From positions 64,516 to 128,515 of the forward strand of contig CAZUGA010000001.1 in the NCBI GenBank assembly GCA_964619885.1: a DNA stretch of 64,000 bases. Reading direction: 5' to 3'. This document shows, piece by piece, positions 1 through 64,000 of this stretch. Source of the stretch: an uncultured Methylococcaceae bacterium. Its GTDB lineage: Bacteria; Pseudomonadota; Gammaproteobacteria; Methylococcales; UBA1147. Under the pieces are notes generated by a model. It did no database searches, was not told the DNA's origin, and worked only from the letters and a program-made list of their open reading frames with translations. The position numbers and the translations under genes are program-made. Within the stretch, counting starts at the first letter, position 1; every line of letters begins with the position of its first letter.

Positions 1-37
1 TCGTGCTGGGTGTGAAGTGATGGGTACTACATTTGAA

Positions 38-64
38 TCAGGATGCGGTTATACCGCACCCTGA
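38..64 (-). terminator. Candidate stem-loop just downstream of the hprA stop
   Basis: Arms tcaggatgcggt (38-49) and accgcaccctga (53-64) pair with one mismatch, 3-nt loop, 15 nt after the stop at 80. The trailing U-tract on the minus strand is weak (ttcaaat). Confidence 0.3.
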
Positions 65-79
65 TGCTAATTAGGATAA

Positions 80-1051
80 TCAGGCAATTTTATCGCGTAA
101 TGGTGTCCCATTGAAAAATGCTTCAACATTTTCCAATACCCGGTTGCCCATCGCGATTCGGGTTTCTAAAGTTGCACTGCCTAGGTGTGGCAGTAGTACC
201 GCGTTTTCCAGACCAAGAAAGCCAGGATCAAGATTTGGCTCACCCTCAAATACGTCCAATCCTGCTCCGGCGATTGTGCCTGCTTTGAGCGCTTGGATAA
301 GGGCTTGATTATCAACGACGTCGCCGCGCGCGGAATTAATCAGATATGCAGTGGGTTTCATCAGAGCCAAGCGTTCAGCGTTGATTAAATGATAGGTTTC
401 AGCGCCGCCAGGGCAGTGCAGTGAAACAAAATCGGCCTTACTCAAAACTTCTTCCGGCGAATCGCACATTTCAGCTTGTAACCCATCGATTACCGATTGC
501 GCGGGTGGATACGGGTCAGTAAAAATAATCTTCATGTCGAATCCGTGATGGGCTTTGTGCGCCATGGCTTGTGCGATTCGTCCCATGCCGATCATGCCCA
601 GAGTCTTGCCGGTAACCTTATTACCCATCATATGAGTGGGGCGCCAACCAGTCCATTCGCCGTGGCGTACATGGCGGTCGCCTTCCATACCCCGGCGTGC
701 GACGGACAACATCAACAGCATGGCAATATCCGCGGTACAATCCGTTAAGACTTCGGGCGTATTGGTCACGACCAGGCCTCGATTTTTGGCTGCTTCGATA
801 TCAATATGATTGAAACCTACCCCAAAGTTGCCAAGTATCTTGCATCGAAGTGGTTCGGCGCTGAGGACGTCCGCGTTGATCGGATCTGTAACTGTGGGTA
901 GAACCGCATCAGCTGACCTTAAAGCTTCTTTCAATTCTTCGGTCGACATTGGACGGTCGTTCTCGTTCAACTGGACTTCAAATAATTCTTTTAAGCGTGT
1001 TTCGACAACTTCCGGCCAGCGGCGTGTCACTATAACTTTAGGTTTGCTCAC
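80..1051 (-). CDS. hprA: D-isomer 2-hydroxyacid dehydrogenase; contextual call hydroxypyruvate reductase (glycerate dehydrogenase)
   Basis: 323-aa ORF with NAD-binding GMIGMGRIA and the NSARG...PHLGSAT catalytic region typical of the family. It lies next to sgaA and divergent from mclA-mtkAB, which is the serine-cycle context. Confidence 0.8.
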   Translation of the reverse strand: MSKPKVIVTRRWPEVVETRLKELFEVQLNENDRPMSTEELKEALRSADAVLPTVTDPINADVLSAEPLRCKILGNFGVGFNHIDIEAAKNRGLVVTNTPEVLTDCTADIAMLLMLSVARRGMEGDRHVRHGEWTGWRPTHMMGNKVTGKTLGMIGMGRIAQAMAHKAHHGFDMKIIFTDPYPPAQSVIDGLQAEMCDSPEEVLSKADFVSLHCPGGAETYHLINAERLALMKPTAYLINSARGDVVDNQALIQALKAGTIAGAGLDVFEGEPNLDPGFLGLENAVLLPHLGSATLETRIAMGNRVLENVEAFFNGTPLRDKIA

Positions 1052-1198
1052 AGTTTTGTTCTCCCGCCCAAAGGGCTTGCAATGTAATCAGATTATTATT
1101 GCTACCGGTTTCGAATCAGCCGATGTTCGCGCCGGGTATAATTGTTAATTACAGACTATCTAAATATATTGGTTGGCGTCAACCGCGTTAAAAGTCTG

Positions 1199-2365
1199 CT
1201 ATGCGGTGGTTCTATAGTATTGCAAGGCTGCTGCAACGCCACTTCCCGCTTTAATGCCAATGCCGCAATCCAATAAGGACATTTCTGTACCACCGATTGC
1301 ACCCAGGCAGCTGACATCATTTAGTGCGCCAAGGTGTCCGATACGGAATACTTTTCCGGCAACTTCTGATAATCCTGCGCCTAGCGAGATGTCATACTTG
1401 TTGTATGCGGTAAGAATTACATCTTGAGCGTTAAAGCCTTCGGGGACCAATATGGCGGATACGGTATCGGAATGCCATTTCGGATCTTTGGCGCATAGCT
1501 TTAAGCCCCAGGCATCGACTGCCCGGCGTACGCCTTCCGCGAGTCGATGGTGGCGTGCGTATACGTTCTCGAGGCCTTCTTCAAGCAGAAGATTTAGAGA
1601 TTCCCGCAGTCCGTGCAGAATCGGTGTCGATGGCGTATAAGGAAAGAATCCATCTTTATTTGTTGCAATATGATCGCGTATATCTAGAAAGCAGCGTGGG
1701 CATTTAGCGGTTTCCTGTGCCGCTAGCGCTTTTTGGCTAAATGCAAGCATTGCGCCGCCAGCTGGGAGCATAAGACCTTTTTGCGATCCGCTAACGGCAA
1801 CATCCACGCCCCATTCGTCCATGCGAAAATCAATGCTGCCAATTGAACTTACGCCGTCAACAAAAAACAGCGCCGGATGACTTGCAGAATTCAAAACCTT
1901 GCGTACACCGCCCATATCACTGGTGACGCCGGTTGCGGTCTCGTTATGGGTTGCCAACACCGCTTTAATGTCATGATTGGTATCGGTTTTTAATGCCGCT
2001 TCCAATCTATCCAGTGGGACACCTTCACCCCATGGCACGTCTTCAAATTGCACATCCAGGCCAATCCGTCGGGCCAACTCCATCCAAAGGTGGCTAAATT
2101 GGCCAAAGCGATAGATTAGAATTTTATCCCCGGGAGACAACGTGTTGGTCAGCGCTATTTCCCATCCTGCGGTGCCGGTGGCCGGGAAAATAAAAGCCTG
2201 TCCTGATTCAGTTTTAAAAATTTTTTTAAGATCTTCCAGTAATGGTTTAACCAGTTTTGGAAAATCCGGAGATCGATGGTCTTCCATCGAAACATGCATT
2301 GCATTGAGTATGGAGTCCGGGATATTTGTCGGACCCGGTACGCACAAATGATTACGCCCCGCCAT
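1199..2365 (-). CDS. sgaA: Serine-glyoxylate aminotransferase (class V aminotransferase)
   Basis: Near-collinear with what I recall of Methylobacterium SgaA (GRNHLxVPGPTNIPD, HNETATGVTS, SGSQKGLMLPAG with the PLP lysine, FRIGHxG). I start at Met32 of the tracked ORF (ATG 2365, preceded by aggaaa); the 31 upstream codons look like a spurious extension. Confidence 0.88.
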   Translation of the reverse strand: MAGRNHLCVPGPTNIPDSILNAMHVSMEDHRSPDFPKLVKPLLEDLKKIFKTESGQAFIFPATGTAGWEIALTNTLSPGDKILIYRFGQFSHLWMELARRIGLDVQFEDVPWGEGVPLDRLEAALKTDTNHDIKAVLATHNETATGVTSDMGGVRKVLNSASHPALFFVDGVSSIGSIDFRMDEWGVDVAVSGSQKGLMLPAGGAMLAFSQKALAAQETAKCPRCFLDIRDHIATNKDGFFPYTPSTPILHGLRESLNLLLEEGLENVYARHHRLAEGVRRAVDAWGLKLCAKDPKWHSDTVSAILVPEGFNAQDVILTAYNKYDISLGAGLSEVAGKVFRIGHLGALNDVSCLGAIGGTEMSLLDCGIGIKAGSGVAAALQYYRTTA

Positions 2366-2883
2366 CAGCTGTTTCCTTATTGAATGTCGTGTATTGTTTA
2401 AACAAAAAGTGACCGTAATTGGATTGATTTTGACGCAATGTATGTCATACCGCGCCAATCTTGCCTAACGGTGCTGTTAATAAAACCGATCATAATAACA
2501 CTCAATTAATTGATCACCAAGGGTCGTGGTTTCGTTAACGTACCTTGCCACGCCCATATTCTTGGGTGTCTTGAACCAGCCTGTTCTGGGTTCTATATAG
2601 TGTCAATTAATTTAGCGGATATAAATATAGAGGGGGTTTAGGTTGACATTTACCAGAGCTAACGTGAGAATATTTTTAACAAAAATTTTTAGATACAATT
2701 CAGCTCGCCTCTGTTTGCTCTAATTTTGTCAGATTTGCGGGGCTGTGAAACAGCCGTTTCCGGTATGTGCGCATGTCTTCCTCGCTGTATTTTTGTATTG
2801 TGGGAATCTGAACAGTTTTACCCGGTATGCTGAATGGATTATTTTTTTATAACGATTTTTCAACAAGCAAAGAGTAGAAAACC

Positions 2884-3828
2884 ATGAGTCATACTAGATA
2901 TGAGCCCGCAACACCGCGGGTGCAACGTAGTGAATTAGCTGTGCCGGGCTCCAACCCGGATATGTTTGAAAAAGCATTAACCAGCGGTGTTGATTTTGTT
3001 TTTTTAGACTTGGAGGATGCTGTTGCGCCCGACGATAAATTAACCGCTCGCAAAAACATTATTGAAGCGCTTAACGATCTTGATTGGAGAGGTCATGGCA
3101 TCACTATGTCGATCCGAATCAACGGTATTGATACCCATTATATGTACCGCGATGTAGTTGATATCGTTGAGCAGGCGGGACAGAATCTGGATACCATTTT
3201 AATTCCCAAAACCGGGGCGCCGGGGGATGTTTATATGGTCGATGCGATGGTTACCCAAATCGAGGAAGCGGTTGGACTGAAGCATAAAATTGGTATTGAA
3301 TGTCTTATCGAAACGGCTTTGGGCATGGCCAATGTAGAAGCTATTGCAACTTCCAGCTCGCGGCTCGAAGCACTGCATTTCGGCGTAGCTGATTATGCTG
3401 CCAGCAACCGGGCACGGACGACCAATATTGGCGGACTAAATCCGGATTATCCTGGTGATCAATGGCACGCGGCACTGACCCGTATGACCGTTGCTTGCCG
3501 AGCTTTTGGTCTCAGACCCATAGACGGCCCATTTGGCGATTTTAATGACCCTGATGGTTATATGCTGGCTGCCAGACGTGCTGCAGCGCTCGGATTGGAA
3601 GGCAAATGGGCGATCCATCCTTCGCAGGTGGCGCTGGCTAACGACGTGTTCTCGCCTCCACCGGCTGAGGTCGATAAAGCCAAACGTATTTTGATTGCAC
3701 TCGAAGAAGCTGCGGCTCAGGGTAAAGGTGCCGCTTCATTGGACGGTAGATTGATCGACGCCGCCTCCGCGCGTATGGCTGAGAACGTTGTTCGGTCTGC
3801 TGAAGCAATCGCCGCGAAATCAAATTAG
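2884..3828 (+). CDS. mclA: Malyl-CoA lyase (HpcH/HpaI aldolase/citrate-lyase family)
   Basis: 314 aa. Strings such as RSELAVPGSNP, FLDLEDAVAPDDK, HYMYRDVVDIVE, LIETALGMANVEAIATSS and GKWAIHPSQ match recalled MclA almost residue for residue. Immediately followed by mtkAB. Confidence 0.93.
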   Translation: MSHTRYEPATPRVQRSELAVPGSNPDMFEKALTSGVDFVFLDLEDAVAPDDKLTARKNIIEALNDLDWRGHGITMSIRINGIDTHYMYRDVVDIVEQAGQNLDTILIPKTGAPGDVYMVDAMVTQIEEAVGLKHKIGIECLIETALGMANVEAIATSSSRLEALHFGVADYAASNRARTTNIGGLNPDYPGDQWHAALTRMTVACRAFGLRPIDGPFGDFNDPDGYMLAARRAAALGLEGKWAIHPSQVALANDVFSPPPAEVDKAKRILIALEEAAAQGKGAASLDGRLIDAASARMAENVVRSAEAIAAKSN

Positions 3829-3980
3829 ATTTTTTCTATTTACTAATTAAGTGTGATCGTCCTTCTTGCCTCACTTAGTCCTTCGTTAAGCGCCAGACGA
3901 TAGCGTCTGGTTAATTTTGCAGGGATTAGTGTTGAGGCGCGAGGCGTCACTAAATATTTTAACGATATTGGGAGGATGCT

Positions 3981-5159
3981 GTGGATATCCACGAGTATCA
4001 AGCAAAAGAAATATTGGCCGATTATGGTGTGCCCATCGCGAAAGGCGGGTTGGCGTATAGTCCCGAGCAAGCGGTATATAGAGCCAAAGAGATTGGCGGT
4101 GAGGTTTGGGCTGTAAAAGCGCAGATTCATTCAGGCGCGCGCGGCAAGGCCGGAGGCGTCAAGATTTGTAAGACAGATGATGAGCTGTATGCGGCTGCAG
4201 ATGATATGTTGGGCAGAAAGTTGGTGACGCACCAAACTGGCCCCCAGGGTAAGATTTGTTCCAGGTTGTATATCGAATCAGGCACTGCGATCGATCGGGA
4301 ATTGTATTTTAGTATTGTGGTCGACAGAGAGCGCGAGCGTATCGTAATTATTGCGTCTGCCGAGGGCGGTATGGAGATTGAAGAGCTGGCCGAGAACAGA
4401 CCCGATGCGATCATGAAGGTTTACGTCGAGCCTGCTGTTGGTCTACAAAGCTTTCAAGCGCGTGAATTGGCGTTTGGTTTGGGATTTCCGACTAAGATGG
4501 TGAGCCAAGCGGTTGCAGCATTCAAGGGTTGTTACAGGGCATTGCGCGATCTGGATGCCAATATGCTGGAAATCAACCCGTTGGTGATCACCAAAGATGA
4601 AACCTTGGTCGCGTTAGACGCGAAGATGGGTTTTGACGATAACGCATTGTATCGCCAGCAACGTATCGCGGAGTTGCGCGATAAGTCTCAAGAAGATCCG
4701 CGTGAATCGGCTGCGTCAGATCGTGGTCTGAGTTATGTGGGTTTGGATGGTGACATTGGCTGCATGATTAATGGTGCCGGTTTGGCCATGGCTAGCATGG
4801 ATATGATCAAACTGGCCGGCGGCGAACCTGCTAATTTCCTCGACGTGGGTGGTGGTGCTTCGCCGGAACGAGTGGAAAAAGCATTTCGATTGGTATTAGC
4901 TGATGAAGGTGTAAAAGCCATGTTGGTCAATATCTTCGCCGGAATTAATCGCTGTGATTGGATCGCCGAGGGTGTGGTACAAGCGGTGAATAAAATAGAT
5001 ATGAAAATACCCTTGATTGTTCGCCTTTCCGGAACCAACGTTGAAGAAGGCCGGAAAATAATCGCCGAAAGTGGTTTACCGATCATTACCGCCGAAACTT
5101 TGGCGGAAGCGGCGGAAAAAGCGGTAGCTGCTCGTAACGAAGCAGTCGGACAGGCATAG
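3981..5159 (+). CDS. mtkA: Malate thiokinase large (beta, ATP-grasp) subunit
   Basis: 392 aa with a GTG start. Succinyl-CoA-synthetase-beta fold ([54 protein letters not shown]). Called mtkA rather than sucC because it sits directly after mclA in a serine-cycle cluster. Confidence 0.85.
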
Positions 5160-5170
5160 GGGGATTTATC

Positions 5171-6061
5171 ATGGCTATCATGGTTGACGAAACAACACGT
5201 ATTATCGTGCAGGGTTTTACCGGAAAAATCGGAACCTTTCACGCGCAGGATATGATGAACTACGGGTCCAACGTTGTTGGCGGCGTAACGCCGGGCAAAG
5301 GTGGCGAGACCCATTTGGGAAAACCGGTTTTCAATACGGTTAAAGATGCTGTAAATCAAGCCGGCGCAGAAGCGAGTATCATTTTTGTACCACCACCGTT
5401 CGCTGCTGATTCCATCATGGAAGCAGCCGAAGCAGGCATTAAGGTTTGCGTTGCGATTACCGATGGTATTCCTACACAAGATATGATGCGGGTCAAACGT
5501 TATATGCGCGGATTCAAAAAAGAGGATCGTATGCGCTTGACCGGGCCTAACTGTGCTGGAACGATCAGTCCGGAACGCGCTATGCTCGGTATTATGCCAG
5601 GACATATTTACCAGCGTGGTTCGGTTGGCGTGGTCGGTCGGTCCGGAACTCTTGGTTACGAGGCGGCGTCGCAGATGAAAGAACTAGGAATCGGCATTAC
5701 CACTTCGGTGGGAATTGGTGGAGATCCGATCAATGGTAGTTCGCACAAAGATGTTTTGGAACTGTTCGAACAAGACCCCGAAACCAAAGCGATTATGATG
5801 ATCGGTGAAATTGGTGGACCTCAGGAAGTTGAAGCGGGCCGCTTTGCGCAAGAGAATTTGACCAAGCCGGTTGTTGCGTATATCGCTGGACTGACAGCAC
5901 CTAAAGGTCGCCGTATGGGGCACGCCGGGGCTATCGTTTCATCGTCGGGCGAAACTGCGGCGGAAAAGGTTCAAATACTGCAGGAATGTGGTGTGACAAT
6001 TGCGCCAAATCCATCTGAATTGGGTTCAACCATGGCGAAAGTTTTGGCCGACGCGGGTTAA
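5171..6061 (+). CDS. mtkB: Malate thiokinase small (alpha, CoA-binding) subunit
   Basis: 296 aa. SucD-like (IVQGFTGK, GPNCAGTISP, the phosphohistidine loop MGHAGAIV). It starts 12 nt after mtkA. Confidence 0.85.
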   Translation: MAIMVDETTRIIVQGFTGKIGTFHAQDMMNYGSNVVGGVTPGKGGETHLGKPVFNTVKDAVNQAGAEASIIFVPPPFAADSIMEAAEAGIKVCVAITDGIPTQDMMRVKRYMRGFKKEDRMRLTGPNCAGTISPERAMLGIMPGHIYQRGSVGVVGRSGTLGYEAASQMKELGIGITTSVGIGGDPINGSSHKDVLELFEQDPETKAIMMIGEIGGPQEVEAGRFAQENLTKPVVAYIAGLTAPKGRRMGHAGAIVSSSGETAAEKVQILQECGVTIAPNPSELGSTMAKVLADAG

Positions 6062-6163
6062 CCAACGGAAATTCGGCGCTTATCGTGCCGTATTATCGAT
6101 ACTCCGTAATTATCGGTTGAAGGTTCCACGTCAATGTACTGCGTCGTAGTATATTGATCAATA

Positions 6164-6205
6164 GGCGGTAGCCGGGTTAAGCCCGCTATCGCCTGTTTTT
6201 GTTTT
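6164..6205 (+). terminator. Rho-independent terminator after mtkB
   Basis: GC-rich hairpin ggcggtagccggg / cccgctatcgcc (one bulge, one G-U pair) followed by tgtttttgtttt. Confidence 0.6.
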
Positions 6206-6224
6206 AGCAACGAGGTAATGTTTT

Positions 6225-6725
6225 ATGGCCGAGATCACGTTGAAGGGCAATGTAACGCATACTAGCGGGGAATTGCCCGACGTGGGTGTCGACGCGCCAG
6301 ACTTTGTATTGGTTAATGCTAAGCTGGCTGACGTCACATTGGCGATATTTGACGGTAAAAAGAAACTGCTGAATATCGTACCCAGTTTGGATACACCGAC
6401 TTGCGCAATTTCTACCCGTAAATTTAATGAAAAGGCCGGGCAGATTAATGATGCTGTGGTCCTGGTGGTTTCTGCAGATCTTCCATTCGCGCAGGGCCGC
6501 TTTTGTCAGGCCGAGGGATTAAAAAATGTAATCCCGTTATCGACCATGCGCTCGGGCGATTTTGCCAAAGATTATGGCGTACTTATTGAGGATGGTCCGT
6601 TAAAAGGATTAACCTGCCGCGCGGTTGTCGTGATCGATAGGGATAACCGAATTGGGTATACCCAAATGGTTAACGAAATCGCCGACGAGCCGGACTACGA
6701 GTCGGCGCTGGCAGCGCTAACATGA
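6225..6725 (+). CDS. tpx: Thiol peroxidase (atypical 2-Cys peroxiredoxin)
   Basis: 166 aa, collinear with recalled E. coli Tpx (PSLDTPTCA peroxidatic Cys, SADLPFAQGRFC, GPLKGLxxRAVVVID, EPDYE). Confidence 0.92.
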   Translation: MAEITLKGNVTHTSGELPDVGVDAPDFVLVNAKLADVTLAIFDGKKKLLNIVPSLDTPTCAISTRKFNEKAGQINDAVVLVVSADLPFAQGRFCQAEGLKNVIPLSTMRSGDFAKDYGVLIEDGPLKGLTCRAVVVIDRDNRIGYTQMVNEIADEPDYESALAALT

Positions 6726-6974
6726 TTGTTTTATTAGCTTGCACCGACTATCGAAAAACAACCAATTTAATTTGAATTCCCCCCGTTCTGCGATATTTTA
6801 GACCGGGTGCGAGAATAATATCCCTAAAAATTGATTGCCAATTGTGGCCGAAATTTTTATCATTGGCTGTTAAATTTTTTAATGCATCAGAATTAGATCG
6901 ATCAGCGGCAGATTTCGATCATCAATGGTTCTATGACGATTTTCAATTTCTATACAATAATTAAGGAGATATAA

Positions 6975-8198
6975 ATGTCCGTTTATCCACCGCTAGAAAT
7001 CCCAAATACCCTAGCAGCAGGTCCTGGGCCAGGCAATACTGACCCGAGAGTACTTGAGCGTTTTGCCCAAACAGGGGTTGCCGACCATATGCAAAAAGAT
7101 GTGCTTCGCGGTATGGTTGAAGCCAAAGAAATGCTGCGTACGGCGTTCGGAACCAAAAACAAATATACCTATGGTGTCGGCGGAACTGGATTTAGCGGAC
7201 TGGATTGCGTGTTCAGCATGATCCTTCCGGGCGATAAAGTCGTCGCATTTACCAACGGTACGTTCAGCGGTATTGATGGCCTGACCATTCGCATGAAAGC
7301 GTCGACTCGTGAAGAGTTGGCCGCCGATTCCCTAAACCCGCAACCGGCTAGTGTAACGATTGTCGATGTTCCCCATGGACAGTCCGTTTCTGGCGATATT
7401 GTCGATGCGGAACTAGGCAAGCACAAGCCGATGTGGGCGTTTATGGCCCATTGGGAAACCGGTAGTGGCCGCATCAATGATTTGAAAGGTTTCAATGACG
7501 CTTGCGCAAAACACGGTGTTATGGGAATCGTTGACGTTGTTTCCAGTTTGGGTGTCGCTGACTACGATATCGATGATTATCCAGCCATCGCTGCTTGGGC
7601 CTCTTGCCCACAGAAGGGTGTCTTGAGTTTGCCTCTAACGTACGCTCCGGTCAGCTTTACCGATCAAGCGATCGATGTTGTGCGCCAACGCGGTTGCTAC
7701 ACTTACGTTCACCATCCCATTTTGGAAGCACGCCACTGGGGTGTTGTCGATGGGGAAGACGTTGCTGCGGGTGGTTACCATCGTACCCATTCGGGTTACG
7801 CGATTGCAGCGTTCCACGAAGCGCTTCGTATTTTGTTAACCTACGGACGGGCGCAAAAGGCGGCGGATTACGAATACCATGAAAAAGCCCTAAGAAGCTC
7901 GGTGCAAGCCATGGGTTGCGAAGTCACGTCAAACATGACCAGTTTGGTTGTATTGAATTTACCTGGTGCGCTTGCCGGCAAAGAAAAAGATTTGGTCGGC
8001 GGATGCCGTGCCGAAGGTTTCGGTATTTGGCCTACCTTGTCCGAGCCGGTTCAGGTTCGTATCGGTATTTTGAATCAATTAACCGTTGAGGCAATCACCG
8101 ATATCGTTGGTCGTTTTGCCGACGCGATGTTGAAAATGGGCGCCCAATTCGACAAAGATCAAATTATGAATGATTTGAAAGCGTATTACGCTGGCTAA
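6975..8198 (+). CDS. Second class V (AGXT-family) aminotransferase; substrate unknown
   Basis: 407 aa with an aaggaga SD 6 nt upstream. Shows GPGPGN near the N-terminus and SCPQKGVLS as the candidate PLP-lysine motif. A distant paralogue of sgaA rather than a copy. Confidence 0.7.
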   Translation: MSVYPPLEIPNTLAAGPGPGNTDPRVLERFAQTGVADHMQKDVLRGMVEAKEMLRTAFGTKNKYTYGVGGTGFSGLDCVFSMILPGDKVVAFTNGTFSGIDGLTIRMKASTREELAADSLNPQPASVTIVDVPHGQSVSGDIVDAELGKHKPMWAFMAHWETGSGRINDLKGFNDACAKHGVMGIVDVVSSLGVADYDIDDYPAIAAWASCPQKGVLSLPLTYAPVSFTDQAIDVVRQRGCYTYVHHPILEARHWGVVDGEDVAAGGYHRTHSGYAIAAFHEALRILLTYGRAQKAADYEYHEKALRSSVQAMGCEVTSNMTSLVVLNLPGALAGKEKDLVGGCRAEGFGIWPTLSEPVQVRIGILNQLTVEAITDIVGRFADAMLKMGAQFDKDQIMNDLKAYYAG

Positions 8199-8212
8199 GT
8201 CGAGCCAAACTC

Positions 8213-8249
8213 AAAAAAAGCGCTGGCGCGAATGCCCAGCGCTTTTTTT
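8213..8249. terminator. Bidirectional Rho-independent terminator
   Basis: An A-run (8213-8219), then stem agcgctgg / ccagcgct with a 9-nt loop, then a 7-T run. It sits between the convergent aminotransferase and the UPF0104 gene. Confidence 0.75.
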
Positions 8250-8357
8250 GTGCTCTAAAGAAGTTAATCGTGATTGAGACTTGCCGAGTTTGGGTTTTGA
8301 AGTTGTCTTTTGGAAACAGGTTTAATGGCGAAAGACGCTTTGCTTGTCCACCCTACT

Positions 8358-9299
8358 TTATGTCGGTTTATCAACGGACAGGGGGCTGGTGCGTAATAGA
8401 TGGATACCGCCGGGTAATGCGGCGATTAGATTGAATGTGCCGTAAATGACTGAGATTGATACGATCATTTCCGGGCTCATGCCTTGGGCGCCTAAAATTA
8501 GCAGTGCGGCGGCTTCGCGGGTACCCCAGTCGGCGATGGCCAACGGGAGTAGGGTTGTTGCGGTCAGGACCAATGGTACGGCGATTAATACGCTAAAGGT
8601 GTCGTCCAATGCGCTCAATCCGATTGCCGCTAATAAGAAATTGAAGATAAGAGCTGCTTGGATAAGCAGAGAAACTGCATAATGCTTGGGCGATTTATGT
8701 GGGTTTAGGATGCGAAGTTGTTTTCGAAAACGCCGCAACAGCCATTTTCGGTATCGGTAAAGGAAGCTGCTGCCGACCACGATAATAGCCAGCGTATAGG
8801 CATGTACAGGGTTGGTCGAATCGGGTAGGTTTGAATTATTGCCGAAAAGGTAAATGGGAATCGCGGCTAACGCGATGGCAAACAATACCACCTGACCGGA
8901 GACGCGATCGAGTATTTGGCTGCTGATTATTTGGCTGGTTTTCGCTTTTCCGCGCAGGCTCTGGAATCGTGTAATTTCGGAGATGACAATGGTTGGACCA
9001 AATTGTCCCAGGAAGCCGGCCAACCAAACCGTCGCCAGCATCTTTTCAAAGGGTGGGCGGAAACCGAGTTGTGTTGAAATCAATTGCCAGCGCAGCGCGA
9101 ACAGCGCGAACAGCAAACAATTAACCGCGAGCATGATTGCACCTATTCGAAGGTCGAAATGGCTGATGAGCGAACTTATTTTCTGTGTATCCAGCCGGGT
9201 TAATATTATCGCCAACAGTGAAACGGTGATTAGCAGTCTAGACGACGGGCGATCTGTCAGGGCTTTAAACCGCTGTAATATGGACGCGGCTAGAGGCAT
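8358..9299 (-). CDS. Polytopic membrane protein, lysylphosphatidylglycerol-synthase-TM / UPF0104 (flippase-like) family
   Basis: About 313 aa from MPLAASILQRF. It has multiple hydrophobic spans and a WGTREAAA-type C-terminal motif I associate with this family. The start overlaps the GT4 stop by 10 nt; the tracked 54-codon upstream extension runs antisense-free through the GT4 3' end and is rejected. Confidence 0.6.
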   Translation of the reverse strand: MPLAASILQRFKALTDRPSSRLLITVSLLAIILTRLDTQKISSLISHFDLRIGAIMLAVNCLLFALFALRWQLISTQLGFRPPFEKMLATVWLAGFLGQFGPTIVISEITRFQSLRGKAKTSQIISSQILDRVSGQVVLFAIALAAIPIYLFGNNSNLPDSTNPVHAYTLAIIVVGSSFLYRYRKWLLRRFRKQLRILNPHKSPKHYAVSLLIQAALIFNFLLAAIGLSALDDTFSVLIAVPLVLTATTLLPLAIADWGTREAAALLILGAQGMSPEMIVSISVIYGTFNLIAALPGGIHLLRTSPLSVDKPT

Positions 9300-10345
9300 T
9301 GCCCGGCTCCCAATTCTTGAGCAACCCGGCAGGTAGACGCAAAATCGTCGAAACTTTGCGCCCAAGTGCGGCTGCGCGTTTCGCGTACCTTCGATTTGAT
9401 GGCTGCGAGGCGTTCTGGCGCATCGATCAATTCTGCGAGGTGTTGTGTGTATACATCGCATTGGCCCAACGGGACGAGAAAACCGTTTCGGCCATGATCG
9501 ATCAAACGCGAGGCTTCGCCAACCTGAGTCGTAATCACCGCGAGTCCGCTGGCCACAGCTTCTGCCATGGCCATGCCGTAGGATTCAAAGTAACTGGCGG
9601 ATAAAAAAATATCCATTTTTGCCATCAATTTGGCCAACGCCGCTTGGTTGGGCACTTGGGGTCTAAAAATGCGCTTAGCGAGGCCCAAATGATCTACGCG
9701 CGAAAGCAGGGTTTCGCTGTGCGGGGGATCGGTAACATCTTCACCCACCCAGTACCATTGCCAGTTTCGATCTTGCAGATTATTGAGTATTTCCAGTAAA
9801 AATTCATAACCTTTGGCCGGGACGTAGTTGGCCACGGTGATCAGCTGAATTTCAACCCCTGATTTTGCACTGGGTTTTTCGATGGTGGTGGTTTTAAATA
9901 CTGAACTGACCCCGGGTTCGCAAAGTCTTATTAATTTATCCGGGTAGCGGTGTTGCAGCAGTTCTCGCATTGTTTTCCCGGTGCAGATAATAAATTGCAT
10001 TGAATCGATAACGCGGTTTTCAAGACGACGGCTTGCGGTGCGGCCTTTTTCATCGATCTGCGGGTTGGTCGATGGAAGATAGTGTAGCAATAATCCAAGT
10101 CTTGCTGTGTGGGGTAAATTAGGCAACTGCTCAGGCGAAAATGCCAGTAGGCTATCGATTATTACCAGCTGATCAGGTGTCCTACTAATATTACCCAAAT
10201 TGCTGGACGTAAAACAATTAGTTGACAGCGGCACAGATTGTAGGGGGTAACCGCGATGTTCAGCTTGTTCGATGATGCACCGGTTATAGGTATGGCCGCC
10301 GCTGGGCGGTCCATCGAAGGGTGGGTGTATCAATAGCGTAGACAT
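9290..10345 (-). CDS. Glycosyltransferase, GT4 (GT-B, retaining) family
   Basis: 351 aa. The C-terminal half carries the E-x7-E region (ASYFESYGMAMAEAVASGLAVITT...GFLVP). Confidence 0.8.
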   Translation of the reverse strand: MSTLLIHPPFDGPPSGGHTYNRCIIEQAEHRGYPLQSVPLSTNCFTSSNLGNISRTPDQLVIIDSLLAFSPEQLPNLPHTARLGLLLHYLPSTNPQIDEKGRTASRRLENRVIDSMQFIICTGKTMRELLQHRYPDKLIRLCEPGVSSVFKTTTIEKPSAKSGVEIQLITVANYVPAKGYEFLLEILNNLQDRNWQWYWVGEDVTDPPHSETLLSRVDHLGLAKRIFRPQVPNQAALAKLMAKMDIFLSASYFESYGMAMAEAVASGLAVITTQVGEASRLIDHGRNGFLVPLGQCDVYTQHLAELIDAPERLAAIKSKVRETRSRTWAQSFDDFASTCRVAQELGAGQCL

Positions 10346-10399
10346 TCATGCATGATACCCGCTTTGGAAGATTTCTGAAGTTTGGGGTAGATTGCGGAT

Positions 10400-11089
10400 T
10401 TGATTGCCGAGCAACTGAAACTTGTCGCCTGGACTGAATGGCACGCCGCCTTTATTTGCATTGGTACTCTGGTTTCGGTCGTCGGGTTTTCGCCATTTTT
10501 TCTGGCGCTGTTGGCGGCGGGTTCGTTCGGATTACTGGTTTGGATATTCCGATTCGGCTGGTCCTCCACCAATGGATTTGGGTTGGCCAATGCTATTACA
10601 TTGACGCGACTGCTCGGAATTCTGGTTTTATTTACTATGCCACCGACTAGCGCCGAGGTCCTGATCCCCGTTGCGCTGGCATTGTTCGCGATGGATGGCT
10701 TCGATGGCTATGTTGCGAGGAAGCTTGGCTTAAGCTCGGAATTTGGCGAATATTTCGACAAAGAAGTGGATGCTTTTTTTATGTTGGTCTTATGTTTGAT
10801 GTTGTACAGTACCCGGTCGATCGGCGGATGGATTTTGATCCCGGGTTTGCTGCGTTATACCTTTGTGTTTTTTCTAAAGTGGGCTAAACCACCGCAATCC
10901 AAGGAACAGCGCAGTCGCGTGGGAATCAGCATTTACATTGTAACGATGTCCGCGTTAATCTTTTGTTTCGCACCGTTTCCGAAGTTGGTTGAGGCGTTGG
11001 CTTTCGTAGTCACATTGCTTTTGTGTGGCTCGTTTGCAGACACGATCTACCGATTGTATAGAACGCCGCGCGCTGGAATAAAATCTTGA
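10400..11089 (+). CDS. CDP-alcohol phosphatidyltransferase family protein
   Basis: 229 aa, membrane protein. Complete signature D-G-x2-A-R-x8-G-x3-D-x3-D in AMDGFDGYVARKLGLSSEFGEYFDKEVDAF. The TTG start is uncertain. Confidence 0.8.
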   Translation: MIAEQLKLVAWTEWHAAFICIGTLVSVVGFSPFFLALLAAGSFGLLVWIFRFGWSSTNGFGLANAITLTRLLGILVLFTMPPTSAEVLIPVALALFAMDGFDGYVARKLGLSSEFGEYFDKEVDAFFMLVLCLMLYSTRSIGGWILIPGLLRYTFVFFLKWAKPPQSKEQRSRVGISIYIVTMSALIFCFAPFPKLVEALAFVVTLLLCGSFADTIYRLYRTPRAGIKS

Positions 11090-11841
11090 ATTCAACCAAA
11101 CTTAGTACCCGTCAGGTCTCGGATATTGGCGGGATCAAAAACTTCTTCGATGATATCGCGGCAGATTATCAAGAGTTGCACGGCAAGCCCTCGGCATTGC
11201 TGGCCTATCGAATTTCGATCATTACAAGCCTTTTGGGTGCCGGCGGCGGTACACTGCTGGAAATCGGGTGTGGTACTGGAATTCATTTGTTTGCGCTTAC
11301 AGAACATTTCGATCAACTGATCGGTACCGATTTGTCACCGCGAATGATCGATACGGCAGAGGGCAGGCGGACGACGCATGCAAAGCGTGATGCGATAAAA
11401 TTTGTCGTAGATTCGGCGGAAAATTTGTGCAGCGTGGCTGCTGAACAGGTGGATTGCGTGCTCTGCGTCGGCGCCTTTGAACATATGTTGGACAAGGATC
11501 TCGTCTTGGCGCAGGTGAAACGCGTGTTGAAATCCGGCGGGGTTTTTATATGTCTCACCCCGAACGCGCATTATATTTGGTACCGATGGGTGGGCCCGTT
11601 GTTGGGCTGCGACACGCAACATTTAAGTACCGACCGTTTTTTAAGCCAGGCTGAAATACGGGATTTATTGGTGGCCGCCGATTTTGTCCCCAGGACATTA
11701 GGGTATTGGCGTTTTGTCCCGCGTGGCGACATGGCCCATTGGCTTGCATCATTGCTTGGTGTTGCGGATGTTGTCGGGCTAAGTCTAAATATATCGGGTT
11801 TACGCGGTGGGATTTATTTTAACGCGGTCAAACCGCGGTAG
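11086..11841 (+). CDS. Class I SAM-dependent methyltransferase
   Basis: 251 aa with motif I LLEIGCGTGIHL and an acidic loop GTDLS. The TTG start overlaps the upstream stop (TTGA), suggesting translational coupling. Confidence 0.75.
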   Translation: MNSTKLSTRQVSDIGGIKNFFDDIAADYQELHGKPSALLAYRISIITSLLGAGGGTLLEIGCGTGIHLFALTEHFDQLIGTDLSPRMIDTAEGRRTTHAKRDAIKFVVDSAENLCSVAAEQVDCVLCVGAFEHMLDKDLVLAQVKRVLKSGGVFICLTPNAHYIWYRWVGPLLGCDTQHLSTDRFLSQAEIRDLLVAADFVPRTLGYWRFVPRGDMAHWLASLLGVADVVGLSLNISGLRGGIYFNAVKPR

Positions 11842-11969
11842 TTGGCTAGACCGGCGTTGTCATCGGAATGGAAATCCCTCGCTTGATGTGTATGCCTCTA
11901 TAAAAAGTTTCTCCCATGCTCCGTATTTGGCCCGCTCATAAGGATTCTTGTGAAAACAAACTCCGCTGA

Positions 11970-12887
11970 TCATTTTTCCTTTTGATGGGAAATTCGGGCC
12001 AGAACGTCCATCTGGTGGATGATCAGTCCGAGCTGTTGCTGCTCGATGCGGTGCATGCGTTCCTGATACCAAGCTTGGAGTTTAGCCTGATCCAATAGCG
12101 GCAGATGCGTCGCTTCGCCGTGGATCATGTCCAGCAGGGCGGTGATACAGGTTTGGTCTTGATCCAAGTATTGGTCGTGGACTGGTGTAATATTCCAGTC
12201 CGAACTGCCGTAAGCAATGATATCGAATCCGTTGGCTTGCAGTGTTGTGACCAGCCTGCGGCCCGAATAAGCGCCGCCGGTGGCTTGCCCGTCAACGCCG
12301 CGATTCTCCATCGATTGATCGTAATGGTTCAGAATCTCGTGCTCGAATGCGAAATCTTGGTAAACCGGGAATAACGTGGTTTCACCGTCGTAATTCAGTG
12401 TACTGTAAAATAGCCCGCCTTCGACTAAGTTGTCGGCAATCAGTTTGACGGTTTGCATCAATGGGACGACATCCATGAATGCGTGCGCGGTAACTAGATC
12501 GAATGTGTTTTGCTTGTTGGGGATAGGTGATCTAATGTTTTGACAGATGTATTTCAAGGTTAGCGATTGCGTGTCCGAACGGGCGTGCATAAAATGGTCA
12601 CGATTTGCGATTGTGTAGCCTTGCTCTTGTAGCCGTTGTTGCGACGTCAGCGCAGCGCTTGCCAGGATGGTCTGATCACGGTCCAAACCCACCGCTTCAA
12701 TATTGGCAATCGAGAATGCTTCGACCAGGCGGTGAATCATAGCGCCGGTGCCGGTGCCGAGGTCAAGCCAGCGCAGGTGACTTCTGCTTTCCAGCGTCCT
12801 CAGTAGAGAATGATACGCGATTGGATTCAGGCTACGACTGTCCAGAGCGTATTTCGCGTTCAGATATTCGGTGAACGCGATCGGCAT
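11970..12887 (-). CDS. Class I SAM-dependent methyltransferase (second, unrelated copy)
   Basis: 305 aa with motif I WLDLGTGTGAMI and a post-I GLDRD. It is last in the minus-strand unit led by the 1227-aa gene. Confidence 0.7.
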   Translation of the reverse strand: MPIAFTEYLNAKYALDSRSLNPIAYHSLLRTLESRSHLRWLDLGTGTGAMIHRLVEAFSIANIEAVGLDRDQTILASAALTSQQRLQEQGYTIANRDHFMHARSDTQSLTLKYICQNIRSPIPNKQNTFDLVTAHAFMDVVPLMQTVKLIADNLVEGGLFYSTLNYDGETTLFPVYQDFAFEHEILNHYDQSMENRGVDGQATGGAYSGRRLVTTLQANGFDIIAYGSSDWNITPVHDQYLDQDQTCITALLDMIHGEATHLPLLDQAKLQAWYQERMHRIEQQQLGLIIHQMDVLARISHQKEK

Positions 12888-12911
12888 ATGCTTTTATCCT
12901 TAGGATCGGTG

Positions 12912-13286
12912 TTAGTTGAGTTGTCGATAAGCGGCCCAGTCGTTTTCGTTTTCCCAAAGCTTAATCGTAAGTGCATGCTGCTGCAGATTAAGGCGCTGTT
13001 GCATAGCGTCGTAAAAAATTTTGGCGAAACGTTCCAGGCTAGGATTGAGGTCCGCGAATGGCGCGAGCAGGTTTAGGGTTTGATCCTGAAACCCGGCAAT
13101 AATGTCCGATACCGCACTATCCACGTCGACGATATCAACCAAATAGCCGTGTTGATCCAGTTGCTCCGATTCGATCAATATTTCTACCCGATAATGATGA
13201 CTATGTTTTTGGTTTTCGCGGCCCCAGTCGCCGCCAATTAGATAGTGCTGGGCGATAAAATCACGCGTAATGGCTAATTGGTACAT
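12912..13286 (-). CDS. 6-pyruvoyl-tetrahydropterin synthase / QueD-family protein (atypical, Cys-less)
   Basis: 124 aa. N-terminal FIAQHYL and a His cluster KHSHHY in the family's size class and layout. No Cys upstream of the His pair. Confidence 0.6.
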   Translation of the reverse strand: MYQLAITRDFIAQHYLIGGDWGRENQKHSHHYRVEILIESEQLDQHGYLVDIVDVDSAVSDIIAGFQDQTLNLLAPFADLNPSLERFAKIFYDAMQQRLNLQQHALTIKLWENENDWAAYRQLN

Positions 13287-13303
13287 GGTTAAAAAGTTTT
13301 AAA

Positions 13304-16300
13304 TTAGTCTTGATTAACTGGTTCCGGAGGATGAGACGAAGACTTATAGGGTATAGATTTACTAATATCGCGGTGGGTTAATTCCAACGCGATGCCGTAC
13401 AGTGATTTCTCGCCGCGTCGATAGTCTTCGCTTAGCACTTGCAGCAGCGTTGGCTCGTCAGAAACGTTGGTTTTGTAGCGGGGAAAATCTCGCGATATGA
13501 TCGATGCCAGGGCTTTAATGCCTTCGGTGACGATAAATATTTCGGCGGATTCCTCGGACATGGAGCGGATTTTGAATATTATCCTAGCGAATGAAATCCG
13601 TCCGGTGCCATCGGTTCGAATGTCCCGATCATAATCCAGTTTATTGATTTTCGTATCCACCGCTATTTTGTGTTTGACCTTGTAGTCTTCCACCTTGATC
13701 ACTCGATTGAGATAGTCGTAGGTCAATTTGTTGGGCGGAAAGATGTTTTCGCCTTCAATCGCGGAAGATAAAGCTTCATAAGCCGGCCAAGCACCGCCCT
13801 TGAGCATGCGGCTAGCCAGAGATGATAATACCGAATTAAATTTAAGGTCGAAGTAATTGGTAATTTCCTCGGTGTGGAACCCGGTGCTGATAACATTACC
13901 GGAGACGCCCTTCAGTGCTTGCGCGATCATTTGCGTGCCATCGCTGGCAAATTCTTTGAGTTGTGGTTCTTTGTAATAGCCCATCTGTCCATTCCAGTAG
14001 ATCGATTTTGCGATAATGAATTGTTGCCGGTACAGATTGATGGTTTCGGGCCCGATGTCAACCACGCTATGGCCTTCCGGGATGGGTGCACTAAAATCGA
14101 TGTGTTTTCTATCGGTTGGATTCTCGATGTTATTAACGATCACCAGATCTTTGGGTAACATAAATTTATTGTCGTTTCCTTGATCGAATTTTAATAGTTT
14201 TTCGACCAGAGAAACGTCATCCGGCTCTATTTCCTCGTAGGTATCGCCATTGTTAAAGCCCTGTGCTTTGCGGAATATCAATGCGATATCCGCACCGAGT
14301 AAGATATTTTTGGTGATTTTGTTTTTTAGCAAGCGTTCCATGGAATCGAGCTTGAGGCCAATGTTTGGTCCCCCAATCACAGCGATTTCCTGGCCTTCAT
14401 CTCGAATCGACTCAACCCCCTTCATTTCGACTTCCAAGTTGTAACCCGCTGCTCGGGGTATATGTTGGGGTGCGGCGAAAACCGAAGTATATTTAAAATG
14501 CGCGATGCGGGGGTTGTCGGAAAAATAAACATCCACGCCATCAAATAATTTTTGCGCAAAGACCGGATCGTTGGCGGATTCTCCTTCTTCTTCCAGTAAG
14601 CTGTTCAGAAACAAAACATCGCCATTATTCATGGTCGAATGGATAAAGTCTTGAGCCGCCTGGGTTGTGTGGAATCCTTTTTCCAAATATATTGATCGAC
14701 CGTTGAGAGCTTTTTTTAGATAAGGTGCGGCGCTATTTCCGTGCCCTTTATCGTGCGATCCGACAATGATTTTTGCTTTGGCGTGACTCAGATCTATTAT
14801 AGTTTTTAGCGTAATCTCACGCCGTTTGTCGTCGTTCATATCAATTTCCAAGTCCGCTTGAACGAATGCTACCCTGCCGCTGTATTTCGACAAGTCCATG
14901 ATCGATTCGCGAAGTTTGGTCAATATATAAGAATCCTCTCCGGATTCAGTCGGCCAGTGGTCGAATATTTCGCCAAAAACGGATAAGCGATAAAGTGCTT
15001 CGGTAATATAGAATTTTTGCGCGCGATCGTGTAGTTCACGGCCGTAGATCAATCCGAATTCGCCAATGCCTTCCTGGTCGAAAATCTGTTGAGCCCAATC
15101 TAGATAACGATGTGCGCTTCTTGCATCTACATCGCGCCCGTCCAAAGCGGCGTGTACTACGACACGGCCGGCTTGTTTGTTTTTTGCAACTTTGAGGAAC
15201 TCCCTAAGGTGTTCGATGTACGAATGCACACCACCATCCGATAGAATGATACTTACGGTGATATGGTCACCCGCTTGAATCTGGTCAAAGGCTACGTGGG
15301 CGGCAAAACTTCCGTCTTCGATCGCGGCGGTAACGCGGCCAAAATCGGTCGCCACATTTTCTTTGGTTCGGCCGGCACCTATATGTGTATGACCGACTTC
15401 CGAGTTTCCAAATTGATCTAGCGGAAGCCCCACCGCGTCTTCACTGGCGCCGATTTGGGTCATCAAAAATCCGCTGATCAGAGGATCGATTTCGCTTCTT
15501 TCATCCGCTTCAAACTGAGTACAGCCTTCGCCTTGTTCCCAATGGGCGCCAAGCAAGCGTCTTAGTAACGGCGCGGCACCGCGTTTGATTGCAACACGGA
15601 CCGCATCGGAGTTGTCCGATTTATCCGGGTTTAAGCCCAGGCCATCGAGCACAACCAGCATTGCCTTTTGGTATTCGCCGGGAGCGGGCTTATGTTCCAT
15701 GCTGATCAACGGAACTGCGTTCATTTCTTGCGGTTGCTGGATTCCCATTGCGGTCAAAAGACTCGGCGCGACCCCGGCCAGGGTTTTGCTGCCTTTCGCG
15801 TTGAATCGAACCTTTTCGCTTGGGTCGGCAGGTACGTAGACAAAGGGGACTGGGTTAGTGGTGTGTTGAGTATGCGGTTCTCCGTCCTTCATCATTTGAT
15901 CAGAGTTGCCGTGATCGGCGACGATGATCATATTGACTTTTTGTTTTCGCGCCTGATTGCAAACCCGAAGCAGATTTTTGTCGACGTGCGCGATGGCGTT
16001 GACTGCGGCTTCTAAATCGCCGGTATGACCGACCATATCGGGATTCGCATAATTAACTACGAAAAAATGGTATTTTTGTTTCTTGAGCGCGTCGACAAGT
16101 TCTTCGGTGATTTCATAAGCGCTCATTTCCGGTTTCTCCGCGTAACTTATATCCACCTTCGGCGATGGGACCAATACGCGTTTTTCTCCATCAAAGGCAA
16201 CACTTCTGCCGCCGTTCAGGAATTCGGTGATGTGGCTGAATTTCTCTTTTTCCGCCACTCTGAATTGCTTCAATCCCAATTTTGACAAGGTCTCTCCGAT

Positions 16301-16987
16301 CGTGTTTTTGATTTCAATGTCGGGAAAGACGACGTGGGTTTGCTTTTTTTCGACAAACGGCCCTTTTTTATCCGGCCGCATATGAATAAATTTTAGATGC
16401 TTATAGTTCTTGACCGGAAAGATTAAGAAGTTTAATCGTTTACCGTACAGTGCCCAGTTTATCTGCCATCGTCTGTCTTTTCTGAAATGCAGATCTACGT
16501 ATATACCGTCACGGATGAATTCGGCCGATCCGTCCCGGTCATAGGTTGGGTAGCCTAGAATATTTTGGTCGGATATAACTTTGATGCCGGCGAAATGTTG
16601 CCGTTCGTAATCGAAATCCACCATCAACTTCAAAAAATCCACCTTCCGTCCTTCGAGGTCCAGAAAGGCTAGTTTTTTGTCGGGTGATATATGCGCGGTG
16701 GGATAGTAGCTTGCTTCAACCAAACATAAAAAAGACAAGGCTTGCTGATTATTGAGGAGCCACAGATCCTTGTTGTCCTTTGATTTGACCGGACTGCGCA
16801 AGTATACAGAGGCATTATCGCCCAATAAGCCCAGGCCTTCACGAACATTGGCGATATTCTGATAAATATCCTGCTGGCCTTTTCCTTTTGTTTTGATTCG
16901 GGCGAATGCATGAAACTGTCTAAAGTTGGATTCAAAGGACTTAATTTTGTCCTCGATCTTTTGCCGGTCAGGTTGTGAAATTGTCAT
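13304..16987 (-). CDS. 1227-aa multidomain protein: permuted cofactor-independent phosphoglycerate mutase (iPGM) module + divergent phosphoglycerate-kinase-like module + unassigned N- and C-terminal regions
   Basis: aa ~230-430 match the C-terminal half of iPGM (EKFSHITEFLNGGR, KPEMSAYE, NYANPDMVGHTG, VADHGN, HTTNPVP). aa ~441-668 match the N-terminal half (LVVLDGLG, GNSEVGHTHIGAGR, LSDGGVHS, ALDGRD). aa ~697-1075 are PGK-like (RVAFVQADL, GSHDKG, VIGGPNIGLKL, VDIGPET, YWNGQMGYY). See findings. Confidence 0.75.
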   Translation of the reverse strand: MTISQPDRQKIEDKIKSFESNFRQFHAFARIKTKGKGQQDIYQNIANVREGLGLLGDNASVYLRSPVKSKDNKDLWLLNNQQALSFLCLVEASYYPTAHISPDKKLAFLDLEGRKVDFLKLMVDFDYERQHFAGIKVISDQNILGYPTYDRDGSAEFIRDGIYVDLHFRKDRRWQINWALYGKRLNFLIFPVKNYKHLKFIHMRPDKKGPFVEKKQTHVVFPDIEIKNTIGETLSKLGLKQFRVAEKEKFSHITEFLNGGRSVAFDGEKRVLVPSPKVDISYAEKPEMSAYEITEELVDALKKQKYHFFVVNYANPDMVGHTGDLEAAVNAIAHVDKNLLRVCNQARKQKVNMIIVADHGNSDQMMKDGEPHTQHTTNPVPFVYVPADPSEKVRFNAKGSKTLAGVAPSLLTAMGIQQPQEMNAVPLISMEHKPAPGEYQKAMLVVLDGLGLNPDKSDNSDAVRVAIKRGAAPLLRRLLGAHWEQGEGCTQFEADERSEIDPLISGFLMTQIGASEDAVGLPLDQFGNSEVGHTHIGAGRTKENVATDFGRVTAAIEDGSFAAHVAFDQIQAGDHITVSIILSDGGVHSYIEHLREFLKVAKNKQAGRVVVHAALDGRDVDARSAHRYLDWAQQIFDQEGIGEFGLIYGRELHDRAQKFYITEALYRLSVFGEIFDHWPTESGEDSYILTKLRESIMDLSKYSGRVAFVQADLEIDMNDDKRREITLKTIIDLSHAKAKIIVGSHDKGHGNSAAPYLKKALNGRSIYLEKGFHTTQAAQDFIHSTMNNGDVLFLNSLLEEEGESANDPVFAQKLFDGVDVYFSDNPRIAHFKYTSVFAAPQHIPRAAGYNLEVEMKGVESIRDEGQEIAVIGGPNIGLKLDSMERLLKNKITKNILLGADIALIFRKAQGFNNGDTYEEIEPDDVSLVEKLLKFDQGNDNKFMLPKDLVIVNNIENPTDRKHIDFSAPIPEGHSVVDIGPETINLYRQQFIIAKSIYWNGQMGYYKEPQLKEFASDGTQMIAQALKGVSGNVISTGFHTEEITNYFDLKFNSVLSSLASRMLKGGAWPAYEALSSAIEGENIFPPNKLTYDYLNRVIKVEDYKVKHKIAVDTKINKLDYDRDIRTDGTGRISFARIIFKIRSMSEESAEIFIVTEGIKALASIISRDFPRYKTNVSDEPTLLQVLSEDYRRGEKSLYGIALELTHRDISKSIPYKSSSHPPEPVNQD

Positions 16988-17586
16988 TTGAGATGCACGC
17001 GAGAAATATCAGAAATCCCACTTGTTTGGCTAATGATCTTAAGGTTGGGCATCGCTGAATCCGTTCTGTTCAATCGTAATTCTAATATTAATTGGCAGGT
17101 CTATACGAGGCATTAAATAACTGATGTGCGATAAGGTAGGCAAAGTTTTATAGCGTGGTCATTATGCAAGACAATAAAATGGAGTCATGAGTAATATTGC
17201 ATGGATCGGTCGCTTTGGGTGGTCGAAAAAATCATCAGTTTGGTCGCACAATAAGCGAACGATTATTTATTTTTTGTAAATTGTGGGAAATTGCCCACGT
17301 ACATCCCAGGGCAAAGTACCTTGCTGTGATTTATCTACCCCATCCCAAAAAAACCAGTCGAATCATGCAATTTGAAATAGTAATAAAAGTATACTGCAAT
17401 AGACATGCAAGCGGCTATGTTTCACCAGGTAAAATCGAACACCAAAAGATCAATCAATTCAGTAGAATTTTGGGTTTATTCATATTTACGTGTCCGCTTC
17501 AGGCTAAATTGTTGATCCGTTAAATCCGGATTCATCTATTTATTTTGTTACCATAGGCGCTCTTTTTCTGTCTGAAGGTTCTTTCA

Positions 17587-18897
17587 TTGTTCGACAAATT
17601 TAAACTGCATGGAGATTTACTCCGTTCTTTGGATAAACTTGGTTTAACGACGCCCACGCCAGTTCAGTCAAAGGCGATTCCAGCGGCAATGCAACAAAAA
17701 GATTTGTTGGTAAGCGCGGAAACAGGCAGTGGTAAAACCCTCGCTTTTATGTTGCCGACGCTTCACCGTTTGTTGATGCGAACCGATTCACTAATCGGTA
17801 CCCGTGCACTCATCCTGGTTCCAACCCGCGAATTGGCCAGACAAATACTCGAACACAGTCTGGCGGTTGCCAGTTATACTCAATTGAAGGCTGGCTTAAT
17901 TATCGGAGGGGCGAGCTTTTCCAGACAAAAGGCATTATTGCGAAAGAACCCGGAAATCATAGTAGCTACGCCGGGCCGCATGCTGGAACATCTGCGCAGC
18001 GGTACACCTTGTTTCGATGAACTTGAAGTATTGATACTCGATGAAGCGGACAAGATGCTCGACATGGGGTTTAGCGAAGATGTATTGGCTATCGCCGGTG
18101 CTTGCAGTAGTCAGCGGCAAAGCTTGCTATTTTCCGCGACGCTGAACCATAAAGGCGTCCGGCATGTAGCGTCGAATATCACAACAGATCCGCAACTCAT
18201 CACGCTAAACACGATCCAGGATCAGCCCGCCAATATCAGACAACAAGTCATGTTAGCGGACAATGATGGCCACAAAACACAACTTTTGCGATGGTTGCTA
18301 GTCAATGAAAAGTTTGTACAGGCTTTGATCTTTTTGAATTCTAAGTTGGCGACTGTTCGGTTGCACAAGGATTTGTCGAGTCTAAATTTGCGCGTGGGTT
18401 TGCTGAATGGGGACATAGACCAAATAGAGAGAAATCGCATGATGCGGCGTATGCATTTAGGCGAGATTGACGTATTAATCGCTACTGAAGTAGCTGCGCG
18501 CGGCTTGGATGTACAGAATATCGATTTAGTGGCCAACTTCGATATGGCGCGCAACGGTAAAGACTATGTCCATCGAATTGGACGAACCGGACGGGCCGGT
18601 CGAAAAGGACTTGCAATTTCGTTGATCGGGCACCGGGAATGGAACCTGATGGTCGGTATTGAACGGTATTTGGGTCAAAAGTTTGAACGCCGACGGGTAG
18701 CAGATCTGGAAGGTCAATACAGTGGACCCAAGAAATTGAAAAAATCGGGTAAAGCGGTCGGGTCCAAAAAGAAAAAAAATGCCAACAAGCGGGTTTCGAA
18801 AAATGCAGCCAAAAAACAACCCAATCAAAATAGAGGGAGCAGAGCCTCGGTAAAGGCAGCCAATGTTTGGGGGCCGGTAAGGAAGTCAAAAACCTGA
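17587..18897 (+). CDS. DEAD-box ATP-dependent RNA helicase
   Basis: 436 aa. Q-motif PTPVQ, Walker A AETGSGKT, DEAD, SAT, HRIGRTGRAG, and a Lys-rich C-terminal tail. TTG start. Confidence 0.9.
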   Translation: MFDKFKLHGDLLRSLDKLGLTTPTPVQSKAIPAAMQQKDLLVSAETGSGKTLAFMLPTLHRLLMRTDSLIGTRALILVPTRELARQILEHSLAVASYTQLKAGLIIGGASFSRQKALLRKNPEIIVATPGRMLEHLRSGTPCFDELEVLILDEADKMLDMGFSEDVLAIAGACSSQRQSLLFSATLNHKGVRHVASNITTDPQLITLNTIQDQPANIRQQVMLADNDGHKTQLLRWLLVNEKFVQALIFLNSKLATVRLHKDLSSLNLRVGLLNGDIDQIERNRMMRRMHLGEIDVLIATEVAARGLDVQNIDLVANFDMARNGKDYVHRIGRTGRAGRKGLAISLIGHREWNLMVGIERYLGQKFERRRVADLEGQYSGPKKLKKSGKAVGSKKKKNANKRVSKNAAKKQPNQNRGSRASVKAANVWGPVRKSKT

Positions 18898-19423
18898 ACC
18901 TGAATTGTGACATTATGGTTTCATCTAAAAGTTAACTGACCCGGCAGTGGGACACCCGGTCAGAGATAACCGGCGAAGGGTATGGAATTAAACTGTTTTG
19001 TAGTTTCAATCCAATATAGATGGATTAGTCTTTGAATAGGCCACCGCTCTTGGGCAAGGTTTGGAACTAGCCAATAAAACCGTTGAAGTTGTATTAGATG
19101 TATGGGTGTAAACTATATCCGGCAGACCGTGTCGGCGAATTACCTTGGCAGCGGGCGTTTAATCGATCGCAAATCTGGCGCCATGATCGGCTGAAATGTG
19201 CCAGGTGCCGATTGACGTACGCAACGAACAACGGCAACGCTCCGTGTTGGAAAAATGAAAGGCTGCTGTGGACTATGAGCGGACGGTCGCGGGAAATAAT
19301 CTCGACCGGCTGCATCCAGTAAAAAGTAGTCATTCGAACGTGACAAATTCAGACACTGTCTGCCAGACAAATTTGAACCAGTACGGGTTAAGTATGTTAA
19401 CACCGAGCGACTTTGTCGTATTC

Positions 19424-19446
19424 TAATTACCAAGCGATTTTGTCGT
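19424..19446. repeat. Left terminal inverted repeat of the IS remnant
   Basis: taattaccaagcgattttgtcgt is the reverse complement of 20549-20571 with one mismatch. A partial tandem copy (gagcgactttgtcgta) lies at 19405-19420. Confidence 0.65.
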
Positions 19447-19522
19447 AAATTAATTACCGAGGGAAATTGACGGATCTAAATAATCAGTGATTCTCTGAAG
19501 TATTCGTTGGAATATTTGGGGA

Positions 19523-20103
19523 TTGCAGAGGATGATTATTATGGATTCCAAAGCCCAGTTAACCGTCGACATTATTGCCAAGGTTGCTGACGGCAAAATA
19601 ACTTTTGTCAATGCCGCCAGGTTGCTCAATAAATACCGCAGAACCATCGAAAGGTATTTGGAAAAATATCGAAAAGTAGGCCTCCAAGAAAAGGCCGAGT
19701 TGAGCGCTCGTTTGACACCTTTCAGGACAGACTCATCCCTGAGCTAAGGCTCAATAATATTGAAGAGATGTCCAGTGCTAACCGGTATCTACAGGATGTG
19801 TTTATCCCGCAGTATTGGCAACAAAATATTGAGGTGATGGCGCGCAACGAAGCCTTTGGATTTACGCCGATTCCGGAGCACATCAACCTGAATGAGGTCT
19901 GCGTCATGAAGGATTATCGAAAAATACGCAGTGATCATACTTTCAGCTACGGCAACAAATTCTACCGAATTGAATCGCCACTCAAGCGCAGCATTGCAAA
20001 ACAACGCATTGAAATAAGGACCCACAATAATAAGAGCTTCACTGCGTACTTCGCAGGAAGACGCTTAGCCGTCTCTGAGGTCATTGAGCCCACCCAGCCT
20101 TCA
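19523..20103 (+). pseudogene. ISNCY-family transposase, internally deleted and frameshifted
   Basis: The N-terminal HTH piece (MDSKAQLTVDIIAKVADGKITFVNAARLLNKYRRTIERYLEKYRK) joins out of frame near 19690 to the C-terminal piece (GRVERSFDTFQDRLIPELRLNN...HTFSYGNKFYRIESPLK...FTAYFAGRRL). The central catalytic core is missing. Confidence 0.6.
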
Positions 20104-20499
20104 ATGTTTGATTTGGACATCCGGAAGAAACTGGATGTGTTAAAGCTGGCCGACGAGCTGATTAACGTCACCGAGGCCGCCAGAATAAGCGGCGTCTCTC
20201 GCGATACCATTTACAGGCACAGACAAATTCTCAAGAATCATGGCCCTGAGGGGCTCAAGCGCCAAATGGCCAAGGACCATCACCACAAAAATCGAGCGGA
20301 TAAGAATCTAGAAAAAACCGTCGTAGGATTTTCTCTGGACAACCCCCATTTGGGTCAATCTCAAGCCTCTCGGCAAATGAAAAAGATTTATAAAATCGAT
20401 ATCAGCCCGAGCGGTGTTCGGGGCATATGGCTTCGAGCACAAATGCAAACAACAGCCCTCAGACCCCAGAAATCAAATTCTATGGCCGTTGGCAGTTGA
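20104..20499 (+). pseudogene. N-terminal fragment of an IS481-like transposase
   Basis: HTH region (VTEAARISGVSRDTIYRHRQILKNHGPEGLKRQ ... SLDNPHLGQSQASRQMKK...ISPSGVRGIWLR) and then a stop. There is no DDE domain. It reads in frame with the preceding ISNCY remnant. Confidence 0.5.
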
Positions 20500-20548
20500 C
20501 CGATAAACAACATAGATTGTTCTTTAAGAATTCCTTTGTTACGCTGTC

Positions 20549-20571
20549 ACGACAAAGTCGCTTGGTAATTA
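20549..20571. repeat. Right terminal inverted repeat of the IS remnant
   Basis: acgacaaagtcgcttggtaatta pairs with 19424-19446. Confidence 0.65.
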
Positions 20572-20697
20572 GTCCGCCTGTTTCCCTGGGTAATGACACA
20601 GTACAGGTTAAGTAACCCAGCTGGAAACCTCTATAAATTGCTGGTCATCATAGATAATCGATTAGCGTTTCAACGGTTTGGTCCTAAAATTCGGATC

Positions 20698-21018
20698 TCA
20701 TGTTGTTCCATCTGCTTGGTATCGGTTCTCGGTTAGGCGATCGAGTGATTCCAATAGTCCGCCTTTTGAATAAACCTTTTCTATCATCATACGACTAATT
20801 TTTACACAGCATTCAATTGGGTTATTGCTGCGTTCTATTTCAACATCGATGCGCCATTGAAGACCTCGAAGACGTTGATGCATGGTCGCTGGTGCGGCGT
20901 TTATCGCAGTTTCGATCGCTATTCGACGTTGTCTTTCAAATTCTTCTGGCTCATCCCTGGCAAGTTGCATCCACTTGTCGAAATCGTATTCTGTCGCGCT
21001 ATTTTCATTATTATGCAT
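20698..21018 (-). CDS. DUF3135-like small protein
   Basis: About 106 aa from MHNNENS (ATG 21018, aggaga 5 nt upstream). FDKWMQLARDEPEEFERQRR...LRGLQWRID resembles my recollection of the DUF3135 signature. Confidence 0.55.
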   Translation of the reverse strand: MHNNENSATEYDFDKWMQLARDEPEEFERQRRIAIETAINAAPATMHQRLRGLQWRIDVEIERSNNPIECCVKISRMMIEKVYSKGGLLESLDRLTENRYQADGTT

Positions 21019-21272
21019 GACATTCTCCTGAGCAGTTAATCTTATTAAATCATGTAACGTTGCATTTAAGCTCAAGATTTATAGCAATAATGGCACCATG
21101 CTTATAAGTAATTGTAAATATGAAAAAAAATATCCTTGGGGCCCGGATTGATTTGCTTCGGTCGTTTAACTGTAAAAATTTTTGACAAAAATCACTCCGT
21201 GTCCGCGTTGTAGGTATCAATAGCAGGTAATAGGCCTACTCGCAACCGTGGGTTGTCAATTTCTACACGAAT

Positions 21273-23906
21273 CTAAACTTCCGGATCTTTCTCAACGGGC
21301 TTGGGTTCCGATTGGTTTAGGTTTTCGGTTTTCTCGTCTTGCTGCTGATTTTCCTTGCTGTTCGAGTTGGTTGATTCCTGTTTTTCGCTGGACGAGACCG
21401 GTTTTGAATCTCTGGGCCGTCTTCTGGACGAGCGACGGTTTCTAGCGGACGGACTCCGGGTTCTGCTGCGGTTTTGTCTTGGTCTAGGCTGTTGCGGATC
21501 ATTTCCATTTTTTGGTCGCTCCGGATTACCATTTTTCTCGTCAACTTCTGCAGATTCTGGCGTCGAATGCACTGATTTCAATTCAAAAGGTGGGCTTGTA
21601 TCGGGATTATTTGGTGTCCAGTTCGTTTGCTCCTGATTGGTAGATTGCTCAGTATTTGCATTTGACCGTGTTGGTGTAGCTGCTTGTTGTTTCGGAGCGT
21701 CGGGTGGGTTCTTCGATTCATAACGAGCATTATCCGAGTCGGAATTTACACGAGCAAGTTTGATTTCGCTGGAATCAGGCTGTGATGTAGTTTCAACATT
21801 GATGTTACTCACAGCACCGGCTTTGGCGATCGAACCATCATTGGGCAACTTTTGGGGTTTGTCTGCGTCGTTACTGGATGAATTCTTCTGGTTTTCGGAT
21901 TGATTCCTATCTCGGTAATTACGATCAGTTGATGCACCGCTGCGTCTAGGCCGGCGTCGTCGGCTAGGCGTTCTTTTGTTGTTGTCCTGCTTGTTGTCAA
22001 CTTTTTGATCGTCGGATTTTACGGTATTGCCAATACCCGTTTCGCCTTTTTGTGTCTGTTCTGTGCGGTTTGCTGACCTAGAATTATCGCGAGGTCGTCT
22101 CGGTTTTCTGCCTGATCGACGATTGTCCGAACGATTTCTATTTCCAGACGCATTCCGGTTTGATGGTCTGTTCTTGGGTCGTTCCTGTCCCGATTCTTTA
22201 GCGTGTTTGTCGTCTTTGGATTTGTCGGTATCTTTGCGGCCAACGATTTTTTTCCAGAATCTTTTGATCAAATTATCAGAATTCTTGCGCCGCACCACTG
22301 GGGCCGGTGATTCGGGTAAGAACTCCTTGACTGCAGGTTCTTCAGGTTTGGCAGTCGTTTGCTGCACAAAATCGGGCAGGTCGGGTTCGTCAGCTTTGAT
22401 TTGTTGATAACTGCTTTGTTCTTCTACCGCGTCTTTGGTTCGAACTCTTTGCAAATCGTACGACGGAGTTTCTAGGTGTTTATTTGGAAGTATTACCACC
22501 GAAACGTTATGTCTGCGTTCAATCTGATCGACTACGGGCCGCTTTTCGTTCAACAGAAATGTTGCCGAATCGACAGGCAGATTTGCGATAATCTTCTCGG
22601 TGTTTTTCTTCATCGCATCTTCTTCGATGATTCGTAATACCGATAATGCTAATGACTCTACGCTACGAATCGAACCATTCCCTTTGCACCGGGGGCAAAC
22701 TAATTGGCTGGATTCTCCTAGCGAAGGCCTTAGCCTTTGTCTAGACATTTCCAGCAATCCGAATCTGGAAATTCGACCCATTTGTACCCGCGCACGATCG
22801 ATCTTTACCGCATCCCTAAATTGGTTCTCAACAGCGCGTTGATTTCGTGAAGCCATCATGTCGATAAAATCAATCACGAAAAGGCCGCCTAAGTCACGCA
22901 ATCTCAGTTGACGGGCTATTTCGAGCGCGGCTTCGAGATTAGTGTTTAATGCGGTTTCTTCGATGTCGGAGCCTTTGGTCGCGCGTGCGGAATTGATATC
23001 GATCGATGTCAATGCTTCGGTATGGTCGATAACAATCGCGCCGCCAGATGGCAGTGGTACCGTTCTGTCGTAAGCCATTTCGATCTGGCTTTCGATTTGA
23101 TAGCGGCTAAACAACGGTACCGCATCTTCGTACAAATTCGCTTTATCCAAGCACGGTGGCATCACCTGTTGCAGGAAATTTCGAACAAGCCTGAATGTTG
23201 CAGGGTTGTCGATCAAAATCTCGTCGATATCCCCACGAAGATGATCCCTCAATGCCCGGATGATGACATTGCTTTCCTGAAAAATTAGGAAGGGGGCGGA
23301 TTTTTCCTGTGCCGAGCGGTCGATCGCGTCCCATAATTGCAAAAGGTAGTTTAAATCCCATTGCAATTCTTCGGGGCTTTTGCCGCCACCGGCGGTCCGC
23401 ACGATTAAGCCCATTCCTTCGGGAATTTCCAACGAATTCATTATTTCCCGCAGGTCAGTGCGGCTGTCATCGTCTATACGCCTGGAAATCCCTCCCGCCC
23501 TCGGGTTGTTGGGCATCAGCACTAAATAGCTGCCAGGGAGGCTTAGAAATGTTGTCAGCGCTGCTCCTTTATTACCCCGCTCCTCTTTTTCAATTTGGAC
23601 GACGACTTCCAGACCTTCGCTGATCAGGTCTTTGATATTGCGTCTACCTTTCGATCCCTGTAAAGGTTCTGAGAAAAAATCCGAAGAAATCTCTTTGAAC
23701 GGCAAGAAACCATGACGTTCAGCACCATAATCTACGAAAGCTGCTTCGAGACTGGGTTCTATACGTGTAATCGTACCTTTATAGATATTTGATTTCTTTT
23801 GTTCTTTAGACGGTACCTCGATGTCGAAATCGTAAAGTTTCTGGCCATCTACCAAGGCAACACGCAGCTCTTCTGGCTGTGTGGCGTTGATAAGCATTCT
23901 TTTCAT
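21273..23906 (-). CDS. rne: Ribonuclease E
   Basis: 877 aa. The N-terminus [30 protein letters not shown] and the catalytic half (S1 domain, DNase-I-like region, CPRCxG zinc link) are classic RNase E. The C-terminal half is low-complexity, Arg/Ser/Asn/Pro-rich scaffold. Confidence 0.97.
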
Positions 23907-24400
23907 TATGTGATTCTTCCATAGGCGTCCCAGCGTATGAATGAAGTATAACGCGGCGGGCTAGATTCAATCGGTTTAGGCGATCTTTTTGCATGAGATT
24001 TGGAATAAAATTCGCGTGATCCTAGTTGATTGATAGGCGTTGGGTCGTTAATATCTTTGCGCTATTTAAATCCGTTCCGAGTACGTCACCGGTGGGCTTA
24101 ATCTACCTGTTTGATTTGGTAGCATTTGCTCTCTCCCGGTTCTTCTATTTCAATTGTACGTTTTAGACGCGTAATTCGCCCATCATGGGTTGGGCGATAA
24201 AACCCGAACTTGTTGCTGCATTGCACCGAGTCGGCGGCTAGTGTTCGCTTAGGTCTGGTGACTGGGTTGAAAAAAGCAGCTTTTCTTTAAAGTCATTTTA
24301 ATGGCTACTGGAGTTGTGGTAGCCATGGATTGCGTATTCGTTTATTTTCATTTTTTAAGTCCTACTCCGGGACTTATGGCAGGTAGGGTTAGTTCCTCAC
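23907..24400 (-). promoter_or_regulatory. Probable long structured rne 5' leader / promoter region
   Basis: 596-bp gap between divergent rne and rluC, with no credible ORF. Several stem-loops are visible, e.g. atggctac/gtagccat at 24301-24326. E. coli rne has a long autoregulatory leader in the same gene arrangement. Confidence 0.35.
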
Positions 24401-24502
24401 TCTCTATGCCAGGGAAAGGCATTCCTTTGTAAATTAGCATGATACTATAACAATCTTAGTTTAAACCATCAATTTCGGTGGTGATACTGTTATTATTTTG
24501 CT

Positions 24503-25456
24503 ATGGAAGAAAATGAATCCGTCAATTTCAGCGTCCAAATCGTAGAGATTGACGAGACTAGTGCGATGCAACGTATCGATAATTTTTTGATTTGTCACCT
24601 CAAAGGCGTTCCAAAGAGCCGCATCTACCGTATGTTGCGCAAGGGTGAAGTTAGGGTCAACAAAGGCCGTACCAAGGCAAAATATCGGCTGAATAACGGT
24701 GATATAGTTCGAATTCCGCCGGTCCATATGGTGGTGAACGAAAAACCATCAGTGTCGAATGGTTTGTTGCAGAAAAAATTGGGCGGACGGATATTGTACG
24801 AAGACGAACATTTGATTGTGTTTAACAAACCCTCGGGAACTGCGGTTCATGGAGGAAGTGGTCTTCAATTTGGTGTTATAGAGGGTTTACGCCAGATGAG
24901 ACCCAATGATCGCTTTTTAGAGTTGGTGCATCGGTTGGATCGCGATACTTCAGGGTGTTTGCTGATCGCAAAAAAACGCAGTGCGTTGCGGCGATTGCAC
25001 GAACTATTTCGAGATGATGAGGTGAGCAAACGTTATTCGGCTTTATTGTCTGGCCATATGCAGGCCGCAACGATCCATGTTGATAAACCATTGTTGAAAA
25101 ACATTATGAAAGGTGGTGAGCGAATGGTCGCGGTCTCTCAAAATGGTAAACGCTCATCAACTTTCTTTTATGCCAAGCGTAAATTTTCCATGGCTACCTT
25201 GGTTGAAGTGAGACCCAAAACTGGGCGCACGCATCAAATTAGGGTTCATGCAGCGCATATTGGGTGCCCGATTGTCGGGGACGATCGATATGGTAACGGT
25301 GATGTCAACCGCAAATTTAGCCAATATGGATTAAAAAGATTGTTCTTGCACGCATCCAGCCTTCGCTTTAAGCATCCTGCGACGGGTGATGATATGACGG
25401 CCCAGGCGCCGTTAGACAATCATCTGATCGAACTTTTAGATAAATTGGACGTGTGA
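24503..25456 (+). CDS. rluC: 23S rRNA pseudouridine synthase, RluA family (RluC-like)
   Basis: 317 aa with an N-terminal S4 domain and the catalytic HRLDRDTSGCLLIAK. Divergent from rne as in enterobacteria. Confidence 0.85.
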   Translation: MEENESVNFSVQIVEIDETSAMQRIDNFLICHLKGVPKSRIYRMLRKGEVRVNKGRTKAKYRLNNGDIVRIPPVHMVVNEKPSVSNGLLQKKLGGRILYEDEHLIVFNKPSGTAVHGGSGLQFGVIEGLRQMRPNDRFLELVHRLDRDTSGCLLIAKKRSALRRLHELFRDDEVSKRYSALLSGHMQAATIHVDKPLLKNIMKGGERMVAVSQNGKRSSTFFYAKRKFSMATLVEVRPKTGRTHQIRVHAAHIGCPIVGDDRYGNGDVNRKFSQYGLKRLFLHASSLRFKHPATGDDMTAQAPLDNHLIELLDKLDV

Positions 25457-26148
25457 GTCAAATTTTCAAGTTGTTGGTTTTCGATTGGGATGGAACGCTG
25501 ATGGATTCGGTGCATCGCATTGTTGATTGTATCAAGCGATCTGCAGTGCATTGTAGATGTAGAGTGCCGTCCGACCGGGAATGCCGGAATATAATCGGTC
25601 TGGGATTGGATGAAGCGTTGGAGACATTGTTTCCAGGGTCATCTGCCAGTACGAAAAATGACCTGATAGAAAGTTACAGAACGTTGTTTTTGAATCAGAC
25701 CATGGGGCCAGGGGATTTATTTGCAGGTGTTTCGGATTTGTTATCACGGCTTAAAGCCGAGGGGTATCTACTGGCAATTGCAACTGGAAAAGGTCGGTCG
25801 GGTCTGGGAATTGCAATGCAAAAGACCGGGATACAGGACATGTTTGACGCTTCCAGGTGTGCGGACGAAACCGCGTCAAAGCCAGCCCCAGCGATGTTGC
25901 TGGAACTTATGGATCAATGTGGTGTGACCAATGATCAGACCTTGATGATCGGTGATACTGTACACGATCTCAAAATGGCAAAAAATGCTGGAGTCAACGC
26001 GGTGGCAGTGACTTGTGGGGCTGACGAAAAACGTACGCTAATGCAATTTGCCCCACTCGGTTGTTTGGCGCAAACCGCCGATCTGGCTAACTTTCTGTGT
26101 TGTCATACGGTAAGTGAAGCATTCAGCAATGGCAAGCGGACATTTTAA
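25453..26148 (+). CDS. HAD-superfamily hydrolase (phosphoglycolate-phosphatase-like)
   Basis: 231 aa with motif I FDWDGTLMDS, motif III K, and motif IV GDTVHD. The start overlaps the rluC stop by 4 nt. Confidence 0.8.
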   Translation: MSQIFKLLVFDWDGTLMDSVHRIVDCIKRSAVHCRCRVPSDRECRNIIGLGLDEALETLFPGSSASTKNDLIESYRTLFLNQTMGPGDLFAGVSDLLSRLKAEGYLLAIATGKGRSGLGIAMQKTGIQDMFDASRCADETASKPAPAMLLELMDQCGVTNDQTLMIGDTVHDLKMAKNAGVNAVAVTCGADEKRTLMQFAPLGCLAQTADLANFLCCHTVSEAFSNGKRTF

Positions 26149-26280
26149 GCGCCCATCTAGATAAACGAAGCGGAACAGCAGTGATCGGGAATGCAAGCTA
26201 TGCTTGGTCAAAAAAACGATAAAATGCCAAATGTCTCAACTTAAGCAGAGGCCCTGTGGATTAAATAGATCAGAGGAATA

Positions 26281-27264
26281 ATGATGACAGATGAAAAAGA
26301 CCAAAGCGTATCGAATGAGCTACCGACCGGTAAAAACGCGCATTGGGAGCGAAGCGTAATCGAAAAACTTGCGTTTGCTGCTGTTACCGAACAACGAAGA
26401 GCTCGTCGCTGGGGTATCTTCTTCAAATCCTTGCTTTTTGTGTATCTGCTGGCGGTATTAGGGGTGGCGATGAATCCATTCGGCAAATCGTCTCTTAAAA
26501 CTGGAACGATGCACACCGCGGTTGTTGATGTGAGAGGCGTAATTTCAGAAACAACCGCGACTAGCGCTAGTATGATTATCGAAGGTTTAAAATCCGCGTT
26601 TGATGATGAAAATACCAAAGGAATTATTCTACGGATGAATACTCCGGGCGGAAGCCCGGTTCAGTCCGATTACGTTTATCACGAGATCCGGCGCATGAAA
26701 AAGGAGCGTCCAGATCTGCCAATATATGCCGTTGTCTCCGATGTGTGTGCGTCCGGTGGTTACTATATTGCGTCGGCAGCAGACAAGATATTTGTCAATG
26801 AATCCAGTCTTATAGGTTCCATAGGCGTGATAATGAATGGATTTGGTTTTGTTAATGCGATGGAGAAATTAGGTGTGGAGCGGCGATTGCTGATTGCCGG
26901 GGATCATAAGGCTTTGCTTGATCCATTTTCAGCCGTGAGCAGTGAAGAAAAAACCCACGTTCAGGGTTTGTTAACGCGCGTGCATGAACAATTCATCAAT
27001 GCGGTTCGTGCTGGGCGCGGCGATCGTTTGAAAAATGACCCTGAAATTTTTAGTGGTTTGATATGGACAGGTGCCGATAGCATTGAATTGGGTTTGGCTG
27101 ACAGTGTTGGGAATACCCGATCCGTGGCTAAAGATATTATCGGGGCGGAAGAGTTGGTAAATTTTACACCACGGGAAAAGTTAATCGATCGTCTGGCTGG
27201 CCAGGTTGGAGTGATGATGGGGCGAATGTTTAGTGAGGTGACTGCGGTGAAAATGCAGTTTTGA
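26281..27264 (+). CDS. sppA: Signal peptide peptidase SppA, 36K type (S49 peptidase)
   Basis: 327 aa with an N-terminal TM segment, NTPGGS, and the nucleophile context CASGGYYIASAADKI. Confidence 0.85.
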   Translation: MMTDEKDQSVSNELPTGKNAHWERSVIEKLAFAAVTEQRRARRWGIFFKSLLFVYLLAVLGVAMNPFGKSSLKTGTMHTAVVDVRGVISETTATSASMIIEGLKSAFDDENTKGIILRMNTPGGSPVQSDYVYHEIRRMKKERPDLPIYAVVSDVCASGGYYIASAADKIFVNESSLIGSIGVIMNGFGFVNAMEKLGVERRLLIAGDHKALLDPFSAVSSEEKTHVQGLLTRVHEQFINAVRAGRGDRLKNDPEIFSGLIWTGADSIELGLADSVGNTRSVAKDIIGAEELVNFTPREKLIDRLAGQVGVMMGRMFSEVTAVKMQF

Positions 27265-27460
27265 TGGTGCAAATTCAAATTTAGTTTTACCGGGTTAATG
27301 AATCGCGAAATAGAATTTAGGAATATTTGGACAAAGCTTGTGCCATGCGTCTGAAGTATTTATTTTCTAAAAGATATGAATGCAGATATCCGAATACCTT
27401 GATGTTGCGTATGGGAGCTGGCGTTCAATTGGAAACACTTACGCAATTATTAGGTGTGTT

Positions 27461-27754
27461 ATGAAAATAAAACGCATCGCCGTATTATTTTGGCTGGCGG
27501 TATTGTGCAATAACGCTGCTATCTATGCAGCGGGCTTCATTCCAGCATCTTTTTTGGTCGCTGGGTTGAGTCTGGAACAAGCTGTCAGTAAGGTACAAGA
27601 CTTGGAGGGTGGGCGAGTGTTGGGTGCTCGGACCGAGATAGTGGGTGATAAGAAAATTCATACTATCAAAATATTGTCACCCGATGGTAGTCGCGTGCGC
27701 CAAATTAGAGTGGATTCAAAGTCTGGAGAGATTGACTCAACCGGTGAACAATAA
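27461..27754 (+). CDS. Small secreted PepSY-domain protein
   Basis: About 97 aa from MKIKRIAVLF (signal peptide). The layout is PepSY-like (LSLEQAVSKVQDLEGGRVLGARTE...IHTIKILSPDGSRVRQIRVDSKSGEI). It lies directly upstream of a two-component system. Confidence 0.6.
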   Translation: MKIKRIAVLFWLAVLCNNAAIYAAGFIPASFLVAGLSLEQAVSKVQDLEGGRVLGARTEIVGDKKIHTIKILSPDGSRVRQIRVDSKSGEIDSTGEQ

Positions 27755-27828
27755 GAGAAGATTCAATCTGGTTGGGTTTGTCGGTGTAGATTGTTTGATT
27801 CTTCGGGGAATGCGTTTAGGACAGGCTT

Positions 27829-28497
27829 ATGCGGGTATTGGTGGTTGAAGACGAGCTCATTTTGAGCGAGCAACTGAAGCTGTATTTGGTCAATAATGGC
27901 TTCGTTGTTGATCGGGCTAGTACTGGCGAAGAAGGCTACTATCTTGGTTGCGAATATCCGATGGATGTGGCGATTATAGATTTGGGATTGCCGGATTTTT
28001 CCGGAATTGAACTTATCGGACGATTGAGGAAATCCGGTCAGGCCTATCCGATTCTGATCTTAACCGCGCGAACACGTTGGCAAGAAAAGGTTGAAGGATT
28101 AGAAGCCGGCGCTGACGATTACATGATTAAACCGTTTCATTATGAGGAATTACTCGCTCGATTAAACGCGTTGATCCGCCGAGCGGCGGGAAAATCGCAT
28201 CCGGTCATTCAAGCTGGTGCTATCGAACTAGATACAGCGTCCCAGTTAGTGCGGGTAAATGGCGATGAGCTGGATTTGACTGCGTATGAATACAAGGTAC
28301 TGGAGTATTTGATGTTGCATCAAGGTGACGTGATTTCCAAGACTGTATTGACCGAACACATCTATGAACAAGATTTTGATCGGGATAGCAACGTGATCGA
28401 GGTATTTATCGGACGGTTGCGAAAAAAACTTGATCCCGGTGGTAATCTACAGCCGATTGAAACTTTAAGGGGCAGGGGATACCGGTTTTCCGTGTGA
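27829..28497 (+). CDS. OmpR/PhoB-family response regulator (PhoP-like)
   Basis: 222 aa. Receiver domain (VVEDE...DVAIIDLGLPD...KP) plus a winged-helix output domain (LTAYEYKVLEYL...RGRGYRF). Confidence 0.88.
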   Translation: MRVLVVEDELILSEQLKLYLVNNGFVVDRASTGEEGYYLGCEYPMDVAIIDLGLPDFSGIELIGRLRKSGQAYPILILTARTRWQEKVEGLEAGADDYMIKPFHYEELLARLNALIRRAAGKSHPVIQAGAIELDTASQLVRVNGDELDLTAYEYKVLEYLMLHQGDVISKTVLTEHIYEQDFDRDSNVIEVFIGRLRKKLDPGGNLQPIETLRGRGYRFSV

Positions 28498-29849
28498 AGG
28501 GATCCCTGAGCCTGCGGTTGTTATTTTCAGCCAGTTTTATATTGATTGCTTTTTTTGGGGCTGCTGGAATAGCATTGGAAAACGCGTTCAAAAAGGGCGC
28601 CGAACAAGGTATGAGAGAACGATTGCAGGTCCATATTTATGCGTTACTATCAGCCGCGAACCTAGATTCTTCAGCCCATCTTAATTTGCCGTCATCATTG
28701 CCCGAGGCACGATTTTCTCACCCCGGTTCCGGGTTGTACGCGGCTGTATTTAATGCGAATGGTGTAACGATCTGGCAGTCTAAATCAGCAATAGGGGTCA
28801 ATATAAAGCCGATGTTTGGGTTACAGGCCGGTCAAGTTAAATATTTGAATATAAATCAAGAACAGGCAACTTTATATTATCCTGTTGTATGGGAGAACGA
28901 TCGAGGTACGGATAATAAATATTTATTCGCCGTTGCTGAAGATACCGAGGTTGTAATTAGACAGGTGACAGGATTTCGTTCAACGCTGTGGTGGTGGTTG
29001 GGTGGAATCGGCTGTCTGTTGTTATTTGTTCAGGTCGGGGTGCAGTACTGGGGTTTGTTGCCGCTACGTTCTATCGCAAAAGAATTGGAAGCTATTGAGA
29101 ACGGTGAAAAACGTAGACTCAGTGAGCAGTATCCCCGAGAGTTGCAGGGTGTTGCGGTCAATATGAATACGCTCTTAGAAAGTGAGCGGGCTCATTTAGA
29201 GCGATATCGCAATAGCTTGTCGAATTTGGCTCATAGTCTGAAGACCCCATTGGCTATTTTACGGGGCTGCTGTACTACCGATTCGTCTTCTCCCGAGATT
29301 CATTCGACAATGAACGATCAAGTGCAGCGAATGGATAAATTGGTTGAATATCAGTTACAACGGGCTGCTGCGAGAGGCCAACAGAACCTGTCGGGTTCGA
29401 TCTCTATCATTCCGGTCATCGAAAAGATCGTAGCAGCCCTGGACAAGGTATACGCAGATAAAAGCGTGGTCAGCACGGTTCGAGCGGAAGGAAACGACCA
29501 ATTTTATTGTGATGAGGGTGATTTTTTCGAAATTGCCGGCAATTTGATTGATAATGCTTATAAATGGTGCAATAGACAAGTCTATATTACGCTCCAAATC
29601 GAAGCCGCCGCCAGCCGCAGAAACACATCATTAAACCTGGTTATTGAGGATGATGGTCCTGGGATTCCGGAAGCAAAGATCGCTCAGGTTCTTAAGCGCG
29701 GTATTCGTGCCGATCAACGGATCGAAGGTCATGGAATAGGTTTATCCGTAGTTCATGAACTCGTTCAACTTTCCGGGGGGCGGTTGGACGCGAGCCATAG
29801 TCCATATGGTGGTATGCGGTGGGAGGTTAGCTTGCCTAGCATGGTTTGA
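28494..29849 (+). CDS. Sensor histidine kinase, PhoQ-like
   Basis: 451 aa with two TM segments flanking a ~150-aa periplasmic domain. H-box LAHSLKTPLAIL resembles PhoQ. N-box NLIDNAYKW, G1 DDGPGI, G2 GHGIGL. 4-nt overlap with the regulator gene. Confidence 0.85.
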   Translation: MKGSLSLRLLFSASFILIAFFGAAGIALENAFKKGAEQGMRERLQVHIYALLSAANLDSSAHLNLPSSLPEARFSHPGSGLYAAVFNANGVTIWQSKSAIGVNIKPMFGLQAGQVKYLNINQEQATLYYPVVWENDRGTDNKYLFAVAEDTEVVIRQVTGFRSTLWWWLGGIGCLLLFVQVGVQYWGLLPLRSIAKELEAIENGEKRRLSEQYPRELQGVAVNMNTLLESERAHLERYRNSLSNLAHSLKTPLAILRGCCTTDSSSPEIHSTMNDQVQRMDKLVEYQLQRAAARGQQNLSGSISIIPVIEKIVAALDKVYADKSVVSTVRAEGNDQFYCDEGDFFEIAGNLIDNAYKWCNRQVYITLQIEAAASRRNTSLNLVIEDDGPGIPEAKIAQVLKRGIRADQRIEGHGIGLSVVHELVQLSGGRLDASHSPYGGMRWEVSLPSMV

Positions 29850-29904
29850 ATAATTAACCAAGGCATTCTTTAATAGAACTGAAACTGAAATAAAAGAATT
29901 TCTG

Positions 29905-29922
29905 TATCCGCGCGAGCGGATA
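29905..29922 (-). terminator. Weak candidate terminator after xoxJ
   Basis: tatccgc gcga gcggata hairpin 2 nt after the xoxJ stop. On the minus strand it is followed by cagaaattcttttatttc. Confidence 0.35.
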
Positions 29923-29923
29923 A

Positions 29924-30790
29924 TCAGGGTGTAAATATCAAATTTCCCGAAGCGTCGATCAGAGGTACGTTATGCGATTTTAGGATAGCGGTAATCTCCT
30001 CTGCATTGTCGTCTATTAACTGGTTGAGTTGTTCTTTGCGCTCTTTATCGCCGAATCGGACCCCCATTGACATTGGGAAATCGAATTTCATACCTGGGAT
30101 TGTTTGCATCGGCAAGAATCTATAGGTTCCAGGTGGGCTGTTTGAGATCAAATGACCCGCCGTAGGTCCCCACAGGACCGCCATATCGATCTTGCCGTTG
30201 TTCAAATCTTTTTCCATGGTCAACGCAGTATTGGTTTCGGGATCACCCGTCATTGTTTGATAGGGTACGCCTTGTTCAACCAAACCATTCTTCACGATCC
30301 AGGCTGTTCCGGGTCCGCGGTCAAACATCGCAATTTTGAGCGCCTCTTTACGGTCGGCAGGCATCATTATCAAATCGACGGGGTTGTTGATGTCGTCCCA
30401 TCCTTGTCCAGTTCGAAAAATCATGCCATATACCGATCGATAGTAACTTTTACTGGTTATCGTAAGTTCATAGCCCGTTGGGACGCCCATTACAACGTCG
30501 CATTTGTATTCGTCCTTGTTTGGCAATTTTGCTTTTAACGTGTTGCGGATGAATCCTATCCGTTGAGGAAACCACGTATATTCAACTTCTTGATCAAGCT
30601 TATCCGCCAATAACGCCGCGATTTTATTTTCGTAGCCATTGAGCGAGCGTGTTGAGAATGGGGGATTCATTGGATCGGCGCAGACACGAAATTGATCTTC
30701 GGCCTGAACAGTGGATATAGCGACCAACCAAAAGCAATAGGTAAACCCAATTTGTTTTACCGTTTTTATAGCGTGATTTCGCATTTCCAA
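29924..30790 (-). CDS. xoxJ: Periplasmic MoxJ/XoxJ-type solute-binding-like protein associated with quinoprotein dehydrogenases
   Basis: 288 aa with a signal peptide. FRVCADPMNPPFS...GYENKIAALLA...GFIRNTL...CDVVMG matches the MoxJ-family pattern. Immediately downstream of xoxF. Confidence 0.85.
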   Translation of the reverse strand: MEMRNHAIKTVKQIGFTYCFWLVAISTVQAEDQFRVCADPMNPPFSTRSLNGYENKIAALLADKLDQEVEYTWFPQRIGFIRNTLKAKLPNKDEYKCDVVMGVPTGYELTITSKSYYRSVYGMIFRTGQGWDDINNPVDLIMMPADRKEALKIAMFDRGPGTAWIVKNGLVEQGVPYQTMTGDPETNTALTMEKDLNNGKIDMAVLWGPTAGHLISNSPPGTYRFLPMQTIPGMKFDFPMSMGVRFGDKERKEQLNQLIDDNAEEITAILKSHNVPLIDASGNLIFTP

Positions 30791-30873
30791 TTTCCTAAAA
30801 CTCTGGGATTTATGGGAAGGTTAGAATTAAAAAAGTCTTATATGTCATTTAAAATATTGTATCTCACACAATA

Positions 30874-30903
30874 ACGCCCCGACCGGAAAACCGGGCGGGG
30901 CGT
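30874..30903 (-). terminator. GC-rich intercistronic hairpin between xoxF and xoxJ
   Basis: acgccccgaccgg aaaa ccgggcggggcgt: a 13-bp stem with one mismatch, 25 nt after the xoxF stop. No strong U-tract, so it may be an attenuator or mRNA-stabilising element rather than a full terminator. Confidence 0.5.
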
Positions 30904-30927
30904 CTTTACGTCGTGTATGTCTACTGA

Positions 30928-32754
30928 TTAATTCGGTAATGCGAATACAGAGAATACACCACCCAATTGAGTGTAGTTGCCTAGGCTCTTGTAAGCGCCG
31001 ACCGCACCTAGTCCTTCAGTATCACCTTCAAGTCCCGCAGCCATGCCGATACCCGCCCAGCCACCAAGACCGGATAAAACGCCTATGTACTGTTTTCCAT
31101 CATATTCCCAGGTGTTTACGTTACCAATGATGCCAGATGGTGTTTTGAACTTATACAGCTCTTTTCCGGTTTTGGCATCTACTGCTTTCAAGTAACCTTC
31201 CAAAGTGCCGTATAACACGACATCACCCGCGGTTGCAAGCGCACCCGACCAAACCGAGAAAGGCTCGTTCTTAGACCATTTGATTTCGCCATTGGTCGCA
31301 TCCCAAGCAGTGAATTGGCCCAAGTTGGTAGACTTGTTCTTCTCGCCGGTTAACACATCACGACCCGCCGGGAACATACTTAGGGTTGCGCCAACGTACG
31401 GTTGACCTGCGGTATATTCAACTTCAAACGGTTCGTAGTCCATGCATACATGGTTGCCCGGGATGTAAAACAGTTTGGTTCTTGGAGAATAAGCAACAGG
31501 TTGTTGGTTTTTGCTTCCCAACGCTGCCGGGCAAATGTCTTCACTGTTTACATCTTCGCCATTCTGCTCAGTACTGTATTTGGCAACAACCTGTGGTCGA
31601 CCCGTCTTCATGTCAACGTGGGTTGCCCAGTTAACCGCTTTGTCAAATTTTTCAGCGACAAGCAATTCACCGGTTACGCGATCTAATGTATATCCGAATC
31701 CATTACGGTCGAAGTGGACAATAGTTTTGCGGTTTTTGGCACCAATTTTCTGGTCGACAAGTACAACCTCGTTGATACCATCATAATCCCATTCATCGTG
31801 AGGGGTCATTTGGTAAACCCATTTTACCGCGCCGGTGTCGACATTACGCGCCCAAAGGCTCATAGACCATTTATTATCGCCTGGCCGCTGTATTGGATTC
31901 CAGGTGGATGGGTTGCCAGAACCATAGTACATGAGGTTAAGTTTCGGATCGTAAGCATACCATCCCCAGGTTGTACCGCCGCCAATTTTCCATTGATCAC
32001 CTTTCCAGGTGCTGGTGCTGGAATCTTTGCCAACCGGTTTTAGCATTGATGTCGTTTTCTTAGGGTCGATCAACGTATCTTTGTCCGGCCCCATGCTGTA
32101 GCCTTTCCAAGCCAAGCTGCCGTCTTTCGCGTTGTAGGCAGCGATAAAGCCGCGTACACCAAACTCACCGCCGGAGATACCGACAAGAACTTTGTCTTTT
32201 ACCGCGAAAGGTGCACTCGTATTGGTCATGCCCAATTTCGGGTCGCCGTTTTTTACACTCCAGATTTTTTTACCGTTTTTAGCGTTAAGCGCAACTAATG
32301 TGGTGTCTGACTGAAGTAAGAAGATTTTGCCGTCCGCATAAGCCAAGCCACGGTTTACCGTGTCACAGCACATAACAGGGATGGTTTCGTCCGCATTTTG
32401 TGTAGGCTCGTACTGCCAGATGATGCTTTGATCTTTTTGGTTCAGCGCAAAAACTTTGTTGGGAAAAGGAGTATGGATATAGATGGTGTCGTCAATGACC
32501 AGAGGCCCACCTTCGTGTCCACGCAAGACACCGGTAGAAAATGTCCAAGCGACCTGTAAGTCTTTGACGTTTTTGTTATTGATTTGTTTCAACTTGCTAA
32601 AACGGGTACCGGCATAGTTGCCGCCCCAGATAGGCCAGTTTTTGGGATTTTCAGCCAGCTTTTCCACGCCTGAATTGGAAAAGGAGACCCCAGGTACGGC
32701 CAGCATTGATGCCACAGTTGACGCGATCAGCCAACTTTTCAAGGGCTTCTTCAT
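30928..32754 (-). CDS. xoxF: Lanthanide-dependent PQQ methanol dehydrogenase, XoxF type
   Basis: 608 aa with a signal peptide and the vicinal Cys pair (MCCD, aa 129-130). WDYDG motif with the extra Asp (aa 325, nt 31780-31782) where I recall Ca-type MxaF having Ala. No small-subunit gene nearby. Confidence 0.92.
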
Positions 32755-33136
32755 ATTTTTCCTCCTCGTATTCTGTTTGAAACAGAGTCCGGTATTGTTA
32801 ACAATATTTCTAGTTGCTTGGAGTGTTCTTCCACAGAAAAACTTCCCAACAATTCAAGGAAGATTTTTCGTTAACCTTCCATATGTGTAAAGTGAAGGAT
32901 TTCACCCTAAAAGTCAACCAGTACAAGGCTGTTTTAGTCTTAGAAATTAATGCAACCACTGAATTGATAGTAGTCTGCGGAATTTGCCCCCAATACGCGG
33001 TGAGATTTTATTGATATTGTGAAATTCACACGCGAACGCCTAACACATCGAGGTATTAAATAATATCGTTATTGGGCATTGTTTGAATTGCTGTCAGCTT
33101 CGAGTTCAATGCTCTGTGTATCATTAGAAATAACAT

Positions 33137-33166
33137 GTCGGCGCCGGTGTGTGACGCGGCACCGAC
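33137..33166 (-). terminator. Weak candidate terminator after the FDH alpha gene
   Basis: gtcggcgccg ... cggcaccgac stem (one C-A mismatch) about 80 nt after the stop. On the minus strand it is followed by atgttatttct. Confidence 0.3.
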
Positions 33167-33246
33167 GTGTAAAGCTATGAATCGGTAATTATTTTGGTCA
33201 TCGAGGAAGACTGATCAGAGTCGTAGGTAATAAGGTCGCTCGATTA

Positions 33247-36024
33247 TTAATTAATGCGTTTGGCGAGCTCTGTTCCCGGTTTTGCGCGAACTGCACAGAA
33301 CTTGAATTCGGGGATTTTACCGACGGGATCCAAGGCTTCGTTGGTCAACAAGTTGGCACTGGCCTCGTTGTAGCAAAATGCCATAAATACATTTCCCCGT
33401 TGTATACCGATATCTGCCCGGGCGTAGGCCGTAACCGACCCCCGTCGAGATTCAATCGTTATCAGGTCACCAGCTTTTATACCCAGTTCATCGAGTTGTT
33501 CTGGATGAATATCCACCACTGGATCCGGTTCTATCGCGTCAAGTTTAGACGCCCTGCGAGTCATACTCCCGGTGTGCCAATGCTCTAATTGGCGTCCGGT
33601 AATAAATACCAGCGGGAAGTCATTGTCAGGCAGTTCGTCGGCATTTGTATAAGTTGCCGGAACAAACAATCCCCGACCGGTTGGCGTGGGAAATCCATCG
33701 GTGAAAATAACCGGTGTTCCGGGGTCTCCCACGTTTTCCAATGGGTACGTCAGTGAATCTTCAGATTCCAGGCGATCCCAGGTCATTCCGGCAATGCTGG
33801 GCATTGCTTGGCGCATTTCTGCAAATACTTCATCTGGACCGCTGTAGTCCCAATCCAGGCCAAGCCGGTGTGCGATTTCTTGAATGATCCACAAATCCTG
33901 CCGCGCATCGCCGGGCGGGTTTACCACTTTGCGTCCCATTTGCACGCGTCTATCCGTGTTCGAGAAAGTACCGGTTTTTTCGGAAAATGCGGAGGCGGGT
34001 AAAATAACGTCGGCAAAGCCCGCCGTTTCTGTTAAGAAAATATCCTGTACCACCATGTGTTCCAGACGCGAGAATGCTTCTCTGGCATGATTTTGGTTAG
34101 GGTCCGACATGGCCGGATTTTCTCCCTCAATATACATACCCCGGACTTTTCCGTCGTACGCAGCATGGACCATTTCCACCGTTGTCAATCCAGGAGTCAT
34201 GTCCAATTTCGAACCCCAAAGCGCTTCAAATTTTTCATGAGCGGATGGGTCACTGACCGGCACGTAATCAGGGAAAACCATGGGTATTAAGCCGACATCC
34301 GACGCACCTTGGACGTTATTTTGCCCGCGTAAAGGGTGCAATCCAGTGCCAGGTCTGCCAATTTGACCGGTCATCAGTGCCATTGAAATCAAACAGCGTG
34401 CGTTGTCAGTCCCGTGAATATGCTGTGAAATGCCCATCCCCCACAAGATCATCGACGCATTAGAAGTTGCATAAAGCCTTGCTACTTCGCGCAGTGTCTC
34501 TGCATCGATCCCGCATATTTGTGCGACAACTTCGGGCGTGTAGTCTTGTAGATGTTCTTGCATATGATCGAAACCTTCCGTATGCGCATCTATATAACTT
34601 TGGTTGACCAATCCTTCTTTGATAATTGTGTGCATGATCGCGTTGAGCAGCGCAACATCGGTATCCGGTCTGAACTGTAGCGAATACGTTGAGTGTCGTG
34701 CGATTTCTGAGCGGCGCGGGTCGATGACGATCAATTTTGTACCGTGTTTGATCGCATTTTTAATGAAGGTTGCCCCCACCGGGTGGTTAACCGTTGGGTT
34801 GGCGCCAATCAGAATTACCACATCCGCTAACGCGACATCCTCGACCGGGTTAGATACCGCACCCGAACCGAGGCATTCGAGCAACGCAGCAACCGAAGAC
34901 GCGTGGCAAAGTCGAGTACAATGATCAACATTGTTGCTTTTGAAGCCTGTCCTTATTAATTTCTGGAATAGGTAAGCTTCCTCGTTGCTACCCTTGGCCG
35001 ATCCTAAGCCGGCCAAACCTGAAGGGCCAACATTGTCTAGGATCTTTTTTAATCCATCGGCTGCAAAATCCAGGGCTTCGTCCCACGTTGCTTCTCGAAA
35101 AACCTCGTATAGATTTTCTGGATCCAATAATTCGACAGACTTATTTACTCCCGGTTTGCGAATTAACGGCTTACCGAGTCGTAGCGGATTATTTACATAA
35201 TCGAATCCGTAGCGTCCCTTAACGCACAATCGGCCGTGATTCGCTGGGCCATCTTTGCCGTCTACGTACAAAATCTTGTCGTCTTTTACATGGTAGGTCA
35301 GTAAGCACCCGACACCGCAATAAGGGCAGGTCGAATCCACTTGTTTTTCTTTGGTTTCCAGTCCAACTTCGTTGGCTGGCATTAATGCGCCGGTAGGGCA
35401 TGCTTGTACGCATTCACCGCATGCGACGCAACTGCTGGCTCCCATTGGGTCGCCTATGTCAAATACGATTTCAGTATGGGCGCCGCGAAAGGCGAGGCCG
35501 ATGACATCATTCATTTGTTCTTCGCGGCAAGCGCGTACACACCGGGTACATTGGATGCAGGCATCTAGGTTGACGCTGATGGCGGGATGCGATGGATCCG
35601 CCGCAGGTTGCGGGCGACCTGGAAACCTGGGTGATCCCAACTCCATTTTTTTAACCCAATGATCCAATTCGGAATCCAGCGAATAGGGTGACTCACCCTG
35701 CTCAGGCATGTCCGAAACCAACAATTCCAACACCATTTTTTGCGCTTTGGTTGCGCGTTGGCTATGGCTACTGACTTTCATACCTTCCTGCGGTTGTCTA
35801 CAACAGGAAGGCGCAAGAACCCTCTCACCGTCAATCTCTACCATACATGCCCGGCAATTGCCGTCGGGGCGCATACCCTCGGTGTAGCACAGGTGAGGGA
35901 TTTCGGTCCCATTGCGCTTTGCAGCTTGCAGGATGGTTTCATCACCAGTGGCGGTGATTTCTTTACCGTTTAGATTAAAACTGACGGTTTGGGCTTCATT
36001 CATGTGGTCAGGATTGGCAACCAT
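33247..36024 (-). CDS. NAD-dependent formate dehydrogenase, catalytic (alpha) molybdopterin subunit
   Basis: 925 aa. N-terminal 2Fe-2S ferredoxin and several 4Fe-4S motifs (CIQCTRCVRAC, CVACGECVQACP, CPYCGVGC), then a bis-MGD domain with Cys in the active-site context HCTRLCHASS. gaggag SD 8 nt before the ATG. Confidence 0.92.
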   Translation of the reverse strand: MVANPDHMNEAQTVSFNLNGKEITATGDETILQAAKRNGTEIPHLCYTEGMRPDGNCRACMVEIDGERVLAPSCCRQPQEGMKVSSHSQRATKAQKMVLELLVSDMPEQGESPYSLDSELDHWVKKMELGSPRFPGRPQPAADPSHPAISVNLDACIQCTRCVRACREEQMNDVIGLAFRGAHTEIVFDIGDPMGASSCVACGECVQACPTGALMPANEVGLETKEKQVDSTCPYCGVGCLLTYHVKDDKILYVDGKDGPANHGRLCVKGRYGFDYVNNPLRLGKPLIRKPGVNKSVELLDPENLYEVFREATWDEALDFAADGLKKILDNVGPSGLAGLGSAKGSNEEAYLFQKLIRTGFKSNNVDHCTRLCHASSVAALLECLGSGAVSNPVEDVALADVVILIGANPTVNHPVGATFIKNAIKHGTKLIVIDPRRSEIARHSTYSLQFRPDTDVALLNAIMHTIIKEGLVNQSYIDAHTEGFDHMQEHLQDYTPEVVAQICGIDAETLREVARLYATSNASMILWGMGISQHIHGTDNARCLISMALMTGQIGRPGTGLHPLRGQNNVQGASDVGLIPMVFPDYVPVSDPSAHEKFEALWGSKLDMTPGLTTVEMVHAAYDGKVRGMYIEGENPAMSDPNQNHAREAFSRLEHMVVQDIFLTETAGFADVILPASAFSEKTGTFSNTDRRVQMGRKVVNPPGDARQDLWIIQEIAHRLGLDWDYSGPDEVFAEMRQAMPSIAGMTWDRLESEDSLTYPLENVGDPGTPVIFTDGFPTPTGRGLFVPATYTNADELPDNDFPLVFITGRQLEHWHTGSMTRRASKLDAIEPDPVVDIHPEQLDELGIKAGDLITIESRRGSVTAYARADIGIQRGNVFMAFCYNEASANLLTNEALDPVGKIPEFKFCAVRAKPGTELAKRIN

Positions 36025-36136
36025 TTGTTCAATCTCCTCAGGACAGCGTTTTTACTGTCTAATTCGTCTGGTGATAATGCTTTTTACAACCGACTATAGT
36101 GTTTTCTCAGTGTTTGGTGTGCCGCAAAGCTATTCA

Positions 36137-37870
36137 CTAACCGGTTAGGTTTAATTCGTGTGGAAAATATTTGAATACGCATTGCAACGGATTTGGTGCC
36201 GCCTGACCCAGTCCGCAAATCGATGCGTCGCACATTACCTCAGTTAAATCGTCTAAGGCGGTTTTGTCCCAGCTTGTCCGTTCCATCAATATCGCAGCCT
36301 TTGCCGTACCGACCCTACACGGCGTACATTGCCCACAAGATTCATCTTCGAAAAATTTCATTGCATTTAGTGCAGCGTCTTTTGCGCTGTCCTGATCGGA
36401 AAGGACCATTATTGCAGCTGATCCGATGAAGCAACCGTATTCATTGAGCGTGTCGAAATCCAATGGGATATCACCCAGTGATGCAGGAAGAATGCCGCCT
36501 GAGGCGCCGCCTGGGAAGTAGCCATAGAACACGTGCCCAGGCAACATCCCTCCGCAGAATTCGTCGATCAGTTCGCGCATCGTGATGCCGGCCGGGGCAA
36601 GGTGCACGCCAGGTTTTAGAACTCGTCCACTAACAGAAAAAGAGCGCAGACCTTTTCGGCCATTACGGCCACTATCGGCGAACCAATTGGCGCCTTTTTC
36701 GATGATATCGCGTACCCAGAAGACCGTTTCCATGTTGTGTTCTAGCGTCGGTCGGCCGAATAAGCCAACTTCCGCCAGGAACGGCGGACGAAGTCTGGGC
36801 ATGCCCCGCTTACCTTCTATCGATTCGACCATCGCCGATTCTTCGCCGCAAATGTATGCACCGGCCCCGCGTCGCAAATGGATTGGCGGAATCGTATAGC
36901 CCGATGATGGAAGTCTTTGTTGCAAGTACGCAATTTCTCGGGTCAAAATTTCCCGGCACGCGGCGTATTCATCACGCAAATAAACGTAAATTTCGGCAAT
37001 TTCTACCGCCCACGCTGCAATTAACATACCTTCCAAAAAGCGATGAGGATCGCGTTCCAAATAATGTCTGTCTTTGAATGTGCCTGGTTCACCTTCATCG
37101 ATGTTGATTGCCATCAACCTAGGTCCGGTGTAGCCTTTTACGATGCGCCATTTTCTGCCTGCCGGAAATCCGGCGCCGCCCAAACCCCGCAACCCTGAAT
37201 TTTCCAACATGGACGTGATTTGTTCGGCATCTTTTTTGCCATCCAAACACGCTTTAAAGGTTTTGTAGCCTCCATGGGAGAGGTATGATTCGTAGTCGAT
37301 ATAGTTCGGGATCTGCGGACTGATAGCATTGGATCCAACCGCACGAGTAACGCTGTCAAGCGTGGCTTTATCAATTGGGTTTTGATGGACAACAGCGACC
37401 GGGGCGTGTTCACAGCGGCCAACGCAGGGTGCCGGAATGACGCGAATGCCATCGCCCATGCCAGCAGTTAATGCCTCGAGTAACGGTTTGGCGCCAGCCA
37501 GTTCACAGGATACCGAATCGCATACGCGAACTGTCAACGGCGGTGGAGGAATGGCGCCTTCTTTGACCACGTCAAAGTGGTGGTAGAAGCTGGCAACTTC
37601 GAATACTTCGGCCGTAGAAAGTTTCATTTCGTGGGCCAGCGCGACCAGGTTTTTAGCAGAAATGTGTTGATATTTATCCTGAATCTTGTGCAGGTGTTCG
37701 ATCAATAAATCTCGCCGGCGTGGTTCATCGCCGAGCAAATTACGGATTTCTTCTAATGCGACTAAATCGACCGAATGTCCTTTGGGACCCTTTCGTTTCT
37801 TCTTAGTAATCGCGGTTATATCGATTTTGGTAACGGCCACACCTAGATCCTCCAAGTTACGCGTGTCCAT
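36137..37870 (-). CDS. NAD-dependent formate dehydrogenase beta subunit (NuoE-like + NuoF-like fusion)
   Basis: 577 aa. The N-terminal third is NuoE-like (thioredoxin-like 2Fe-2S: CDSVSC...CVGRC). The remainder is NuoF-like (GLRGLGGAGFP, FMN/NADH site, C-terminal ESCGQCTPCR 4Fe-4S). I recall the same fusion in the Methylobacterium Fdh1B subunit. Confidence 0.88.
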   Translation of the reverse strand: MDTRNLEDLGVAVTKIDITAITKKKRKGPKGHSVDLVALEEIRNLLGDEPRRRDLLIEHLHKIQDKYQHISAKNLVALAHEMKLSTAEVFEVASFYHHFDVVKEGAIPPPPLTVRVCDSVSCELAGAKPLLEALTAGMGDGIRVIPAPCVGRCEHAPVAVVHQNPIDKATLDSVTRAVGSNAISPQIPNYIDYESYLSHGGYKTFKACLDGKKDAEQITSMLENSGLRGLGGAGFPAGRKWRIVKGYTGPRLMAINIDEGEPGTFKDRHYLERDPHRFLEGMLIAAWAVEIAEIYVYLRDEYAACREILTREIAYLQQRLPSSGYTIPPIHLRRGAGAYICGEESAMVESIEGKRGMPRLRPPFLAEVGLFGRPTLEHNMETVFWVRDIIEKGANWFADSGRNGRKGLRSFSVSGRVLKPGVHLAPAGITMRELIDEFCGGMLPGHVFYGYFPGGASGGILPASLGDIPLDFDTLNEYGCFIGSAAIMVLSDQDSAKDAALNAMKFFEDESCGQCTPCRVGTAKAAILMERTSWDKTALDDLTEVMCDASICGLGQAAPNPLQCVFKYFPHELNLTG

Positions 37871-38084
37871 AGCACGCTGTTCATCGGGCTAAGACACAAC
37901 TTTAAGCTATATAATGTTAAATATTTATGATTGGCTGGCACTCTACCGCAGCCATGGTCTATAAGGCAAATCATGATTTATTTGATATATCATCATTATT
38001 CGTGATATCACCGCTACGTAACTTTGAAAGGTTCGTAGGAATATGGATCTAGAATTGCGCTATTTGCCTGGGGAATTTTGACCA

Positions 38085-38999
38085 ATGAATTCGACTCAAT
38101 TGTTAACATTCGCCCTGGTAGGGCAACTCAAAAGCATTAGCCGCGCTGCGGAAAAATTGCATATTGGGCAACCTGCAGTTTCCGGGCAACTCAAGTTACT
38201 ACAAGAATCGGTGGGAGAACCTTTGTACCAAAGGAAAGGTCACCATATAGCCTTGACGGCAATCGGTGCAGAGCTATTGGTACACGCGGAAAACTTATCG
38301 CGGGATTTTCAGCAGGCTGAAGAGTTTGTTGGTCGTTTGCAGGCAGTCAATAGTGGATTATTGAGAATTGGCTCAACCACAACGATCGCGAGCTATTACT
38401 TGCCGCGCTATGTGGTGGAAATGCAGACCTTGCATCCCGGACTTCAAATATTCATGAAGACCGGTGACTCGATGGAAATAGTAAAAGGCTTGTCCGAGTT
38501 GGATATCGGCTTTATAGAAGGCGTATTGGAAGACGACGATTTGCCCGGCAATTATGAGGTGGTACCGTGGTGTGAGGATGAAATAGTTTTGCTTGTCCGG
38601 TATGACCATGAATTGGCCAAATGTTACGATACCGCAGTGCCATTGGATGTATTTTCTCGATACCAAGTGATTTGGCGTGAGCCCGGATCAGGTGCCCGCC
38701 AGGTTATAGAACAGAATTTGCGCGATGCCGGTGTTGTTGCTCCGGTAAACATTCAAGTTACCGGTGTGGCTGGGGTAAAGGCATCTGTTCGGGCCGGATT
38801 GGGAATCGGGTTTGCGTCTTTTCAAGCTTTACGATATAGCGATAACGAATTGGTTTCTCGTCGAATCGATCCGCCTACAACCAACGGACTGATTTGGCAA
38901 TTGAACATTTTGGCGCCAAAATTAAAATTGCGTTCGCGCGCTGTTCAGGCATTTATTGAATTGTGTGAGGATCGGGAATTCAATGTGGTGGATCGATAG
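38085..38999 (+). CDS. LysR-family transcriptional regulator
   Basis: 304 aa. N-terminal HTH (LLTFALVGQLKSISRAAEKLHIGQPAVSGQLKLLQ) plus a LysR substrate-binding domain. Divergent from the FDH operon. Confidence 0.9.
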   Translation: MNSTQLLTFALVGQLKSISRAAEKLHIGQPAVSGQLKLLQESVGEPLYQRKGHHIALTAIGAELLVHAENLSRDFQQAEEFVGRLQAVNSGLLRIGSTTTIASYYLPRYVVEMQTLHPGLQIFMKTGDSMEIVKGLSELDIGFIEGVLEDDDLPGNYEVVPWCEDEIVLLVRYDHELAKCYDTAVPLDVFSRYQVIWREPGSGARQVIEQNLRDAGVVAPVNIQVTGVAGVKASVRAGLGIGFASFQALRYSDNELVSRRIDPPTTNGLIWQLNILAPKLKLRSRAVQAFIELCEDREFNVVDR

Positions 39000-39095
39000 C
39001 ATCGATTGCTATAGTGCATGATTCGAGTGATTAACGTCTCAGAGTTAGAAAAAATTTAATTAAGCTTTTGGTCAACAATGAGTGAGAAGGTGAAT

Positions 39096-39902
39096 ATGAA
39101 ATTTGCTGAATTGTTTAAAAAAATCATAGCGGTTTTAATCTTTTTATCGCCAGTTGTCGCTTGGGGCGCAGTCGATGCGGACGATACTTGGAATAACGTA
39201 CTGAAGACACAATATTTCGGCAATCGTGCCATAGACGAGTCAAATGATGTTTTAGAGTTGACCGCGCCATACCGTGCAGAAGATCCAGCGATGGTGCCGT
39301 TAAAAATCACCAGTAAATTCCCCCAATCTTCGGATAAATATATTCGAAAAATCACCATTCTTATTGATAAAAACCCAGAACCGTTTGTTGGCGAGTTTAC
39401 ATTTTCAGAATTTAGCGGACGTGCGGACCTAGCATTGCGAGTTCGGGTCAACGCTTATACCAATATTCGCGCGATTGCCGAACTAAATACCGGGGAATTG
39501 TCAATGCATAAGGTATATGTCAAAGCGAGCGGTGGTTGTTCGGCTCCGATTGGCGCTGACCTGGAAGCGGCAATGAACCGTTTGGGTAAAATGAGATTTA
39601 AAGTGAAAGATAACGTTGACACCGACGTGCCGTTGTTAACCCAGTTAATGATCAGTCACCCCAATATAACCGGAATGCAAATGGACCAGGTGACGCGTAT
39701 CGTCAAACCCGCACATTTCGTTCAACATTTGGCGATTGAATTTAACGAGAAACCGGTCTTGACGGCAAAAACTGATATTGCGGTCAGCGAGGATCCCAAT
39801 TTTCGATTCTATTTTGTACCCCATGAAGCGGGGATACTCAAGGCCGAAATCCGAGACAATCACGGTATGGTTTTTTCGTCTAGTTATGAAGTGCTACGTT
39901 GA
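39096..39902 (+). CDS. Quinoprotein-dehydrogenase-associated SoxYZ-like carrier (SoxY-like + SoxZ-like fusion)
   Basis: About 268 aa from MKFAELF (alternative ATG at 39078) with a signal peptide. The SoxY-like half ends in KASGGCSAP (Cys at nt 39537-39539). The C-terminal half is SoxZ-like (MISHPNITGMQMDQ). Confidence 0.7.
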   Translation: MKFAELFKKIIAVLIFLSPVVAWGAVDADDTWNNVLKTQYFGNRAIDESNDVLELTAPYRAEDPAMVPLKITSKFPQSSDKYIRKITILIDKNPEPFVGEFTFSEFSGRADLALRVRVNAYTNIRAIAELNTGELSMHKVYVKASGGCSAPIGADLEAAMNRLGKMRFKVKDNVDTDVPLLTQLMISHPNITGMQMDQVTRIVKPAHFVQHLAIEFNEKPVLTAKTDIAVSEDPNFRFYFVPHEAGILKAEIRDNHGMVFSSSYEVLR

Positions 39903-39967
39903 TGCGGTGTGTTTAGGATTGAATAATTCGCTAAATCAATCACCGATTCTTTGGCATATTCAATCGA

Positions 39968-40354
39968 TTACTTGGCTTTAATAAAACAGGCGGTAGCCGC
40001 TTTGTTTTCGGCATCTTTCAAGCGTTTGCGCAGTTCATTCGCGCGCGGTGGGTCACGGAAGAGTCCGCCCGCCTCACCCGGGGCGCTGCGCATATAGGTG
40101 AATGTTTGCGCTTCGGCAAAATCTTCGTATTCGATCAATTCGGCAATTTTATCGACGCTGCAAATACACGGGTATAGTGTGTCGTAGGTTTGGCCTCCAT
40201 TTTTCTCCATGCATTGCAAAACATATTCTACCCGGGCTTGGGTTGGGTAACCATCGGCTTTGGATTCGGTGGGTGGTTGCGTTGTGCAGGCGCTAAGCCC
40301 CGCTATACCTATGGCGAAAAAGGCTAAATTTGATGTCATTCTTAATACTTTCAT
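39968..40354 (-). CDS. Hypothetical Cys-containing lipoprotein
   Basis: 128 aa with lipobox GLSAC and four further Cys residues. No family recognised. Confidence 0.5.
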   Translation of the reverse strand: MKVLRMTSNLAFFAIGIAGLSACTTQPPTESKADGYPTQARVEYVLQCMEKNGGQTYDTLYPCICSVDKIAELIEYEDFAEAQTFTYMRSAPGEAGGLFRDPPRANELRKRLKDAENKAATACFIKAK

Positions 40355-40436
40355 TATGCGCTGGTGTACGGTGTCGAGTAAACGTTATTAATGGTTATCA
40401 TATTAATGGTTATCATTTGAGAGCTGGTCATGTTTT

Positions 40437-40898
40437 TTAATCGTCGACCGCGAAGTCAACAATTTCCCTAAGCAGGCTATTCATACGATTAGAAAATTTG
40501 TTCACCTTTTTATCTTCCGTATCCGTCGGTAATAGTCGCGCGGTGACAGTGACATTATTCCCGTTGTCGTAAACGACTACACTACACGGCATATGACGGA
40601 CGGTTTCCGGGGATAGCTCCAGCAATGTTTTTGCGTGGGTCAGATTGCAAAATTGAATGGTATCATAATTCGGGAACTCGATATTATCGCGTTGCCGTAT
40701 CACTTTACCGACCCGGCTATGGCTGGTGATGCGAAAATTTTGATCAGTGATTGCGATTTTGAGTTCGGATAGCACATCGTCATAGGGTTTTTGAGTGGTT
40801 GTACTGTAATAATGAATTGTGTCGTTATATCGATGATTTGATGCCGTGCAAGCGGTAATCAGTAGATTTAAAATTAGACAAAGACACAAAAATCGCAT
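40437..40898 (-). CDS. DUF302-domain lipoprotein
   Basis: 153 aa with lipobox LITAC. The pattern (DVLSELKIAITDQNFRI...FCNLTHAKTLLE...MPCSVVVYDNG) resembles DUF302. Confidence 0.55.
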   Translation of the reverse strand: MRFLCLCLILNLLITACTASNHRYNDTIHYYSTTTQKPYDDVLSELKIAITDQNFRITSHSRVGKVIRQRDNIEFPNYDTIQFCNLTHAKTLLELSPETVRHMPCSVVVYDNGNNVTVTARLLPTDTEDKKVNKFSNRMNSLLREIVDFAVDD

Positions 40899-40992
40899 CG
40901 TGTTATACCTTTTAGTGTTATTGGTTTTTCATCTCCCGCATTAAGCGGTCATTTAAGTGAATTAATCTTGCCGAATTGGAAAGCGTATCATT

Positions 40993-41592
40993 ATGATGGA
41001 AATTCAAGCAACAATTACCGGTATGGTTCTGGCTGGGGGCAGAGCACGGCGTATGGGTGGTGGCGATAAAGGATTGATCGAGTTTGCTGGAAAACCCTTG
41101 ATATCGTATGCATTGTCTGCGTTGTCACCGATAGTTACCCAAGTATTGATCAATGCAAATCGAAATCATGATCTTTATGCCTCATTTGGTTACCCAGTAG
41201 TTTCTGATCATTCAGCCGATTTTGACGGCCCGCTCTCGGGAATACTGAGTTGCATGGAATATAGTACTTCACAATACTTGTTAACCGTCCCCTGCGATTG
41301 CCCACTGATTACTGAACGATCCTTAGCACGAATGATCGGCCAGATGAAAAACTCGGATTTCAATTGTTTTGTCGCCAGTGATGGCGATCGCTTGCACCCG
41401 GTGTTTCTTTTGCTCGATTGTGATTTAGCCGAAAGCTTGAGGATTTATCTGCAGCAGGGAGGCCGAAAAATCGATACATGGTTGTATCAGCACCGGCTTT
41501 GTGAAGTGGATTTTAGCGATCAACCTGAAATCTTCCGAAATATTAATACACCGGAAGAACTGGCGGTCTTAGAAAATGAATATTTAGACTAA
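40993..41592 (+). CDS. mobA: Molybdenum cofactor guanylyltransferase
   Basis: 199 aa with LAGGRARRMGGGDKGL near the N-terminus, GPLSGILS, and PCDCP. Confidence 0.88.
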   Translation: MMEIQATITGMVLAGGRARRMGGGDKGLIEFAGKPLISYALSALSPIVTQVLINANRNHDLYASFGYPVVSDHSADFDGPLSGILSCMEYSTSQYLLTVPCDCPLITERSLARMIGQMKNSDFNCFVASDGDRLHPVFLLLDCDLAESLRIYLQQGGRKIDTWLYQHRLCEVDFSDQPEIFRNINTPEELAVLENEYLD

Positions 41593-41603
41593 GGAATGTT
41601 GGA

Positions 41604-42446
41604 ATGGCAAGCCTAGATCCCTGTTTTACTGTAGGTCATATTCAGATGACACGCGCTGGATTGCAATCTTCAGCGAAGGTCAACGCGGTGGATGAAAAAG
41701 GTCAAAATCGTGAAATCGAGTTGGCTGGAGAACGACCTTTGACCCTGTTTGTCGACAAGCGTGAGATTGTTACGCTGATGACCATCGGAACCCATCCGGA
41801 ACTTTTAACACTGGGTTACCTGAAGAATCAAGGGATAATACAAAATATTGATTCGATACGCGTAGTGCAAGTTGATTGGGAAACTGAAGCGGTTGCGGTT
41901 GTGACGGATGGCAATGTGCCTGACTTTGAATCGCAGTTGAGCCAACGAACTGTGACCACTGGTTGTGGACAGGGTACCGTATTCGGACGATTGATAGACA
42001 AACTTCAGGAAATACGGATGGAGCGTGTGCCGTTAAAGTTGTCCACCGTGTATGGGGTTCTGAGCGCGTTACGGGATTACAACGAAGTATACAAACGTGC
42101 TGGTGCGGTTCATGGATGTGCTTTGTGTTTCGACGATAAAATCGATTTTTTTGTCGAAGATGTTGGACGGCACAACGCGGTTGATGCGATAGCGGGTCAT
42201 ATGTGGCTAAATGGGATTGAAGGCAGCGACGCTATTTTTTATACCACCGGTCGGTTGACCTCCGAAATGGTCATCAAGGTGACTCAAATGGGCATTCCGG
42301 TGCTTCTTTCAAGGTCCGGTGCGACACAAATGGGGTTGGATTTGGCCAGGCAAGCGGGCGTAACTTTGATTTCCCGCGCCAAGGGACGCCATTTTCTGCT
42401 ATTGAATGGCGCCGAAAGTTTTGTCTATGACGACCCAGGCCGGTAG
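41604..42446 (+). CDS. fdhD: Formate dehydrogenase accessory sulfurtransferase
   Basis: 280 aa with TTGCGQG (the conserved Cys loop), GAVHGCAL, GRHNAVD, SGRLTSEMV. Confidence 0.9.
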   Translation: MASLDPCFTVGHIQMTRAGLQSSAKVNAVDEKGQNREIELAGERPLTLFVDKREIVTLMTIGTHPELLTLGYLKNQGIIQNIDSIRVVQVDWETEAVAVVTDGNVPDFESQLSQRTVTTGCGQGTVFGRLIDKLQEIRMERVPLKLSTVYGVLSALRDYNEVYKRAGAVHGCALCFDDKIDFFVEDVGRHNAVDAIAGHMWLNGIEGSDAIFYTTGRLTSEMVIKVTQMGIPVLLSRSGATQMGLDLARQAGVTLISRAKGRHFLLLNGAESFVYDDPGR

Positions 42447-44224
42447 TTTTTTAGATATTCCGCGAATTGATCGGCCGATAAAGGTTTGCTAATAAAAAAC
42501 CCCTGAATCCATTCACAACCAGCGGATTTAAGACTATCCAGCTGTTGTTGGTTTTCCACCCCTTCGGCGGTGACGTGCAATTCCAACGCGTTCGCCATCG
42601 ATAGAATCCCTTTGGTTAGGGCTAAACCTTTGGAATTCTTTTCCAGTTCGGCGATCACCGATCGGTCTATCTTTACGCGGTCGACATTAAAAGTTCGGAC
42701 AAGTCCCATCGAAGAATAGCCGATTCCGAAATGGCTTAGAGCGATTTCTACGCCCAGTGATTTCAATTTGTTTAATTTTTCTTCTAGCTCTGGGGGTGCA
42801 TCTATAAAGGCACTTTCAGAAATCTCCAGTGATAAGCTATCTGCGGGTAGGTTCGTAGTTTGCAGGATTCTTGAAATAGCTGATAAGCAATAGTTGATGT
42901 AATAGCACTGTCTGGAGGCAATGTTGACCGCAATTTTCAAATTTTCTGGGTTGGACTCGGCCCATGTTTGAGCTGCGGCGCAGGCATGATGAAGGATCCA
43001 ATCGCCCAACCTAAGTATCAAGTCGCTTTGTTCTGCAATTGGAATGAATTCGTCGGGTAGTAGCAATCCGCGATCCGGGTGTTGCCAGCGAACCAGCGCT
43101 TCCGCGCCAACCAATTTTAGCGACGATGTTTCGTAGATCGGTTGGAAATACAGAACCAACTGGTTTTGTTCTATTGCACATACCAGCTCTCTAGCTAATG
43201 TCGCACGTTCGCGTACGTCCTCGCTGAGTTGCGGTGAATAAAAAATAGTACCCCCGTTTAGCTCTGATTTTGCATGAGAAAGCGCAAGTTCGGCATTGTT
43301 TAGCAGCGAATCTACGTTTAGACTGGTTGGTGAGAGTTTAGCCACGCCAATTCGTAACTTCGTGAAATACTGGCTCGTTTCTAGGCGAAACGGTCGCTGG
43401 AATGCAGCTGATAGATTAGTGCAAATACGTTCGGAACAGTTCGAGCCTTCAGTTTCAAGCATGACTATCGAAAATTTATCGGCACCGATGCGGGCAATTG
43501 AATTGGCTTCCTGGACAGTATCCAACAGGCGATTTGCGGTTTGCTGTAATAAGGCGTCGCCATTCACATAGCCCAGTGCTTTGTTGAGATGCTTGAAATC
43601 AGCCAGGTCAAGCAATAGCAACACTACCCCTACATCGTTTGCCTTTGCAGTTTCTATCAGTTGGGCGAGTTGTTCTCTGAATAAAATCAGATTCGGTAGT
43701 GTAGTCAGCGAGTCGTAGTTGGCTAGACGGTACAACTGTGCTTCGGCATTCTTTCGATCCATGATTTCCTGAGTAAGATCTTTGGTCCGTTCGGCAACGG
43801 TATCTTCCAATTGACGGTTATATTTTTTTAATTGATCGCGTGTTTGTTCCAAAATAAGGTGCGTATTCACTCGGGCTTTGACGATAGGGGGACTAATCGG
43901 TTTTGTAATATAGTCGATCGCACCCAATTGAAAGCCTTTGGTTTCGTCGTCGACTTCGCTGCGCACGGTAAGGAAAATAATTGGAATATCCCGACTCTTG
44001 GCATTTTGTTTCAATCGTTTGCAGACCTCATAGCCGTCCATGCCGGGCATAACGATGTCCAAAAGGATCAAGTCGGGTGGTGCATCAGACAATGTACGTT
44101 CTATGGCTTGTTCGCCGTTCAACGCAATCACGGTGCGATATTCTGTGTTCAATAAATTGACCAGAATGTTAATGAAAAACCGTTCGTCATCGACAATTAA
44201 AATTTTGGGTTTTGATAAGATCAT
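42425..44224 (-). CDS. Response regulator with degenerate GGDEF and EAL output domains
   Basis: 599 aa. Intact receiver (DDER...DLILLDIVMPGMDG...KP). The GGDEF site reads GADKF (nt 43472-43486). The EAL domain keeps EAL, N, EISE, KIDR, EGVE and QGF, but DDFG reads SHFG (nt 42731-42736). Confidence 0.85.
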   Translation of the reverse strand: MILSKPKILIVDDERFFINILVNLLNTEYRTVIALNGEQAIERTLSDAPPDLILLDIVMPGMDGYEVCKRLKQNAKSRDIPIIFLTVRSEVDDETKGFQLGAIDYITKPISPPIVKARVNTHLILEQTRDQLKKYNRQLEDTVAERTKDLTQEIMDRKNAEAQLYRLANYDSLTTLPNLILFREQLAQLIETAKANDVGVVLLLLDLADFKHLNKALGYVNGDALLQQTANRLLDTVQEANSIARIGADKFSIVMLETEGSNCSERICTNLSAAFQRPFRLETSQYFTKLRIGVAKLSPTSLNVDSLLNNAELALSHAKSELNGGTIFYSPQLSEDVRERATLARELVCAIEQNQLVLYFQPIYETSSLKLVGAEALVRWQHPDRGLLLPDEFIPIAEQSDLILRLGDWILHHACAAAQTWAESNPENLKIAVNIASRQCYYINYCLSAISRILQTTNLPADSLSLEISESAFIDAPPELEEKLNKLKSLGVEIALSHFGIGYSSMGLVRTFNVDRVKIDRSVIAELEKNSKGLALTKGILSMANALELHVTAEGVENQQQLDSLKSAGCEWIQGFFISKPLSADQFAEYLKNYRPGSS

Positions 44225-44299
44225 CGATTATCTTGGGGATTTCTAGTGGGTAAGTCGGTGCGATAGAACGAGCGCAAAAGTACTATTTACGGCCATTAT

Positions 44300-47017
44300 C
44301 TATTCTACCAAGTTGATATTGAGGGATGTTGCGATCTTATTTAGTGATCGCCGAGCGTCTTCAAACCGAAAATAGTTGATCCGATGAATCAATTCTAAAA
44401 CTTGATCGTCAATGTCGAAATAGTCCAGATGGATTTTTATTTTTTCCATGAGCTCTAGGGCTTCAGAGTCTCCTTGTCGCAACAGGATATCCATATGAGC
44501 CAAAATTTCTTTAACCTTAGAACGATCAGGTTTTACTGCCGTTGAATATGGTCGCCTGTTTGCGTTGGATCGATCGGTCTGTTTCAACGCGCTCATCAGG
44601 TCTGAAAAACTCTGATTGAAATCCTGAACTGCTGTGTTGTCAGGCGAACTATTGGAGTGCATAGCGGAATACAGTGTTTTGCTGCTTTGGTATAAATTTT
44701 TCGCACCAATATTGGCTGCAATGCCCATTATCGTGTGGACAATTCGTTTGGCAGTATCAAAATCACCTCGGGTAAATGCTTGTTGGATAGCGTCGCTGTC
44801 CAAATAGTGATCTCGATGAAATTCTTGCAGTAATTTAATATAAAATGACTGATTATTATTGACATGCGATAAACCCGTTTTTGTATCGAGGTGGGGGGAA
44901 ATTTTTGACAATAGTGAGGTTTTAGAGGGTAATGGCCGACCAGGGTTCAATGGTTTGAGAATGGGGCGCTTGATCCACCTCTGTAGTGTTCTATAAAGCG
45001 TATAGCTATCGATGGGTTTGGTAATGAAGTCATCCATACCGGCATTCAAAGCTATATCCCGGTCGTTTTGTGTTGCGTGTGCCGTCATTGCGATGATTGG
45101 CATACCCAGTAGATTGGGATTGCGCCGTATCTCCTTAGTTGCAGAGAGACCGTCCATTTCCGGCATTTGAATATCCATTAATACAAGATCGAAATTTTTG
45201 CGTTTTAACTGCTTAACGGCTTCTAGTCCGTGGTTGGCAATGGTTACAGCGCCGCCGAGTTGCTCTAATAATTCGCGCGCCACCTGTTGGTTTACCCGAT
45301 TATCTTCTACCAATAAAATTTTGTGTAACGCCTTGTTTTTAGAAGCTCCAACCTCGGGCTCGCCTGCCTTATGTGATTGCTGTTCAATCGATAACTTCGT
45401 AATCGATTTGTACAGGCGTGCTGGCGTTAATGGTTTCGGTAAAAAAGATTTATAAGGTGAACTGTCCGGTTCTAGCGATGGATCATTATTGGTGATGCAT
45501 AATACCGACGGTTTAATCCTTGGGACAGGTAGGGACTGGATTTGTTCGACTGTTTGAATGGCTTGGTCAGGCGTTAAACCGGATCCTATAATCACCAATG
45601 CATGAGGTTTTATGAGTTGCCCAAGAATAGTCCGAACGGCCTTATCATGGCTATCGCATACGCTGCTTTGGATGGCAAATGATTCCAATAGTCGGCATAT
45701 TGACAGCGCTAGATCCGGATCGGGTTCTACTACCAACACATTCAATACCATGAATTTCCGGGGATATTGGAATTGTTTTGAAATTGATGGGTTCAACGCG
45801 GTGCTAATAGGTAGTTGGCCGGCGCAATAAGCGTGCGCATGGTCTTCGAGTCCGATTTCAAGCTTACCCTCCATTAACCGCATTAATTCTCTACAAATGG
45901 CTAGATTCAATCCGCGTTGAGCATAACGATTGTTGATATCTATTGATGGTTGATTTGGATCAATCTCATGGTTTTCCGTTTCGCGCGCTTTAGCCCCAGT
46001 GTTGTTTAAGGTGTTTATAGAAAAGTACAACTTCGAGTCTTTTCGATCGGTTCGGTTTGGCTTAACGACAATTTTAAACTTCGATTGTCCACTGAATTCA
46101 ATAAGCTTGACGGTCAGGTGGGTTAGAATTTGTCCGATTCTGACCGGATCACCTATCAGGCCTAGCGGCTGCGTATCGTCAATCTCGAAAACAAAATCAA
46201 TATTCTTTTCGCGTGTTTTAAAATGAAATGAATTGACTACCGCTTCGAAAATGTCGTATAGGTGAAATTCGCGAGGTTCGATTTGTATTTGTTGGGATTC
46301 CAGTTGGGATAATTCGAAAACATCATTGACGGTATTTAACAGGGTTTGGCTGGATTGTTGGATATTGCTTATATCATTCCGTTGCGCCTCGGATAATTGG
46401 CTTTGTAGCAGCAGGTAGCTCAAGCCGGAAATCGCGTTCATCGGTGTTCGAATTTCGTGGCTGATCGTCGCTAAAAAATCGCTCCTATATTGGACTTCAT
46501 GTTGCTCAAACTGGTCTCTTCTTAGCAATTCGTTTTCAGCGGTTTTTAATTCGGTGATGTCGGCAAGCGAACCCACTAATTTTGTCGCTTTGCCAAATTG
46601 GTCGGATTCTGAAATTCGAGATAGAAATAGAACGTGGCGGTAACCGTTGTGTTTGGAATGAATGCGAAAACTGCATTGGAACTCATCTTCACGTTGTTGT
46701 ATCGAGGATTTGACCTTGGATAGAACGGATTCTCGATCTTCGGGATGAACCAAGCTATCGAAGATTCCGTAGTGTTGATTTAGACAGGTTGGATCAAAAC
46801 CTAGCAGGCGTATGTAAGCAGGACTTAAAAACATGTTATCCGCCATTAAATCGCAAGCCCAATAAGCTTCGCGCAGAGTTTCCATGGCTAGACTAAATTT
46901 AGCGTCCTGCTCCCGCAGTTTTTCGGACAATTGCCGAAAACGATTCGAAAAAAATAGATAGAGCAGCACGATGAGGGTTGCTGCAAACGCTATTGGCCAG
47001 AAAATAATGGGATCCAT
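44300..47017 (-). CDS. Hybrid sensor histidine kinase (TM-PAS-HisKA-HATPase-like, pseudo-receiver, receiver, Hpt)
   Basis: 905 aa. H-box SHEIRTPMNAI, then a catalytic-domain-like region with atypical N/G1/G2 boxes. Next come a receiver-like segment without an obvious acceptor Asp and a canonical receiver (LVEDNRVNQ...DLVLMDIQMPEMDG...KP). C-terminal Hpt (VHTIMGIAANIGA). Confidence 0.85.
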   Translation of the reverse strand: MDPIIFWPIAFAATLIVLLYLFFSNRFRQLSEKLREQDAKFSLAMETLREAYWACDLMADNMFLSPAYIRLLGFDPTCLNQHYGIFDSLVHPEDRESVLSKVKSSIQQREDEFQCSFRIHSKHNGYRHVLFLSRISESDQFGKATKLVGSLADITELKTAENELLRRDQFEQHEVQYRSDFLATISHEIRTPMNAISGLSYLLLQSQLSEAQRNDISNIQQSSQTLLNTVNDVFELSQLESQQIQIEPREFHLYDIFEAVVNSFHFKTREKNIDFVFEIDDTQPLGLIGDPVRIGQILTHLTVKLIEFSGQSKFKIVVKPNRTDRKDSKLYFSINTLNNTGAKARETENHEIDPNQPSIDINNRYAQRGLNLAICRELMRLMEGKLEIGLEDHAHAYCAGQLPISTALNPSISKQFQYPRKFMVLNVLVVEPDPDLALSICRLLESFAIQSSVCDSHDKAVRTILGQLIKPHALVIIGSGLTPDQAIQTVEQIQSLPVPRIKPSVLCITNNDPSLEPDSSPYKSFLPKPLTPARLYKSITKLSIEQQSHKAGEPEVGASKNKALHKILLVEDNRVNQQVARELLEQLGGAVTIANHGLEAVKQLKRKNFDLVLMDIQMPEMDGLSATKEIRRNPNLLGMPIIAMTAHATQNDRDIALNAGMDDFITKPIDSYTLYRTLQRWIKRPILKPLNPGRPLPSKTSLLSKISPHLDTKTGLSHVNNNQSFYIKLLQEFHRDHYLDSDAIQQAFTRGDFDTAKRIVHTIMGIAANIGAKNLYQSSKTLYSAMHSNSSPDNTAVQDFNQSFSDLMSALKQTDRSNANRRPYSTAVKPDRSKVKEILAHMDILLRQGDSEALELMEKIKIHLDYFDIDDQVLELIHRINYFRFEDARRSLNKIATSLNINLVE

Positions 47018-47277
47018 AACCGATGTGGCACTATGTCAAATTTCTCTTGGGTAACGTTTTAACTTGAAACCTATCCATTTGTATCCGTCCTGTAGATTTC
47101 AATGTAAATAGGCGAATATAGACTTCCGAGAAAGTCATTCAGTCTAACGGCGACGTGAGTTGAGGGTTACCACGACGGCGGGTGGTCTAGCACAGGTCGA
47201 ATATCGCGACACATCAGTTTTGGCCCTGTTTGGGACATAGCGGGCTAGCAAGTGTTGGGTTGGCCACCCGAATTGAT

Positions 47278-47321
47278 GGAACGGGCGATACCAAATCTAA
47301 ACTTCGGTAGTTGCCCGTTCC
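47278..47321 (-). terminator. Long hairpin downstream of htpX
   Basis: ggaacgggc ... gcccgttcc (9-bp perfect outer stem plus inner pairing) about 55 nt after the htpX stop. No clear U-tract. Confidence 0.3.
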
Positions 47322-47375
47322 TGATATTTGACGAAATCTGGGGTAAATAAAGATAGCGTATTATCAAAATATTCT

Positions 47376-48257
47376 CTAACCGCGTTGTTGCAGCGCTGCG
47401 ATTCTTTCTTCCAGCGGCGGATGACTCATAAATAAAGATTGCAAGCCTGCCCTGACTCCGCTGCTAATCCCGAATGCGGCGAATTCCCCGGGTAGAGGTT
47501 GAGGTTCGTGAGCCCTTTGTAACGCTCTTAATGCATTGATCATTTTGGTATTACCGGCCAGGTCAGCACCACCGGCATCGGCTCGAAATTCCCGCCACCT
47601 GGAAAACCACATTACGATCATTGTCGCGAGGACCGATAGGCAAATTTGCGCAATTATTTGGGTGATATAGTACGCCGGTCCAAATCCACGTTCAGTTTTG
47701 AACACAATTCGGTCTACCATGTGTCCGATAATGGTTGCAAAGAAATATACGAAGGTATTGACGACACCTTGCACCAGTCCCAAAGTTATCATATCGCCAT
47801 TCGCGACATGACTGATCTCGTGTCCTATTACGGCTTCCACTTCGTCGCTTTGCATGCTTTGTAACAGGCCGGTACTGACCGCGACAAGAGCGTCATTTTT
47901 ATTCATTCCGGTTGCGAACGCATTGGGGGTTGGCGTATCGAAAATGCCTACCTCGGGCATGCCGATGCCAGCGCGTTCGGCTTGGTTCCTAACTGTCGCC
48001 AAAATCCATTTTTCAGTGGAATTGCTCGGTTGCTGGATTATCTGGACACCCATGGAACGCTTTGCCATCCACTTGGATGCGGCCAAGGAAATAAAGGATC
48101 CGCTCATCCCGATTACGGCAGACATAATCAACAAGGAGTTGAGGTCAAGGTTTACACCCTGCTCATCGAGAATTCCGTTCAGACCCAATAGGTTGAACAC
48201 AATACTTATCAATACCAATATGGCTGCATTGGTGGCCAAAAACAATAAAATTCGCAT
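47376..48257 (-). CDS. htpX: Membrane zinc metalloprotease HtpX (M48)
   Basis: 293 aa with TM segments, HEISHVANGDM (HExxH), and a C-terminal HPPLEERI. Confidence 0.93.
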   Translation of the reverse strand: MRILLFLATNAAILVLISIVFNLLGLNGILDEQGVNLDLNSLLIMSAVIGMSGSFISLAASKWMAKRSMGVQIIQQPSNSTEKWILATVRNQAERAGIGMPEVGIFDTPTPNAFATGMNKNDALVAVSTGLLQSMQSDEVEAVIGHEISHVANGDMITLGLVQGVVNTFVYFFATIIGHMVDRIVFKTERGFGPAYYITQIIAQICLSVLATMIVMWFSRWREFRADAGGADLAGNTKMINALRALQRAHEPQPLPGEFAAFGISSGVRAGLQSLFMSHPPLEERIAALQQRG

Positions 48258-48315
48258 GTGATTATTCCTCTAACCTAGACAATCAAATGATACTATAGGG
48301 GTTGAGGGTTCCAGA

Positions 48316-49539
48316 ATGCAAGGCCAAAAAACTCTGATTTTAAGTAGCTTGAGTGAAATTCTGTGTCCTAATGGGTGTGTAAACAAAAATTGGATTGAGT
48401 TGATGGATTATTGGGCTAAATTTGAATTCGTCATATTGCGGTTATGGGTTTTGATTGCGGTTGTTTCTGTTGAGGCTACTCATGCTGATATGGCAGAAAA
48501 AATTCAAGTTCCAGAAGGATTTGAAGTCAAAGTCTTTTCAGATAAGGTGCCCAATGCAAGGTCGATGGCGTTGGGTGACGGCGGAATCGTTTACGTGGGA
48601 AGCCGCACGGAGGGTAAGGTTTACGCGCTAAAAGATAGCAATAACGATGGAATGGCGGATCAAGTCTACATCATTGCCAGTGACTTAACTTTGCCCAACG
48701 GTGTGGCCTATCTGGATGGTTCTTTGTACGTTGCCGAGGTGCCGCGTCTGATTCGCTTTAACGGAATTACATCCAAGCTGAATAAACCGCCTCCGTTTGA
48801 AATCGTTTATGATTGGTTTCCAACCAAATTACACCATGGTTGGAAATATCTGCGTGTTGGGCCAGACGGCATGCTGTATCTGCCAATCGGAGCGCCTTGC
48901 AACGTCTGTCGGGAGAAAAAGGAAATTTTCGCGACGATCATGAGGATATCGCCGGAAGGCGATGATCTGGAAATAGTAGCGCGGGGCGTACGTAATAGCG
49001 TTGGTTTTGATTGGCACCCGCAATCGGGTGCAATGTTCTTTAGTGATAATGGCAGAGATTGGATGGGTGATGATCTGCCACCCGACGAACTGAATCACCT
49101 AAGTAGCGACGATCTACATTTTGGATTCCCATTTTGCCATGGTGACCGTTACCTCGATACAGAATTCGGTATCGATGATTCCTGTACAAACTATACGCCA
49201 CCTGCTTGGTTATTCCCAGCGCACAGTGCCCCATTGGGTATTCGATTTTATACCGGCGACCAATTTCCGAAGGAATATAAAAATCAACTCTTTGTTGCGC
49301 AGCACGGGTCATGGAATAGATCTGAACCTGTAGGTTATAGAATCGTGTTGGTCAAGTTCAAAAATGCTAAACCAGTCGCCAGCAAGATTTTTGCCAAGGG
49401 TTGGTTGGATGCGTCAAATGTGGTGAGGGGTCGGCCGGTCGATTTGCTGCAGTTGCCCGACGGTAGTCTTTTGGTTTCGGATGACAAAAATGGTGCAATT
49501 TATCGAATAAGCTATCCAAGCAATCACAATAGTCGCTAA
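48316..49539 (+). CDS. PQQ-dependent sugar (sorbosone/glucose) dehydrogenase-like beta-propeller protein
   Basis: 407 aa. The likely true start is Met30 (48403), giving a signal peptide ending in ATHA. Repeated LPNGVAY / LYVAE / GVRNSVGFDWHP motifs are typical of soluble aldose dehydrogenases. Confidence 0.65.
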   Translation: MQGQKTLILSSLSEILCPNGCVNKNWIELMDYWAKFEFVILRLWVLIAVVSVEATHADMAEKIQVPEGFEVKVFSDKVPNARSMALGDGGIVYVGSRTEGKVYALKDSNNDGMADQVYIIASDLTLPNGVAYLDGSLYVAEVPRLIRFNGITSKLNKPPPFEIVYDWFPTKLHHGWKYLRVGPDGMLYLPIGAPCNVCREKKEIFATIMRISPEGDDLEIVARGVRNSVGFDWHPQSGAMFFSDNGRDWMGDDLPPDELNHLSSDDLHFGFPFCHGDRYLDTEFGIDDSCTNYTPPAWLFPAHSAPLGIRFYTGDQFPKEYKNQLFVAQHGSWNRSEPVGYRIVLVKFKNAKPVASKIFAKGWLDASNVVRGRPVDLLQLPDGSLLVSDDKNGAIYRISYPSNHNSR

Positions 49540-49661
49540 TCTGTTTGGTCTAGTCGGATCTGTATTGATCGCAATCTTAGCGGTATGTTTTTGATTGAAA
49601 AGCTACGATTATTCGAAGATATGTACTAATCCGTATTGTTTATTCAAATTCGATCGATACC

Positions 49662-58657: not shown

Positions 58658-59845
58658 TTAGCGTGGAATAATTTTGTAAAAGACCTGGTTTTTAACCATA
58701 TACCAAATGGCCAAAATGCTGCCTATGTGGACTAGCGTGTTCAGATAAAAATTATCGTATGAAGGGATAGGTGTATTGCTGACCAACAACACGAAATAGA
58801 CGTGCACGATAAACACATATAGCGAAGCCTGACCCAGGGGGATTAACAGCCAGCCCAGCGTCTTATTGAATACTGACCAGTAGTGGGTTAGTAAACTGTA
58901 GGCCACGATATACAGCGCCAGATTGTTGACAATCCGGCCTATACCCAGCTTGTTTTTTTGGAAAGCCAATTCGTACAGGGCCTGAAACAATCCGGGGTCG
59001 ATAATCGAAAGTTGAGGCCATGGCCAAAAATTGGTGCTGGGGTTATTAAAGGCCATAAAGGTAAACCACAAACTTAGCACTACCGCCACCGTCAAGAAAA
59101 ATCGGGTCTTATAATCACTGAAGTAGTCGGTGATCGCATCACGGTAAAACCCTGCCGCCATGCAGTTAAAAAACAATAGTTGCCAGGTAAGAATTGGGAA
59201 AGCCCATTCAAACCGCGCACCGGTTAATCTGAAATTAATAAATTGATTGATGATATAAAGCCCCCAGCTCAATGCAAGTAACCATCGAGTTTTGCCCTTG
59301 TACATCACATAAAGAGCGGCCGGCGCGCAGCCCATTAACACGACATATAAACCGATGACTTGAAATTGGTGCGGCCCAATTTTTAGTAGCAGAGCTTGAA
59401 TCAATACCTTGTACCATGGAGTTGACGGTGGCGGATACAACGCGTAAGCCGGTGAACGCCCGCCGGGACTCATCCAGTGAGTCACTTCATATACATCGAC
59501 AAATGGTAATAAACCCAACAGCGCGATGCTTAGGATTACCGCAATGTTTACCCGATATAGCTGGAACGCGCGGGCAAGTAATTTTTGTGCGGTGGGTATA
59601 AAACCGTCTTTGTAGAGTTTCTTCCGGTATACGATACCCACGACGAGTCCAGACAATGCAACGAAACCTTCTGCGCTGGATATCAGGCCTATACGCTCCC
59701 ATGCAAACATCGCCAGTAGAGAGAAATATTCCAGGTGGACGGTAATAACAACGAGCATGACCAGGCCGCGGAGAAAATCAATTCTAAGGTCGCGCGCAGA
59801 GCCGTTGTTTGAATATGCAAGAGTGGAAGTTTCAGTCGATACCAT
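58658..59845 (-). CDS. OpgC-family membrane acyltransferase-like protein
   Basis: 395 aa, about 10 TM segments. The N-terminal RDLRIDFLRGLVMLVVI matches the OpgC-domain start. Confidence 0.65.
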   Translation of the reverse strand: MVSTETSTLAYSNNGSARDLRIDFLRGLVMLVVITVHLEYFSLLAMFAWERIGLISSAEGFVALSGLVVGIVYRKKLYKDGFIPTAQKLLARAFQLYRVNIAVILSIALLGLLPFVDVYEVTHWMSPGGRSPAYALYPPPSTPWYKVLIQALLLKIGPHQFQVIGLYVVLMGCAPAALYVMYKGKTRWLLALSWGLYIINQFINFRLTGARFEWAFPILTWQLLFFNCMAAGFYRDAITDYFSDYKTRFFLTVAVVLSLWFTFMAFNNPSTNFWPWPQLSIIDPGLFQALYELAFQKNKLGIGRIVNNLALYIVAYSLLTHYWSVFNKTLGWLLIPLGQASLYVFIVHVYFVLLVSNTPIPSYDNFYLNTLVHIGSILAIWYMVKNQVFYKIIPR

Positions 59846-60153
59846 ATGTGTTATTGACGGTGAGAGGCGGGGGCTAGGTTTATGCTGCTGAATCGATAAA
59901 GCATGAAATCTTGTGCCTGCCGCAAAAGTGCGACAGGCGGGGCCTCGTCGAAGAAATGGGTATTATTGTTTGGCAGTGCGGTTAATTCAAAAAAGTCTTA
60001 TTGTTTTTATATATCGGCTTTCACTCTGCGGGAATATCCCAAGACGGAATATGGGTTTCGATGTCAGCGTGTATTAATACGCTGGTAAGTTTTTATTGGA
60101 AACAAAACTACCCATCCCTGGGCTGTAAATTTGCCATTCAAATAAAGTTGTTC

Positions 60154-62787
60154 TTAGGAAAATTTAGCTTCCGCATCAGCCAATTCTTTCAATTGATCCT
60201 GGATCGGATTCACTACCGGTCGGAATTGGAAGCTAGGAGTCAAGTTCACAATCAATGTTGTCAGCGTCGCGGCGTAGGGGATCGCTTGGACTAGGAGAAC
60301 GGCTATCCAAATTTTTCCTGTTGTATTATTGAAATGCTCCAATGAACCAATCGACACCGCGGCGGAAACCAATAGTATCAGCAGCAGTAATTCCTGCCGA
60401 ATAGTCAGGAGTCCGGCAAGAATTGGGCTGGTTTTTTCGCATTTCGGGGTTCGTAAAAACGGCCGCCCTGAGGTAAACAGGCCGACCCAAATGCCTTTTG
60501 CAACAGTATGGGTCAACGCCAAGCCCGCAATCATTGCGGCAATAGTTTGGCCAATACTACATTTGACGCGGGCTTGATAAAGCCAAAGCGAACGTAGAAT
60601 CTTAAAGCAGAATATCCCGATGGTGGGTAATACAAAAGCCATAACCGGTAATTCACCTTGGGTCGGCTCGATTAGAATTTGCGCTGTTAGGGCTAAGCTG
60701 GCCAATGTGAAAACCAAGGCTAATGCGTCAGAAAACCACGGCAGCCAGCCCGCAATAAAGTAATAGCGTTGTGCTGGTGTTAGATCGGACTTCGCACCAG
60801 AAAGGAATGATCGTCGGTGCCGTTTGAGGATTTGCATTGCACCATAGACCCAACGGAACCGCTGTGTCATATAGCTTGCCAGATTGTCTGGTGTTACGCC
60901 TTGGCCGAATGAGTCCTTCACATATACCGAATCGTAGCCATTGCGGTACAGTCGCAGGCCCAATTCGCTGTCCTCGCAAATACACCATTCGCCCCAGCTT
61001 CCAACTTGTTCCAGCGCGGTTTTGCGGATCATCGTCATCGTGCCGTGCTGGATAATTGCGTTAAAAGCGTTACGTTGGACCATACCCAGCTTAAAAAATC
61101 CGGCGTATTCCCAGTGGCAGAAAGATTTAAACAGGTTTTCTTCGTTGTCCCGATAGTCCTGCGGAGCTTGCACGAATCCGACGTCTGGTTTGTCAAAATA
61201 GGGCACCAGTTGTGACAACCAGCCAGGATTCACCAGATAATCGCTATCGATCACGGCAATGACCTCGGAGTCTTCAGCAGTTTCTTTAAGCCCAAAATTT
61301 AGCGCACCGGCTTTGAAGCCCGGCCAGTTTTCCAAGTGGAAGAATCGAAAATTTCCACCCAATTGGTCGCAGAAATCCCGGACGGGTTGCCACACTGACG
61401 GGTCCGTAGTGTTATTGTCAAGAACCAGTACTTCGAAATTTGGGTAATCCAAATTTGCTAATGCAGATATTGTCTCCCGGACCATTTCGGGCGGCTCGTT
61501 ATGGATTGGCAGGTGAACTGAAACCTTGGGATAAGAAAAGTTCGGGGGCGGGCTCAGTGGGCCGAAGCTTCGCTCATCGTTGCGATGCCACAAGACTTCC
61601 GCAATTTCCATGGATTCTACCAACAATACTAAGATTGCAAGGCCTTGCATCGCAATCAACAATATCCACATGGCTGTACTCAACCCGGTATGGTATTGAT
61701 AAACACCGATTGATGCGGTCCACGCGATCGCGGACGCTGAAGCGTTTGCGACCAACGCAAAGAATACCTTGCCGGGCGTACCTAGTTGGCGTTTACGCAG
61801 CAAGAATAAAATCATAAGTAAGCCACCGATGGCACCGGCAGCAGCGGCCCATGCTTTCCAGGTTGGCATGGCCAGAACTTTGGATTGCATCGGGAATTTG
61901 GCTTGCCGTTCGGCGTTGAATATACCCCAATACGCACCAGACGAGCCTTCAAGCGTGATCTTCCAAGGTTGGTCGAAAGCTTCAACTACGTAATAAATGA
62001 TGTCCATATCCCGGGCACGATTCAAAAATTCACGCAGAAACGTAGCCTGGTTTAGCAACGACGGCTCGGACTGTTTAACCGGCTGTCCACCCGATGGCCA
62101 ACCCGCTTCAGTGATGACTATGGGTTTGTTGGGATAAGCTGTTCGCAGTGCCTGGTAGCGATCGAACGCATAATCGACTGCTTGCTCGATGGGGATGCCT
62201 TCCCAGTAGGGCAGTATGTGCGTCGCAATGAAATCGACTTCTTCGACCAGTTCAGGATTATCCATCCAGATGTGCCAAGGCTCAGAAGTACTGACAGGGC
62301 GCCAGACGCGTTCCCGTACCTGCCGCAGATACTGGATCATTTCGTCAACAGTTACATCCTTGCGCAATATTGCTTCGTTGCCAACCACCGAGCGAACGAC
62401 ATTATTGTGTTTATTACTTAGGATCACCAAATTTTCGATTTCCATCTCGTTGGCGATTTCGTTCGATGAAATCCACGCCCCGGCAGTCACATGGAGGTTG
62501 TATTTCGCGGCAAGCTCCGGTACTAATTCTAATCCATTAGTTACGCTATAAGTCCTTACCGCGTGGGTTTTTCCCTCGAGCAAACTCAGATCGTAATCGA
62601 TTTGCTTTTCGGTGGGGAAGAGGCCTTTTTCGGGATTATGGTCGGGCCTTAGAGGACTGAAAGATACACCCATCATCGGTCCATCCCAGGTCGGTGCTTC
62701 GTGGGGTCTGTTCAGATAGGTCCACACTGCGAAATTGGCAATAATGACCAAAATCAGCGTAGTGATTGGCAACAACTTTTTCCTCAT
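60154..62787 (-). CDS. NdvB-like bifunctional GH17 glucanase/transglycosylase + GT2 beta-glucan synthase
   Basis: 877 aa. N-terminal TM segment, then GH17-like domain (MGVSFSP..., GNEAILR, ITEAGWPS). Then TM segments and GT2 (VLDNNT, DSDY, FCHWEY, QRFRWVYG), followed by C-terminal TM segments. Confidence 0.75.
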   Translation of the reverse strand: MRKKLLPITTLILVIIANFAVWTYLNRPHEAPTWDGPMMGVSFSPLRPDHNPEKGLFPTEKQIDYDLSLLEGKTHAVRTYSVTNGLELVPELAAKYNLHVTAGAWISSNEIANEMEIENLVILSNKHNNVVRSVVGNEAILRKDVTVDEMIQYLRQVRERVWRPVSTSEPWHIWMDNPELVEEVDFIATHILPYWEGIPIEQAVDYAFDRYQALRTAYPNKPIVITEAGWPSGGQPVKQSEPSLLNQATFLREFLNRARDMDIIYYVVEAFDQPWKITLEGSSGAYWGIFNAERQAKFPMQSKVLAMPTWKAWAAAAGAIGGLLMILFLLRKRQLGTPGKVFFALVANASASAIAWTASIGVYQYHTGLSTAMWILLIAMQGLAILVLLVESMEIAEVLWHRNDERSFGPLSPPPNFSYPKVSVHLPIHNEPPEMVRETISALANLDYPNFEVLVLDNNTTDPSVWQPVRDFCDQLGGNFRFFHLENWPGFKAGALNFGLKETAEDSEVIAVIDSDYLVNPGWLSQLVPYFDKPDVGFVQAPQDYRDNEENLFKSFCHWEYAGFFKLGMVQRNAFNAIIQHGTMTMIRKTALEQVGSWGEWCICEDSELGLRLYRNGYDSVYVKDSFGQGVTPDNLASYMTQRFRWVYGAMQILKRHRRSFLSGAKSDLTPAQRYYFIAGWLPWFSDALALVFTLASLALTAQILIEPTQGELPVMAFVLPTIGIFCFKILRSLWLYQARVKCSIGQTIAAMIAGLALTHTVAKGIWVGLFTSGRPFLRTPKCEKTSPILAGLLTIRQELLLLILLVSAAVSIGSLEHFNNTTGKIWIAVLLVQAIPYAATLTTLIVNLTPSFQFRPVVNPIQDQLKELADAEAKFS

Positions 62788-63433
62788 GCCTATAGCTCCA
62801 AATTATTATGTTTATAAAGGCGTCAATTATGAAAGCAAGATTTTTGTGCGTGGGGGCCTGTTTGAGTGCAACCCGAATCTTGAATTCTCCAAACCCGCTT
62901 GGGTTATGGTGGGGCCAACAATCTGCATCCATATTTTATGCGTTCAAATGAATCGCTGCTGCGGCCGTGCCCCTAGCTTTACAGTATGTTCCGTATCGCG
63001 AATTAACAGATTTTTCTGTTGTGGGTTGTCTCCCTAGCGACACCCAGTTGTCTCGTAATATCCTGTGTACCATATATAAGCAATGGGCGTGCCACTATTG
63101 AAATTACTATATGGATAGTATGGTTATACCAGTAACAATTCCATATATTAACCTGGTTTTTGGTAAGATTGTCGTGTATAAGCGACGAAATACCTAAATA
63201 CCCCTACCAGGCCCGAATATTAAGCAGAAGTACTGTCTCTTTGTGGCGACATTCGTCTTTTTAATCCATATAAAAATAATAAATAACAGTGGGTTAACGT
63301 GATAATTTAATTATGTTGCAGTGCAACTAAGCGAATAGATATTTGCCGGTGTGTTTCTGCACTGCGGAACTCAATTATTTGTAATCGTCGAGCATTTATT
63401 TCCGTTCGGTTAGGCTGATGACGCGGCAAATTT

Positions 63434-64000
63434 TTAGCGTGATAAATCGGGTTCGTGGGTGTGTGGCAGCATTGCTTCACGGCTGGCTTCCTTGAGCCTT
63501 TGTGCAGTATTCCAGTGATCTTCCGAATGTTCGCCCGTTGCCCGAACATCGTCAGGGTATATCGGTGCTGTAATCGTAACGTGAATTTTTCCGCGACGGG
63601 GAAACCAGGTATCGGGCCTTAGTATGGACCGGGTACCGCGTATGATTACCGGAACAATGGCTAAATCGGCCTCTACCGCAGTTTTAAAAGCGCCCATATA
63701 AAATGGCAATAACCCGGGAACGCGTGTGAAGGTGCCTTCTGGAAAAATCAATAATGTTTTACCAAGCCGGGCTGTAGTCGTGACTTTATCCGCATCCGCG
63801 ACGCCCTTCAGACGCTCGAAGCGTTCTACGAATACGGTATCCATTCTGCCTAACATCGTGCCAGCGACGAATTGGCCAGATAATTCTCCTTTGGCGACGA
63901 AACTGAATTGAACCGGTAAAGTGAGTAACAGTATGGCCGAGTCAAGGTAGCTACAGTGATTGCTGATTATAATTCTGGTTTGACCATCGTCGGGAAGATT
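63434..64000 (-). CDS. 1-acyl-sn-glycerol-3-phosphate acyltransferase family protein (5' end outside window)
   Basis: The frame stays open upstream of the tracked Met to the window edge, where it encodes SNHCSYLD (H-x4-D). The FPEGTF motif follows downstream. Confidence 0.75.
   Translation of the reverse strand, partial: NLPDDGQTRIIISNHCSYLDSAILLLTLPVQFSFVAKGELSGQFVAGTMLGRMDTVFVERFERLKGVADADKVTTTARLGKTLLIFPEGTFTRVPGLLPFYMGAFKTAVEADLAIVPVIIRGTRSILRPDTWFPRRGKIHVTITAPIYPDDVRATGEHSEDHWNTAQRLKEASREAMLPHTHEPDLSR

What the first reader, a model, noticed from the sequence alone, without database searches (positions are those of the whole stretch)
8358..16987. Orphan seven-gene cluster next to the serine-cycle genes: likely synthesis of a modified phospho-head-group or glycoconjugate
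Three tightly packed transcription units share this interval. Unit 1 (minus strand): the iPGM/PGK fusion, a PTPS/QueD-like protein and a 305-aa SAM methyltransferase, with 17- and 24-nt gaps. Unit 2 (plus strand): a CDP-alcohol phosphatidyltransferase and a 251-aa SAM methyltransferase joined by a TTGA overlap. Unit 3 (minus strand): a GT4 glycosyltransferase and a UPF0104 flippase-like membrane protein with a 10-nt overlap. Units 2 and 3 are divergent across only 54 bp. A CDP-alcohol transferase plus GT4 plus a flippase-like protein recalls phosphatidylinositol-mannoside-type or other phosphoglycolipid head-group pathways. The same enzyme family also builds phosphodiester-linked compatible solutes. 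Two methyltransferases, a pterin-synthase-fold protein and a phosphoglycerate-handling giant are not part of any pathway I can name. No cytidylyltransferase, acyltransferase or inositol-phosphate synthase is present, so the alcohol substrate is unknown; a glycerate- or phosphoglycerate-derived one is a possibility. A link to pterin (H4MPT-type) cofactor tailoring is an alternative, given the methylotroph context and the PTPS-like gene.
Basis: inference. Interest (0 to 1): 0.8.

Follow-up and report, generated by a model that had tools for sequence, protein, structure and literature searches.

The report
Widespread uncharacterised lipid head-group gene cluster
Six of the seven genes belong to a gene set that recurs in bacteria of many phyla; I infer that it builds a sugar-bearing, methylated, GTP-derived (pterin-like) group and attaches it to a membrane phospholipid, a product nobody has identified, while the seventh, giant gene is only a lineage-specific neighbour.

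Summary
In detail: seven intact ORFs with the stated coordinates, gaps, overlaps and domains.

Neighbourhood analysis covered 80 genome loci anchored on the CDP-alcohol transferase and 80 metagenome loci anchored on the PTPS-like gene. Six genes belong to one conserved system: PTPS-like, two methyltransferases, CDP-alcohol phosphatidyltransferase, GT4 and the flippase-like protein. The system occurs in Methylococcales, Burkholderiales, Desulfobacterota, Bacteroidota, Rhodothermales, Calditrichia, Fidelibacterota and Myxococcota.

Elsewhere the system also carries GTP cyclohydrolase II fused or adjacent to a RibD-type reductase, and an MDR dehydrogenase. Many loci also have an LtaS/EptA-like membrane enzyme. 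None of these is in this window.

The 1227-aa iPGM/PGK fusion occurs in none of the 160 loci and forms a single narrow family. Its 70% homologue lies in a different, C3-metabolism context, so it is a bystander.

The PTPS-like protein is closest to SCO6650 (PDB 3D7J, no function stated in the entry). The CDP-alcohol enzyme is closest to PGP synthase and the GT4 to MshA.

Best reading: a GTP-derived pterin- or diaminopyrimidine-type polyol is glycosylated, methylated, phosphatidylated and flipped. The product is inferred, not shown. No literature was found.

The parts
8358..9299 (-). Flippase-like polytopic membrane protein (LPG_synthase_TM / UPF0104), 313 aa. It is the last gene of the GT4 unit.
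   Evidence: Pfam PF03706 at 9.3e-23. About 6 hydrophobic segments. The start at 9299 overlaps the GT4 stop by 10 nt. Window-type orthologues lie next to the CDP-alcohol transferase in 11 of 16 Methylococcales loci. A divergent PF03706 protein sits beside a second CDP-OH transferase subfamily in 11 PTPS-anchored metagenome loci.
9290..10345 (-). GT4 (GT-B) glycosyltransferase, 351 aa, soluble.
   Evidence: Pfam Glycos_transf_1 / Glyco_trans_1_4. Present in 55/80 CDPOH-anchored loci and 30/37 PTPS-anchored loci of at least 6 kb, usually immediately downstream of the PTPS-like gene. The orthologue profile is closest to MshA 3C4Q (1.4e-37). BshA and tetrahydrobiopterin glucosyltransferases score lower.
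10346..10399 (.). 54-bp divergent intergenic spacer between the GT4 and CDP-alcohol transferase units. A shared promoter region is presumed.
   Evidence: Coordinates. One weak sigma-70-like match on the minus strand at 10379-10352; it is not above the shuffle expectation. The same divergent arrangement occurs in L009-L012, L017, L023-L025, L027 and L029.
10400..11089 (+). CDP-alcohol phosphatidyltransferase of a distinct subfamily, 229 aa, with 8 predicted helices.
   Evidence: PF01066 at 2.3e-17. All NCBIfam equivalogs are far below cut-off; the best is pgsA at 37.8 bits against 109. The catalytic motif is invariant in 26 homologues. The AlphaFold model (pLDDT 88) superposes best on S. aureus PGP synthase 7DRJ, TMt 0.70. 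It is fused to the MT251-type methyltransferase in 8 Burkholderiales loci and to a sulfatase-like enzyme in 7 loci.
11086..11841 (+). SAM methyltransferase (Methyltransf_11 type), 251 aa, translationally coupled to the CDP-alcohol transferase by a TTGA overlap.
   Evidence: Pfam and overlap. Present in 53/80 anchored loci at 38-57% identity. It forms a single ORF with the transferase in Burkholderiales.
11970..12887 (-). Divergent class-I SAM methyltransferase, 305 aa, downstream of the PTPS-like gene.
   Evidence: Weak Pfam hits. Orthologues at 26-56% identity lie in 35/80 and 23/37 loci, typically in the order PTPS-like, (GT4), MT305.
12912..13286 (-). T-fold PTPS/QueD-like protein of the SCO6650 type, 124 aa. 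It does not match the signatures of PTPS-I, PTPS-II or PTPS-III.
   Evidence: PF01242 at 1.8e-25, with all NCBIfam models below cut-off. The best PDB hit is SCO6650 3D7J, both by sequence (9.5e-6) and by predicted fold (TMq 0.86). The motif is ENQKHSH, not CxxxHGH, CxxxxxHGH or ExxHGH. His14, His28, His30 and the T-fold Glu85 are invariant. The family holds more than 4500 proteins.
13304..16987 (-). 1227-aa fusion of a circularly permuted cofactor-independent phosphoglycerate mutase with phosphoglycerate kinase. It is adjacent and, from the spacing alone, plausibly co-transcribed, but it is NOT part of the conserved system.
   Evidence: Domain map. It has 0 hits in 160 related loci. There is only one full-length representative in 1.84e9. 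It is followed by the PTPS-like gene only in homologues of at least 85% identity, not at 73% or 70%. It occupies the operon position held elsewhere by GCHII-RibD_C and MDR.

Best explanation
The interval holds two things.

(1) Six genes are a local, truncated copy of a conserved multi-phylum biosynthetic system. Its full form is:
- GTP cyclohydrolase II with a RibD_C reductase (no deaminase), an MDR dehydrogenase, a SCO6650-type T-fold protein, GT4 and MT305. I call this the GTP module.
- A CDP-alcohol phosphatidyltransferase, often coupled or fused to an MT251-type methyltransferase.
- Either an LPG_synthase_TM flippase-like protein or an LtaS/EptA-like 'sulfatase' membrane enzyme.

Proposed mechanism, all steps inferred:
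- GTP is opened to 2,5-diamino-6-ribosylamino-pyrimidinone 5'-phosphate.
- The ribosyl is reduced to ribityl.
- The MDR re-oxidises a side-chain hydroxyl. At C2' this is formally the Amadori product and would close to 7,8-dihydroneopterin 3'-phosphate.
- The T-fold protein processes this 2-amino-4-oxo-pyrimidine or pterin polyol.
- GT4 (MshA-like) glycosylates it.
- The PgsA-like transferase joins it to diacylglycerol through a phosphodiester, with CDP-diacylglycerol as donor.
- The two methyltransferases methylate it.
- The flippase-like protein moves the lipid to the outer leaflet. In other phyla the LtaS-like enzyme would pass the phospho-head-group to an envelope acceptor.

In this window the first three enzymes are missing. 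The T-fold enzyme must then use a precursor made elsewhere, either from copies of these genes elsewhere in the genome or from folate/H4MPT-pathway dihydroneopterin phosphates.

(2) The iPGM/PGK giant is a lineage-restricted central-carbon enzyme. It has come to sit at the head of the PTPS-like/MT305 operon.
For: Shown:
- Co-location of orthologues. In 80 genome loci anchored on the transferase: GT4 55, MT251 53, PTPS-like 43, MDR 42, RibD_C 41, MT305 35, sulfatase-like 35, LPG_synthase_TM 12, giant 0.
- In 37 metagenome loci of at least 6 kb anchored on the PTPS-like gene: GT4 30, MDR 28, RibD_C 26, MT305 23, GCHII 15 free-standing plus up to 7 fused, CDP-OH transferase 18 (two subfamilies), LPG_synthase_TM about 12, giant 0.
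- Rosetta-stone fusions: transferase-MT251 and transferase-sulfatase-like, and GCHII-RibD_C.
- In Methylotuvimicrobium sp. KM2, GCHII-RibD_C, MDR, PTPS-like and MT305 form a stand-alone operon. The same holds in one Methylococcales MAG, where the operon lies about 430 kb from the transferase/flippase pair on the same contig.
- The GCHII domain passes the ribA cut-off. The reductase resembles the archaeal diaminopyrimidine reductase and has no deaminase.
- The T-fold protein is nearest to SCO6650 by sequence and by fold. It keeps three His and the substrate-anchoring Glu.
- The transferase model is nearest to PGP synthase and its best NCBIfam hit is pgsA.
- The GT4 profile is nearest to MshA, whose acceptor is a polyol phosphate.
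- No conserved cytidylyltransferase appears in any locus. That favours the housekeeping donor CDP-diacylglycerol.
- The partners are membrane proteins: flippase-like, PEMT-like and sulfatase-like.
- All genes are under purifying selection.

Giant as bystander.
Against: - No product, lipid or metabolite is known, and no experiment is available.
- The window lacks GCHII-RibD_C and MDR anywhere in its 64 kb, so the pathway here may be truncated, rewired or differently fed.
- Only about half of the PTPS-anchored loci carry a CDP-alcohol transferase. The core product may be a soluble glycoside and lipid attachment optional.
- The T-fold protein lacks the Cys/Asp/His triad of PTPS, so its chemistry is unknown.
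- The step order, the MDR site of oxidation, the methyl acceptors and the sugar are guesses.
- The donor of the transferase is not established; the best PDB sequence hits include CDP-choline enzymes at similar weak E-values.
- The 17-nt spacing of the giant from the PTPS-like gene in three lineages leaves open a local functional tie.
Confidence: 0.5

Rival explanations
1. One reading: all seven genes form one pathway. The iPGM/PGK giant supplies a glycerate- or phosphoglycerate-derived alcohol, which the CDP-alcohol transferase links into a head group.
For: The giant, the PTPS-like gene and MT305 lie on one strand with 17- and 24-nt gaps. The giant-PTPS adjacency is kept in homologues of 91% and 85% identity. 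The giant occupies the slot of the missing early enzymes.
Against: The giant is absent from all 160 loci that carry the other genes. It forms a single 50%-identity cluster among 1.84e9 representatives. The 73% and 70% homologues are not next to a PTPS-like gene; the 70% one lies by rhodanese-secB-gpsA, PEPCK and glycerate kinase. The partners of the cluster elsewhere are GTP-handling enzymes, not C3-handling ones.
Confidence: 0.07
2. Two unrelated pathways that are merely adjacent. One is a conventional phospholipid/glycolipid unit (PG-, PS- or PI-type synthase, glycolipid GT4, flippase, PmtA-like N-methyltransferase). The other is a separate pterin, queuosine or folate gene pair (PTPS-like + MT305).
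For: In Methylotuvimicrobium the membrane block and the GTP operon are at separate loci. Half of the PTPS-anchored loci show no CDP-alcohol transferase within reach. MT251 has a weak PmtA hit.
Against: The two sets are adjacent in many phyla, and with two independently diverged transferase and flippase subfamilies. GT4 goes with the membrane block in some genomes and directly after the PTPS-like gene in most others, so it bridges the two sets. All lipid-synthase equivalogs are far below cut-off. The PTPS-like motif fits none of PTPS-I, II or III.
Confidence: 0.18
3. The product is a soluble phosphodiester, either a compatible solute of the di-myo-inositol-phosphate type or a cofactor side chain of the H4MPT/F420 type. 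It is not a lipid.
For: The CDP-alcohol family includes DIPP synthase. In Methylotuvimicrobium the block abuts the ectoine operon. The host is a methylotroph with pterin cofactors. GT4 relatives such as MshA and BshA act on soluble acceptors.
Against: No cytidylyltransferase is present to make a CDP-alcohol donor, either in the window or among the conserved neighbours. The DIPPS equivalog scores 15 bits against a cut-off of 580. The partners are a flippase-like protein, a PEMT-like membrane methyltransferase and LtaS/EptA-like enzymes that act on lipids. The cluster occurs in Bacteroidota, Calditrichia and Fidelibacterota, which are not H4MPT users as far as I know. The transferase fold is nearest to PGP synthase.
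Confidence: 0.15
4. A decaying remnant. Having lost GCHII-RibD_C and MDR, the six genes in this lineage no longer make anything.
For: The early genes are absent from the 64-kb window. The five distal genes evolve faster than the flanks, at 73-78% against 91-97% identity to L009. One metagenome contig has a 1-nt indel in the PTPS-like gene.
Against: All ORFs are intact in four of five identical or related contigs. dN/dS is 0.10-0.30, which is clear purifying selection over dS of about 0.5-0.9. The catalytic motifs are intact. L012, another Methylococcaceae lineage, shows the same six-gene form.
Confidence: 0.07

Closest known systems
SCO6650 of Streptomyces coelicolor (PDB 3D7J), a PTPS homologue with no function stated in the entry
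   Same: It is the best PDB match of the window's T-fold protein, both by sequence (E 9.5e-6) and by predicted structure (TMq 0.86). Like it, the window protein lacks the PTPS catalytic triad. From my own memory, unverified here: SCO6650 lies near the GTP cyclohydrolase II paralogue SCO6655, as the orthologues here lie near GCHII.
   Different: Identity is only 23%. SCO6650 and the Bacteroidota subgroup have H-G-A where the window subgroup keeps H-S-H, that is all three putative zinc histidines. I could not check the Streptomyces neighbourhood.
Pterin glycoside biosynthesis in cyanobacteria and Chlorobium (tetrahydrobiopterin glucosyl- or GlcNAc-transferases, PGT/BGluT)
   Same: A GTP-derived T-fold step followed by a GT4-type glycosyltransferase acting on a pterin side-chain hydroxyl. 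CtPGT is placed in a GT1/AviGT4-like group (PMC5683033). BH4 glucosyltransferases are detectable homologues of the cluster GT4 (about 3e-17).
   Different: The known pathway starts with GTP cyclohydrolase I and uses a canonical PTPS-II (CxxxxxHGH) and sepiapterin reductase. Here the entry is GCH II plus a RibD-type reductase plus an MDR, and the T-fold protein has another motif. MshA is a much closer relative of the GT4 than the PGTs are. No CDP-alcohol transferase, flippase or methyltransferases are known in pterin glycoside pathways.
Phosphatidylglycerophosphate synthase PgsA (for example S. aureus 7DRJ)
   Same: Best structural match of the transferase (TMt 0.70) and best NCBIfam hit. Same catalytic motif. 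The PgsA acceptor is a polyol phosphate.
   Different: The score is 37.8 bits against a cut-off of 109. There are two extra N-terminal helices carrying subfamily-invariant Trp11 and His15. The genomic partners are entirely different.
Mycobacterial PI/PIM locus (pgsA1 - acyltransferase - pimA) and the mycothiol enzyme MshA
   Same: A CDP-alcohol transferase next to a GT4 enzyme. MshA, a GlcNAc transferase acting on inositol phosphate, is the nearest solved relative of the GT4.
   Different: The PIP synthase equivalog scores 16 bits against 170, and PimA is only a weak match. There is no acyltransferase and no inositol-phosphate synthase. There are added methyltransferases, a T-fold protein and a flippase-like protein.
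MprF flippase domain, HpnL and other UPF0104 proteins; LtaS/EptA/OpgB phospho-head-group transferases
   Same: The window's last gene is a stand-alone PF03706 domain, like the flippase half of MprF. In other phyla its place is taken by a sulfatase-superfamily membrane enzyme. I compare that enzyme to the group that transfers phospho-alcohol head groups from phospholipids to envelope acceptors; Pfam shows only a sulfatase domain.
   Different: There is no aminoacyl-PG synthase domain (MprF equivalog 17.9 bits against 600). The sulfatase-like protein has no NCBIfam assignment and is absent from the window.
Early riboflavin / toxoflavin steps (GTP cyclohydrolase II + RibD)
   Same: The relatives' first gene is a bona fide ribA-type GCHII joined to a RibD_C reductase.
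   Different: There is no deaminase domain and no lumazine or riboflavin synthase. These genes are not in the window at all.

Membership tests
Canonical 6-pyruvoyl-tetrahydropterin synthase (PTPS-II) | Signature CxxxxxHGH and the Cys/Asp/His catalytic triad | tested here: not met
   The motif is G-R-E-N-Q-K-H-S-H with no Cys. In the alignment to rat PTPS 1B66, Asp88/His89 align to Gln/Asp.
QueD (PTPS-I) / PTPS-III | Signature CxxxHGH (QueD) or ExxHGH (PTPS-III); NCBIfam QueD cut-off 89.25 bits | tested here: not met
   Glu sits four, not three, residues before the first His, and there is no Cys. The QueD model scores 46.1 bits, below cut-off.
T-fold pterin/purine-binding superfamily | Beta-alpha-alpha-beta T-fold with a conserved Glu that anchors the 2-amino-4-oxo-pyrimidine ring | tested here: met
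   The model has pLDDT 89.5. Its top structural hits are all PTPS/QueD/SCO6650 at TM 0.74-0.86. Glu85 is invariant in 44 and in 25 homologues.
CDP-alcohol phosphatidyltransferase family | Motif D(x)2DG(x)2AR(x)8G(x)3D(x)3D on a polytopic membrane protein | tested here: met
   D99..D102 G103..A106 R107..G116..D120..D124 are invariant in 26 sequences. PF01066 scores 64 bits against 22. The model has 8 helices.
PgsA / PssA / PIP synthase / cardiolipin synthase ClsA / DIPP synthase (named equivalogs) | Score above the NCBIfam curated cut-off | tested here: not met
   Scores against cut-offs: pgsA 37.8/109, pssA 26.5/107, PIPSynth 16/170, ClsA 26.7/240, IPCT-DIPPS 15.3/580.
DIP-type compatible-solute pathway | A cytidylyltransferase that makes the CDP-alcohol donor, fused or adjacent | tested here: not met
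   There is no nucleotidyltransferase domain in the seven proteins. None appears among gene families conserved in the 117 loci analysed.
PI/PIM pathway | PIP synthase + PimA + acyltransferase, with an inositol-phosphate synthase in the genome | tested here: not met
   The equivalogs are below cut-off. PimA matches at E 2e-3 with the single sequence. The cluster has no acyltransferase. The rest of the genome was not available.
MprF | Flippase TM domain plus a C-terminal aminoacyl-PG synthase domain | tested here: not met
   Only PF03706 is present. bifunc_MprF scores 17.9 bits against 600.
Pteridine glycosyltransferase (BGluT/PGT) | GT-B enzyme closely related to the characterised BH4 glycosyltransferases, acting on a pterin side chain | tested here: inconclusive
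   Homology is detectable (9V0L at 2.7e-5 with the single sequence; 5ZE7/9V0L at about 3e-17 with the profile). MshA, SPS, HepE-like and BshA enzymes rank higher. The acceptor is not testable with these tools.
Conserved GCHII-RibD_C / MDR / SCO6650-type / GT4 / MT305 / CDP-OH transferase system (defined here) | Co-located orthologues of these families | tested here: inconclusive
   The window has PTPS-like, GT4, MT305, transferase, MT251 and flippase-like genes (met). It lacks GCHII-RibD_C and MDR within 64 kb (not met locally). The rest of the genome is unavailable.
Cofactor-independent phosphoglycerate mutase and PGK (giant ORF) | iPGM catalytic Ser in GNSEVGH and metal ligands; PGK fold | tested here: met
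   The alignment to 1EJJ shows GNSEVGH, the D..H of 'NPDMVGH', 'ADHGN' and 'HT' conserved, but in circularly permuted order. PGK matches 1VPE at 4.5e-29. Activity was not tested.

The most novel reading that the evidence does not exclude
The conserved system makes a previously unknown class of membrane lipid. A GTP-derived pterin- or diaminopyrimidine-ribityl glycoside, methylated, would be bound through a phosphodiester to diacylglycerol and displayed on the outer face of the inner membrane. In phyla with the LtaS-like enzyme it would be transferred onto an envelope polymer. The route would also include a GTP cyclohydrolase I-independent path to a neopterin-type pterin: GCH II, then RibD_C reduction, then MDR re-oxidation, then ring closure.
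Probability: 0.25. Interest if true: 0.85.

Novelty: new variant of a known kind. Interest (0 to 1): 0.62.

Why it matters
If the reading holds, a gene set present in more than 94 species-level genomes would define an unrecognised branch of GTP/pterin metabolism. The carriers come from at least eight major lineages and include cultivated, genetically tractable methanotrophs such as Methylotuvimicrobium buryatense 5G. The branch would end in the membrane.

It would give a function to the SCO6650-type PTPS homologues. This family holds more than 4500 proteins, and its solved structure was released in 2008 without a stated function.

It would also assign roles to a distinct CDP-alcohol transferase subfamily and to stand-alone UPF0104 flippase-like proteins.

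Periplasmic or membrane-bound pterins have been proposed as signals and redox or UV-active molecules, but to my knowledge no anchoring mechanism has been described.

The hypothesis is directly testable with two deletions and one lipidomics run.

Separately, the analysis removes the iPGM/PGK giant from the pathway and flags it as a curiosity of its own.

Tried and rejected
1. A genome scan with the giant alone found nothing. The word-indexed search gave only four full-length homologues. The exhaustive HMMER scan confirmed a single family.

2. My first impression from three loci was that only the four genes LPGTM-GT4 and CDPOH-MT251 are conserved. The 80-locus analysis overturned this.

3. Ten literature searches found no paper describing the gene set. 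The terms included SCO6650, SCO6655, GCH II + 6-pyruvoyl + CDP-alcohol, pterin + CDP-diacylglycerol, and GCH II + glycosyltransferase + gene cluster. The SCO6650 structure paper could not be retrieved by DOI.

4. An Rfam scan of the window and four related loci found no riboswitch that would name a ligand.

5. The promoter and terminator scans were at or below shuffle expectation and gave no operon boundaries.

6. PDB sequence searches for the two methyltransferases gave only generic class-I hits. Structure prediction for MT305 with an orthologue alignment was not possible under the tool's input restriction.

7. An attempt to name the organism through cluster member names returned no names.

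8. H4MPT tailoring was rejected because of the taxonomic spread. PIM-, DIP- and MprF-type assignments were rejected on the membership tests.

Full report
1. OBSERVATION

Pfam and NCBIfam confirm each assignment:
- LPG_synthase_TM, 8358-9299, minus strand.
- GT4, 9290-10345, minus strand.
- CDP-OH_P_transf, 10400-11089, plus strand.
- Methyltransf_11 protein, 11086-11841, plus strand.
- A weakly matching class-I methyltransferase, 11970-12887, minus strand.
- A PTPS-family protein, 12912-13286, minus strand.
- A 1227-aa protein with iPGM and PGK domains, 13304-16987, minus strand.

The 10-nt GT4/flippase overlap, the 54-bp divergent spacer, the TTGA overlap and the 17- and 24-nt gaps are all as stated.

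The flanks are serine-cycle genes, a peroxiredoxin and a 407-aa ORF without family on one side. On the other side are a DEAD-box helicase and RNase E. Further along lie a PQQ dehydrogenase and formate dehydrogenase genes. That fits a methylotroph.

The DNA is at least 99.96% identical to contigs from four marine metagenomes.

2. DO THE SEVEN GENES TRAVEL TOGETHER?

The giant:
- The word-indexed search finds only four full-length homologues, at 100, 85, 73 and 70% identity.
- An exhaustive HMMER scan of 1.84 billion cluster representatives finds one full-length representative. Everything else is an ordinary iPGM of about 500 aa.
- In the 91% and 85% homologues the giant is followed by the PTPS-like gene, as here.
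- In the 73% homologue the next gene is an unrelated convergent ORF.
- In the 70% homologue the giant is followed by rhodanese, secB and gpsA, with PEPCK and glycerate kinase a few kb on.

The CDP-alcohol transferase:
- It has a family of 43-78% identical homologues, mostly in Methylococcales, with the catalytic motif invariant.
- A scan of one genome per species with this alignment returned 80 loci out of 94 confirmed. They come from Methylococcales (including Methylotuvimicrobium buryatense 5G, KM1 and wino1), Burkholderiales (Limnobacter, Zeimonas), Thermodesulfobacteriota, Rhodothermales, other Bacteroidota, Calditrichia, Fidelibacterota, Zixibacteria and Myxococcota.

I searched the seven window proteins against these loci with tblastn and clustered all neighbouring ORFs. 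Within 7 kb of the transferase the counts are:
- GT4 in 55 loci.
- MT251-type methyltransferase in 53.
- PTPS-like in 43.
- MT305 in 35.
- LPG_synthase_TM in 12, of which 11 are Methylococcales.
- The giant in none.

Identities to the window proteins are high for such distances. The PTPS-like protein is 52-72% identical in proteobacteria.

3. GENES THE WINDOW LACKS

The same clustering exposed four further conserved families:
- A RibD_C reductase in 41 loci. It has no deaminase domain. In Methylococcales it is fused to a GTP cyclohydrolase II that passes the ribA cut-off.
- An MDR zinc-type dehydrogenase in 42 loci, nearest to BchC, Tdh and inosose dehydrogenases.
- A membrane protein with a sulfatase-superfamily domain in 35 loci. 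I compare it to LtaS/EptA-type enzymes.
- A PEMT-like membrane methyltransferase in 9 Bacteroidota loci.

Single-ORF fusions join the transferase to MT251 in 8 Burkholderiales loci. They join it to the sulfatase-like enzyme in 7 Rhodothermales and Myxococcota loci.

None of the extra families is present anywhere in the 64-kb window.

In Methylococcales loci L024, L025 and L052 the order is GCHII-RibD_C, MDR, PTPS-like, MT305 (L052 is arranged slightly differently). In the window the giant sits exactly where the first two stand.

4. RECIPROCAL TEST

The PTPS-like family is large: 4595 proteins at E of 1e-8 or better, with 60-70% identity across orders.

In Methylotuvimicrobium sp. KM2 the genes GCHII-RibD_C, MDR, PTPS-like and MT305 form a free-standing four-gene operon. 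The same holds in a Methylococcales MAG. In the MAG the operon lies about 430 kb from the transferase/flippase pair on the same contig.

A metagenome scan anchored on the PTPS-like alignment gave 80 further loci. Among the 37 loci of at least 6 kb:
- GT4 in 30.
- MDR in 28.
- RibD_C in 26.
- MT305 in 23.
- GCHII in 15 as a separate gene, plus up to 7 fused.
- A CDP-alcohol transferase in 18: 6 of the window type and 12 of a longer subfamily, verified as PF01066.
- An LPG_synthase_TM protein in about 12, of which 11 belong to a divergent subfamily verified as PF03706.
- The sulfatase-like enzyme in 5.
- The giant in none.

Among the 17 loci with at least 4 kb on both sides, GT4 is present in 16.

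The commonest order is (CDP-OH transferase, flippase-like, DUF7475), GCHII, RibD_C, MDR, PTPS-like, GT4, MT305.

Two independently diverged transferase and flippase subfamilies therefore associate with the same GTP module. GT4 bridges the two gene sets.

The six small genes of the window are thus parts of one conserved system. The giant is not.

5. WHAT THE PARTS LOOK LIKE

The T-fold protein:
- Its best PDB match is SCO6650 (3D7J), by sequence and by predicted fold (pLDDT 89.5, TMq 0.86).
- Its motif ENQKHSH fits none of the signatures published for PTPS-I, II or III (PMC5041015).
- The PTPS triad is replaced.
- Three histidines and the substrate-anchoring glutamate are invariant.
- A Bacteroidota subgroup shares the H-G-A variant of SCO6650.

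The transferase:
- The model (pLDDT 88) superposes best on S. aureus PGP synthase.
- Every named lipid-synthase equivalog is far below cut-off.

The GT4:
- The orthologue profile is nearest to MshA (1.4e-37).
- Tetrahydrobiopterin glucosyltransferases follow at about 3e-17.

Other points:
- The transferase and the flippase-like protein are polytopic. The rest are soluble.
- All genes are under purifying selection against L009: dN/dS 0.17-0.30 for the five distal genes, 0.10 for PTPS-like and 0.08 for the giant.
- No riboswitch was found.

6. MECHANISM

Shown:
- The gene association.
- The fusions.
- The family and fold assignments.

Following from established family knowledge:
- GCH II yields 2,5-diamino-6-ribosylamino-4(3H)-pyrimidinone 5'-phosphate.
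- A deaminase-less RibD_C reduces the ribosyl to ribityl, as in archaea and fungi.
- CDP-alcohol transferases form phosphodiesters with release of CMP.
- The flippase half of MprF is a PF03706 domain.
- LtaS/EptA/OpgB enzymes transfer phospho-head-groups from phospholipids.

Inferred:
- The MDR re-oxidises a ribityl hydroxyl. If this is at C2', the product is the same amino-ketose that GTP cyclohydrolase I makes by Amadori rearrangement, and it would cyclise to 7,8-dihydroneopterin 3'-phosphate.
- The T-fold protein processes this compound.
- GT4 glycosylates a side-chain hydroxyl.
- The PgsA-like transferase attaches phosphatidyl from CDP-diacylglycerol. This donor is favoured because no cytidylyltransferase is ever linked to the cluster.
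- The two methyltransferases decorate the head group.
- The flippase-like protein exposes the lipid on the outer leaflet.

In the window the early enzymes are missing. The precursor must then come from elsewhere in the genome or from the folate/H4MPT dihydroneopterin pool.

My confidence in each layer:
- About 0.9 that the six genes belong to this conserved system and the giant does not.
- About 0.55 that the end product is a phospholipid.
- About 0.3 that the head group is pterin-like.

7. THE GIANT

It is a circularly permuted iPGM followed by PGK:
- Residues 163-428 match iPGM 255-509.
- Residues 507-687 match iPGM 40-224.
- The catalytic Ser motif and the metal ligands are kept.
- PGK spans residues 693-1050.
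- Three segments have no assignment: 1-160, 430-505 and 1050-1227.

PGK and PGM catalyse consecutive steps. The gene lies near serine-cycle genes here and near glycerate kinase and PEPCK in L001. A role in central C3 metabolism is therefore the economical reading (inference). It deserves its own study.

8. COMPARISON WITH KNOWN SYSTEMS, AND NOVELTY

PIM, DIP, MprF, canonical BH4, queuosine and folate assignments fail the membership tests.

The nearest analogies are:
- Pterin glycoside synthesis (a T-fold step plus a GT4-type transferase).
- PGP synthase.
- MshA.
- The SCO6650 orphan.

Ten full-text searches found no description of the gene set. The library is incomplete, so this is weak evidence of novelty.

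I rate the system as a new variant of known kinds of pathway, built from known enzyme families with an unknown product. There is about a one-in-four chance that it defines a new lipid class.

Interest is moderate to high. The finding is real, widespread and testable. This particular window, however, holds a truncated copy, and the headline 'seven-gene pathway with a phosphoglycerate giant' does not stand.

Noticed in passing
window 13304-16987 (-): The 1227-aa protein is a circularly permuted iPGM (C-terminal half first, then N-terminal half) fused to PGK. Three segments are unassigned (1-160, 430-505, 1050-1227). It forms a single 50%-identity cluster among 1.84e9 representatives and has dN/dS 0.08. 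Stand-alone permuted iPGMs of about 510 aa also exist (P0229, P0241, P0298).
   Followed up: partly
L001 78-11047: The 70% homologue of the giant is followed by rhodanese, secB and gpsA, with GTP-PEPCK and glycerate kinase within 7 kb. This is a C3-metabolism context rather than the lipid/pterin cluster.
   Followed up: partly
window 6975-8198 (+) and 8215-8247: A 407-aa ORF with no Pfam hit. It is 97% identical in L009 with dN/dS 0.026, which is as constrained as malate thiokinase. It is followed by a GC-rich hairpin with T and A runs on either side, which looks like a bidirectional terminator shared with the convergent flippase-like gene.
   Followed up: no
L004 7204-7601 (JGI Ga0114932_10000129): One otherwise identical metagenome contig has a single-base indel that splits the PTPS-like gene. 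This could be a sequencing error or a strain variant.
   Followed up: partly
L010 / L027 / L029 (Methylotuvimicrobium), about 2500-11500: In Methylotuvimicrobium the flippase-GT4 / transferase-MT251 block lies directly beside the ectoine operon (MarR-type regulator, ectA-like, ectB-like and ectC-like genes, aspartokinase). This hints at a link to osmoadaptation, or it is coincidence.
   Followed up: no
L015, L035, L039, L041, L042 (about 9980-11500); L040, L044, L059 (about 9700-12500): Single-ORF fusions occur: CDP-alcohol transferase with the MT251-type methyltransferase in Burkholderiales, and CDP-alcohol transferase with a sulfatase-superfamily membrane enzyme in Rhodothermales and Myxococcota.
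   Followed up: partly
L171 4187-4540; L169 5645-5983; L168 292-633; L111 3306-3647: A small DUF7475 membrane protein recurs just upstream of GTP cyclohydrolase II in 8 metagenome versions of the cluster.
   Followed up: no
L012 12855-13673 (-): In the closest non-congeneric Methylococcaceae version, the gene next to the PTPS-like gene is a ceramidase-family membrane protein, followed by an MFS transporter and an epimerase-family protein. The early GTP enzymes are missing locally there too.
   Followed up: no
window 8358-12887 versus L009: The five distal cluster genes are 73-78% identical to L009. The giant, the PTPS-like gene and the flanking genes are 86-97% identical at similar dS. This points to relaxed constraint or faster adaptive turnover of the membrane part.
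   Followed up: partly
L094 13774-13994 and 16799-17077: Two group II intron D1-D4 matches and a reverse transcriptase lie next to the stand-alone GTP-module operon of a Methylococcales MAG.
   Followed up: no
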